Under the pieces are notes generated by a model. That model worked only from the letters and a program-made list of their open reading frames with translations. It did no database searches and was not told the origin of the DNA. Below are positions 1-64,000 of a stretch of 64,000 nt of DNA, one piece after another. This DNA comes from Pocillopora damicornis (Eukaryota). Location: NCBI RefSeq assembly GCF_003704095.1, contig NW_020845387.1:186001-250000 (forward strand), read 5' to 3'. Made by a program: the position numbers and the translations under genes. Numbering within the stretch: the stretch's first letter is position 1; each line of letters begins with the position of its first letter.

Positions 1-1704
1 TTTAACTGCTGCTGGCAAATGACAATTTTTGAAAACAGAATTTAAGGTTTTTTCTTCACTTTCATCATTTCCTTCTTGGTGATAATTTAGAAGCCCAGAT
101 AAAGTTTGCATCACAGAACTGCTGTCGGACATAACAAAAGAATCTTTCTGAGTGACACCACTTGTAGACCTGGCTAGTTTTGAGGCAGCCTGAGTTTCAA
201 ACAGTCTCAAAGTATGTGTGACATCTGTCTCATTCATAGAGGTTTTTGGTATGGAAGATGGAGGGTAAACATTTGAACAATTTGTCAGAAGAGAGAGGAT
301 GCTACCACAGCCATCTTGTTCCTGAAGGATGTGCTGCTGCTCTTTTTCTTGTGGTGATAACAAGTTTTGTACAAGTTCCACTTCTGCAAATTTTTCAACA
401 AGTAATTGTGTAATGGCTATTTCAGCAGCATGATTATCTCTTCTATGGGCCCTCATTATGTCCACAGTAGAACTGCTACTGGAAGAGCCACTGAGTCCTG
501 TGTTTTCTGAATTTTCTCCCTCAGAGAATCTTGGTGAGTTCTGTTTGCTCAGGGTTTTAACATCCTTTTCAATCCCTTTTGTCCTTGGTGATTTAACTTT
601 GCTTTCTGGAGATGTTTTCTGGAAGAATGATTTACCAGTTGGAAAAGTTTCACTGATATTGACTGGTTTCCTTTTTGGGCTGTTACAACTTCCATCTGTC
701 AAAGACCCTGTTCTTTTTTTGTTTTGTTCTATCATTTGTGAAATTTCTTGTTCTTTGAAAGAGATTTGAGTAGTTAAGTTTTCAACTTGTTTAAGCAATT
801 CTCTTTCTCTATCACTCTGTTCTCTAGCTTGTTTTTCATCTGCAGCTTTTTCCTCTGCTTGCCTTCTCTTCTCGTCTGCTTGATAATCTGCTAGAGAATC
901 ACGTAACATCTTAATTTCTCCATCTTTACAGAATTTATCCTCTTCCAGTCTTTTCACTGCAGAGTTTGCAGCAGCACACTCAGTTTTGAATCTTTCAATT
1001 TCTTTTTTCAAGTTGTCCATTTCTGTTGGCTGACCACCTTCTGAGAGCCTTGGCACAAGACAATTACCTCTTTCTGCTTTTCGAACATTGTTCCCACCTA
1101 CATCACTACTGTGTATAGAAACTACGCCATTACGCTGGTCCACGAGTGAATTCAAGAATGGTTCACCTTTTACAAAGGGCTTGATATTATTAGGTGCATG
1201 TAATTCCATTGAATTAGCTAAAGAGACATAATCTTGTGTACACTTGACTTCGTGATTCTCATCAAGACCCACGTTCGAGGAAAGAGTGACATTTCTACCA
1301 GCAGTACTTTGCTGTTGGTGTAGTAGATGTAAATTGGATGAAGCGAGTCGATCACATTCGTCCAAATGTTCAGCTGTCAAAAGATCGTTGTCGTCGAGGT
1401 CATCTTCCAAAGTGTAAAACTCTTCGTCATCAAAAGCATCGAGTGGAAGGTCACGACAAGCTTCCTGTGCCACAATATCATCTGCTTTTCTGTCAGATAA
1501 GCTATGGCAACTTTTAAACTTTTTGTGCGGTGATTCCCGATGTACAGGGGTTCGTACCACTGATTGAGCATGGACAACACTTGCCGAGTTCCTATGCTGA
1601 GGTTCAAGCGGATTGCTTACTCTTGAGCATGATGCAACCGGGTTGTAGATAAAATTTCGTCTCTTCTGATTTCCCAGAAAATTGTTGTTGATGGAGTTTG
1701 CCAT
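1..1704 (-). CDS. ATRIP: ATR-interacting protein (ATRIP)-like, 5' part; frame runs off the left edge of the window
   Basis: ATG at 1704 (ACTATGG, in-frame TGA upstream at 1737) opens MANSINNNFLG...ESPHKKFK...DDLDDNDLLTAEHLDECDRLASS...FCKDGEIKMLRDSL...SDREKELLKQVENLTTQISFKEQE. The acidic N-terminal motif and the coiled coil match ATRIP (F/LTAxxLxExDxLAS; KxGEIKxLRDSL; LxFKxxE). It is absent from the ORF track, consistent with no stop before position 1. Confidence 0.82.
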   Translation of the reverse strand, partial: MANSINNNFLGNQKRRNFIYNPVASCSRVSNPLEPQHRNSASVVHAQSVVRTPVHRESPHKKFKSCHSLSDRKADDIVAQEACRDLPLDAFDDEEFYTLEDDLDDNDLLTAEHLDECDRLASSNLHLLHQQQSTAGRNVTLSSNVGLDENHEVKCTQDYVSLANSMELHAPNNIKPFVKGEPFLNSLVDQRNGVVSIHSSDVGGNNVRKAERGNCLVPRLSEGGQPTEMDNLKKEIERFKTECAAANSAVKRLEEDKFCKDGEIKMLRDSLADYQADEKRRQAEEKAADEKQAREQSDRERELLKQVENLTTQISFKEQEISQMIEQNKKRTGSLTDGSCNSPKRKPVNISETFPTGKSFFQKTSPESKVKSPRTKGIEKDVKTLSKQNSPRFSEGENSENTGLSGSSSSSSTVDIMRAHRRDNHAAEIAITQLLVEKFAEVELVQNLLSPQEKEQQHILQEQDGCGSILSLLTNCSNVYPPSSIPKTSMNETDVTHTLRLFETQAASKLARSTSGVTQKDSFVMSDSSSVMQTLSGLLNYHQEGNDESEEKTLNSVFKNCHLPAAVK

Positions 1705-2129
1705 AGTACAGGAAGCCAAAATACTTCGTACATTTCATTAAGAATCGAAGTTTACCGCGAATATTCTGTAACCCGTGGAGATTGCTGGGATTCATTGTTA
1801 GGGTTGAGACCGCTGAGCTATAGCAATGCAGACGTCTTTTTCAAGAAATCGGCTTCAGTCTTACGCGGTCAGATAACATATAACTTGGAGCCCCAAAGAA
1901 TTTCATCGAAGTCGCAAAAATATAGGAAACAAAAACTAATTTTACTTTTGGAAACCAAAGCTTTTTTCCGAGCCCTGATTTAGTCTCTATTTGTCAAACC
2001 TACCAATTTTTCAAACCAAAAATTATTTTCCCCAAAACCGCGAGGTTGGAAAACGCTTACCTTCGAGAGGTTTATTTATTTGTAGATATCCTTGATAAAA
2101 ATAGCATTAAAAGAATGTTCTCCTTTTGA

Positions 2130-2640
2130 AAATATACGTGGGCACCGATGTCTCTCACTCCTACCCCTCTATTATATTACTTAGTATCTCATCTCCCACC
2201 GAACAGACTTACCTGTATTTCCGTCATCTCCTGAGCCTGCCATAATTTTATTTTATCTTATATCCCCTCCCTTTTTATATGAATCATTCTCTCCTCCCTT
2301 ATTTGTACCTTTGAATCTGCCATCTCCCAGCCCCCTTTATGTGAATCGAGAGACGATCCCTTGTATGAACCCGTCTTCAACCCCTCCCTTACGGTACCGT
2401 TAAATCTCATTCCTTATCTCACTATGTCTAACTTTGTGTATTTCGTCTCCAAACCCCCTTATGTGCATTTATATCTTATCTTCCACCTTTCTTCAATCTT
2501 ACATCTCATTCCTAATCGATTCCCCTCTATTTACATCCTTATCTTTCAACTCCCACTTCCATATGTACTTTCACATTACGCCTTCCCTTTCCCATGCGAA
2601 TCGTTTATCTTCCATGGCTTTGAATCTCAGTCCACACTGC
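2130..2640. repeat. Pyrimidine-rich degenerate low-complexity/minisatellite tract
   Basis: About 500 bp of C/T-rich, G-poor plus strand with recurring atctc / cccctccctt / ttatgt / gaatc words. Confidence 0.55.
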
Positions 2641-3388
2641 CATCAGCAGTTAACTGAAGTCAGGAAAAGCTTAGAGGTTGACAGATGGATTAAGTGTCCT
2701 TTTTCTTGAAACCTTATAAAAAGAAATACAGCGTAAAAAAAGAAAACTCTAGGCTGACGCTAGATACACTTGCAGGATTTATGGCCTCAAAGTTTTTTTC
2801 AACTGCCAAAGAGCACAGAGGAAACGAAACTGTTTGACGTAAATTTAATGCTGATATTAACTATCAAGTGATACAAAAGTGTTTCAGTACAACAAGTGTA
2901 TAAAGCAGAACTTCAGTATGTCGATCATGAAATGATGTACGGAAAAAATGACCGTTACGTTAACAGATTATTTGACCGGTCAGTCAGTAAGTCAGTCAGT
3001 CATGAGATAACGTACAACAAAGGCAGTGAACAGCATACAGGTCAATATTAATTAATTGTGGAGAGAGTAAAATTTTAAAAGCTTTTACAGTCCGTAATCT
3101 TAGAATGACGGCGGGTAAGCCAAATAAACCGCTAAGACTTATGTTTGAACGTAAAGATGATTGCATACTGAACTTTGCTGAGAATCAACTCTGAACTGAA
3201 ATGTCATGTCAAAAGGCCTGACTGTGCCCCACAATACTGTTATATTTACATATTTACATATATATTTACAAGCCATATACACTTTCTTCTAATTTATACT
3301 TCACTCCTGCGTCTTTCTTTATGGACAATAAATAACTCTTCAGTGGTAGATGAAGAAACTTTCCAATCATGTCTGATCGATTCATAAA

Positions 3389-6300
3389 CTACTTAGTAGC
3401 CAACAAATATTGAGGGGGAGCTTCTGGATTCTTTTCAATGTTTGTCACCATGATCACAAACTCTGAGGAAAGAAATGATTATCTCAATATAATGTAAATT
3501 AAAAAAACAAGTAGATCATCTTAGTTTGGGCATTTCGTTATGGGAGGGATTTTGTTAAAAGGGTTAAGTGGTCTTATAAAGAGAGTTTATCTCAGTTTCT
3601 GTAACATGAAACGACGAGGAGTGTTGCCGCTTTTACTTTACAGGATGTTATTCCACCTTGTTTTTTACTGGTAGCCATTTATTATCATGGGTGTCTTAGC
3701 TGAGAACGCCAACACAGTTACCCATACCCGGCCGGAAACTCGAACTCAGGCTTTTTAAAACCAGACGGTAACTACCGGGCCACATTTTCTTTCCCGCTTC
3801 AGATTTTGAGACATGTGCAATATGATATGATATTTCTTCTTTACTTTTCTCGATCATATATCTCCCGAACAATATCATTTTTTAATTTACTAGATACATT
3901 TATTGTCTGAAACTGTCAAGATATCAAAGAGCAAACTGTCCACAAACAGTTTATTAGTTATACCCTCAAAGTTGATGTATCCGTCTCCATTCAGATCCGC
4001 CTCTTTCATCATTTCACTGACTTCTTCCTCTGTTAACTTTTCTCCGAGGCTCGTCATCACATTACGAAGTTCTGAATGACTGTCGGAACAATCAGTCAAG
4101 AAATAAGTAAGTAAATATATATAAAAACTAAAAAACATGGGGCCCATTCTTGCACATTAGAAAATTGAAACAGGGAAATAAAGCAGGTATTGTATATTTT
4201 TTCCATTGTTACTGACTCGTTGTTGGAATGAGACGAGGTCTGGAACTGATAGAATTACCTAGAACATAGGTGAATAAGCCATTCTGTGGAGGCTTTTGGA
4301 ACATTGCTTAATTCCGATTATCCCGGCCCTTAACGCCTGACGGTATTATTTATAGCAACTTTTTAAAGGGTTACTTACCACTAAATGTAAATTAGAAAGT
4401 ATTGACTGGCCGTGTCTTATATAAATAAAGATATCTTTTTACTTAATTGTCAGACGTTCTTGACTTCAAAAGAATTGTAAAATGAACTGCGTAGAATTTT
4501 ACTTTTGAAACCTAACTAAGTGTCAAAGGTTGAAAATACCTAATCATTCCGTCTCCATTTTTGTCAAACACTCTGAATGCCTCTCTTATTTCGCTCTCAG
4601 TGTCTCTCGCTTGCATCTGTTTCTTCATCATTAACAAGAATTCTTCAAAATCCACCTCACCGTTTCCTTAAGATAACAAAAGGATTTCGTATTAGCTGCA
4701 TTATTATATTTCGTGAACTGAATCTCCGCATAAACATACGATTCAAACTAAACATAATATATTAGAAGTTAAATGAAAAAAGCAGAAATAACAGTCACGA
4801 GTGTGTAACGAAATGAAATTCATCGTATTCCAACAAACATCATCTTGCGTTAAAGATTGCAACACGGGTGAACGAGTTGGAGACAAAAAAATATAAGAAC
4901 CCAAACTAAAATGTGCTGCATCACGGGCAGCGATTCGTTTAAGTCGATTCTTCCAGTATGCAACTGCAATTTCAACTATGTGGTAGCATTTTGACATCTG
5001 TTCGACGGTAAGATGGTTAGTCTACGAACTTGGACCAAAACAAGCCCTAAGTGCTATGGGTTTTTTTCCTTCTAAAATTGTTTTGAAATTTTAACGTCCT
5101 TCTTCTGCTTCCACAAAATGGACGACTTTTCCTTACTTATTTGAGAACTTCTCAGTGTACTTAATCAACACTTTCGCGATCTTTTGTTCAAACTGTTCCG
5201 AGTCACTACTTTCCAAAAAAGGCCATTATCCACTTCGTACGTAATTCCAGTGCTATAAAACACGACCCTGACAGGAGGGGTTAGCCACACCTAATACTAA
5301 GTAATCCTTCACTTGCGGTAACACTACTCATCCTACAACTGAAACTTGCTTTCAAAACGGACCGCGAAATATTGGAAACCCTCTCCGATCTAAGGGTACT
5401 CTATCGTACTGCTTTACACAAGCTACTGGTCATAACAACAGCTATTTTCACTTGCGGTTATTTGATATGACTGCCAAAGGTTTTAGTTATCATGAAAGAT
5501 ACAACTGAGATCAAATTTTTTCAAGATGTACTGATGGTCAAATTCTTGACAGTAAATAAGCATCCGCGACCATTTCGCGTTCGGCCACTAGACATTTATA
5601 TTTTATTTTTACATAAACACTTTAATTTATTGATTCTTTGTTGAAACTACTAGGAAATATGTCCATTATTTGATTCAAACAAAAGCCGGATTAATCGGGC
5701 AGACGGGCTGTCGACAGAAATTCTGAAGGGAATTTGAAATAACTAATCCAAAAAACAATGCAAATAAAGGTTTATTTTCAAATTAAGACCAAATAAGACC
5801 TTGACATTGTGATGTAATTTATTTGTAATTCAATGTTAAATTCATAGGGCGGTGTTTTGATGAGAGATAATCCCATTATTGGTGGTTTAAAATTATATTT
5901 CAGTATAGAGCTTTTTTTTTCACCTGAACAATTAACTCTTAAAAAAGCCGTCTTTATTTAGTAGTGTTCAAAAACAACTATATATGCTTCCAACCAAACA
6001 CTAAAGATCTGGGAAAGCTGCGATATCGTGACATTTTCAGCAGCGTTTAACCTATGTACATGTACAGATATTTAACAAGTTCCCAAATATCTAAGGGGAA
6101 TGCTGCTTTAATGCGACAGTGGTTTAGATAATTCACCCTGCTCCAAAGATGCTCGCTAAAGAAGAGCGATCTTTTTAAGGAACATGAGGTTACTTAAGCT
6201 CGCTGGCTGCCGCACGTCTTTCGCGAAAAAAGCCTAAGAACATCTGATAGCAGCTTAACAAAACTCAAACAGCATCCCATACAGAAAACTGATGAAAACT

Positions 6301-9300
6301 GATTGAAAATGAGTCCAAACGATACTCCTGATTAAGTATCTCGTCTCTGCTAAAGCGTTGTCGTAGCTTCAAACAGCGGGATACGCCTTTAAAATTTACC
6401 AAAATGAGATGACAAGTTGTACCTCGTGGACACAAGTTTAAATGGAGTACAAGATGCTGGATGCTTTTTTGGTAAAAATAACATAATTTCGCAGATGAAT
6501 GAAGTCTCTCTGTCAATCACAAAGAGCTGGTTATGTTTGAATTGATCAAGCCTCATGGATAAGTTAATCAAACTCATTTCGTGAGTTGAAAGATTTATGA
6601 CAAATTTGGTTTGGAAAAATTATTATTATTATTTTTTTTAACTACGCTGTTTGGCTTCAGGCACTGAAACGCTTTTCTTCCGAGATAATTTGTGCCCTAG
6701 TTTTTAAGATCCTATGTGAAGAACGTAGGATCTTAAAGACAATGAACTGAAAATTCCCAATTTTGAAGAAAGCCTTTCTTGTTCAATTAAAGAAAGTCTG
6801 GAAATACTATCGACGCGATAGATTGAGATATAGGTATGTGTAAACACTTTCTTCGCGTCGAGCTAACTGCAACAGCTGACGACCGGCTGATTAATTCATT
6901 TATGTTCCCGGTTGTTTTTTAAGAACTTATTCACTTTGGCATTCGCTTTACATGCGCTTCTTTTTCATTAAATTGCCTTTTTTGTTTGCTCCAAAAGAAA
7001 ATGTGCCGCTCTTGACGTAAGTTGAAATAGATCAACGATTTCATAGCCTTCTTCACTCTAAACAAGACACGTTTCGGTGCTGATTAAATCAAATAAGTCT
7101 GAAACGTGACTTCCTGATCGAGTCCAAATGAAGCGTGAAGATATTCCAGATTTTTCATGATATTCGTCTCAATTTGACTTCCCCTTTCAGTTACCATAGA
7201 ATGCCAAAACTCATCTCCGCTCAATCACCGATAAGAACAGGCTCAATGTGCAGCGGTGGCTAAAAAGCTCAATCATTCCAAGGAATGTATTTTGAATGTG
7301 CAAACTATCTCTACGTCCCAGGCGCCATTGCTTTACATAGCGTGTACTCATGGCCCTGTAAGGCGAAGACCATGTTTAGGAAGCTCCATTAATATTGGTC
7401 TTAGACAATGAAAATGTTAACACCTATGTTCGAACTGAGAAAACTTAGAGTCAGTACCAGACTGTTTGATCCGCCAAAAAGAACAGCCAAAGAATTGACC
7501 ATTATCTCTCCTTATCTCACCATTCGACAGTTGGATTTCATTGCGACAGAAAATAACTAATCAATGTTTGTTTATCATTGAAATGCAATATGAGATTTGA
7601 AGAAAAGTCCACTAAAATTTACATACCAAAGATCACCAATGTGTTTGGTTGTTTGATCCGGAGAGAAATGAATAGAAAAACACATTCAAATTTCCAAATA
7701 TTACAAAGCAAACAACTTGGTCATTTCTTCCGATTGAAATCATGCAATATTTCCATTTCGCAAAAATCTTATCTTTTTGCAGCTTTTTATCATGTGAGCC
7801 TTTTTTTACTAGTAATATATTGTGTTAGGAAATTTTTTTCAAACCTGCGCGAATCGAAAATAAGCTTCACTAATAATTGAAAAAGATTCGTATATCGGCA
7901 TGGTTCTATGTTTATTTTTTCGGTAAAAACTTTCCTGAAAATCACGCACCGATGAAGAAAATGAACGAAAGTCGAGTCTCTAAAGAACAGAAAAAGAAAA
8001 GCTACTAAAGAAATTAATTGATTTTGAGGAACCATCTGTGATTAAAATTTTGAAGGAAAAGGGATGCATGTGTTTCTTGCACTCATTAGAAAACAAAATC
8101 AATTTTCGTGAAAGCGTTTGGAAATTGGAAAGTGTATAGTAATACGTGCATAAGGTTTCATTATGTTAATCTGGATTTCCTTGTAAGTGGACAGAAAAAT
8201 AATGGAATCTAAGAAAAATTAATTTTCCATTAAATTTGAAATATTTCTCACTTTTAAACAAGAAAAGTGGTTAATCTTAAAATTTTTAAGCCCTTGCCGA
8301 TAAAATTTGCCACTCGAGAAAGAAGCTAGTAAAAAATCGCCAGCCGGCTGCAGAAAATTCACATTATTGTTAGGACGTGTTTGGTGATTAAGTGTAGATT
8401 AATTTTTCCTTTTTTCCAGCGGGGCCGAACGGAATCCCACAGGGAACAAAAATGGTTAAAAGTGAAGGAGTCTCCGCTTGATTTATCACATTTCACTTCT
8501 AATTCTATATTGAAGAGAACGTTTACAAATACAAAATCTTCCTTCTCACGTTTCTGCAACACTTTACACATTTGCGCAAAATCTACACAAAACCGAACTT
8601 GTTAAAGTTTTTGTAATCCAGATAAAATAAACCAGATTAAAAACTGTTCTGGTTTATCCTACGAAATTCGTCAACTTTTTGCAGTAAGTATGATTTTTAT
8701 TTGTTTCTGTGAAGATTCTCGAAGGATTTTCGTCAGCTGACAGTTAGGCTGAGGAGCAAAACTTTCAAGTGACCTGACATTTAAGACAAAAGCAATTTAC
8801 CATCCACATCGACTTCGCGAATCATTTCCTGGAGTTCGTCTTCAGTTGGGTTCTGTCCAAGAGACTTCATTACTACTTCGAGCTCTTCATTCGAAATAGT
8901 CCCACTTCCATCTTTGTCGAAAAGCGAGAAGGCCTCACGTAACTCTGCGCACGAAGAGATAGTTTAGCTTTATTACAAGCGCTCTCGTCTGGTCAGCGCA
9001 ACATTGTAGTGTTACAATCAAAATACATAAATAACATCTCTAGATATTTTAAAGTTAAGCGACGTCTTACCATTAATTTGTTCTTCAGTAAGTTGGCGTT
9101 CAACCTAAAAAAAAATAAAAACATCGGACACCGAGCTAAAGCGAGTAAACGCCTTGGAAGAGGCATAAATAAATCCCAACTTATCCTCTATGTCTGAGCC
9201 TTGCGCGCGCTATCTTGCATTTGAGTTTATAACCCAATGCGAGTATTCATTTAAACGAGCGAGTTGCAGACTAGCCGCAATCAGCGCAGTGCTAAAACCC

Positions 9301-9339
9301 CAAAAAAGTTATTTATCGTCTGTTACAAATATTCACCAT
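3389..9339 (-). CDS. Calmodulin-like protein B (4 EF-hands, 165 aa, extended C-terminal tail)
   Basis: Exons 9339-9337 (ATG only, least certain), 9104-9071, 8944-8801, 4666-4540, 4079-3964, 3462-3389; all GT-AG with matching phases. Protein: [34 protein letters not shown]...[12 protein letters not shown]...[12 protein letters not shown]...[35 protein letters not shown]. Too divergent to be canonical calmodulin. Confidence 0.9.
3570..3785 (-). mobile_element. Degenerate SINE-like repeat in the last intron of calmodulin-like B
   Basis: Shares blocks with 63155-63370 (ttatctc..ttctgtaaca, ggatg.tattccacc, gtgtctt). The minus strand has Pol III B-box-like GAGTTCGAG near 3768-3776 region. Confidence 0.45.
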
Positions 9340-9497
9340 GATTTTGAAGTTTTTTCGCGTCGAGGGAACTTTCTACTCGGCGGCTCATACACCTCAGTTT
9401 GCGGTGGACGGATGTTTCCAATGATAAACAACTACAGATCGTAGCAATCAATACATACGGACAAATTCGCATAAATTTTCTAATGTTTGGCTGTCTC

Positions 9498-9505
9498 TGA
9501 CGTCA
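9498..9505. promoter_or_regulatory. Perfect CRE palindrome TGACGTCA upstream of calmodulin-like B
   Basis: Exact 8-mer about 160 bp upstream of the ATG at 9339, in a CpG-containing stretch. Confidence 0.45.
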
Positions 9506-12500
9506 TAACGTTTTGTGTGCTCGCCGAACACTTTGGGCTAATTTCCATTTGGAATTTAATGACTCTCTCCAGCACCTGTCTCAAATTAAAATACCTGGGT
9601 CTGATTGGATGAAAAGCCAAACCAAGGTTGGTCCTCTCATTATGAGACACAGCAGAATCTTGTTGAAGAAACTTCTCTTTCTTTATTTTGTCTGTTTTAG
9701 AGAATTAATGATCCTCTGTACTACAGCCAAAGATCTTGTTGTCCAGCTTGGAGACTATGTAATAACGGCTGATTAATTGCTATTTCTTTTGTGGAAAAGG
9801 AGAAAAAAACTCTTCCAGAAATAGCTGATATGAATAATGGCCATAGCCGTTTACGAGGTGTCAATGGCTAAAATTTATTATTGTTGAAAAACGTTTTGAA
9901 TTGTATCACTCAAACCCCAAGGCGAAGTGTAAAGACTACCAGTAGTTTGCTGTAAAGCTATCGATAAACGGCCAAGACATGATGGTCAGGAACTTCTCGT
10001 ACACCACGTTTGAATTATATAATTGTGACTTGTGAAGTTAATTACAGGCTGTTTTGTATGTTATCAAATATTGGTGTTTGTGGAGGATTATTGCCACAGA
10101 ACTGCTTTAGTGCTTTTAAAATAATCTGGCCTTAACGTACTGATTTGTTTCTTAGCTTGATTATAACGACAATTTTTGTAAAAAATTAAGGTCAGGGCCT
10201 AAACTGCGGAGAATAATCAAATATTTGCCTTTGGGAGAACAATTTTATGAATAAACCGTGAACATATTTGGTCAGAAATAACTTGACATGAAAAATATAA
10301 GAATTGACCCAGGCGTGAAAATGGATATTTGTTCATTTCTGCTTCAGTGTTTCAACACTGCTGACAGCAAGCGATCTTGTCCATTTCAGCTTATCTGTTA
10401 TCCTTCATTTCCTTCCCTGCCTCGTCAAATAAATCTTGCGATCAACTTTTTCTTACACGATTGTTGTGTGCGTAATTACGCAGACTTTAAAAAGTTTCCC
10501 TGATATTTTGAGTATTCACAATGAGTAGTGGCGTTTTCTTTGCGAGGGAAAAATGCCCTAAATGCGTGTTTCCCTGAACGTTTCCTTTCTCCTCCTTTGC
10601 ATTCTTTTTCATTTACATACATTGCGTGTTCATAAAAAAGTTCCCTGAGGGAAAATTGGGAGAAACTTTCCGCTTAGGGACATTTTGTCTGTTATTTCAT
10701 TTCATCTGTCAAAATGTTTGCATTACTTATATCAACAGTTACCATTTACCGTCCCTGTGCAATTGGACCAAAATGTTTATCTTTTTTATTGCACCGCAAA
10801 CCAATCTTTGACTCAGATAGAACCAAATTGCAATGTTTTGAAAGTTTGCCGTAATTAGGCCTGATCAGCATGTAACTTTAATGACGTGTGTGTTATACCG
10901 ACATCTTCAGTCCTTGATTGATTGATTTGCTTTCGTAGATCAACAAACCGGATTTCCGTATCAACCTTTACTTAGGTAAACGTTGCCTTTAAACTGGGTT
11001 GCCACAAAGTTTACAATATCATAATACTACACAAGGGCGCAAGCAAACACTGAGTTTTGTCACAAGGGAAATGAACTATACAAACTACTCCGGTATTTGC
11101 AACACAAACGTGAAACATTGCTCAAAGACAAAGACAGTCATTCTCTCTCATCTTAATTGTCTCATTTCAAACGTCGCTCACAAAATGAAAACCTAGAACC
11201 TAGAGAGAAACTCATCAGAAACCCCAGGGACTCTCAACTGTCAGAGAGATTAGAGGATGCATGCTGGCCGACAAGAGTGCAGATTTCTGCGAAGAAGGCC
11301 TACTGTATGATGCGCATGTGCATAAGTGAACTTAGGGTGAGCGCGGGGATGGGAGGGGTGAGTGGTGGAAGTTCAACTAAATCTGTAAATTCATCATTTG
11401 ACAGCAACTATAAGTTTTCAGCCTTCTGCAGCATAGAATGACTTACAAAGCCAGTTTCATGTAGATTTTATTGATGTTTCAGTTATTGAGTTAACTGTGC
11501 ATGAGAAATGCCAGAGTAAAAATGTAAAACTGACAAGCTGATCTCCATTTGAAAGATCACCTCAGTTCATAACTTGCTGCAGGTTACAAACCCTTGCTCG
11601 TCGCTGATCGCTTATCGCAACCAAAAGTAATAACTTATCTTCTATAATTTTATGATATGGCTGATGGTAAATAACTCTCTTATAGTACAAAGATATGCCA
11701 ACTCCATCTAAAATCACTTGTACTCTTTTCTTTAAAAATGTAATGAAAATCTTAACAGTACTCATGAATAAATGACAGAAATTGTTTAAGAAGTAATTTT
11801 CAGAGACCAATAACTATGTAAACCGTGATTAATTCAACGGTGGAAATTTTTGGTGGCATATTTATTGTATGGCAAGAGGTTAGATTTCTCATCATAAAAT
11901 CAGAAAAAATTAACTTTAAGCATCTAAAAAAACACTGAAAATTGTTTTCTTAATTTCAAGCTTCGTACGTTATCTCCTCTTCAAGAAATATGCAACAGAA
12001 TTCGACTAAGCCTTTAATTTTTTATTAAAGCAAATGTCTTTTTGTGCTCACATCGAGCAGAATCGCGATAAATTAAAAATAAATAGAATGAATAAAACCT
12101 TCCCACTCAAATTAAACTTTATCCAAAATTAGGCTAATAACGCATAGAAACGACTTATTAAATTGCGACAAATAACTATTTATATTTCTCCTTATAACAT
12201 ATAGCTGAGAAATGATTCTTAGTTGTAATGAGGCTTCTTTTAAAACTTTAAACTCGATCTTTGCAAGTCAATTATATAATCGCTCGCGCGATATAATCTT
12301 CATTTTGAAGTGAAAAGAAAAATCCTTGTCGTGATTCATTTCAAGCTATAATAATCATATGATAACATGTGACCATGTGAGATTTGAATAGTGTATGAAG
12401 TGTACAAACTTCCTCTGTGAAAAAACACAGCGGTGTCAAGCACATAGGCCATAAAAACATACCGGCGGTGGATCTCGATGAATCGTTTGCCTTTTTGCAC

Positions 12501-12685
12501 CGCAAAACGCCTCCCTTTTTAATCATAGTTATATACTTTGACGGCATTTTCAACTTGTAACCTTTGTTGATAAAGGTAATGGGATGTGATTATACTCAAT
12601 TTGGACAATTGCGGTGGCTTACATCAAGCTTTAAAGCTCTCTGCCTTTTAAGCCCCCGAGCACTTTTTACATGGCAAAAACATCG

Positions 12686-15600
12686 TCACTTTGTCATCAA
12701 AAATCGGAATTCTGCAAAGAAAAAAAAGAAGAACAATGATACAGTTCGTGTCGAAGAAAATAAAAAAACTTATTGTTTGGATATGCTGGACATAAATATA
12801 AATTTATATTTATTGGATACGCTGGATATAATTTTTTTTCCAAATGGACATAAATGTTTTTGTAAACCGTTAGCTGATGAGATGATGTTAATTTTTTAGC
12901 GATGATCCGCTGTAGCAAGCCTTAGTTTCGTCATTCAAGCATCAGGAAAGAAGGAGCCCCTTCCTGTTTGAGCAAACCTCTTAGTAAAAACCCCACTCGC
13001 GTTGCCATGTTAATGAGAGAACTTAACACAAGAACAGTGAAAATTCAAAATTTGTGCGCAGACTCTAATAAGGAGCATCTGAATTATTTTCAAAAGGACA
13101 GGTGTTCGGAGCAATTTTTAATCGAGGGTCGAAAGCAATCCGGGATTGTTTTCGTTTTGCTTTTCTTGGTTATGTGATTGGTCCAGAAAACTCGAGCTTC
13201 TTTCTTAACCAATCAGATTTAGAACTGAAGCCAACCTGACTTGGTCACTCGCGTTTTCCCGCGCTTCAGTCAGTTTGCCTGTTTTTCCTTCGAGTTCTCG
13301 TTAGTCCCTGGCGATATTTTCCTTGCTATACCGGTTAGCTGTTGTGATTTTTTTAGTTTTAGTTCAAGGACACTCATTCAAAGAGAACTCTATAAGTGCG
13401 AGTTAATGTTGATTTATTCACAAACAATGATAAGTATAACATTTACCTTCGTAATCAATTTGTCCATCACCATTAAGATCTGCCTCTCTCATCATTTCAT
13501 CCAGTTCTTCATCTGTTAGTTTCTCCCCCAGATTCATCATAATTTGTCGTAACTCATGCGAACTAATCAGACCGTTTCCATCTTTGTCAAACACCCTGAA
13601 AGCGTCTCTGATTTCCTCCTCTGTATCATATGTTGTAATTTTTTTGGACATCATTTGAAGAAACTCTTCAAAGTCTATCTCACCATTTCCTATCAACGAA
13701 TATAGCAACAATAAGATGGCATTAGATAGATTGCAAAGAGCAGAACCTTTTAACCTGATAAATTCCAAAACAATTTTTTTTTATTTCGTAGCGGTCCTCT
13801 ATACGTATACTTAATTGACCACCTCCCCAATGGGAATTTTCAGGGCCAGTAAGAACCAACTGAAACATTCTGCATAAACAAAGTGTTAAAAAACTCCAAA
13901 TGGCAGGAGATAGACCAGTTGGTTACACATATACAAAGGGCAGCCAAAGGTTGATTTCGGTATGACCGGGAAGAAATCCAGTAAGTAGCAGAGTGCAAAG
14001 CTCGAACCGGGGACCACCAGAGACAAGCCAAGCGCTCATACCATTCGGCCACATTGCCTCAATCTTCATGCCATTATCGTCAGATTCATCCGAGAATTCC
14101 CGATTCGTTGTCGGTATTCATCTTTATTTGACTGGCTCCTAACTTAAAGATCGACTCAGATCTCACTGACTATCTATCATAAAGTGACAGCGAAGACATG
14201 GGGCCCAATTCGCTTTGTGACTAAAGCATCTGTTCTCGTAGCTCAGTGAGCAATTTTCTTTTAATGTAATACAAGATAATAGTAAAACACAAACCGTCTT
14301 CATCTACATCAGCGATCATTTCTTTGAGCTCGTCTTCAGTTGGATTTTGTCCCAGGGATCTCATGACAGCCGCCAGTTCAGACGATGAAATTGATCCACC
14401 GCCATCTTTGTCGAATAAGGAAAACGCCTCTCGGAGTTCTACGGAAAATAGCATTTGTGCATTTGAGCCATGTTGGTATATTCATTTAGGTTTTCCTTCA
14501 AATAAGTGAGTGTTAAGGGTGCCCTAACAGTTGTCATGTTCTTTACTTCGTTGTCAGTGCTCAAACGAAAAAGTTTTAGCGTTTATAGAGAAATTCTATG
14601 GTGTAATCTGATAGTTCTAATGAGGATAAAGTTGAAAAGAACTGCTGTCAGTATCAACGACTACTGACTTGACAATCTGAACGGTAGTCATCATCCTTTT
14701 CAATTGAGGAGTTGATCGTCAGTCGGCAGTTGCAAGTCTGGTTCGTGAAATCTGATAGATTAGTTTTTCCGTGATGTTATTGGCTGTGGGACTCGGGTAA
14801 TGTGGGTCAGTTGTGACAAGTGAGTCTTTTTTCACGCGTACGATCAGAACATACAATCAACAATTACACCTGGGTTCAAAAAATACTGCGCAGTCAAAGT
14901 TATCACGATTGTAGAACTAGAGTATATGATGGACTTTAAAAAAATTAGTGCTCAAAAGCATCATAAACTCGATTGAGAAGCATTAAGGCACAAAAATTCG
15001 GATCCAGATCCCGCGCTGGGCCATAACAACGAGGGGTGTAAACCCTCAGCGATTTTGCAGTAGTTAATTTAATTCAGTGACTGTCTCATCTAGAAATTCT
15101 TGCACCAGGGTATCGATAGACGTAGATATATATTTTCAAAAAATGGTAGCAGCTGAAAGACAAAAGTTTGAAATGGGGAGCTTTGAGCAAATAGCAAGTC
15201 CAGCGATTCGAATTCTGGTTCTGTAAGATACATTTTCGTTAGAAACTAGCTGTAGCCGTTCGTTTAACTTCCAATGATCTTTACTTTGTCATAAGGATAA
15301 GATGGCAGACATATTTAAATCATTGACAGACGGCATTTGTTAATCAATTCATCAGCGATTCATCACAGCCATTAGAAAAATATATCTTAGAAAAAACAAT
15401 CGGACTTGTAGAAACGGCAGACTCAAACGTGAAGTACATGTTTGTCTCTGCCTCCCACCAAATTGAGTCATGAACTCTATGAACATTTCAAGTTTCTCTG
15501 TTTCTAAGTTTTTTTCCTCTTGTCTTTGTTGTAGTGCAAACAAATTGTTCGAAAGTTCAGTACAACTGGGCTTAATCTTCGGCTTCGAACATGACTAAGT

Positions 15601-18600
15601 GAATGACTCCATTAATCTTCGATGGAATAAAACCTTGATCGCAAATTGTTAATCAGAGCAACAAGCCTGTAAACCTTACCAGCAATTTGGGGTGGATTTG
15701 CTCCTTCATAGTTAGCCTTAGAGGACTGTTTACTCATTTTCGTCCCTCCCTCAGAATTCCTTGGATACGCGAAGTGTTATGGCATGCTTACCTTTCATCA
15801 AAAGCCTTAAATCAAAATAACTCAACACCCTCCAAATTTCGTTAAAAATTCAGTAGCTTCTTATGCTCAAGTGACATAAACCTGCGGTAAATAAATCACG
15901 TTGGATTGTTTGGAAGTTTTGTTGGTTCGCGGCGTGATAACTAGAACGTACGCCCATTTTATATTATGTGGGCAAGGTAATAACAAGGGGCTATTCAATA
16001 AATGTATTCAAGGCAAGCACGTCTTTTTAATGCAATATACGTCTAGAAGTGTCCTAATTTAATCGGAAAAAAGAAACAGTGAATCCTCGATGTGTTTCCT
16101 TGGTGTAAAACAACATGATTATTCAGGTGTTTGTTTGCCAGGAGCAGTCATTTACATCCTACGACTAATTCTCTTACATTCAGCGTCAAAATGGTTGAAC
16201 AGTTCAGGACTAAACTGGAACAATGAAATACAGAGAAACTAAGGTATAATTATAGTTTTACATACTGTTATGACAAAATTGCAAAGGTCATCGCATAGGT
16301 CATTCGCTTCAAAACAAAACGCAAATGTGGCGTAAAACCCGCACTTGTTACGGTTGATAACTGACATCTCACTTAATAAGAGGAACTCAGTAATTATTCA
16401 TGATACCTTGCTGTTTATCGGCAGGACAACTGAAGTTACCGAATCTTGCCCATTCAGGCTGTGAAGCGAAGGCGTGTATAGGCGGGAACATGTCTTCTCC
16501 TTAGTAAATTGTCCATAAAGAGTCAGTGCACAGTAACTGGGAAAGATGGGTTGAAAGAGTTGATCGCAGTTTTTCCTGTTTAATCGTTTGACAAAGGTAA
16601 GGTTATGTCCCGTATTGAACGCCATGTGAATCTAAGGCTGCATGCCCGTGTTCAGGCTCTAGTAAATTTGCGCATATTTACTAATTTATTATTTGGAGTA
16701 ATGTTGACTACTGGCTCCTATTCTAGTTCAAGGTGCTAAGAAAAAGTTTGACTTTATAATTAAATGAATGTTTAGACCACAACGATCCCTGTTGGTCACT
16801 TTTCTTTTAATTCCCTCGTCAGTTTGCAGACAATTTAGCCTTAAGTGAGTCAAAATGTTTTCTATGGTATATAAAGTGTTGTGTAGTTTTGACAGAGACA
16901 ACTAAAAGGGGAGGTAGAATCGCCCCCAATCCCAACAGCTTGTATTCCTTGTATGAAGACTAACGAAAAGAACGGATAAGAAGTAAGAGAACTCATTAAT
17001 TGTTCTACATGTTTATTTTGATAAAGCCAATCTATTCGATGGCGCTAAGAAATTATTTTTTTTTTACCTGAAAACAAAATTTTATTATTTTGGTTCTTCG
17101 GCAAGAAATGAAATTTAGGATTACACTCGAGATTCCTTGTTTTGTATTATTTGTTCCAGTGTATTCAGAAACTTTTGCTCTTACCCACATCAAACCTTTC
17201 GTGTGACTTTTGAAGGTAAAATAAAATAACATGAATGATGAATAGTAAAATCCGCAGGTAGTTTTGGGAAAAGCTATAGGTATAATGACGTTGTAAATTT
17301 TTTAACAAAATAATAACATCGCACCAAGATAGCATCAAGCCTCAAAACAATCTTGTTATATTTTCAGAATAAGAGAAACATTTTCGTCCCATATTTCAGG
17401 AGGACACTCACTAGCTTTAAACACATCCTTCGGTCATAGTTTTAAGCTAATCTATCTCTTGGAAACTTTTGTTGCAGTTTCCATGTACCACTACAATCCA
17501 GACGAACGCATTGGTTGAATGTAAAAGTGGGTACAGAGAGTGGAACGGTAAAGATAATAAGACGAAACCTCGGTTTATTTTTGGCACGAATAAGCTCCCC
17601 TACGTTTCCACGACAAATTACATTATATCCCATGCCACCATGTATTGAATTACTACTATTGTGCGAAGGATCAGCGCCAAGAAATCATGCACAGTGAACG
17701 CTTTATCATATCAATCGCTTGTAATTTATTTTCGCACTGAACTAGATCCCGCGTGTTAATTCTTTTGTTTACAACATATCATGATTTACCAAGTTAATTT
17801 CTATTTCTATTTTAATTTTGAAACACAGCTTTAACCAACAGTGGTTAACTGTAAGGTCTTCTTGTTCCGTAGAAGATAGCGGGGTAAAACTGAGCCACAA
17901 ATCGATTCTATTTTTAGAGTTTGTAAAGCTGGCGTTCTGAATAATTAAGATTGTGTCCACGGATCATGTGCTGTACGAGAGCACCTCACATGATAAAAGC
18001 TGGCGGCAGGTGTAGTATATATTGTTTCTATAAACATCAAACTCGAGATATTTTGCATACAATCCAGTTTCTACGCACTGAAGTACTTCGAGAATTTGCT
18101 ATCTAAATACCTTGTTTTGTATTTGAGCGCATTCCCTATTAAAGAAATGCCGCCGAACATAACCACCTACTACTGTCATCTTTACCTCTTTTATCGCTTG
18201 AAAATAAATAAAGATCTCGTTTCTTCATGACAAAGAGTAGAAAAGCTTTGCTGCATGGCTTTGACGGCAAATGGAAAGTTTATTCCATCACCTATTAAGC
18301 GCGTGTTACCGTGGTTCATTCTTAACTTCAGGTTGTTACGTGCTTACCAAAAACACGATTAGCATCACAAAGTTTAGTTTCCATTCGCAATACCGTTTCG
18401 TTTCATCCGTCCGAGACAAAGAACCACAGCTCCGACTATGACAACATTCATTGTCGATTAATATGCTAAGGAAAATGTTGCTGGTGACCAAAATCCTCAG
18501 AATCAACAACAAAACAGTGACCACAGCTACTTCTAGAACTTACCAGCAACTTGCTCCTCGGAGAGCCGTTTTTCCGGTTTCTGTGGACATAAAAATCAAA

Positions 18601-18791
18601 CAAAAAGAACTTACGCACTAGTAGGACGGCTCCAAAACATAGATAAATTATTAGAACTCCCCCAGCTTTCGTCTGAAATAATTCTGTGGTTTTTACACGT
18701 CGTAAAACAAACAGGTTTTTCCCTGAAAGCCAGATAAAGAAATGATGAGTGGAGAGGTTACCTCTATCGATTTATTCGGCATAGCGTTCAT
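12686..18791 (-). CDS. Calmodulin-like protein A (4 EF-hands, about 156-159 aa) with alternative N-terminal exons
   Basis: Common exons 14438-14295, 13689-13447 and 12711-12686 (EFRFLMTK*, strong polypyrimidine acceptor). N-terminus 1: 18791/18782-18762 plus 18580-18544 (MPNKSIE|[12 protein letters not shown]). N-terminus 2: 15737-15680 ([19 protein letters not shown]). EF loops: [48 protein letters not shown]. Confidence 0.9.
13115..13375. repeat. Dispersed non-autonomous repeat (CCAAT-rich family), copy 1
   Basis: gattggtc...aaccaatcagat...cgcgttttcccgcgct aligns with the reverse complement of 50070-50290. Confidence 0.65.
13800..14059 (-). mobile_element. tRNA-derived SINE in an intron of calmodulin-like A
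   Basis: Minus strand: A-box TGGCCGAATGG (14051-14041), B-box GGTTCGAG (14009-14002), then about 200 bp of non-tRNA body ending in a short TATACGTAT tail. Confidence 0.7.
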
Positions 18792-19587
18792 TGGCGTAAG
18801 GAGTTTAACTCGACGAACGAACCATTCTAAAGGAATATTGTTTACTATTGTTTTTGCTAGCTCATGTTCTCGCTCAGTTGATAGGGGTCTAGGACTGACT
18901 AATGTTTCGAAAAGATAAATAATTTATAGTTTCCATTTGTGTTCATAACTTCGTAATATCAAATGAAAGCCATGCGTCATTAATTTAAATTAATACACGA
19001 ACTCAGCCACGTTGACAGATAAACGAGTGGAGGGAAAAAACGCACAAAATTTTTAATAATCTGATCTGACGTACGATTTTTTCAAAGAATTATCGTGACG
19101 AGCCAACATCGATATTTCTACTTGCAACCTGTATTGAAAAACCTGGCTCATATCAAACTGGTTTTCAGTAAGTCAGTGTAATTAAAAAGTAAGAGCTTAA
19201 TGGCCAGCGCCGACAAAAACACCATGATATCGAATGAATTCAGAAGTGAACGAAAATTAACCAACAGGTGGGTTTTTAGAGAGGAATATTTAAATTTTAT
19301 TACGTTCACCTTGAAAAAAAAAAAAGATTATTTTAGTTCAAGGTATAAGTTTTTCCATTGCTGCATTTTGCTTGTAAGAGAAAGAATTCGATACAAGGAT
19401 GAAGGGTTCAAGGTTTATTATGACAGGAAGTACTAATTCTCACTAATTGTATTATTATGTTATTACAAGTCATTACATCGAATCAAGATACAACCTGAAG
19501 AGAGCGAGGTCTGGAACTATTATGAGCCAGCAATAAATGATTACAACATGACTGATACATCACGTACCTAGTAAACTTTGTCTGAAA

Positions 19588-22473
19588 ATGACGGCGAAGG
19601 AACTTAAAACTTTGGTCACTTTTCTGATGTTTCATCTCTGTTTGTCCCTTAATGACTCAATTCATGGAACTCCTAATATAATTATCTTTCTGACTGAAAG
19701 TCTCTCTATGAAAGATCTGGGTTTTTACTACGATAACTCCCAAGAAACTCCAAACATAGACAGCTTGATCGAGGAAGGAGTTGTGTTTTCGCGCTTTTAC
19801 GCCCAGTCGTCAAGGATTGCCTCTCTTTCATCTCTGTTAACAGGATTGTTGCCACCTAGAACTGGAATCATCAAGAGTAAGTTTCTGAATTTCAAAGAAA
19901 TTCCGTCTTTAGCTTCTTCAGGAGGCTTACAGCACGCAGAAATAACTCTAGCGGAAGATTTGAAAGCTAAGGGCTACACAACAAGTTTTGTGGGTTTATG
20001 GGGATTAGGAATTGGTAGAAATGCTGAATATTTACCTCTCAATCACGGATTCGACTCCTGGTACGGCGTGGCGTCTGCAAACAAAGAACCTTGCATGGAA
20101 AGTTACAAGACAACATCTGATTCACTGTACACATGGCAGTCTGTCTGTGCGTTTTTCAGTCCTTTACTGTACATTCTTCCATTTGTTAGTTTTGTCGGTT
20201 GGTACAAAGGCCTTGGTAACATAGTCACTGTTATCATAGTTATTATCGCTTTTATCATATACAGCAGTATTCTTCATGATGTTATACACTTCACAATGGA
20301 TTTTATCCAAGTTAAAAGCTGTGTTCTGTATAGAAACAGCAATATCATAGAACAGCCATACACTGTCGAAAACTTGACCTTACGGTTTACAAGGAATGCT
20401 GTGCAATTTTTGGAGTCTTCATCAATTTCTTCCAAACCTTTTCTTCTATTTTTCAGTTTCATGAACCTTAATCAACCAGAATTTGCTTCAAGGCTATTTT
20501 CTAACTCATCACAAAGTACTTATTCTGATGCCCTTAAGGAGCTTGACTGGAGTGTTGGAAGGATATTGAGAGTGTTAAAGAAGCAGGATCTAGAAAATAA
20601 TACATTAGTTCTATTTTTATCAGCCACTGGTCATCATGTTCATAAAGCTTCTGAAAGTTGTAGTGTGGTTGAAAATGGTGAAAGAGAAGCCTCATGTCTG
20701 CAAGGTGAGACTGATCATTCCTTTATTTTAACACCATTTTATTACAGAAACTATTTGCTCTGATTTTATGAGTAGATAGCTAATTGTATGAATGGGTAAC
20801 ATGAAGTGAATCCTGTATTTTGATTGACTCCTGGACTCGTTGCCTCTATTAATCCTTTGAAAGAAAAAGGTGTTCATGGTACCAGTACATACTTCACAGC
20901 TTTAGTGAGGATATTTTTTTTAAGAGGAAACAATTCTCCAGCAATGTGACAACACATTTTGATATAGAAATACCAATAGCAAAAGCACAAGATAATTTTT
21001 TAGATACTGGGAATAGATATTATTCAATTGTAGTTTCTTATGAGTGTACTGAGTTCTAGGTTGACTTCACATCCAAAATTTTTTTTCTCGAAACTTGCTA
21101 TTTTGTTGTGAAATTTTCCATAATCAAGGGTTTTTTTTTTTTCTTATTTTGCTTTTTTTCATGCAAGACTATTGTGTACCTGTTATCAGTGACTGTTTTT
21201 ATGTTGAGGAAGAAAAGAAATGATTACTGGTATATTCTCATTAAGGTGGCAGTGTAAATGGAATTTGGGAACAAACCATTCGTGTTCCAGCAGTGATGAG
21301 ATGGAAAGGAAAACTTAAAGAAAAACAAATAATCAAGACTCCTGTGACAATAATGGATGTTGTTCCAACAGTGCTGGAGTTGCTCAATGAAAGTACTGAA
21401 GCTGTGTATTTAGATGGCAAAAGTTTGTTACCAGTCTTACTTAACTCATCAGCAGAATTTAAGCATAAGTACATTTTCCATTACCTGGATGTCACCAAGC
21501 CAGCTGCAATAACATCAGGATCTTATAAAGTTTTGTATACAGGAGTTAAAGGTAATTATGGAGTCTGAATCATCCCACATTAATTAATCTGTGCTTACTT
21601 GCTATCCTCCTCTATCTAACTTGTAGTTTAAGAGTCATTTAGCAGTTTCTATTCTGACCAGTATTTCCCTCTACATGTCCTCTTAATGACTTATGAAGGT
21701 ATGCCCTTTCCTCATGGGTCTGCATTTTTGTTGACTGCATTTTATGCTGTTTGGTTGCATGTAATAAGTTTACCTGCTTAGAGCTTTTCTATTCTGTTGT
21801 CTCCCCTGTGGATGAAGTCTTGTGTTTCTTAACCTTACCTATGTAGTGGTGTGGGTCGATGAACTTTTTATGGTTCCAAATGGAAAGATGTTGTATTTCA
21901 TTGGCATGGTCTGAAGCTATTATTTTTAGTGTTTTCAAACTGAATGTCTCTGTCATCAAAGAATGATAAAACAAGAAAGTGGCATTCAACTTGGCAAACC
22001 TTAAACTTAATCTGGTTCCAAACGAAAAGATGTTTAATTTCATTGGCATGGTCTGCAACTATGATAAAACATGAAAGAGGTGAACAACTTGGCAAACCTT
22101 AAAACTCACAAGTGCAGCAGTGTAAAGGTTGGGATTTACAATTAAAGTAAGAGAGACAAATGATTGAATGCTCACTTGTCTTCCCCTTTCTTTCTTCCAC
22201 CTAGATAGCAGAAACTTACAGTTTCATGAACCTCCACTACTGTTCAATGTTGAGGTTGACCCAGAGGAGACTTCACCTTTACCAAATGTTGAACACAGAG
22301 AACTGTTGGCAAACTTTTCAGATGCTTTGGCTGAGCACATGAAAACAAGAAAAAACAAATGGCATTCACAACTGGACAGCAGAATCATTCCTTTCTTGTT
22401 TCCTTGTGCAAATTTTCCACGCTGTTTCCAAGCTTCAGATGAAAACAATGACTTCTCAGAGTTATTTAATTAA
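19588..22473 (+). CDS. Steryl-sulfatase/arylsulfatase-fold membrane protein, predicted catalytically inactive (563 aa)
   Basis: Exons 19588-20704, 21246-21551, 22205-22473 (GT-AG, phase 1/1). Signal peptide, PNIIIFL, TPNIDSL, EITLAEDLKAKGYTT, PLNHGFD, an STS-type hydrophobic hairpin, ELDWSVGRIL, IRVP, MDVVPT, LDGKSL, HEPPLLFN..DPEE. No CxPxR signature. Confidence 0.88.
21872..22103 (+). repeat. Imperfect tandem duplication in sulfatase intron 2
   Basis: ggttccaaa..aaagatgtt..atttcattggcatggtctg and atgataaaaca..caacttggcaaaccttaaa each occur twice. Confidence 0.75.
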
Positions 22474-23398
22474 CTTATTTTTTCATAACTGTTGGTGAAA
22501 GGTTAGTCTTTTACTGACTTGCACCAAGTTTTATCTACTTTGAATATTAATGGAGGAAGCCCACGAGCAGTGTGCATTGAGAATCATGAGGAGGGGAAAC
22601 AAAAGTATGACCAGTTACTCCTCTTCCTTCCCATTGCCCCCTTTGTAATGGTAATAATAGGTTCTTGCAACCCTGCAGTCAGGTATTGGTAAGGGGTAAC
22701 TAGGAAGGGGTGAGGGTAAATTATATACTTGACAAGTAGCCTTCAGCCATTCTCAATGTTGTCTAACATTCCAGTTACACATTACTGCTGTGGAAGCTTA
22801 CCAGACCTCTACTTCTGATGGTCAGCATGTCAACTATTATACCTCTGTGCCTTTCAGAATATATGAATGAAAAAACTTCTGACTCTCAGTATGTTTTGAA
22901 GGAGCCCTAAAACTTCAACTAACAAACTGTTCAAAAATTTTACTTATTGCAAGCATTACACTTTGAATTGAACAAAGACATCACTAATAAACTAGTTTTT
23001 TTCAACAAACAAGACTATTATTTGCATGTGATTAAGTATCATTAAAAGGAAGTGATGTAACAAAGTACATTGTAACAGAAATTGAACCTCATTACTTAAT
23101 AGTTGCTAAATTATCAATATATGCTTAATTCTTTGACTGGCAATAAATCAAAAGTCCCCATTCTTGACCTTAATTTCATAATTTGATAACAATTATTAAT
23201 AAAGAAAATAAGAATGAATCATTCATATGCTGCATCATTATGAGACAGTTTACAATTTAATATTCTTTTATACTGGTGTCATGGAAAGAGCTCTTAAAAA
23301 TATCTGCTCACTATAAATATTTCTGATAATTGATTTAATTATTTATCCTCATTTTCAGTAAATAAGGTTACCCGAAAATTAGTAAAATGCAACTTCAG

Positions 23399-23560
23399 TA
23401 ACTCTTTAACTCCCATGATCTGATTATTTATTCTCCCTTCTAGCTGCAACTCGATTACTTGTAAAAGAGTTCTGAGAATTAGGTGTTAGATTAAGACAAC
23501 AACTTCTACCTCAACGATGTATGGATATTATAGGAAAAAGTACATGCCTGTTATTTCTAG
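23399..23560 (+). mobile_element. Decayed copy of the piggyBac-like MITE at 29073-29271
   Basis: taactctttaactccca..ctgatt..attctcc..tctagct..acaacttcta is co-linear with 29070-29180. Confidence 0.6.
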
Positions 23561-23734
23561 TATGTACCACACAGGTGAAGAATGCTTTTTGTGCACTTAT
23601 GGGCTTGTTCAGAAGTGATTAGCCAGCAGTACTCAACTCCATGCAGCTAAAGAGATAAAATTGTTCTTCAAAAATTTCATTATTTTCCATTTATTGGTAT
23701 ATTGACAGGAATAAACTAATTTTTTGGTTTCTGT

Positions 23735-23858
23735 GTGGTATATACTAAAACAATTATTCACCTCAGTGTAGGTGAAAGTGGTGGACATTTACCTTGCCAC
23801 GAAGCAGCTAAGTAATGTTCACCACTATTCACTTCCACTTCTCTGAGTAGTAGTTAAT
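23735..23858. repeat. Imperfect palindromic repeat
   Basis: gtggtggacattta...taatgttcaccac arms around a short loop, flanked by aattattca / tagttaatt. Confidence 0.45.
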
Positions 23859-24195
23859 TGTTTATTCTGTTTTATTATACCCCTTAGAGTTATGAGTCTG
23901 AATCATTTTTGTAGCACTTTGAAATTCAGGCGAATTTTTCTGGAAGGCAAGTACATCTAGATTGAACTACTAACTACTTAAGATTTCAACTGGTCTTACA
24001 AAATTTTGACATGCCATAGCATTTGTAGGTAAAACACCATTCTGGAAAAATGAAATATGATCTTTACAGTTCTTGCATTGACACAATTCCAGCAACATGT
24101 TCAACAATTAATGGTCACATGACAAACTGTTTCAAAAGCCTTTTTCGTTTTGTATTTGAGGACAAAATCAATGTTCATCTCACTCAAATGTGGCT

Positions 24196-27100
24196 CTAGA
24201 GTACATCTTTCACATCCTTACTTGATCCATACTCCAACTGTCCAGAAGACTTTGCAAAAGCCTCCTCATTATTTAAGGAGCCATCCACATCTGGAGAAGA
24301 AGACATCACTGCATAAAGATTGCTTTGTCTCTCCAAAACATACAACCATCTGTCAAATAAAAATAACAAAATAGAGAATTAAATCATAAATTAAATATAA
24401 TAATTGTTCACCTATTTTAACTGTAGCACAGAAACATTTTAGTCAACTTAATGAAGATCTTTTCCAACTTAGAATAATTAATAATTTTGAGTACATTTCA
24501 CAGACAGGAATCAATCACAATTGAACTTAAAATCATCTCAGAAGTTAAAAGGTGTTACAAAAATAATTTTTGAGCCACGAAAAACAACTGAGTGTCTGAA
24601 TAAAGCTACAATCTTGAACAAAAACAAAGTGCATCAATTAGTTTCAATGTTTCAAAATCAATCATTTGCAGAGGAAAAATGGCAGATGTCTGTTAAAACA
24701 GCAAAGTTGTGTACATTTGATACAGTGACACCTAATGACTTACATAAGCAAGAGTATGGGAATAACAGTCATTCCAGACATCAAAAAATAACAAAATCCT
24801 GGTAGCCAGTCCACTGTGGCACTGTAAATACTGTTAAAAATTAATGATGCAAGGAGTGTCTCCAACACTTCAAGAGATGCAACGAGAGCAAATGTTGTAC
24901 CTAAATCAAAGAAAAACAACAATTTACAATCAGGGGTTTGATAAATTATGAAATAACCATTAAAGTAGAGACAGTCAAGAAATTTGTTGGGTGTTCAAGT
25001 ATTCAACCTAAAGTTTTTCATGTGGTCTGGTATTATGGGTGATGTTAACCCTCACAGGTACTGTAGTTGATAACAATGAGGAAGTTTAGAAATCATGAGT
25101 GGAGGTAATCACAAACAGACAATTTTCAGGACACTTGCACCACTAAAAGTAGTCAGAGCTTCAATACAACCACATACAACACAACAAAGAATTTTATTTC
25201 ATTTTTCCTTCTTCCCCAGTCCTTGTTACAACTTATACTCATTGTACTACAATATGCTAGCAGTACTGCTGGTGAAACTGAGTTTATGAACTTAAAGAAA
25301 ATAACAGTTTATCGAGAATACCTATGTTATAAGCATAGTAGATTCAAATAACCATGGACTAGTTCTTACCTTGCTCTGAAGAGTCAACTTGTTTTGATAT
25401 CATTGACCTCATGCATGGTGGTGTGACGCCAGCCCCAATGGCAATCAATCCACCTACAAGGAAATCCAAATAAACCTTCACACCCTAACATCAGTCTGTA
25501 TACTCTCTGTTATATCCTCTGAACATTTCTTATGGTGCTTTAAAAGATAATAAGCCAATAATAAAGAGCTTCTTTACTTTGTGAGCATTTCTTTTATTCT
25601 CATGACCTTAATGTNNNNNNNNNNNNNNNNNNNNNNNNNNNNNNNNNNNNNNNNNNNNNNNNNNNNNNNNNNNNNNNNNNNNNNNNNNNNNNNNNNNNNN
25701 NNNNNNNNNNNNNNNNNNNNNNNNNNNNNNNNNNNNNNNNNNNNNNNNNNNNNNNNNNNNNNNNNNNNNNNNNNNNNNNNNNNNNNNNNNNNNNNNNNNN
25801 NNNNNNNNNNNNNNNNNNNNNNNNNNNNNNAGATAAATAATCACATATCCTATGATACTATTGGGAGTAATTAGATTTTTATCACTCTCAAGGGTTAAAA
25901 TGTTAATACATCATTTACTTCAAGGAGTTTGACCATAACACACTAAGTTCAAAAAGTTTTACTAACCAACAAACATCATCCATCTGCTGGAGGCAAATCC
26001 AAGGAATATATATTGTCCAATGGATATTAGAGAACCAACAATAGCAATAGTAAGATCTGACCATTTGAGAATCTTTGTCATCAGTGGTATCCCTAACATA
26101 ACACCAAGACCTTTGATAAACAAAACCTCAGCAAAGAAGTAACCAACCAGTTCAGAAGTGAAGTTTCTTGGACTGTGCTTGCTGTACAGGACTGAGATAT
26201 CATTGAAACCACCAAAATCTGAAAGAAGGAGCTGAAGTTAGGGAAATTTTATACAATGTGTAAGCTAACGTTAACAGGAAGAGATGCCAGGTGATTAAAA
26301 GGAGCTTATTGTAAAAATTTATGTCTGTTTTCAAGGATAAATGGCATCCTTGTTAATGTATATTTATTTTAATGTTTGTTTCCCTCCCACCCCAATGAGC
26401 TTTGCTATTTTGTGGGTAGGGATTGTTAGATATCTATTTTAATTGCTAAAATATATAAATTTTGTTTTTGTTTGTTTGTTTATCCGGTGACCTTGTTCTT
26501 TTGGTTTCCATGACTTGAGCCAACAGCTCTCCCTTTTAAGGACACAAAGGAACCACAGCTTATCCAGAGGTTTTAAATCTTACCATGATTAAACTGAGAG
26601 GCTAGACTACCCATAAATGGAGAAATGAAATACATTCTGAGAGGAACGAACATGATGGATTCATGACCATGCGCAAACCCAGGACCATAATTCAGTGCTC
26701 TAAGCATTCCAGTTTCATACCCATTTAGCTAACAAATCATGAAAAATAAAAAAAAACCTCAGCAACTCACTTATTAGTACAAAAACCAATATTCCAAACA
26801 TGATAACCAGCAAATTTAGTCTTCGGTGTTGAGGTCGCTCCTTAGTTAAGACATGGAATGATGTCTTGATGTGATTGTGTATCGCTACCAAAGCCCAGTT
26901 TTCTTGCTGATTTGAATCAGGAAAGTAAGACTCAGGAAGAATAAGACCGACGTATGCTATTATCAGAACATTCAGGCCTAAGCACAGACCAAAGGCCGCC
27001 ATGTAGCCACTATGATATACAAGTACTCCACCAATAAGGTTACCAACAGTACCACCCAAGAATATCATGGATTCCAACAGGGCTACTCTCGTCGTACGCT

Positions 27101-27569
27101 GGGATTCATCAGTTATATCAGATATGTACGAGAAGACACCGAGAAGTGTTGTGGCGAATCCGCCGAAGAAACCTGAGATGCATACCCCAATTAGTAGGTA
27201 GTCGACATTCAGTGAGAAAAAACCCACATTCAGCATATAGTTGATGTAGAGCAGAACACTCCCAACAGATGGTAGAATGAGCACAGTCTTACGACCGACT
27301 TTATCTGACCAGGAACCGAGGATCAGCGAAGCTGCTATGGAAGGAAGCATCGAAGACACAGACTGATACAAAATCCATTTGGAGGTCTTCTTGTGTACAA
27401 AATTTTCCTGTGAGGTGGTGAGATTCTTGCAAGATTCGGCGTCATATTCTGCATTGCAGATCTTCTGGAAAGCCAGCTGCTGCACAAGGGGGAACGACAT
27501 AAAAACGCAGAGCATGTAAAGAAAAAGCACTGGCTCCACAGTGATATTACGGAAAATTGCGATCGCCAT
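24196..27569 (-). CDS. SLC46-family MFS transporter (PCFT/SLC46A3-like), 481 aa
   Basis: Exons 27569-26771, 26218-25967, 25453-25370, 24900-24744, 24349-24196, all phase-consistent. Motifs: TVEPVLFLY, GSWSDKVGRK (MFS motif A), FSYISD...RTTRVALLE, RSMISKQVDSSEQG. Confidence 0.92.
25474..25894. mobile_element. MITE-like element interrupted by the assembly gap
   Basis: Its ends match the reverse complement of 58535-58729 (e.g. aattagat...tcac.ctcaaggg followed by ttaa). Confidence 0.6.
25615..25830. other. Assembly gap (N run)
   Basis: 216 N bases in SLC46 intron 2. Confidence 1.
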
Positions 27570-27664
27570 ATTGTAGGGTACGAACAATTTTGCTTACATA
27601 TAGTATAATCTGTTCGTTACGATTGCTTATAAAAAACCTCGCAGGCTCAAACTGTTTTCTCAAA
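27570..27664. promoter_or_regulatory. 95-bp divergent spacer / putative bidirectional promoter (SLC46-like and FRG1)
   Basis: ATGs at 27569 (-) and 27665 (+); TATAAAA at 27628-27634. Confidence 0.6.
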
Positions 27665-29781
27665 ATGGCTGACAATTACAAACAAGTGAAATCTGGGCGT
27701 TTAAAACTTAAAGGATTAGACGATAGCTTACGGAAAAAGAAGCACAAGAAGAAGAAGAGGGAAAGAGAGGAAGAGGAGCCAACAGATGTTGATGCGCTCC
27801 GTCATGGAGGTTGGAGAAAAGTGGAAAACTTTCGTGAAGTTAGCGGTAACATTGCACTGCAAACTTTCCAGACAACCTATATCGAGGCACTTAACACTGG
27901 ATTGTTCACAGTTGGTGAACTGAGAGATGATGGTGAAAATTCGCCGGCACCTGTTGAAGTGTTTACAGCTGTTCCACTTTCCGAGAAAAATATTGCCTTA
28001 AAATCGGGTTATGGTAAGAAATGATTTAACTTTTTAATTTTGTAAGCTTACCAGTTACGACATTACAGCTTTGGGGTACTTGGCTCATAGGTACTTGTTC
28101 TTGTTTAAATGATACGATTTCAGCTCACAATGCCTTCAGCCAACTTTTACTTTTTTTAAGCTCTACTTGAGACCTTCAACTGTTTATTTTTCTATCTTTT
28201 TAAACCAATCTGAGATTTTTATTTATTTGTCTTTTGTTGTCTCACGTTAAAAATATTACTACATAACATATTTATACATGTACATTTATGCATGTAACGG
28301 TAGCAAATCACATGTGAAATTTAATTTTGGTTGAAATTTACAGGTGGTGAGTATCTGAGCTGGCAACAACGTTTTGCTCTTGATAGATTTTCAATACCTT
28401 TGTCATGGCAATAATTAATTATTTAACAATGTTTATGTTAATTAAATAATTACTTTCTTCATCATTTCATAACATTCATTGTTACAAACATGCCTACTTG
28501 ATTTTTATGTGCTTATGTGTACTTCTTTATTAAGCATTCAGTGTTGTTTGCTTGTAGACAGGCCTTCTTTTTAGTATTTAAAGGGTTATATCACCCATGA
28601 TCCACACTAGTTAAAAGTGTAAAATAGGTTATGGCCATTCAAATGGATAGATCAGGAAAAAACTTATCCTTTGTCTTGTGATGTTGTCACTTCTGATATG
28701 TATTAAAATAAACTCTTAAAGATACCTAGACAAGTGACGGAAGAGAAGAAGTATTTAAATCTAGAAAGTGATAAGGTTAAGAATGAGATATTCTCAGGTT
28801 TCACCATCACTGACAATCTTTTGTCATACAGGAAAATATATGTCTGTTGATATGATGGGAAATGTCACTGGAAGATCAGATGCAATTGGTCCTCAGGAAC
28901 AGTTTGAGTGTGTCTTTGAAGAAGACAAAGTTGCTTTTGAAACATATAATGGCTGCTATTTGTCTGTCAATGAAGATGGGCAACTCTCTGCAAGCAAAAA
29001 AACTGTTGGAGAGAAGGAGACATTCCATGTTCGGACCAGTGTTCCAAAAGTGTAAGTGTTACTATTTCATAACCCTTTAACTCCCAAGAGCTGATTCTTG
29101 ATTCTCCCCTCTAGCTACAACATATTTCCTTGTAAATTAGTTACAAGAATTTTAGATGAAGATTAACAACTTCTAGCTGATAAGATTGAGTATTCTCATT
29201 ACCTGTTGCTGGATAATGTATAGATATCATTGGAAGAAGTTACATACTAATCACTTGTAGGAGTAAAAGGGTTAAGATATGAAAAATAAAAAAATAAATA
29301 CAGTTTAGTCAGTTTAGTTAATATCCATAATTCGTCACAATCGGGGCAAAGGGGCAAGTGCTTCTGAGGTTTGATGTAATGCTTACCCCTCAGTTTGACC
29401 TCATCATGTTTAGACACTACATGCCTAAGTAAGTTTTGCCTTACATTGCTACTGTATGCCATATCAAAGTTTGATGAGAGGCTGAAAAAAAGATTGTCAG
29501 TAACTTGAAATGAGTGACTGTGGATTGATGTTAAAATAATTTGGTATTGCTTCTTCTTTTTCCATAGTAAAGTGTGCACCAGCAGTTTACCTGAGGGAGA
29601 AAAAGATCTGCGGAATCATGAAATTAGTTTTGTCAAGAAATTCCAAAGTTTTCAAGACAGGAATTTGCGTCTGAGTGAGGAGGAGAATAGCAGATTGAAA
29701 AAAGCAAAAACTGATGGTAAACTTCATGAAGAAATGTTAAACAGGAGAGAAAAGATGAAAGCAGATAGGTATTGTAAATAA
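27665..29781 (+). CDS. FRG1: Protein FRG1 homolog, 260 aa
   Basis: Exons 27665-28013, 28832-29051, 29568-29781. Motifs: YKQVKSGRLKLKG, Lys-rich NLS, IALKSGYGKY, GRSDAIGPQEQFE, FVKKFQSFQD, GKLHEEMLNRREKMKADRYCK*. Confidence 0.96.
29073..29271. mobile_element. piggyBac-like MITE in FRG1 intron 2
   Basis: TIRs CCCTTTAACTCC / GGAGTAAAAGGG (1 mismatch), flanked by ATAA and TTAA; non-coding. Confidence 0.75.
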
Positions 29782-31697
29782 ATTGACAAAGATCTGAAGT
29801 GTCAATCATTGTCAGAGACACATTGATCTAGTGTTACAGTTTGGGGAATACCTTGTAACATGATGCTTGGTATTACAAAGCCTTTTGTACTCATCTTGTG
29901 CCCCATTGTTGGGCTGCATCATAACTTTTGCAACATGCATGTAATACTGAACTTGTAAAATTAAAGCTATATAGGAGAGTTGCACTTAAGTAGTTTCATT
30001 GAAGCAGTCAAGCAGCTTATCAGCTGCCAGAAATGCTTGGAATCACTCATCTTTCAAACTGTTTTTTCACTTTGCTATTTGAGGTACAAATCTACTTGTA
30101 TAACCAGGATTTTTGCCAATCCTGGCCTAGAGAACTGGCAGAAATCACTTTTTTATGATCTAGTGGAATTAAGTAAATGATATTTTATGTGTAATAGCTG
30201 TTTTTATTGATAAGGCTAAGAATTGATGTATTAGTGGTTATGAGTTCCAAAATATTCTTCTCACCACTGTCCACCATAAGTTTAATATTTGGATGTTATT
30301 TCCAACAACTTGGTATTGCAATAAGAAACTTTTTCTCAAGATCTTGCAGAAATGCACTTGCAACATACATGGATGATATATTTACAAGCATAGGTCTGGT
30401 AAGGTTTTATTGTCTTTGCTATTTAGAGATTCTGGCTTTTTTTCCAGCCCAGTGGGATAGATGGAATACCTGTTTGATTGGTGACCCTGTTCCAAAATAG
30501 ACTTCTGTTACAAAATTTGCCTCTTCATAGAAGGAATTAGGTGTAGTTAGTTTTAGTATTCCACTAATCAGATCCTCACAAAGAAATAAAATAGAAAAGA
30601 GGTCTAACAAATAACATCAAATTTTTTATTGGAATTCCTAGAAAAATAATTTGCTCCTAAAATAGTTTTCAGCATTACGCACAATACAACAATTAATTTC
30701 TTACAAAATGTTTGTTTTTGTAAAATTACTTCTAACCTGTTTCTGCAAAGTCTGATATTTACCTCATAATTTTTGAGAAGCAACCCATCCCTCATCTCTC
30801 TGTTCATTGTTAAAAGATAGCTATCAACTGCCTAATGTTACATTTATTATGGTTAAGTTATTCTTACAATTACACTTAATTTATGCCATAGGCTAATTGC
30901 TTGTTAGAGGTCACCCCCATGAAGTGAGGATTTGAAATAAATTTTAAATGATGGGAAAGTTTTTCTATGTTCTTCTTGATTTATAAATTACAGGAAACCA
31001 AAGGGAACTGTTCATTGTTTGCCAGTCAGTTGCCACAGTCTTAGCAAGGCTCCTTTGGTACACAATTATTATTTGGTGGTAACAATGTACCAAGAACCCC
31101 CAGTTTCTTTTCTGAACTCTCTTTCTTTTCAACTGTGGATCGCTGATGGCTTTTCACCCATTTCTCTTTCGTTGATTAAGTGCTAATTGTACTTATGCGG
31201 TGGTACCTGCAATTACTCTCATTACAAAACTATTAGATCATTAAAACATTTGTTAGACATACTATATGTCCAACCTTCCTTTGCATTATTTTCTTATGTT
31301 ATAAATGCTGAAATTTGGGTGTTAAATTGTAAATAAACTTAATACAAAAATTTAAAGTTATGAAGTAGTGGTGATAAAAATGTAAAATTGTCAGGTCATC
31401 ACTATCCATTACTATTAATTTCTCTTTTATTCCACAGTCTCACATCAGTGAGAACTAGATGGCCAATGTCTTTTAGTTAGGTCCCAAACTTTCGCTACGT
31501 AGGTGTTGAAGCACCTTAGACCCTTAACCTTTTCTTGACGCGAAACCAATTCGTTTTGATGCATCTTACTACTTTGTACAGTAAATGCTTTGGCTCGACT
31601 ACACCATCCATAACTACTCTTTGTCATGCTATATCTTACAGTCCTCCCTTTCTTCTGAATATTTGGTCTCGACTGAAAGTTTTTGTGGTTCAAACTG

Positions 31698-34600
31698 TCA
31701 TACCCTTGTAAAACTATCGTTAACAAAGTCTGTTATTTTCTGCACCAGTAATTCACAAATTTCTAATGCGTCTTGTGCTTGATCGCTCGTAAAAGCTTCC
31801 GCAGGGATCGTGTCGCCACGATGAAAATGAGGATATCTAGTTTGCTCGTAATAATTCTTGAGCTTGGCAGCCAGGAGGGCAATATCAGCGGGTGATCCAT
31901 CTAACTCAGTAATCTCATAGGCAAGATTCAGTACATCGTGTGTTTCTAGTTGTTTCTCAGATATGCCGCAAGCTGCATACAAGGCGCCTTTGAAAACTTT
32001 CTCTGTTGCTTGTTGACATAAAAAGCAAACCAACGCAGGGAATTTTGGTTGTTCACTTTCTAGATGTTTTGCTGCGTTTAGGTCTTCTTTGGCTTGTTTC
32101 ATCCACCGCTTGGCCTCGTTCTTCTGAGGGTTGGTGGACCTCTTCGAATAAGGAGTTCCTTGATGATTTTGTCGTTTAAACGTGTCATAAGTTTGCCTTT
32201 CTTGCCGAGCTCGCTGGTTCCACTGGTTGAAGAAATCATGAAAGCTGCTGGCTCCATCTTGTGTTCCCTTTTCCTTAGCATCTCGCAGATTGTCTCTCCA
32301 ATTAGAAGGAAATAGCTTTTCCATTCTCTCTATTTCGTTAAGCAGGAATTGCATCACATCATTAGCAATGTCAGAGCCTATATTTTTGTCCGGGTGCCAT
32401 CGGAGGAACAAACGCTTAATGACTTTCCTTCTTTCATTTTCAGGTAACTTCCAAGCCTCCCACAGGGTATCCTTGATTTCTTGTTTCGCCTTTTCAAGAC
32501 GTTCATTTCGACTCGCTGCCCGGCGCTCTGATTCCTTGGGGTCTCCAGTAAAAATCGATACTTCACGAGAATCCGATAGTACGGGTTCTGCATTTGGAAT
32601 TTCAGCGTTTGATCGATCAAACTTGTAAAGATCAAGTACGCTGACTTCCACGAGGCGTGGCTCTCCAATATCAACGCGATATTTGGCTTTGAAGTCAAAT
32701 CTGCTGGTTTCCATGGATCTCTTACGATTTGGCACTTTCCTCACCACCTTCGCGTACACGTAGAGAGGCTCAGAGTCATCAATTTGACCATCTTCGGTTC
32801 TGCGTTCCTTCTCGTAGCCAACTATTTCACCTTGCCGAAAAAAGTATTCGATGTCTTGCCTGAGCAGGTAGTGATACATCACCGGAATCTCAGATCCAAG
32901 AACAGGCTCCGTAGTGCGCGCCTCGCTTCCCATGAGATCTTGCGCTACACCGCATCTGTCGAGTGAGGGTAGGATCTCCTCTGGTACCCTACATGCAAGC
33001 ATTGCTTGAAGGTAGATCTCCTTCTCTATTTGATTATGAATCAAACGATTTACCTGAAAGCAAAGTTGGATGTGGAGGGGATTTTCGTCTGTGCCATGCC
33101 TGATGAACAATTCCCACTCACCATTCTGTTCTTCTAAGAAACAGTCTTGGGTTTCTTGGCTATGTTGTAATGGTTTACCAGATTCCAAGTGAATCAAATG
33201 AGTGTCAAGTGATGCCATGCAAGTTACACTGAGCGAGCTACAAAGGACTTGTACCTGGTCTTTGACATCTTGAGGCAAATTCGGTGTCTGTCTTTGATGA
33301 CGGATTACACGTAGAATTCCATTCACCAACTTCGGAGAGAGCAAAACGTTCCGGTATCTGTTTACAAATGGGCAGGGATCTGATCCAATAGTGCTGTCTG
33401 CTATGCATCGCTTATCTCTACAGGTAGGATGTATCTCTTCCCGCAGTAAATTCTGAATCGTCTTTGCCCTCAGACGCAAAGGTAGAAGACTGAGAAGGTA
33501 AGAGAGGCGGTCTGCGGTAAGTTCTCCTTCCCGACTGATGTCCACAAAGTCACCGGCAAAGTCTCGTGCACGACGTTCAAAGCTGGGACAATCGTGAAAG
33601 ATCAGCTCATTTGATGGCTTGAGAAAACCTTCTTTGCTAGGTAAAAAGAGTTGGTTCAGTGAAAAAAGACATCTTGTCGCAGCCTCTTCGCTTTTTTCCT
33701 TCACTAACAGTGACAGGGTGGTGAAAAATCCATGTGTAGCTTCTCTAGCCACCTTTTTCTCGTTGGGCTCCATATGCTTATCCTCACACACCTCCTTTAG
33801 TCTCCCAAGGACATCAGCAAACTGTGATGGTGTTGGTTTCTCATGTGCTCCAAGCCTCTTAAGTACATGCTCAAAATGGCCGTACTCTCGCGGTACTTTA
33901 TAAAAGTAAGGTGGCATCTCTGTTGTCGTCTCAAACGCTAATTGATTGCCTTCCACAAAAACGCGGCCTTCTTCAACGGGAATGCAAGGTGTTTTCCTGA
34001 GAATGTTTCCAATAGCTAGACAAGACTTCGTGCACTTGTCTGACAAAGTGTTACCGGAGCAATTACATTCACCTTTCAAGAAAGTGAACGCCTCGTATAT
34101 GACATCGTGAAGAAGCTCCCTTTGGTCTTTTGGGGTGTCTTTATGGACATTTCCACTGTGTGCTTTGGTTAGAAGAGCGATGTGATCGATAACTTTGTCC
34201 AGTGGAGGGAGAAGTGCAACTCCGAGGTCTTCCAAAACTTGTTTCTCGGCGGTATTTGGAGTGGCCCAGGCTGGAAGGAGAGGAGTGGAGGTCCACGAAA
34301 TTTTCTGTTGTTCGCATGGTAAAGCTCCGTGGAACTCAGTAAAAGGAGGAATGTCTTCCTTACTTTTACACGCAAATTGAGGCTGCAGGTTTGTCAGTTG
34401 TTTAGATGCAGTTTCTGTTGCGACAAACTTTATAGTGGATACGACATGTAGAAAGCTTGGATCATGCAGGTCATCCTGTTGAAACAGACAAGTAACCAAT
34501 GTTTTAGACACATCGTTCAACTGAGTATCTTGGGACCTGGTCACTGCATCAGACGCTAAGGATTCTGCAAACTGGATAAACTGTTGCTGGGAAACACGGT

Positions 34601-37600
34601 TCTTAAGTCCAACTTGACGAAGGAATGGGAGCCAGCTTGGAAGGCTGTAATCTCCTGGTGGAAAATCACCAGGAGAGAGCAATTCTGTAAAGACTGGATT
34701 CTCAGGATCATAAAAATGGCTGACAGGGACTAGTGTGTCGCTTTTGTCTGGAAAAATACGTGCCTCACACAGGGCATCGAGTAAAATGCTCTTCTCACTG
34801 GAACTCTTTACGGTGAATAGGAGAGTATCTTTGATGTAGAGCAGCACTTCCTGAAGGCCTCTCTCCGACATCGCGTCAAGGTTTGGCAATATGTATTTGA
34901 CGAATACGTCTACTTGTGACAGCTGGCTGATATCGAGAGCCTTGTATAAAGGTTCTATTTCTTGAATCACCTCCAATAGTACACAACTTTCTTTTTCAAT
35001 GCGCGCTTCGATGTCAGCCAGGGATACACACTGAGGCAGATCGACAACGTACGAGAAGGCATATGAATCGAGACTAACAAATTTCCCATTCAGGGTTTTG
35101 TATAGCGGCAGTTTTCTCAGTAGTGATTGGTTACTATAGACGGTAGTGACGTCTTCCTGCAAAAATCGTAGAAGTGTAACGATTTCGCCTTGACCGAGTT
35201 CGCATTTGAAGTCATCACCTTTAGATAGGTAGTGTATAACGCTGATAACATCTTGTCTCGAGTATGGCTTCGCCAGATGTGGGGATGCAATGAGTGAAGC
35301 CTCATCCTTGTCGACTTTTGGAAGAACTGAAAAATCCAGCTGAGCACTTCCAACCTTACACAGGATTCTCACCAACCTGTCTTCATTGTAAATGCGTGTA
35401 CTCAAATCCAACACAGTTTTGCTGAGGGACAGAGGAGCTAAGGTGCCATTAGAAGTAGGAATAATCGGCCAGTCTTCAAGTGGTCGAAGAGTCTCGGATG
35501 GGTCCTCTTTGTCTTCGAAGCTTGACTGCCTTTCTTTGTATGTCAATATGATTAATTCCCACAGCGTCGTCAACCACTCAACTGATGGTGTGCAACTGTC
35601 ACTTGGTTCCCATGAGACATGTTTGTCGCCTGCGAACCATTTTGATGGAAGAAGTTGAATCAAATATGGAGCAATAGATATCGTGTCGAAACGTTTAAAC
35701 ACTTTGGACTTCCAAATGTCATTTCTGGTGAAGTTTGAAAACAGCGGGATGAATTCCTTATGAACAAAAAGGTCTTTCTGAGAAGACAGAAGACTGGAAA
35801 ATGGTGTGAGAAAAACTGGATTTCTTGAATCAAATTCTCTAAGTACTTCGTCTTCAGTTAGCAGAAGGGGCAACCCATCTAACCGTTGGAGGAAGTTGTC
35901 ATCTCCCATGCAATACTCGATTAATAGCTTCAATTCGCTCGCTTGTTTGAAGGTGGTACCGTTAATAGAGCAGGGGAGCACATCTGCACTATCCCTGTGC
36001 TTCGAGATGATAGCCATAACATCCTCGGGACTGACGGTTTTCACCATTGCAGCGGCTTGTTTGAAACTGGTGTACAGTCTTGGCGGCGCGTAAACTATCG
36101 GCACACCTATTTTTAGGAGTAGAGTTTCCAGTTCTGAGTTGGAAAGATTACTGAATAGTGCTTGCTGCTCTTCTCTGTCGCTGCAAGGAGGAACCCACAA
36201 GCACGGAAAAAGTGGCTTTGTGCCAAACCTTGAAAAGGTCCGAGGAGAGGTCATGGGCGGTCTGGGCGAAGGTTGGTCTCGCAAGATAGGTAATACCGGC
36301 TGATTGGAACTCGCTAGAAGTCTGTACACTGTTAAAACAATGCTTTTCCACTCTGAGTGAACACCATCTGAATCCGGAAAGATGCTGTGATACCATTTCA
36401 AACCATTTTTAGCCTCTGTGATATTGTTAAAGTACCATGGGTCTCCCTTTGAAATTCCAGGTATGCATGTTCTTGCACTTACGATGAGTTCTGCATAGGC
36501 AGGAGCTAAAACATTATTTTTGATGAAATTGTTCCACTGAGCTCTCGGTCCTTGAACTCCATCGTCTTTCCAAAGATTTCTTCTAGAATTATCCAGTATA
36601 AATTGGCCGTTAAGGTGAACTGGAAGGCCTGTCTCAACCGGCAATGGTAGGAAGCAAAACGCTCGATGAATTTTGTTATTTTGACTTGGATTTTGTAAGC
36701 TGTCGGAACGTCTTCGTCGTGGCGAGAGACTTTCATTTGTGGTCACGCAGGCTGCCACAGCTGCTCGAGGAAGAAGACCATTCTTGCTTCCTTCGGGAAT
36801 TAATTGCTTTTCACCATGCAGACGAGAACCAAGGCATCGATGAATGAGCCAATTATCTTGTCTTCCTAATGTGTCTTGAATGGTTTTGGTGTAGGTAATT
36901 CCAAACCATGGAATACAGCTGGTACTCAACTCTAAGCTCCGCTTGATTTCTACGTCGAGAGCTTGGATCTTTGGAATGTCAGTGTTTGGAATTGTTGCAG
37001 AAGCCTCGTACCGCCGAACCAACTTGTTGTTTTCAATCCTTGAAATGCTTACTCTGGTGACATTTCGAAGGAATAGTAACGTTTCTCGGATTTCGCTTTC
37101 AAAAATGGTAAGCAGTTGGTCAATTTCGGAGTTGCTAAAAGCCTTGGAGGAAATTTCTGACTGTTTAGCGGACACATCGTTTCTAATTGGCAGGCGGAAC
37201 ATCGTAGACTCTTTCAAATGAAAGAACTCCTCTAAATAACAGGGTCTCACGTCAGCAAAATGTTCCCAAAATTCGTCATCAAGGGGATCAAATCGACGTC
37301 CGGGAAACTCCAGTGTTGCATCAGGCGCATATCGGGCGTGTGGATCGAGAACGCACAATGTTTCGGCGTTTGTAATGAAGCTTGGGCAATCGGTCACGTG
37401 GTATACTGCATTAAAACCGATACCATACTTTCCTGTCTTCTCAGGGCTGCCAGTCTTGCTTCCTATACCAAGCTTTTGTATCCCCTCAAAGTCTTTTTCT
37501 GTGAAGGGACAGTCATTGTAAATACAAAGTGCTGGTCCCTGGAGGTCTTTCCATTGTTCCGACAAAACACGAGTTGTACCATGTTGACGCGGATCATGAA

Positions 37601-40600
37601 TAAAATGAACTTCTGTGGCCCCTGCATCTTCTGCATTTTGAATAATCTCTTTAAGTATTCCAACATCACACGGATAAGCTTCCAGTACTCTTTTTAGTCG
37701 ATCTGTTAGGCGTTCACTCTGACCAAAGGGCTTTCCTATACGATGAGAATACTTGTCCAGCTTTTGTTCTCGCATAGTTTGAGCTCCTAACCTGTGGGCT
37801 AACATTGCGGAAATATCACTGTGAATACATTTCGTTTGCCCACAGGAGTCCAGCCAAGGTGTGTCGTTGATTGTTAGTTCTCCTACAGGCGTGAGCACCA
37901 AATCCACATCTGGTAAGGGGAGCTGACCGCAATAAGAACTCAGAGCATCTTCATCCATCGAGGCAATATCTTCCAAGAAAGATTTTACAGTCCTAAACTC
38001 TTGAATCGTGAGAGGTTCGCCATCTTTTCTCTCAGCAAGAACAAATAATGCATCGACCATGTCCTCACCGGAAAACGATTCTCTGACTCCAAGTGCTCTA
38101 AAGAGATCTTTGAATTTTATGGTGTAGTCATCGGGAAGGCAATAAAGAAAAGGATCCCCATGACTTTTCCATGAAAAGGCAACTTGATCAGAAGTTACAA
38201 ACTTGCCTTCCACAAATATCCATGGCTTTCCATGGAGAAGGTTTTGAATAACTTGCTTGTCTGAGGTGTTTAATCTCTCTTGTAGGAACTGGTAAACGGC
38301 AGTAGAAACCCTCCTGGCACATTCTCTGCTGGCCGCATCATGCGCAACGAGACCTTGTACAGCGGAGTGGAGTTGCAGAAGGACATCATTGACGGTCAGA
38401 CGCTGATCACCAAGCCTTAACAGCCTAGAGACATCTTTGCTCACACGGTCACATCCGGTCTCTGAAGATTCGTCTAAGATTGGGAGTACCGCTCCTATTA
38501 AATATGTGGAGTCATCACGTCGTAGCTCTCTGGCTGAAAACAATTTTTTTGCACTTCCCTCTGATCCCTTCCACGGCAGGTGATACCCTGTTGGTCTATC
38601 CATAGCAGGAAGAAAACAAATTTCTGACAATTGTTTCCTTTGTTGAGTTCCTGGTGGAGATAGCTTGCTTGAGTTGTCATTCAAATATTTGATTAAGTTC
38701 CTCGACATCGGCAGAGCTTTTTCATAATTAACAGTGGCTAACGTTGCAATGAACGTGGCTCTCTCGCAGATTCTTTCCCACGGTAATAAAGCCTCTACCA
38801 TCCCAAGGTTTCTCAAGGCAACGAGTCGTTCTGCTCTTAGGAAACCTGATCCAGTTGGGAAGATGTGCTCCTCTTCAAGAAATAAGCTGCTAGCAGCTCC
38901 AGTAGGGTCAATCAGTTCACCGGGCCGAGACCTATGGCAACCATCTGGTGATGTTGGGATACATCGATATCCTCGCAAGATTTTCTCGTACTTGTACGAT
39001 CCTCTAAGGTATTCATCCATAACATGACATGTTATTGGATCCTTCAGACTGTTCGGCAACCTGTCAATTGCCGGAAAAAAGATGTCGCAAACAAATTTGT
39101 CCATGGTAACAGTTTGTGCAGCAATTTCTTGTGTGGCACTTCTTTCAAAGCCGTTCGTAGCAAATTTTGGCAGTTGAATTACGTTGAAGCCGCATGTGCG
39201 CATTATTGGAGAACTCTCCGGTAACCGTGAGACATCCTCTTCTAAAAAGACGCAATCTTTGAACGATACCCATTGTGACTGACTTCTCAAAAGAGTTCCT
39301 GTACTATTTGCTATATTCTGATAAACAGTACAGGCAAACTTTATCCAAGTCTTGGAAGGAGCTTTTTCTGGGTCCGGCCAAAGGATGTCAAATGGAAATT
39401 CCACTATCTTTCCCTGTCTCTGTAGACTAACAATTTCTACCAGGAGTTGAACGTAAGCCTTTGAAGCGGCGTCTTCAAGGAGACTTTGGTTCCAAAGTAC
39501 TTCAATCGGTTTTCTTGACGGTGGACTCTCTTTCGTATCTTCCCATAAACTACGGCGATTTGTCGTCACAGCAAAGTAGCCGTTTACGTGAACTGGAAAA
39601 CCTGTTTCTACTCCCAGAGGTAGACCAAGGAATACTTCTCCCACTGTTTTCTTAGGGCTCCATCGCTTAGCTTCGTCGTTGTCTGATAGTAGGGCAGCGA
39701 CTTCAGCTTTAGGCAACAAGCCATTTAGCTTTCCATCTTCTGTGTTGGCCATCTCGAGCGATTTTCTTTCACCGTAACATGACGTGATCAACCAAACTTC
39801 AGTGTTTCGTTGGTTTCTTGAGGACTGTAATGAACTATTTGGGAAGGCTTGAAATTTCATAAACACTACTCTAGAGGAGTCGACAAGGTGTTGGTGTTGG
39901 TGCCGTTCAAAGACCCAGCTGCCATTAAGATCGCTTTCGCGGATTCCTTGGTTATTGTTTTTCTCTGACGTCAGCCTGTCTGCTGGGATGCCTGTTGACG
40001 GCAACGTCAACAATATGTCCTTTTCCACCTCAAACACTGCATTGGGTAAGGATGGGTTCTGATCGTACGCTATTTGAAAGAAACTTATCTTGCAAACACT
40101 CTGTAGAAAGAGCAACATCTTTGATGCGTTTTCCTGAAATGCTGAAATCAATTGGGTGAACTGCTGCTCGTTATAGAACTTGTTGCAAATCTCGCTGTCA
40201 CTGGCCTGTCTCATGGTTCTTAAAGGAAACCTGAATAGGGTTCCGTCATAAAAAAATGACCGATCATTCTTATCAATTGTGCATCCAAAGACTCCTTGAT
40301 AAGGCTTAAACTGATCAGAGAACGCACTCAGTGCCACTGCATTGTTCCTAAGATTCAAACGAATGCCGGGACGAGATTTGTCCTTGATGAGGTCTCCTAA
40401 ATGAGTTGTTTCTGGGTCAAAAAAGGCAATGAACTCACGGCTGATGAAACTAGGAAGGTCAGTTATATTGTAAGCAGTACAAAATCCAATTCCGAAACGG
40501 CCTAGCTTGTCTTTATTCCCTATCTTGGTAGCTCCTGCCAGTTTGTTTATATTCTCGAAGTCTTTATCTGTAAAGAGGGCGTCGTTGTAAATCCACAGGG

Positions 40601-43600
40601 CTGGCCCTTGCATCTCGGCCATACCAGGTGCCAGTAGCTTCTCTGCACTGCTGTACCTCCAGTCAAGAAGGAACTTGACCTCTGTTGCTCCTGCGTCGTC
40701 TGCGTTCTGAATCAACTCTTTGAAAGTCGCCATCTCGTCGTTGTGATCCTTAAGGATGTTTCTTAATCTTGTTGTTACTGGTTCATACGGTCCACTCTGC
40801 TGAAATCCAAGGGGCTCCGTTACTGCCAATTTCCTACTTAACGGGGGTGTTCCAAGAAGCCGAGCAGTTTCAGTTGAAATGGTTTTGTGCACTATGAAGG
40901 CAACTTCGGAAATACTGGTATCACTCTTTCCTAGTCTCAACCACTCTGCATCGCAATAGCTCACATCAGTGGATGGCTGAAGAATGAGTCTGTCTTCCTC
41001 AGCTTGGATGGGTACTAAAACTCTCTTACGGATGTCAGAGGAAAGGCGAGATCCGTCCTTGGTCAAAAAGTCTAGGACGTCACGAGACAGGCGGAGATCG
41101 CGTTTCACTTCCTCTAAGGGACGCTTTTTCTCCAAGTGCCAATCTCGAATCATGTGCAAGACCTCTAGGGCTGATGTGGCATTGAAAGTGTCTAACACAC
41201 CACAACGTTTGAAAAAGGAAGAGTAGCCTTGGAAATCTTCAGATAAGACAAATATGTAGGGTCTTAAATCCAAGGCACACTCGCTTCTCATAGCAACACA
41301 GGTAGGTTTAGCAAACCCTGAACCATGCCATATCCATGGCAGAAACGAATGCTCTTTGAGAACTAATACTGCTTCGGCTGTCACAATTTCGCTGGACAGA
41401 TGATTGTAGATATCCTTCAGCATTCCCTGGAACTTCAGTAACTCAATTTCAGATGTTTTGTGTACTTGTTGCTGCCAAGTAGTTATGGCACCTTTCAGTT
41501 GGTCTAGAACATAGGAAATTGGGGGAGGAAAAGACCATCCAAAAGCCTTTTTAAGCTTGTCTTCCAGACTTCCGCGAAGAATCGGCATAGATGAACCAAT
41601 GATATTTACCATGTCCGCATCTCTCATATCTTTAGGAGGGTAGAGTCTTCTCGCTACGCCAAACCAGGCCATGCATTGTGGGTATTTACTTAGGGGTTCT
41701 TTGGACGCGGGTAGCCAGGGTAAGCTTGACAGAACGCTGCCCAAGGGTACTTTCTTTGCGGACCCAGAGCTTTCTTCCAACAAGACCTCGTTCTCAACCA
41801 GGTACGCATTATCATTCAGGAACTGAAGCAATGCCTCGGCTCTTTTGAGAGCAGACTGTTCAGGAGCTGCCGTGATTTGCTTTGCGATCAAAAGAATATC
41901 TTTGGCTTCTAAGGAACGACTTCGCCGCAGGCCCAAGAACACTCGAAGCAAGCTTAGTGCATGAGCTTTGGCAAACTCTGAAGCAGGAAATACGTCGGGT
42001 TCGCCTTGAAATAGTTTCTGAATGATTTCATCTTCCGGGTCGTATAACTCAGAAGGTGCTTTGAGGGACCCGTTCGCAACCGGAACAAACCGCACATTCT
42101 TGAGATGATCCGGGAAAGTTTTGTTGTCGCTCGATAGAGCGGGAAGTCTCTGTATCACCCAAAACATCAGGTTAGAGACTTCCTCTCGAGTGTAGAATCC
42201 TCCACTTTCTATGTAAGGAAATATCTTGTCAATCAAAAAGTCGGAAGTGCTTAGAATTCGAACGGGAAGTCGCCGCAGTAGCTGGTACGAGTCATCATCA
42301 GTGGCAGAAAGTATCTCATGTGAGCAGTGAATCTTTGTACTCGATGGTAGATGTAACCGAGGCGGGGCAACATCAAGTTTTGTTCCTGATAAGGGTCCTA
42401 CTGGCTGAACTGCTGTGAAGGTCGTCCCATCCATTGCCTGAAAGATTGGCAACGTCATTAAGGCTACCACTTCATCATCAGTAGGATTTCTTAGACTGGA
42501 CAAGAATGCTCTGATGGCCACTTTTTCTTCAATAGTACAGCTGGCGAGATTGTCATTCCCTGGTTCATTCATGACCGTTGCTAGAACTTTTAGTACACCT
42601 GAGGCAGTTGGCGGCTCGATGTAGTGTTTTAAGGCAGCGTGGTCACAGAATGGGGGGAGGTGAGGAAGAACGATGCAACCTGCCTTTTGAAGTGCACTCA
42701 CCACGTTCCGCGGTAAAGATGCGAAATAGGATGAACTCTGAATCAGGCAGTGGTCCTTTTTCAGTCTGATAAGATATCGTTTCTCGGACCTTCCTTCCAC
42801 TAAGGGGATGAGAGGAATTCCTTCGAAAGGAGTGAGATCTTTGGGAAATTCTGTTTTGAGCCAAGACCATAGACCACGTAGCCATAAATCATCAGGTAAG
42901 GATTCATCTTTAGGATCCCAAGACACAACTGTGGAACTGATCCCCCAAGCTTTAGGTATGCTTTCGCGAACCAGCTTTGGCACGAGAGAGGGTGATAGGT
43001 TTACTAGCTGTGTAGGCCCTAAGCGCTTACTTTCCATTTCCCCTGCCAGAGAACGTAATATGTCAAGTACACCTTTTTCGATGTTTTCATCCAAGAATCT
43101 CCCATTGCTCCCGGGAATGAGACTTCGTGGGTGGTTTCGAGACCCAATGAGTACACAGTTATCTGGATTATAATCATGAACGTCAGTTCGAAAATCTCTA
43201 AAGGTGTCATTAGCAATAGGCAATAGGGAAAGACCAGCCAAGTCCGTGAAGTTACGATCCATCAGAATGAATTCTAAGAGACACAATTTCTCATTTCTGG
43301 TAAGGTGTTCTAAAGACATTTTTCCAAGTCTTTCTGACACCTTACGATCTTCGCTGCCTACTCCCTTGAGTCCGTGGATGCAAGAGGTTTCAATGGAAGG
43401 GCTTCGAGGGGACTCTTTGGTATTCTCTCTGTTCTGGAGCGCGGAACGATCCCCCCTTAGCACGGCACGTACATATGAGGGCGTAATGTCTTTAGGCCTC
43501 CTCACTTGATGTTCTGCATATTCTTCGACGGCCTTTATTGCCTGCCGCGGAAGGAATATTACTGGCTCGTTCGCCTGAAGAAGTATGTCCACTACAACCT

Positions 43601-46579
43601 CACGAACCTCGTCACGAACCTTCTTCGGAGAAAATTCCATACGGTCCAAAATTCCCTCTTCGAAAGAAATCCATCTTCCGCCAAGAGATGGGGTCCAAAA
43701 GACCGCTTGATCAGCCAGAGCTGCGAAGAAAGGCTTTAATAGAGCTTTCCACTGGCCTTGAACAGAATCAATATCTGGCCAAACGTTGTCAACTATAGGA
43801 AGCAAATCTTGACCAGGGGTCTGCGATCGAGTGAGTGCAACGACCAGGCTAGCATAAGCTTTACTCAAGACCTCGCGGGTGAGACAGATGTTCCATTCTG
43901 CTGCTTCATCGCTTTGGCTTTCCGTACCGGGCCACTTCAGATTTCTACGATTATCCGTAAGACCAAAGGCACCATGAACATGAACAGGAAGACCTGACTT
44001 GCATTCGGAGTCGGTAGGTAAGGGAAGATAACAAAAGACGCGACCATTTACCTTATTGGTATTCCCATCAGGTGTATCCAGTGATGCTGCAACTCCGGCC
44101 CATGGAACAATGCCAAGAGATGAAGAAAGCTCAGCCATATGCATGCTTTCATGTCCAACCCTATTTAAGACCATGAACTTGAATTGTTGTTGAGAATTTT
44201 CGGGCCGGTTAATCTCTATTACCGTCTCGTAACTCATTTCAAAGGGTCTGGATAGAAAACCAGAGGCCTCTTCGACGAATTTGCACTTCAACTCTTTAAC
44301 TGTTTCTCGAAACTCCTCCTTCACTTGGACAGAAAAAATCATCTTTTCCTTCCCAGTCCAGCTGGTTTCGTAGATACTTACAATTTCTACATTCTTTAGA
44401 AAAAGCAAAATTACAGGAGCTTCTTCTATGAACGATTCAAAAAGATTATTGATTTTTCCTGCTGTGTAAGGCTTGACCGAAATCTTAGATGGCCATTTTC
44501 TCAAAGGGAGACGAAATAGAGTCCCTTCAAAAAATCCAGAGGAGATTTTGCAACTCAGGACGTTTTCGTAAGGCGAAAACTGATCTCGGTACTGATATGT
44601 TAGGGGCTCTCGAATATCGAACCTCCTACCAGTTTCTCCAGCCCCAAAATATGTCTCTTGAGGATCGAGAAAAGCAACGTGATGGCCACTGACAACACTT
44701 GGTAAATCTAAGGAGAACAAATATTGCAATTTAGTATTTGCAAGCAAAGCACGTTGTCCTGCACTAGGAAATGCAATATGCTTTACAGAGAAAAAGCTGA
44801 AACCATTTTTAACTCATCAAGGGTAAGGGATACAATAGCGCTGTCAGGTTATAGGAGCAGGTTAATCGAGGATTAATTTTCACCGTTATCGTCATAAGTT
44901 TAAATTCAGAATGAAATCCTGGTTTCTTGATTGGTAACAGTATAGGAAATTTAAATGGTGGCAAATTTTAGTGTCGTATTTAAATGTTTTTCTTCTCTGA
45001 GCAAGACTCTCTGAGACTGTTAGGTTTTGTCAACTTGTTAAGTTTAGGACCCTTGTTATCTCTTTGCCAGCCATACCTGTCACGTGATAAACTGAGTTGA
45101 ACCCAACCCCAAAGCGACCTGCTGCCACTGGGTCTTTTTTCTTGGATCCCTGCATGATGCTCTCAATTCCAGTCCAGTCTTTTTGTTTAAAGAGGGCATT
45201 GTTGTAAACGTATAGAGCTGGGCCTTGAAATTTGGACAAACCCACATTGATAAGGGTAGATGTCCCAAATGCATTGTCACGTGAATCAAACAAAAGTTTC
45301 ACTTCAGTTGCGCCTGCGTCGTCAGCATTTTGAATCAGTTCCTGGAAGACAAATTCAGAGTATTAACGGAGCAAGTAGACTTCCTCACCTTGAAGACTCT
45401 GCTTTAGCTTACTTTAATAAATCATTATTTATCGACATTAAAGAGGCATATAGAGGAAGCTAATTTGTAATCTGCCTTCGAGTCACATCGCTCAGCTCGT
45501 GCGCAAGACTTACACATATCCACTGGAAAATTCTTTGTAATCGTTACTCAGAGACAAAAAAATGAATGTCTTACGTTCGTTTTAGTCTATTGATAGCCAT
45601 GTCTATGTTGGTAGAGTACAGCGTCTGAGGTGTGTCCTTTTTAAGAATTGTTTTATTACGTTGTGATCGTTCTTTTTTGTAGGTAACTGAAGGCTTAAAT
45701 GTACTTCACTTATAGACTTTACTTCATATCAATGGCATACGATAACACATTGTCACTTATAATGAGGCCACATTTCCACAAAAGTTTGACATCTTTTACC
45801 GAACGAACATTCAAATATTCTTGATTGTTCGCAACGTAACTATCTTTACCACTTAATTATTTCGAACGAACATCGATTTTAATGACTGCGTGCATATTTG
45901 CCACCGGTATCAACGGTAACTAATTACCATATCGATACATATCTTGAAGTTGTTCGTTGATAAAATGAAATTATTTTTTATCTTTCAAAAGTACCTACTT
46001 TTAGTATCTGTCCCCCATCTGGATATCCTTCAAGGACTCGTTTAAGAACGACGGTGAGAGAAGGTCTTCTTTGACCGTAAGATTGCCCTGTAAACAACAA
46101 CATAATGCTTGTCGTTCATTGCACTTTTTCAACATGGCGGAGGAATACTTGAACGCGTTGTCGTATAACGGATACAAATCATAACAGATCACTGATTTGT
46201 TGACTTCTACCTTTTGGACCGCTAAGAAAACAGATATTAAAGGCCTTTTAACGAAGCGAAAGTAGTTCGAGATAGAGCCTTAAACCAATTGCGGTCAAAA
46301 TCGATCGAGCGAAGAAAATTTCCCTGATTCTAAACTTAAAATGCTAATAACATTTGGTGAAAACAGAAGGACATGCAAAGCTTACATGGAGACTATTTTT
46401 CATATGTGCAGAAGATTTAGTTACAAGAAATTATGAAATTCATTACACTTTTTGTCGACGGAATCTAGACTCACAAATGAGGTATGGATCCATCTACTGT
46501 TTCGGAAAATCCGAAACGCCTGCAATGTTTTGTCATGGTAAACAATTTACTTACTTCGAGTTCTACGTGACTGCGACAT
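31698..46579 (-). CDS. SACS: Sacsin-like protein, 4462 aa (3 SRR/Hsp90-like ATPase repeats, J domain, HEPN)
   Basis: Exons 46579-46555, 46087-45999, 45341-45077, 44707-31698 (13,010 nt). Three E(L/I)IQNA(D/E)DAGA ... G(R/K)(F/Y)G(V/I)GF units; YPDGGQILK; RLFLRWHPDKN; C-terminal AKRWMKQA...QQATEK...THD...TRYP. One-to-one orthology to vertebrate SACS is not established. Confidence 0.93.
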
Positions 46580-49500
46580 CCCTCGGTAAACTAACCTACG
46601 ATTATTGTCTGTTTCTCAGCCGTGCGAGCAAATGTTCTGAAGTGGCATGTTCCAGATAACGGAGCAGTGTTCGCTTCACCAATCATGGTGAACTTTGGAT
46701 AAATATTTGTGGTGTTTAGAGCTTGGTTTGAAATGCCAGTCGTTCGTTAACCCCTATTTTTGATTGGTTGTTTACCTTCAGTGTCATAAATAATGAACAT
46801 CTGACAACAGTGAATTTTAATTCAAACAGTTTAACCGCGTTCTGCCAATATTCATCAATTTGGATCTTGGAATTTTTGCTTTTCCCCTTAGATTGACAAT
46901 GCTGAGCAAAATTAAGCGGATCTACTTCAAATTTTCCTTTAAACTTTAAAGCACAGTTACGTATTTAACGCCATAACGAGTATTTTCCTTGAACAATAGA
47001 ATGAAAGCCTAAATGAAGACTTTTTTTTAATAATTTACTCAACCTTCTATGAAAAACTAAGACTTCATTGTTTTGTAAACCAGAAGAATTAATTTTACTA
47101 TCAAAAATATATTTTTGGAATTCAATGTTGATCATTGCAGCTCTGAAAATAGCCCGAGGCGATTTCAACCCAATTAAAAGTGAGTAACATAGTGCGATAA
47201 ATTCTAGAAGGACCCAGATTTTGCATCAGTAACCTTAGATTAAAAGGTGCCACAGAATACACTGAAATCGCATGTTAAAAGCAGTAGCATGAAGATTGTG
47301 AGATATTTTAAAGCAAGTTAGTGCTTTAAAGGCACGACTTGATCTTTCGTAGAAAAGTTTGGGAAAAGCATTTTAGTCCCTGGTTAACTGTAATTTGATG
47401 AGGGCTTTAATTCACGATCGCGCACCTACTGAAAGTGTCAATTGAAAATGTAAATTAACTTTCAATAGTTACAGTTTGAATCACACTAATTTTTCGTTGA
47501 TTGACCGCAACTCGCAGAATATTCAAGATTTCGAGAATGAACGAGATCGCTTTTGGGATAATTACAGGTTTGATTCGAGAGAAGATCGAAAGTTCTCAAG
47601 AAAATTAAGTGCATCAGATCACTGAACGCAGAATAATAGTAATAATAATAACAACAACAATAGGAATATAATTCTTGCCGAAAGCATGCAGAATTAAAAT
47701 TTTGAAATTACCCATGACATTTGAGTCTCCGTCCATCACTCTAACTGGCCTCTAACATGAAGTCTTCTCATCCACTGATTCAGTGAACTCGTTACAAAGG
47801 TTGATCTAAATGGAAAGATGACAGCACTACGTTAGCCTGTTGGGAATAACTAAAATCTGTACTTTTTGTTGAGTGTTAACTCTTGAGATCAGACGGCCGC
47901 ATCTGAAATGTTTTCTCCTCGAGAAAAACCCTAAAACTCTGCAAGAGTTTGTTTTGGTTTGCTTGTCGATTTGAAGTTATCGTAGTGCATACGACACGCT
48001 AGATATAGGGACTGACTCGTTTCCTTAAAGCAATCGACTGTGAAAATGTCGAGTAAACAGCAGATTTTTATCTTTGTACAACTTGCAAATCATAACGTAC
48101 CACAACTAAATAACGACTTGTGTACTTATTTTCTTTCCTTATTGAACTCTTTGATATCTTCCGCCATGATTTTGTTCACTTAATGATTCATCTCAAGCGA
48201 ATTAAAAATTGTGCTATGTGAGGCGGTACACAATGACTTTCAGACATCGATGAAAACAGTTCTTCATACCTTCGAAAGAAAATGCATTTTGTAAAAGTCT
48301 GCCTACAGTAAGGCGTTACTTTTGCTTCGAGTAGAAAATTGTCCACCAACTCAAGAAACTCTGGATTTTGTAATTTTGTCTTCCTTGATAACAAGCTTAT
48401 TTCTTGGCTGAACTTTGACAAAACCTTCAGTACTGACAAATAACCGTTTATTTATATGTCGATTTGTCAGTGAACGAGTTACAATAAGCGCTCTCAATGG
48501 TGGGTCCTTTTGTGAACTCACCCAGATCTGAACAAAGCGAAGAACAAAGCCAGACTTAAGCTCGCCATAAGCTTCTCTCATACTTTGCATATTTTCTAGT
48601 TTACGCAGAGTAAGAAAAAAACACTGTCTCAAAGCGGTTCAGAGTTACAAATAAAATTTTACGATAAAAAGTATTAGGCTGAGTATTATATATTTAAAAG
48701 GTATAACTATCGAAAAAGTGACCTCCATCTGAATATTTTATACTTGAATTCCCATTTGAGTTTCAAAGTTTCTGTTTTTGTGAGTTTATTCCAAAACATT
48801 CCGCAAGTTCACTGCTGTGCCACGTTTTAGGGTGTGTGAATCTTGCGTAATTCCTCTGTTCAAACAGAAAAACGTCACAAATTCCTTTCATTTATTTCCC
48901 ATAAGTTAATCGGATTATGACTGGGGCGCCTAGTAAGAGTTAAAGTTGTGAGCAGAAGGAGCAGTTGACATGATATGCCATCCTTCTAATTAACGGTGAC
49001 AAACGTCGGCCAAATTTCTATTTAAGTAGCACTCAGTCAGAGTCCTCTTTCTTGTCGAATCATGACTTTTTTCTCTATTGCCTATCATTTGGTGTTCAGG
49101 CTCTGTCTGAATTCGTGCATAACTAAACTTGAGTAGCTTTGTTTGCAGTTGATCAGGTACACTTTCCAGTAATATGCAAAAGCTGAGATTTTTACCTTGT
49201 CAGTACTGTCACAAAGGGCCCCTGTGAGAAAATAATACCTTCCCACCTGTGTCACGAGCGAAGTTTGATTCAACTCGGAGTTCTTAACACTCAATTCTTA
49301 TATCTATTTACAGTTATTTAATGTTAAAAATCAATAACGAATCGAAGACATTGTCTTATTTCTGAAAAGTGAAAAATATACACAAAAAGATAAATTCCAT
49401 CTACTTTTGTCAGAATAAAATGCTCCCTGTTTAGAATTACCAACCATTTTTTTGTATTGTTATACAAGGCGATTTCGAAAAAGTTCTGTGTACTCTGAAA

Positions 49501-50069
49501 AATAGAAAAGATGCCGCTTGCCGCGCAAACACATAAAGCTAAATTATGCGCTGAATCCTGTTACTGCTTACCTGCTTGCGAACTACAATTTTCTTTTCTC
49601 TTCCCCTGAATATGAACTTAGCGAGCCTCGAATCTTGATTTCTCCTCTGACAGCAGAGATAGGAATTATTTAAAAAGAGCGAAACGGTGAGCTCATAACT
49701 CAGTCATTTCGTTAATTTCAGCGTGTGAAAAAAGTTTTTTTGAATTTACAGCCTTTATTGTAAATGTTTATATTGTGCCTATGCTTTGTGTTTGCCGACT
49801 TCCTAGGCTTGTGTATTCCCTTGGTAATTCACTTAACGGTACTTTTGTCGAAAAAATTATTGAATTTTAAAAAGACCAGGAGGTCAGGGAGACCGGTAAA
49901 ATGCAAATCAAACTGATCTGGAGGCGGTTGATGCCCATTAATATCACGAACTGAATTATTTCGAAGAGTCAGAAGCTTCTCGTACACTTGGATATTTAAC
50001 ACTTCCTTTTTTTTCAGCAAAGAATTTAGTGAGATACGATCGACACACGACGAGGTTTTAAAAACAGGG

Positions 50070-50290
50070 CGCTTTTCTATCGTATGTCGTTGCGTCAAAA
50101 CCCGAGAAATCCCAGCAGCCAATCAGAGCAAAACTAAGCATCACGTGGACCGATGGAAACCCGGAGCAAATTCATGTTAACTACCCGAGCGCGGGAAAAC
50201 GCGGCACCATGTCGCCACTGGCCTTTTTCTTTTTTATCTTATTGGTTGAGAAGGTGGTGCGAATGATTTCAGACCAATCACAGCGCGATG
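50070..50290. repeat. Dispersed non-autonomous repeat (CCAAT-rich family), copy 2, inverted relative to 13115-13375
   Basis: agcgcgggaaaacgcg, attggttgag and gaccaatca blocks are shared in reverse complement. Confidence 0.65.
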
Positions 50291-52673
50291 TTAAGCTTCC
50301 TGGAAAGAAAATCCAATTTAAATCCAATTCACCATTCTTTCGTCAACAGTCGCCCTCGGAAAGCTGAAAAAGTGTCATTCGTTTCAACTGGACCCTTTGG
50401 GGAACGATCCCCGAAGGAGTCTCGAATAAGTGCCGTTTACGATAATTTAAGTACAGGACATTTAGTGTTGTGACGAATAATGAAGAGAAAGCCTGTCGTT
50501 ATTAAAATACAAGAAAATGAAATGAAAGCGCTTGCCCGCGGGTTTTTAGAAAGCATTGTGGTTACGCGCAGTGTCACGCCTTTCTAGGGGGGCACGCGCG
50601 CGTAACGAGTACCTCCCTGAAGCTCTCGAACCCGGAGAAAATATCATCAAATTATTTGAATCGATCTTACAGTATGAGATGTCATGATAGGTGACAGCAT
50701 ATACTTCCGTTCCTGTCAATTTATGCTTATCTTCCTATCGACAATTTTCGGGAAATTGGGGAAACTTTTATCTCAGTATTTGCTCAGATTTATGTGACAC
50801 CCGTTGGCTTCTTAATTTTGAGATGAACAGGTGGAGATGTTTCCAGAATATAGAGTTGGGTGTCCATTAACTGGTTCCAGAGTTTCATAACTTGGCTGGG
50901 TCAGATAAAGCTAAAAGTTTATTATCTATGGCAGAAGATATTACTTTGGAAAAAACATACATTTTTAAAATCAACAAATTGCGAAATTCCAAGTTATTTC
51001 CCTGCAGTTATTCAAACATTTTTTAATGGATTTCTAACCAGGAGACCTCCTAAGTACAGATTAAAATGCTACTCTGGTTTGAAACAAAAACTTCCAACGT
51101 CTCACAACAGACCTAATGACGACGTACAGAGAAAAGAAATGAATGTTTAATGTGAAAAACAAATCTAGTTTTCCTTTAGAAAGCCTTTTCCTTGCAGCTA
51201 AGTTGGTACATTTGTTTACGAAGTTTGCGGTTTGGAATATGTATGTGAACAATGAGTAACGACTCGAGCAGGAGTTTCTTCGTGCGTGAATTTTCTTTGT
51301 TTTGAAAGCTTAGAACACTGAGTGTTGAAAGAGGCACATCTCCGACTTGAAATCACCCACAAATCAATTACTGTGCTGATTAAGGGATCAACTGTTAGGC
51401 CGAAGACACGAAAAATGATCTTTGTTCATTTTTGTTACATACTTGTGACTAGAACGAACATTTTCTTGTATTGCATATATCACGTTTTTCATATCAGATC
51501 GGGTGCACCTACTATTTCGTAATAAACAGGAACACTTACCGCGCACGATCGGTCACGAAAGGCACGATTCTTATCGGCAGTGATCGGCAGGTGGTTCAGT
51601 GGAGCAAGCCACTAACACTCAACTACACTAAATCGATTTTATTTTGACCAATGGTTCTGCATTTTGCCATCTTTCTTTATTTAGACGCAGTCATGTATTT
51701 CATATCTACGTTTTATTTTGCTTTTGTATTTAGCTGCATATACCTCGACCGCCAGTTGTTTCTATAAATACCTTCTCGAAGTTAGAAATAGCAGAGCGCG
51801 CGTAATTTCATTCGTTGCCTAATAGCGCCCCGTCCAATCCGATTCACGTGTGGCCAATTTTCTCGCCCTTTTGCCGCATCTCTACGTAAATTATTCGCTC
51901 TAATTCCGAGTAGGGTTTTTTCTTTACAGCTTTGTTCAACGGAGAATGTCTAGTCTGCTGTAATTTTGCACTTTTGCTGTAATTTGTTCGCTTGAATAAG
52001 GTTTTTTTGCTCATCAGTACCTTAAATCGGCACCAGTAACCAATCGAATATTGCAGATAGATTGTGTTTTGAATTAATTATTTATTTTTTCATCCATGTT
52101 TCGGTTTAAAGAATGATTTTGACGCGTTTATTTGGGCAGGAAATCAATTAGCCAGACTCCCCACGCCAACCCATATATCATGTTACGAATTAAACTTCTC
52201 TGGAATTTTCGACGAAAATACGCTTAGCGAGTGACTAATATAAACATATCTGCACGAATTATCTAGACACATAAACGCCAATTATTGTCTATTCGTACAA
52301 GTTTATCTCAGTTCGACGAGAAATAGAAAATTTCGGAAAATGAAGTTCAGCTAATAAATTCAAACAACTCTTGAATTCCCGATTTCTTCCTTTTTAGGGA
52401 TTGTCGTCAGACGTAACGAATTATGCATGCAGTGTCGTAAATTGCTCAGGAATTGCGTTGTTTGTTTCTATTTAAAGAGAAAGCTTTCCGAGGCGTCAAG
52501 TTTTTGTAATTGAATAAAGACATTTTAAGCAAGGATTCGTGACAGAAATGTTTCAATAATAAGCGAAGGCAAGTTCACGTTCGATCTTCGTTTTCAATTT
52601 GAGTTCTGTCATCATTCTTCCCGTTAACCTTCACCTTGTCGAGTTTATATTAAAAAACGATTCCTCGCTGTTG

Positions 52674-52707
52674 ATTGGATGAAAATTGCTTATGCAATAT
52701 GAGGTCA
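52674..52707 (+). promoter_or_regulatory. Cluster of promoter motifs upstream of the Spot14-like ORF
   Basis: Inverted CCAAT (ATTGG 52674-52678), C/EBP-ATF-like TTATGCAAT (52690-52698), TGAGGTCA (52700-52707). Confidence 0.35.
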
Positions 52708-52839
52708 TGGTCTTTTGCGGTGTCGCAAACAAAAACAAAAGAAGCCAGCGCCTCTGCAGTTGAACGTATCACGTACAGAATTTAGCGTATGCGCTTTGTT
52801 AATATAAGAATCAACACCGGGACCGGTTGTGTTTAAGCC

Positions 52840-53238
52840 ATGGACTCGCCATCAAAAGACATTTCTAATGTATTGGATGAATTCATAGCCGCTGTCGAGG
52901 AAACTAAACAAGTGTTACAAAGTCCGAGTGTTCCCGGGAAAACAGATGCCTGCTCTCTGTGTGAATGTGCGCGACCTCGGAGAAAGAAAGTTTTCGTCCA
53001 CGATCGTTGCGATTGCGAACTGCTTCAGTCTCATTTAATGGCACCGACGGGTGAATTACACAGATATGGCGATAAATACGATCAAACAATGTTTTTTAAC
53101 CAGCATTCTTCTCGAGAAAAAGAAGCCGAAGGATTAGTGACTGAAATGAATTCACTTCTGAACCAAATATCTAGCGCCGCGAATTCTTTGAAAAAAATCT
53201 ACCATCGACGATCTTCACCAGTAATCGAGGACATATGA
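52840..53238 (+). CDS. Spot14/MID1IP1 (MIG12)-like small protein, single exon, 132 aa
   Basis: Good start context GCCATGG. N-terminal ISNVLDEFIAAVEETKQVLQSPS resembles the family's SLxxxMxxFxxAVxxMxxxVMVPS. C-terminal MNSLLNQISSAANSLKKIY resembles LxxxLxxLTxxAxxLTxxY. Confidence 0.62.
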   Translation: MDSPSKDISNVLDEFIAAVEETKQVLQSPSVPGKTDACSLCECARPRRKKVFVHDRCDCELLQSHLMAPTGELHRYGDKYDQTMFFNQHSSREKEAEGLVTEMNSLLNQISSAANSLKKIYHRRSSPVIEDI

Positions 53239-55976
53239 CATTTTTCTACCTCGGAAATGGTCTATGACCGCTGAGTTTTGCCGTGAAAATGCAGTATGCC
53301 ATGGAGAAGACGATCGTGCATATAATAATGTTATCGACGCTATCACTATCGCATAATATAAATGAAATCTGTTCCTTGTTTCGTCAGTCCAGATACATGC
53401 AAACGCTCAAATATCCACTCAGCTGAATTCACTGAAGTCTTGGAAATCAAGTGAACGACTTATATTCTACGCTCTCGTTTGGAGCTGTGATGAATACACT
53501 TGGAAAGAAACTGAAAATAATGCGTGATTTTAGGCGCCGCTGTGCTTTCGATTTCTTCCTCGCGTGTTGTATTTCACTCGCGAGTAGCTCTTTTTTTTTT
53601 TAAAGGGTTTTGCGCTTGAAATACACAACGAAGTACCGGTTATTTGGTACCTTTTACCACCTGTAGGAAGCATTTTGTAGCAACTTCATGACACAGTGGT
53701 AAAGTGGGGTGAAATTTTCAATTAATGCTCATAAATTTTGTAGCACCTGTACGGTCTACAGCTGACCGGACGCTCTATCGCGCGAGGAAACAAGACAATA
53801 CGATCATTTTTTTCCCATTTCAAACACGATAACGAGTAAGTTACGAAAGTAATATTAGAGAACTAATAAGGATTGTAAAAATTTGGGCTGGTTTTAGAAA
53901 AGAAATAGAATTAAAGAATCGGAAAATTTCTTTAGGCGTGTGTTTAACAATACAGATTACACTTATTTCTGAAAGGGGAATTTTGCGACAAATAATTTCG
54001 GCAAAAAAGTTCTTAAATTAAGTAGGGTCTTAAGACCACATACGTAAATCGGAGAACGAAGAGGAAAATTAAAGTTTTCCATCAAGGACTAGGGAATTGC
54101 TCATGAATAAATAAAATCAGATTAGGAGAAGGAAAAATTATCGTGTACATATGTACAGGTTAAAAGTAAACAGTTGTACATGAAATGTTAAAGTTACATT
54201 GTAAGTAAAGAAATGTAGTTGTAAAATTATGAGAGAATAAAGACTGATTGGGTGTGAAGTAGTCTGTCAGAGTGGTTAAATGGCTTGTAGAGACGAGCTC
54301 TGTACATGAAAACATGACTTCAAAGTGTGACTATGGAATATGTAACTCTGTCATGATCTCAATCGACTGAACGAACTCTTTTCCATACCGTTCTCAGTTT
54401 CTAGTTCTCAACCAACCGAGCAAACTTTATTCTATGTTGATTGCGAAAGGACGAGAGAAAAGTGCAGCCATGGTTATAACAATAAAGATGAGCCATGAGT
54501 GGTATGTTTGGAAAGCCCGTAGGTAATTCACCGTTTGTTACATAACCTCTTAATTGTAAGGGACTAAGTGTTAAGTCTTTGAATTTCAGGCAGCAGGACA
54601 GTGTCATGGAATTGTTTGGAATCTGGAATATCAAATGTCAATTTTTTTTATTCCGATATCTTCCTGTCTGGGAACTCCTTCCACCCAAATTGAAACAAAA
54701 TTCTTCTAAGGACTGTCAGAACTGTTTTTTTTTTCACGTTAAATTGCACGTGAGTGAACAGAAGAATGTCCAGGATGCGTGCGGAGCATTTCAAATGACT
54801 GATACAAAAGAGCTCTGCTTGATCTTAACTAGAATTTTCTTCGTGTAGAGGGAAAAATCGAAAAACATTATTCCAGCTGATTATTGAAAATAAATCAAGT
54901 GTAAGGTCTTGTTACTTTGTTACTTGTCACGAGGAGACACCTGCCTTTCATTCCACGCAAATTCACGCGCCTTAAGCTCCCACGCGCGCTCTAAAGCGGC
55001 TTCCAGGAAACTTCTACTAAGTGGTTTTTTAGCTACTTTAGTGAAAGTGTCATTATCTGCAGATAAACTAAAAGGAATTTTAGAACGTTTGACTCTTACT
55101 CATCTCTATTCGTTCAGGACTATGCTTTTTTCACGTTTTGCCTCGCTAGTGTGATGACTGGTGAACCTCGTGGATGTTACGTAACTACGAGCGCGTTGTA
55201 AAGCGTCCCTTACTCTGGCCCGTGCCAGAAACCCAAGATTTGAAATGTAGCCGAGATACTACGCGCACCCTGATTGGTCATAATCTGGTCGTTTATTACA
55301 ACGATAAGCCCTTTGCTGTTAGATATTAGAAGTGGTTTACCGCAGTTTGTCCTTTTTTTTTTAACTGAATTAAAACACTATGGGTGTCGGTAGAATACTC
55401 GTAAAGTTTACGAATTGATTGTTGCTTTTAACCCTGTTCGTTATGCGATATTACCTAACTGCAGGAGAGAATATTCGTAGTATTATGATTGAAACAAAGA
55501 ACGATGTAAAGCTTAAGCAATTCAATGTTTAGAAATATTTCAGTAAAATGACAGAAAATGAACAACAGGTATTGGTAAGTCGTCTCTTGGGAGCAGCCGG
55601 TACATTACATAACTCTTAGCGCTGCACGCACTACATTAGCAGGTACCATAAGTCTTCCATAGAAGAGATTTAACACGTGCACAAGGAAGAAAGGGAATGA
55701 AGGAAAAAAAAAACGAGAACATGGTAAATAATAATTGGTACCCAGATGACTGGCTGCGGTGTTAACGAATGTGTCATTCGAAACGGCTGTACAGTATAAC
55801 AATACTCTTGACTATGGTAGTCAAGGTTGCCTGAAACCTGCGAGCAGGCATTCCCTTTTTGTTATTTTTTTCGGAGGGAGGGGGGAGGGGGCAGGAAGAG
55901 CGTAGCGGCGAAGGAGTCGGCGGCCTGGATAGCAAGAAATGGCCTTGGCTCCAAATTGAGTCTGAAATGCTTCTCG

Positions 55977-56056
55977 GTCTGAGGTTCGATTCCTCATGGG
56001 AACTCAGAATTTTTTTTGGCCCTCGCTCGTGACAAGACGAAAAACATCTTTCTCTA
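55977..56056 (+). mobile_element. tRNA-derived SINE fragment
   Basis: Perfect B-box GGTTCGATTCC (55983-55993) followed by non-tRNA sequence; no A-box and no cloverleaf. Confidence 0.55.
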
Positions 56057-56836
56057 GTGATAACTAATTGATAACTTCTACTTACTGGTCTGTCTCAAAA
56101 TTTCCCGATTAAGTTTTAACCCTAGACGTCAATAGTATATGCTGATAAAATCTTGCATCAAAGAAAATTAAAAACTTCTCAATTTTCTCCGGCGCGAGAA
56201 GACTTCATAAAAAGAATGTTATCAGTTACTTGGGGTTTGTTCCCTAAAAGGCTGCTTCTTCATTGATTACTGTCCAATATTATAGAATTAAAATCACATT
56301 TTTTCCAAAAAAAGGGAGGGAGTGGGGTAGGGGTATTTGTCACATCATTCAGACACGGTTGTCTGCGGAGGGAAATGAATGAAACATAATACGGCAACAA
56401 GTACATCAGCCCGCTGAGACTAAAATTTTTTTTATTTACATATACAACATCGCAGACACAAGTCGGCGCACGAGCCCTATCAGATATCTTTATATATGAC
56501 TCCATACTGTTCCAAGACAAAGCATAACTCCTAACTTATTGTTTTCACTGTTGTTTTCTCTTATCAAAATGGTAATTTTTGCGTAATTAAGTGTGTGATG
56601 GTGCGGAAATATGTCTTCTCGTCGCTTAATTGGATTTTTACGCCACAAAATACAGTAACTTCGACGCTGTAAATGGAATAGTTCAAATAACGTTTTTTGA
56701 AATCAAGGTTAACAATCTGTTTGGATGATACGGAGAATTGCTTATTTTAGCAAATACAAGATTACATGGAGATTCCGTAAGAATAGCTTGTGAGTTTCTT
56801 CAGGTCACGCCACTAGATGTCTCGTAAAATAGTCAA

Positions 56837-57226
56837 TTAATCGCAAATAAATAGATTTACGGTGTTTTCTGCCTTGTCGAGTTTCCACGCAAATTGACAT
56901 ATGGAAGTGGATTTCTCAATCATTTTTGACTCCATAAATGAGTTTACTTTCATCAGCGCGTCTTGAATTTCCTTGGGAAGGTTGTACAGGTTTACTGGAT
57001 GCAACCGAACATTTTCTGACGTATTTTTTATTGCTGGAACCTGGGTCGTTAAATTGATGTGACTTGGTGGAAATGGTGAAGTTCTGAATCGATCCTGAAT
57101 TCTTCTTGAAGCGGCGACATAGATTCCGAGGAAGAGAATGGAATTAACCAATAATAATACAAGGAAGGTCTTTGCCTTTCTACAGTCGTGACGAGACAAC
57201 TTGAATGGTGTGAATGTAACGGGCAT
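56837..57226 (-). CDS. Hypothetical type II membrane protein (possibly the first exon of a spliced gene)
   Basis: Basic N-terminus, hydrophobic segment FLVLLLVNSILFLGIYVAAS, Pro/Thr-rich stem with sequons NLT and NTS. Upstream CRE, ETS-like and TATA-like motifs. Possible donor at 56860. Confidence 0.5.
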   Translation of the reverse strand: MPVTFTPFKLSRHDCRKAKTFLVLLLVNSILFLGIYVAASRRIQDRFRTSPFPPSHINLTTQVPAIKNTSENVRLHPVNLYNLPKEIQDALMKVNSFMESKMIEKSTSICQFAWKLDKAENTVNLFICD

Positions 57227-57361
57227 AGTTGCTTAAACATCATCTTTACATGACAGAGTTCGTCCGAAATTGATGTTCATTCTCCCTTGAATATTATTCG
57301 TTCGTATTTCGAAGTTCTCGTCATCATTCACTTGAAGTCCTTTCGAAGTAGGCCATATTCG

Positions 57362-57416
57362 ATTTAATAGCGTGACTTTGGTCATGACGTCATTGAGAGG
57401 AAGTCCACTAGGAAGT
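57362..57416 (-). promoter_or_regulatory. CRE palindrome with ETS-like and TATA-like motifs upstream of the 57226 ORF
   Basis: ATGACGTCAT at 57384-57393, two GGAAGT (57399, 57411), TATTAAA on the minus strand near 57363-57369. Confidence 0.4.
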
Positions 57417-58064
57417 AGACAACGACTGGAAACGAGGGTAAATACTCTCTTCTTATTTGGCACTTTGAAGGGTGCTTATCTACGCCACTTGTTCATCATT
57501 GCTTGAGATTATTCCACTGTTTGTGGACTTAAAGCGTATTTCAGTTCGAAACTAAAATAGTCACAACAGCTAATCCGGAGAATGAAAATATGAAAGCTAA
57601 AACAAAGGCAAACCGTTTGGAGCGCATGATTACAAGCGTGTCCGACTTGTGATTGGTTTTAGTCATGCATGTGAAAGGCTTAAAAGTGATGCAGCTCTTT
57701 TTCATTCCAATCTGAGAGCAAAGCAAATATTTCCCTGAAGTTCTCTAGCAAATAATCAGAAAATTGATTGCAATGTAAGAGTTTGACAATTGTTATCTGA
57801 GATCCTTGGCAATATTTGTTTGATATATTCTTACCTCTTCAGTGTTTGTCGACATTTCTAAGCTGCTATTTTGATCATTTATTTTATGACAATTCTCAAT
57901 GACTTATAAGACTCAATTTATTTTAAAATAACCCCTTCAAGGAAAAAAAAAATTGTGTTACTTTGCTAGCAAAGATAAAATTCAGTACCAACGCAACTGC
58001 CCCTGTGAGAACCAGGCCAATCATTTTGTTAAGTGATTCATTTATCAGGGTAATTTAGTATCAT

Positions 58065-58245
58065 CTGAGTTGATAACGTAGATTGGGCACAGTAAAGAGT
58101 TTAAAAGCTGACGTTTCGAGCGTTAGCTCTTTGCCATCGCTTTGACGGTGGCCAATTTACGTTATCAAGTCAGTTGATGATACTAAGTTACCCAGTTATA
58201 CTCTCCCACCGACGCAACACCACAGTTTCTTTAGAATCTTACCCT
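58065..58245. mobile_element. Palindromic repeat with a decayed hammerhead-like motif (Penelope-like LTR remnant), copy 1
   Basis: Inverted arms ctgagttgataacgta / tacgttatcaagtcag; the minus strand has GAGC-TAAC-GCTC-GAAACGTC; homologous to 63485-63630. Confidence 0.55.
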
Positions 58246-58418
58246 CCTGACTCATTTCTCAGGCAGGTTGGGCTAGCTAGCACTAAAAAACTCAAGTATT
58301 GTTCATTCTTCGGGATAGGGACCCGCGCTCCAAATGCACGTGGACTACAAATGAGTACCGGTGGGTTTTTCGGTGAACCCCCATGGAAAGCTAGAGGTAT
58401 CTGGGGTTAACACAACCC

Positions 58419-58464
58419 NNNNNNNNNNNNNNNNNNNNNNNNNNNNNNNNNNNNNNNNNNNNNN
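58419..58464. other. Assembly gap (N run)
   Basis: 46 N bases. Confidence 1.
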
Positions 58465-58534
58465 TTAACAAGCAGTTCAGATGAAGAAGATTTAAACAAA
58501 ACCGTTTCTATAGCCCGCCGGCTTAACCTAATAA

Positions 58535-58729
58535 CCCTTGAGCGTGACTAGCATCTAATTTCTCACCATGGTATCACTACAGAATCAATCATTGAGTTCA
58601 TGAAAATGAAAGAAATGTTCTCAGACTTGAAAAGCTCTTGCTTTTTAGCTATATTCTCCTTGTCTGTGCCACAGAAAATGTATAGAGAACAGTATGGAGA
58701 ATATACATTCTCATGTAGGCCGTAAAGGG
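58535..58729. mobile_element. piggyBac-like MITE
   Basis: CCCTT...AAGGG termini flanked by ATAA and TTCA; homologous in reverse to 25474-25894. Confidence 0.6.
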
Positions 58730-60859
58730 TTCATGGCTCTTAAATAGTAAAATAAACGACAATTATCCAGAGTAGGTTAAAATCACCCTGTATTAATTTA
58801 GTTTATTCCCATGAAATACATTGCTTAGAGAATTAGCAATTCAGTAAATTGTACAGTGGAGCTGCAGAAAACTGCATCATCTTCTCATAATTTGCTTTCT
58901 TACCTATCATTTCAAATTGTATGCAATTACAAAATCTAAAACTAATTAACATACAATTTCATGAAATAATTAAATACTTTGTGGCCCATGAAGTATATAA
59001 AAATATTTGCTTCGAATTTGTTACAGCTATTTAAAAATTTACACAAGACTGTTTACGGGTAAATCTCTGGTTAGGGTTGTTATTGTACTCTGCAAACTGC
59101 TTTTTATATTGTAAGCAGTTCCTTAGTTCAATCGTTTTACTTTGCTACGGCCTTCTGTTGAGTGAAGTCAAGTAATTGCACAAAACTTGGTTTTTTAAAA
59201 AAGATAGACTTCACAAACATCTGTAACTGGATACAAAAAACTTCACTGCATCTAAACTTTCTATTTACATAACATGATTAACGAATGACAAATACATAGA
59301 ATGGGATAAAAAAAGGTAGGAAACGGAATTTTTAAAAAAAAAAAAGAAAAAAAGCGTAAACCTTTGTCTATAGTGAAACGGGCGGTTTCTTTACTGACCA
59401 AGCTGGACGAAGAAAAAGAAGCTAAACACAACCAAAGAGATTGTCACGCGCTCAGCACTAGTATCATGTTTTTCTGCGTTTGCTAATTGTTCCACGGAAA
59501 TTTCCAGGTTTGATGATGGTCTATTTCATGTCTTTCTGTGTTTTCTTCTTTTTTCGCCTTTTGACGCCTGGAAACTTTTTAATTTTGAGTCCTGACTGAT
59601 TAATATCCTTGCGAAGTGTAATAAGGAATGTACTACCAGATCAAATAAGCCAAGTAACAAGTACGCTACCATATGATTGATGAAAAAATTGTCGATTACC
59701 CGTAAAGCTTTTTTTTTTTTGTTTGTTTTCAGCAGGACATAATTTTGAACCTCTCGCAGATATATAAATGGATACATAAGAGTCCCTTCGAATACCTTTG
59801 GTAAAAAATAATCCTCGGTTATTACGAACAAACTGCTCCACACACTCATTACCTCACTGCTACGTTGTTTATCGCTAAAACGTGAAGGAAATATTATTAC
59901 TGTTTATAATAGTTCTTTATCCCTACTCCTTTTGCCTTATATCAGGATTTGCTTTGTATGAAAGCTCAATTTCTCGGGAATATAACTTTTCAAAGCACGC
60001 TTTGAACCTTAAGCAGCTCAGTTGCATTAACTCTCTGACAGATTTTCATTATCTGCTTTTTTTTTTGCTCATTCGTTCAAATGGTTTGATACAATTTGCA
60101 ATTCTCTATAATCAAATAAAACTTGCTTGTTAACTTGACTTGTGTGAAGTCACTTGAAATCAGCACTGACATTTAAAAAATAATGACGCACTTCTGGTCG
60201 GGGCCACTGAAATGACCTGCTACATACTCAGTCTCTATCGATACGTAAACTTAAAAAACATTTCAAACTTGGCTGATTTTCTTAGCACGAACCACCAGTG
60301 AAGTAAATTTTTCGTTATCAAGTTTATGTACCTGATCCGTAATTTGCCAGAAGCGCTAGGGAGCTGCTTTATGGAGAACATCACACACACAAAAAAGGGA
60401 AAGCAACCTGTCGTACCTTCCACACTCAGAATATTAAATACTGCAAATTAACAGTAAAATATCTCAAAAATTTCGGAAGATATAAACTCTCTGTTACATA
60501 AACTAAAGCATTCGTTCTTGTTCACCTAATACAGATCCCCTACTGGCTCAATATAGAATCCATAAATGAAAAGATTAGTTATACATTCTTTAGAAAATAA
60601 AGTCAGTCAATTTTTCGCTGTACATATTGAATAACTTGCATAACTAAAATGAAATTCCTCGGCAACTTATTTCCCTTAATTTGACAATGTTCCATATATT
60701 TTTTGGTTTCCTCGTCTGGGCACCCTTTTCAGAAAAAATACCTTCTTTCCACGATACAAAACGGTAATGAATCTTTCTTTGTTCCTTTTCATTCGTATAA
60801 CACAAGGTGTCGTCTCGCGAAACACCGTTTATCTCTAGCTGGTGCCCATGGCTTTTTTT

Positions 60860-63800
60860 CTACAAGTTGCCACGGCTGTCATTTACCCAAAAAGCTGGTA
60901 CCCATTGTGGCTCCACATCAAGTTTATCGATGGCCTGTTTGAGTTCGTCAAATGTTCTTTCCAAGTCTGTGTTCACGATTGTTTTATCGAAGTAATGGCC
61001 GTACATTTCTTCCATCTCTCTCGCTTTAGTCACCATGTCATGTAATTCCGCGTCCTTAGAATGAAAACAATACAAACATGAGCGGGAACTCTCACAGCAG
61101 TTAACACCTACTGCTGTATGGCCTTATTTTAGCCTGTATTAAAAACTTCTTTGAACAGTCTCAAAATTTCTCTTACATTTGCAAAATCGTCGATGGCCTT
61201 TCCCTTTTATTTCCTATTTAACAATTTTTATCGCTATTTTGGATCAATGCCAGAACCTGAGCAACTGCGCACTTACCCCTCACCTAACCCAACAACGGTC
61301 AACTGACAGCAATTAAGGGTTAATGTTGAGTTGGGGGAGGGGGAGGTGCGCACAAATTGATCCGCTATTTCAAAGAAAATTTTTCTTCTTCTTACAAAAA
61401 CCTAACATATTTTTTTGTCAATTTGATTTCAGCTTGATCCCGGTAACTGGTACGACAGCTCTAACGATAACGACAACAACTGGTACGACAGCTCTAACGA
61501 TAACGACAACAACTGGTACTCACAGACATAGGTGAATTTGGATTAGGGTTGAATGGATCCACTCTTCCTCTCCGAAGGGTCAATATTCTATCGTAAGATG
61601 GCGGTGAGATGAAAACCACGTAGGGTTTCACATCAGAAGCTTTAAGCATCTTGAGCGCCTGGAATAAAAATGCATATCAGAGGTTAATAAACAGAATGTT
61701 TCTACTTTGAGCAATTCGGCTCGAGATCCGTCATAACCGTGAGCCAAAAATGATCCCGTTCGGCCCACCCTATCTCAGTTTTTCATATGATCGGTGCTCA
61801 ATTGTCATCCTGCATTTCAGGGCTACATGCTGGGTTGAGCGTCTTTTTCTGGGCCTGATCGCCTACTCGCGTACGGCCCTCATGCGGGGAGATTATTTAT
61901 TATATTTCCATCAAAAGCACGCGAGTCGCATGGGTCATATGATAATATTACTTGAGTAGAGTATTAGTAATAAGTGTGCTGAGTTAGGATATGCAAAGCT
62001 AATAGACTGCAGATAAGGGCACACAGAAGTATGGACTGTACTCGAATGAAACTCAAATTCTCTGCATGGCATAGAATCACAAATGGAACTGTAAAGCTAC
62101 TTGCGACATACCTCACAATGGAGATTTAAAATACAGTATTTGCCAGAGTTGGCCACTCTTCTAATGGAGTCTAAAGCGGTGCCATAATAGTGACCCTCGA
62201 ATTCTCCGTGTTCCACGAACTTATGGGCCACAATGTCCGCCTCAAACGTGGGTAGTGGAACAAAGTAATAATCTCTTTCATTGACTTCTTCAGGTCTTTT
62301 TGGGCGGCTGGTGTCTAAAGCGGGAAGTATGATGTGAAGTCTAAAGTATGATAATTAAAACACTCCAAAGAACTTTTTTATTACAGTACTCCGCTTGATG
62401 TATTAATAGGTGGAAAAATTATAATAAAACAGACAGAGGAAAGGAAGAGCCTACTGATAGATGGTAGACGAGGGCAGAGAGGAACAGACAGATAGACAGA
62501 AAGACTGACAGGGAAACGGAAAGAGAGCAAGAAAGGACGGACATACAGGGCGAGCAACGGACGGAGATGGGTGGATAGACCGACAGAGGGAACGAGAAAC
62601 AGATGATAGAGTAGAAAGCAGAACAACCGGACACGCAAACGGACAGACAGACAGACATACACACAGACGGACAGACAGAGAGTCACACAATAGGTCCATT
62701 AACCAATCGTTTAAGTTTTCGTTTGCACTTTAGGAACGATTCTTTGATTATATGATGACTCAGTGATAAAACGCGAACAGAAATGTACTTACGAGGTACC
62801 ACTAGAGCAAAACGTTCTCGTGAAAATAGAATCAACTTTTGTCTTAACTCTTTCCGGCCAACTTTATCAGGTCCTACACAGGAACAAATGGAACAAAAAA
62901 TTTACAGAGGATCAATTCATATTTTTCAACCCAACTGCAAAGTCTAAAATGCTTTAAGAGTGATTTGCTTCATATCATTAGCAGAAATAGTCGCGTGAGA
63001 TTAATCTTGGACTTGAAAACTGGAGAGGAGGGTTGGACCCTAGCGAACATTGATTGCAAATACAGACCATCACATCTCTCTGGGCAATGGGACAGGAGTG
63101 GTTGAAGGCGGATAATTTCCCAGCAATGATACTGTGTTCGTTAAAACCAAAAGTGAATGCTTATCTCTGGTTCTGTAACACGAACCAAGAAGAGTACGTC
63201 TTCGCTCTTGAAAGGGATGCTATTCCACCAGAGGTTTCCCAATACCCCCCTCCTCCTCCCCCCTCTATTTCTCAGCTTTCCCTGACAGTTCACTGTTACC
63301 CACTACTAAGTGGAGAGGGAGACTGGGCGAGTTAAGTGTCTTTAAAGTAACAAATCACAGCGACCCAGCCTACCTATAAGAACCACAGGCCGTTTTCTGT
63401 GAGGATCTGGCTGTAAATGCGCCACTTCTTCGTATGTTAACACCTCGTCCGCCACATATTCTAAGGGGAAAAAAAACAGTTTTATGTCAGTGGGAGAGTA
63501 AAACAGAGTAATTCAGTGTTATAAACTGAGTTGATAACGAAGTGCCAATGCTCGAAACGTAAGCTTTGAAACTCTTGACGATGGTCAATTGAAGTTATCA
63601 ACTCAGTTGATAATACCAATCTAACTTGTTACATAATTAGACCGGTGTACAAGGAAATCAAACGTGACGGCGTGATAGTGAATAATGGCAACGTGGAATT
63701 GCTTGGGGAATTACTTTACACCAACCTTCGTTGTGTTTCGCGTTGTAAAGAACCTTTTTCCTTCGCTTTCGCTTGAAACAAAGACATCCACTCTCTGAAG

Positions 63801-64000
63801 GTGAAAACAAAACAACATTCTGTTGGTTATACAGTTCATAGTTTGACTTTGGGAGTAAAAAATTATCATGCAGTGTGGTCTTCCGGGTGAGGGTGATATG
63901 GCGAGGCCTGTTGTCGGCGAAAGTGACTGACCACCAGTGAGTTAGAGACAGCTCTAAAATGCAACATTGAAAATCCTTACTTTCTTTGTTGGACGGCTCG
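60860..64000 (-). CDS. MPP5: MAGUK p55 family member, MPP5/PALS1/Stardust-like; 3' part (HOOK and guanylate-kinase domain)
   Basis: Exons >64000-63981, 63794-63726, 63460-63374, 62873-62793, 62314-62112, 61658-61524, 61054-60860, all phase-consistent. Motifs: KRRKKVLYNAK, VLTYEEV, RKRPVVLIGP, VPHTSR, FEADI..KFVEHGEFE..YGT, KPYVVFISPP, REMEEMYGHYFD..KLDVEPQWVP.W. Confidence 0.9.
61241..61363. mobile_element. Short hairpin MITE-like element in an MPP5 intron
   Basis: Terminal ggatcaat / attgatcc, plus internal inverted arms tgcgcac..cccctc..caaca / tgttg..gagggg..gtgcgca. Confidence 0.6.
61445..61519. repeat. Perfect 33-bp tandem repeat, about 2.3 copies
   Basis: aactggtacgacagctctaacgataacgacaac twice, plus aactggtac. 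Confidence 0.95.
62430..62690. repeat. Degenerate (GACA/GACG/GATA)n purine-rich microsatellite
   Basis: Runs of acag/gaca/acgg in an MPP5 intron. Confidence 0.8.
63155..63370 (-). mobile_element. Degenerate SINE-like repeat, same family as 3570-3785
   Basis: Shared co-linear blocks ttatctc.ggttctgtaaca, ggatgctattccacc, aagtgtctt. Confidence 0.45.
63485..63630. mobile_element. Palindromic repeat with a decayed hammerhead-like motif, copy 2
   Basis: Arms ctgagttgataac / gttatcaactcag; the plus strand has GTGC-CAAT-GCTC-GAAACGTA. Confidence 0.55.

Follow-up and report, generated by a model that had tools for sequence, protein, structure and literature searches.

The gene described here lies in a 64-kb window of Pocillopora damicornis contig NW_020845387.1 (the whole stretch that was analysed, to which all positions refer). 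It most probably encodes a catalytically dead pseudoenzyme of the steryl-sulfatase (STS) type that is expressed and under purifying selection, and that is the coral's single member of an inactive clade found in every cnidarian class sampled and derived from an invertebrate "second" STS-like subfamily; we put the probability of this reading at about 0.8. The initial annotation of this DNA had preferred a selected non-catalytic role to decay into a pseudogene, and this remains the best reading, because the orthologues lack the formylglycine motif CxPxR, omega (dN/dS) is not near 1, and spliced transcripts are present.

Gene structure and expression

In addition to its three coding exons, the pseudo-sulfatase gene has a non-coding 5' exon, shown together with a 5'UTR intron by one RNA contig, so that the number of exons is at least four (Table 1). 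The coding exons sum to 1692 nt, giving 563 amino acids and a TAA stop with no internal stops; an in-frame stop is located at 19549, upstream of the ATG, and the 3'UTR extends beyond 22700. Exon 1 encodes the signal-like N-terminus as well as the sulfatase core and the hairpin. The clean 563-codon, three-exon gene claimed by the initial annotation was borne out by the open reading frame, the GT/AG borders and the RNA joints. The same annotation had asked for a check of expression and junctions, and the exact joints of both coding introns were indeed found in contigs from four RNA runs belonging to four studies. In the spliced poly(A) transcripts from four studies the catalytic codons were the same as in the genome, and genomic contamination of the RNA is unlikely because the joints are spliced. 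Two minor splice junctions (19876>20457 and 19861>20036), which have short flanks and come from a single RNA run, are unconfirmed.

Table 1. Position of the pseudo-sulfatase gene, its exons and introns, and the sites of replaced catalytic residues
Feature	Position	Strand	Evidence or remark
Coding gene	19588-22473	+	P. damicornis NW_020845387.1 stretch; 563 codons, three coding exons
Non-coding 5' exon, 3' end	19236..19267	+	Loose end of RNA contig X1-1 matches 19236-19265, then AG/GT
5'UTR intron, GT..AG	19268..19469	+	Single RNA contig only
Coding exon 1 (aa 1-372 + 1 nt)	19588..20704	+	ORF, donor GT at 20705, Pfam PF00884, RNA joint
E37-S38, replacing metal-binding STS D35, D36	19696..19701	+	Alignment
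R76-I-A-S-L80, replacing formylglycine motif C-x-P-x-R (C75-T-P-S-R79)	19813..19827	+	Alignment
G-L-W-G, replacing G-K-W-H (STS K134 to L137, H136 to G139)	19993..20004	+	Alignment
Two-helix membrane hairpin, aa 186-230 (predicted)	20143..20277	+	Hydropathy, STS alignment, orthologue model
N295, replacing STS H290	20470..20472	+	Alignment
A346-T347 (SATG), replacing metal ligands D342 and Q/N343 (human STS Q343)	20623..20628	+	Alignment
Intron 1, phase 1, GT..AG	20705..21245	+	Joint 20704/21246 in four RNA runs
Coding exon 2, with GGSVNG replacing sulfate-binding GGK	21246..21551	+	Pfam, ORF, RNA
Intron 2, phase 1, GT..AG	21552..22204	+	Joint in four RNA runs
Coding exon 3, Sulfatase_C region, TAA stop	22205..22473	+	Pfam, ORF, RNA

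Sulfatase scaffold and catalytic positions

Pfam and PDB searches were run exon by exon, and the exons were joined only for alignment, dN/dS and trees. Exon 1 matched Sulfatase (PF00884, E 7.5e-31), exon 2 matched SGSH_C and Sulfatase, and exon 3 matched Sulfatase_C (PF14707, E 3.6e-11), while the closest solved structure in the PDB sequence search was human steryl-sulfatase (8eg3/1p49, E 4e-47). An AlphaFold model of the Oculina orthologue P0004 (75% identical) stood in for the Pocillopora protein; its top Foldseek match was 1p49 (E 2.9e-37, TM 0.71), and the conserved loop 99-112 is of low confidence in this model. Profiles and model together point to the sulfatase/alkaline-phosphatase-type fold of type I sulfatases (family S1). 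Furthermore, the segments aa 186-204 and 212-230 are hydrophobic (Kyte-Doolittle means of 1.97 and 2.64) and align to the STS hairpin, and the orthologue model has long helices at 181-207 and 211-244. These data place the protein, as predicted from sequence and model, in the steryl-sulfatase-type (membrane-hairpin) subgroup, whose hallmark is a pair of antiparallel hydrophobic helices inserted into the catalytic domain. A hydrophobic core at the N-terminus is signal-like (a putative signal peptide), and an N-glycan sequon (N262-L-T) and two cysteines (C169 and C245) are conserved. The membrane hairpin and sulfatase scaffold described by the initial annotation therefore agree with Pfam, the STS alignment, hydropathy and the orthologue model.

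Type I sulfatases need a Cys that is converted to formylglycine by FGE/SUMF1, as well as metal and sulfate ligands. When the Pocillopora protein was aligned to human STS, all ten catalytic residues were found to be replaced. The motif C/S-x-P/A-x-R is absent, its place being taken by R-I-A-S-L at 19813-19827 as the initial annotation had read it, and there is neither a Cys nor SxPxR in the formylglycine loop, nor any Cys between aa 19 and 168. The divalent-metal ligands Asp/Asp/Asp/Asn-Gln are represented by E37, S38, A346 and T347. The residues K134, H136, H290 and K368, together with R79, are represented by L137, G139, N295, S375/V376 and L80, with an ambiguous alignment at K368, which falls in GGSVNG. 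The other replacements that had been read from the sequence, GKWH to GLWG, the HxH region to NLN (N295 being aligned to H290), SDNG to SATG (A346 and T347 to D342 and Q343) and GK to GS (within GGSVNG), are those found in the alignment, with the same ambiguity for the last. The reported loss of the metal-binding DD also stood, but the replacing residues are not TE, since DD aligns to E37-S38 and T36 precedes the pair. At this site the hexacoral orthologues have D-N, other cnidarian lineages N-H/Q or E-N, and the clade member P0080 D-D; the counterparts of A346-T347 in hexacoral orthologues are A/T and T/S/H/G.

Catalytic positions are replaced across the cnidarian clade described below as well as in Pocillopora. 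The losses comprise the FGE/SUMF1-target Cys, every sulfate-binding Lys/His/Arg residue, and at least three of the four Ca2+ ligands. Because the residues of the type I mechanism are gone, the pseudo-sulfatase would be neither activated nor able to hydrolyse or hold sulfate esters, an inactivity predicted from the residues themselves. Some anemone-like and medusozoan-like proteins of the clade have a Ser in place of the Cys, P0080 retains most of the other ligands, and parts of the clade may have residual or altered chemistry.

The cnidarian clade and purifying selection

A profile search was run against 1.84 billion proteins, and the catalytic columns were removed before a maximum-likelihood tree was built. 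In this tree, one clade of cnidarian proteins was recovered (support 100/99), from every member of which the catalytic Cys is absent. It includes proteins of stony corals, an anemone, an octocoral and a scyphozoan, with named members from Stylophora, Oculina, Montipora, Porites, Acropora, Actinostola, Dendronephthya (the octocoral) and Sanderia (the scyphozoan). The orthologues in other cnidarians for which the initial annotation had called are thus available, and they are without CxPxR. The tree indicates that loss of the Cys is the ancestral state of the whole cnidarian clade, being old rather than specific to Pocillopora. The clade arose within the invertebrate "second" STS-like subfamily. 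In this subfamily the proteins of echinoderms, hemichordates and nemerteans are still catalytically intact, as are most of those from molluscs, and the sister group of the clade is a pair of catalytically intact echinoderm steryl-sulfatase-like proteins (support 97/91). Intact STS-like paralogues are found elsewhere in the coral genome, on contig C2801.

Six orthologous loci (L013-L018, from ENA assemblies of coral and anthozoan genomes) have intact three-exon genes encoding 561-581 aa with the same intron phases, their exon borders having been chosen by script, not RNA; the reading frame is therefore intact in seven genomes, including that of Pocillopora. Between the Pocillopora gene and L013, dN was 0.109 and dS 0.615, with an omega of 0.177 (bootstrap 0.13-0.23), and omega ranged from 0.11 to 0.20 across all 15 unsaturated pairs, dS being saturated in deeper pairs. 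With values of ~0.18 overall and ~0.22 on the Pocillopora gene's own branch, omega is far from the value near 1 that the initial annotation had named as evidence against its reading. The former active-site loops ranked 1st, 2nd and 4th in conservation among non-overlapping 15-aa windows, and those of them that were also ranked among all windows lay at the 86th-88th percentile. A clear relationship to an enzyme family despite loss of the catalytic residues, combined with purifying selection and expression, is what is expected of a pseudoenzyme, whereas the marks of a non-functional pseudogene, namely a broken frame, an omega near 1 and lack of transcription, are all absent from this gene.

Possible roles and comparison with known systems

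Because no parts of the protein are more conserved than the former active-site loops, the remodelled cleft, which now lacks charge and lies next to the membrane hairpin, is probably still a working site. At the ER or a secretory membrane, this cleft would bind either a partner protein or a neutral ligand of lipid or sterol-like nature. Such a role would resemble that of the chitinase-like lectins, an enzyme fold kept under selection after catalytic loss with the old cleft conserved, and the coral protein would reuse its dead cleft as these lectins reuse the dead chitinase cleft. A neutral lipid, sterol or partner protein is likelier than a sulfated ligand, since none of the cationic sulfate ligands is left. 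Of the roles offered by the initial annotation, the general one (non-catalytic) stood, but the "sulfated-ligand binder" is now the least likely, the Ca2+ and sulfate ligands having become neutral or small residues.

The conservation of the loops could also be explained if the scaffold had acquired new chemistry, for instance with a Ser/Thr nucleophile or as a metal-independent lipid hydrolase/transferase, so that the site was retooled. Ser-rich motifs (QSSRIS-S) around the old nucleophile position, where several lineages have Ser, would agree with this, as would the use of Ser, Thr or FGly nucleophiles by members of the alkaline-phosphatase superfamily. However, the lineages differ at nearly every catalytic position (R/S/G/P at C75 and L/V/Y/H/N at K134), a pattern of released constraint rather than of a single new set of conserved catalytic residues, and the metal site, on which to our knowledge all known chemistries of the superfamily depend, is dismantled. 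We therefore consider a new enzyme unlikely. It is less likely still that the dead protein is a regulatory subunit that joins the active STS-like paralogues of contig C2801 in the membrane and so affects how active they are or where they are located. Regulation of active paralogues is common among pseudoenzymes, and intact paralogues are present in the same genome, but these are only ~30% identical to the pseudo-sulfatase and belong to a different subfamily. Least probable by far is that the gene is a unitary pseudogene at the start of its decay, or that it is an artefact of assembly or annotation. Loss of all the catalytic residues is in line with decay, as are the two extra metal-site changes in Pocillopora (hexacoral D-N to E-S), but decay or artefact was rejected in view of the frames intact in seven genomes, the low omega both overall and on the Pocillopora branch, the spliced transcripts without differences at catalytic codons, and the Cys-less state common to the cnidarian classes.

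A conserved dead STS-type protein across the sampled cnidarian classes would represent a new class of pseudoenzyme, and a natural experiment on the uses of a sulfatase scaffold that lacks formylglycine as well as the ligands of metal and sulfate. In public records these proteins are named "steryl-sulfatase-like" or "arylsulfatase L/H-like", that is, as enzymes, and inferences on coral steroid metabolism and enrichment analyses that count them as such are probably wrong. We know of no catalogue of pseudoenzymes that contains sulfatases. Full-text literature searches returned no paper on a pseudo-sulfatase or on the cnidarian clade, and none that combined pseudoenzyme, formylglycine and sulfatase. 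SulfAtlas mentions only a few bacterial sequences with a lost Arg (PMC5066984), and arylsulfatase B is the only sulfatase mentioned in a paper on coral larval proteomics.

A cnidocyte "arylsulfatase", NVE16448, has been described as a conserved target of miR-2022 (Fridrich et al. 2023, PMC10548089), and its published probe sequence, translated by hand, has Asp at the position of the expected Cys. A link between this target and the coral gene was rejected, because NVE16448 is ARSB-like and a target site is absent: the 64-kb window contains no miR-2022 site with 3 or fewer mismatches, and the best match within 19200-25000 differs at 8 of 22 positions and does not pair with the seed. More tentatively than for the inactivity itself, and with rather more doubt than confidence, we suggest that the coral gene is the founding example of a pseudo-sulfatase family that predates the Anthozoa/Medusozoa split and replaced the catalytic member of the subfamily in cnidarians, and that its de-charged cleft may serve for the binding or sensing of a partner protein or of a neutral sterol or lipid. 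If this is true, then together with the Cys-to-Asp change in NVE16448 it would mean that sulfatases have repeatedly lost their enzymatic role in cnidarians, and that the function of cnidarian proteins currently annotated as "sulfatase" is misstated.

Compared with human STS (SulfAtlas S1_3; PDB 1P49, 8EG3), the coral protein is similar in fold, domain order, length (563 vs 583 aa) and two-helix hairpin; its N-glycan sequon matches the NLT site of STS in the alignment, and the Cys pair at the hairpin base is conserved. In contrast, the coral protein is only ~30-33% identical, has lost 10 of 10 catalytic residues, and falls in a subfamily separate from vertebrate STS/ARSD/E/F/H. The nearest relatives of the cnidarian clade are intact invertebrate proteins annotated as "steryl-sulfatase-like / arylsulfatase H-like", from Antedon (P0081), Acanthaster (P0083), Ptychodera (P0084), Tubulanus (P0100), Lineus (P0109) and Liolophura (P0094), which share the subfamily with it (support 100/99) and, unlike it, keep DD, CxPxR, GKWH, H, DN and K. 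The crinoid protein P0081 is 40% identical to exon 1 of the coral gene, which is its best match in the coral genome. Other members of the subfamily have lost the Cys independently, namely those of Owenia fusiformis (P0088, Ser), Liolophura sinensis (P0089, Asp) and Ylistrum balloti (P0104, Asp); these nest among intact lophotrochozoan proteins and are therefore separate, younger losses, and they still hold several other catalytic residues. NVE16448 is likewise a cnidarian sulfatase homologue that is annotated as an enzyme and is without the Cys, but it is ARSB-like and the coral protein STS-like. The chitinase-like lectins differ more widely, since their fold and ligand are unrelated to those of the coral protein, for which binding is a prediction.

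Gene structure and transcription

The window corresponds to C2022:186001-250000 of the coral genome used here (G000, 234.35 Mb in 4393 contigs). As read from the sequence, the pseudo-sulfatase gene encodes 563 aa across three exons with a single stop, the terminal TAA; its coding introns are GT..AG and both in phase 1, and an in-frame stop is found at 19549, 5' of the ATG. The stretch was contained in 18 public runs, 11 of which were recorded as RNA. When contigs of four RNA runs from four different studies were placed on 19400-22700, the joints 20704>21246 and 21551>22205, both GT..AG, were present in all four, exactly as the three-exon model of the initial annotation had predicted, and contig depth was much lower in the introns than in the exons. 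None of the listed differences between these contigs and the window fell on codons of the catalytic positions. The 3'UTR reaches past 22700, and one RNA contig placed a non-coding exon and an intron in the 5'UTR; an upstream ATG at 19200, read across that splice, gives a short uORF before the main start codon. Two more joints within exon 1, from a single run and with short flanks, are unconfirmed.

Elsewhere in the window, an MFS-transporter exon lies downstream of the gene, head to head with an FRG1-like/FAM32A-like ORF, and one uninterrupted 4349-aa ORF, which carries three Sacsin (SACS) domains and has a HEPN domain at its C-terminus, is a sacsin-like giant gene, apparently lacking introns.

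Features of the window and catalytic positions of human STS with their counterparts
Feature	Window positions	Strand	Basis
EF-hand (calmodulin-like) genes	about 15680-18791		
Non-coding 5' exon/spliced leader with upstream ATG at 19200	19200-19436	+	
Non-coding 5' exon	ends 19267	+	one RNA contig
5'UTR intron	19268-19469	+	one RNA contig
Coding exon 1	19588-20704	+	sequence reading
Coding exon 2	21246-21551	+	sequence reading
Coding exon 3	22205-22473	+	sequence reading
STS D35, D36 to E37, S38			alignment to human STS
STS C75-T-P-S-R79 to R76-I-A-S-L80	19813-19827	+	alignment to human STS
STS K134, H136 to L137, G139			alignment to human STS
STS H290 to N295			alignment to human STS
STS D342, Q343 to A346, T347			alignment to human STS
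STS K368 to a position within GGSVNG			alignment ambiguous there
MFS-transporter exon	26715-27587	-	
FRG1-like/FAM32A-like ORF	27557-28024	+	
Sacsin-like ORF	31698-44747	-	

Fold, catalytic positions and constraint

Pfam and solved-structure searches, made exon by exon, placed the protein in the steryl-sulfatase (STS) family: in Pfam, the matches were Sulfatase for exon 1 (E 7.5e-31), SGSH_C and the terminal part of Sulfatase for exon 2, and Sulfatase_C for exon 3. The top solved structures were human STS entries 8eg3 (E 4e-47) and 1p49 (3e-46), with ARSA and GALNS ranking far below. The HMMER alignment to human STS spans without a break the STS-specific membrane hairpin; in the window protein, the hairpin's two hydrophobic stretches are aa 186-204 and 212-230. 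A fold model of P0004, a full-length Oculina patagonica orthologue with 75% identity, made with a 39-sequence alignment (pLDDT 81.6, pTM 0.84), has long helices at 181-207 and 211-244 and 1p49 as its best structural match (E 2.9e-37, TM 0.71). The signal-like N-terminus, an invariant NLT sequon, an invariant C169/C245 pair and the retained hairpin argue that the protein still folds in the ER lumen with an STS-like anchor.

Type I sulfatases require FGE acting on C-x-P-x-R, hold Ca2+ with four acidic or amide ligands, and hold the sulfate with Lys, His and Arg. HMMER and MAFFT alignments agreed in the mapping of these positions. The catalytic substitutions listed in the initial annotation were correct, including RIASL in place of C-x-P-x-R, apart from the DD pair, which reads E-S rather than T-E, and the ambiguous K368. 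Cys occurs only at 18, 169, 187, 245, 358, 370, 542 and 548, and thus nowhere near the old nucleophile loop. Given the established mechanism, a protein that has lost these residues should not be able to be activated or to bind metal or sulfate, and sulfatase activity is very unlikely as judged from its sequence.

The former active site is nevertheless still under constraint. In an alignment of ten hexacoral sequences whose columns average 0.70 in conservation, the best-conserved 15-aa windows include 84-98 (0.90), which directly follows the former FGly motif; 136-150 (0.89), the former GKWH loop; 255-269 (0.87), where the NLT sequon lies; and 100-114 (0.87). When ranked among all windows, those of the FGly motif, the loop and GKWH came out at the 86th-88th percentile; the transmembrane helices scored lower (0.60). 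This pattern would fit a remodelled cleft that still serves as the functional surface.

Purifying selection and the age of the Cys-less clade

A word-based protein search returned approximately 27 close relatives, all from corals or anemones (Stylophora, Oculina, Montipora, Porites, Actinostola) and all without the catalytic set, followed by vertebrate STS at ~34% identity; the closest named orthologue is from Stylophora pistillata (89%). At six orthologous genomic loci (L013-L018), genes rebuilt by a script that combined tblastn anchors with GT/AG sites and the conserved phase of the introns, with borders chosen by the script rather than verified by RNA, were intact three-exon genes of 561-581 aa in all six cases. 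EF-hand genes lie directly upstream both in the window and at a distant anthozoan locus (L015:1933-2833, minus strand), a conserved neighbourhood that supports orthology. For the least saturated pair, the window and L013, the Nei-Gojobori method gave dN 0.109, dS 0.615 and omega 0.177 (bootstrap 0.13-0.23); omega was 0.11-0.20 in every unsaturated pair, and our own three-taxon split of the same distances put it at about 0.22 for the branch leading to the window. With intact orthologues, this omega and spliced transcripts, the gene is not decaying, and selection remains a better fit than decay, as had been proposed.

A profile from 13 clade members, searched exhaustively against 1.84 billion representatives, gave 1366 below 1e-30, and eleven further proteins without the FGly motif were among the best matches. 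A maximum-likelihood tree of 59 proteins (LG+C20+F+G4, ultrafast bootstrap and SH-aLRT) was rooted with ARSA-like sequences, and six catalytic motif blocks were left out to prevent the trait from driving the topology. Eighteen sequences, none with the catalytic Cys, formed one clade (100/99), whose sister consists of intact echinoderm proteins from Antedon and Acanthaster (97/91); both sit in a subfamily (100/99) to which intact proteins of hemichordates, nemerteans and molluscs also belong and which is distinct from the vertebrate group of STS/ARSD-H. The clade includes the scyphozoan Sanderia malayensis and, from a further search, the octocoral Dendronephthya gigantea; none of the named matches was identified as a hydrozoan member. 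The replacements vary between lineages: at C75, stony corals have R, anemone and unnamed anemone-like sequences S or G, octocorals P and a medusozoan-like group S, and P0080, an unnamed member, keeps most ligands except Cys, K134 and H136. The most economical history would be a single early loss of Cys, followed by lineage-specific erosion of the useless ligands and renewed conservation within lineages. Independent Cys losses were seen in three lophotrochozoan STS-like proteins that keep several other catalytic residues, from Owenia fusiformis (P0088, Ser), Liolophura sinensis (P0089, Asp; sister to an intact paralogue of the same chiton) and Ylistrum balloti (P0104, Asp).

Putative role and relation to other sulfatases

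The initial observation is confirmed: the gene encodes an STS-type protein that is conserved, expressed and, by its residues, catalytically dead, and its clade spans the sampled cnidarian classes. The non-catalytic role initially proposed is supported by conservation, expression and purifying selection; its variant as a sulfated-ligand binder is disfavoured, because the cleft has lost all positive charge. Since the cleft is uncharged yet conserved, the favoured role is binding either of a partner protein or of a ligand that is neutral and hydrophobic. Speculatively, the lost Ca2+ site could be replaced structurally in stony corals by a pairing of the acidic residue kept at position 37 with the Arg that now occupies the Cys position. 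A retooled enzyme, which would also use the conserved cleft, is a possible minority explanation. Regulation of active paralogues is another possible minority reading. The genome contains many ARSB-like genes, and contig C2801 holds intact STS-like copies with DDxG, CTPNR, GKWH and the hairpin. At least two or three such copies cluster on both strands of G000:C2801:311893-324385 (L002, L004, L006). The intact protein P0081 of the crinoid Antedon matched the pseudo-sulfatase gene best by far in the coral genome (E 1e-72, compared with 2e-30 for C2801), which indicates that the subfamily of P0081 has no other representative in the coral and that the gene is not a spare recent duplicate.

Kinship with NVE16448, the Nematostella cnidocyte "arylsulfatase" and conserved miR-2022 target (PMC10548089), was considered and rejected, since NVE16448 is ARSB-like and the window transcript contains no miR-2022 site. 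When its in situ probe (Table S2, PMC10548089) was translated by hand, the ARSB-like loop read SPM-D-TPSR, with Asp replacing the formylglycine Cys. NVE16448 may, from this reading, be a second, unrelated Cys-less cnidarian homologue, a published "enzyme" that is catalytically dead too.

Full-text literature searches found no description of any pseudo-sulfatase, and public records label clade members as enzymes. In SulfAtlas, only a few bacterial sequences are noted as having lost the Arg (PMC5066984). The coral gene encodes a pseudoenzyme, one whose ancestry lies in a well-known family of enzymes.
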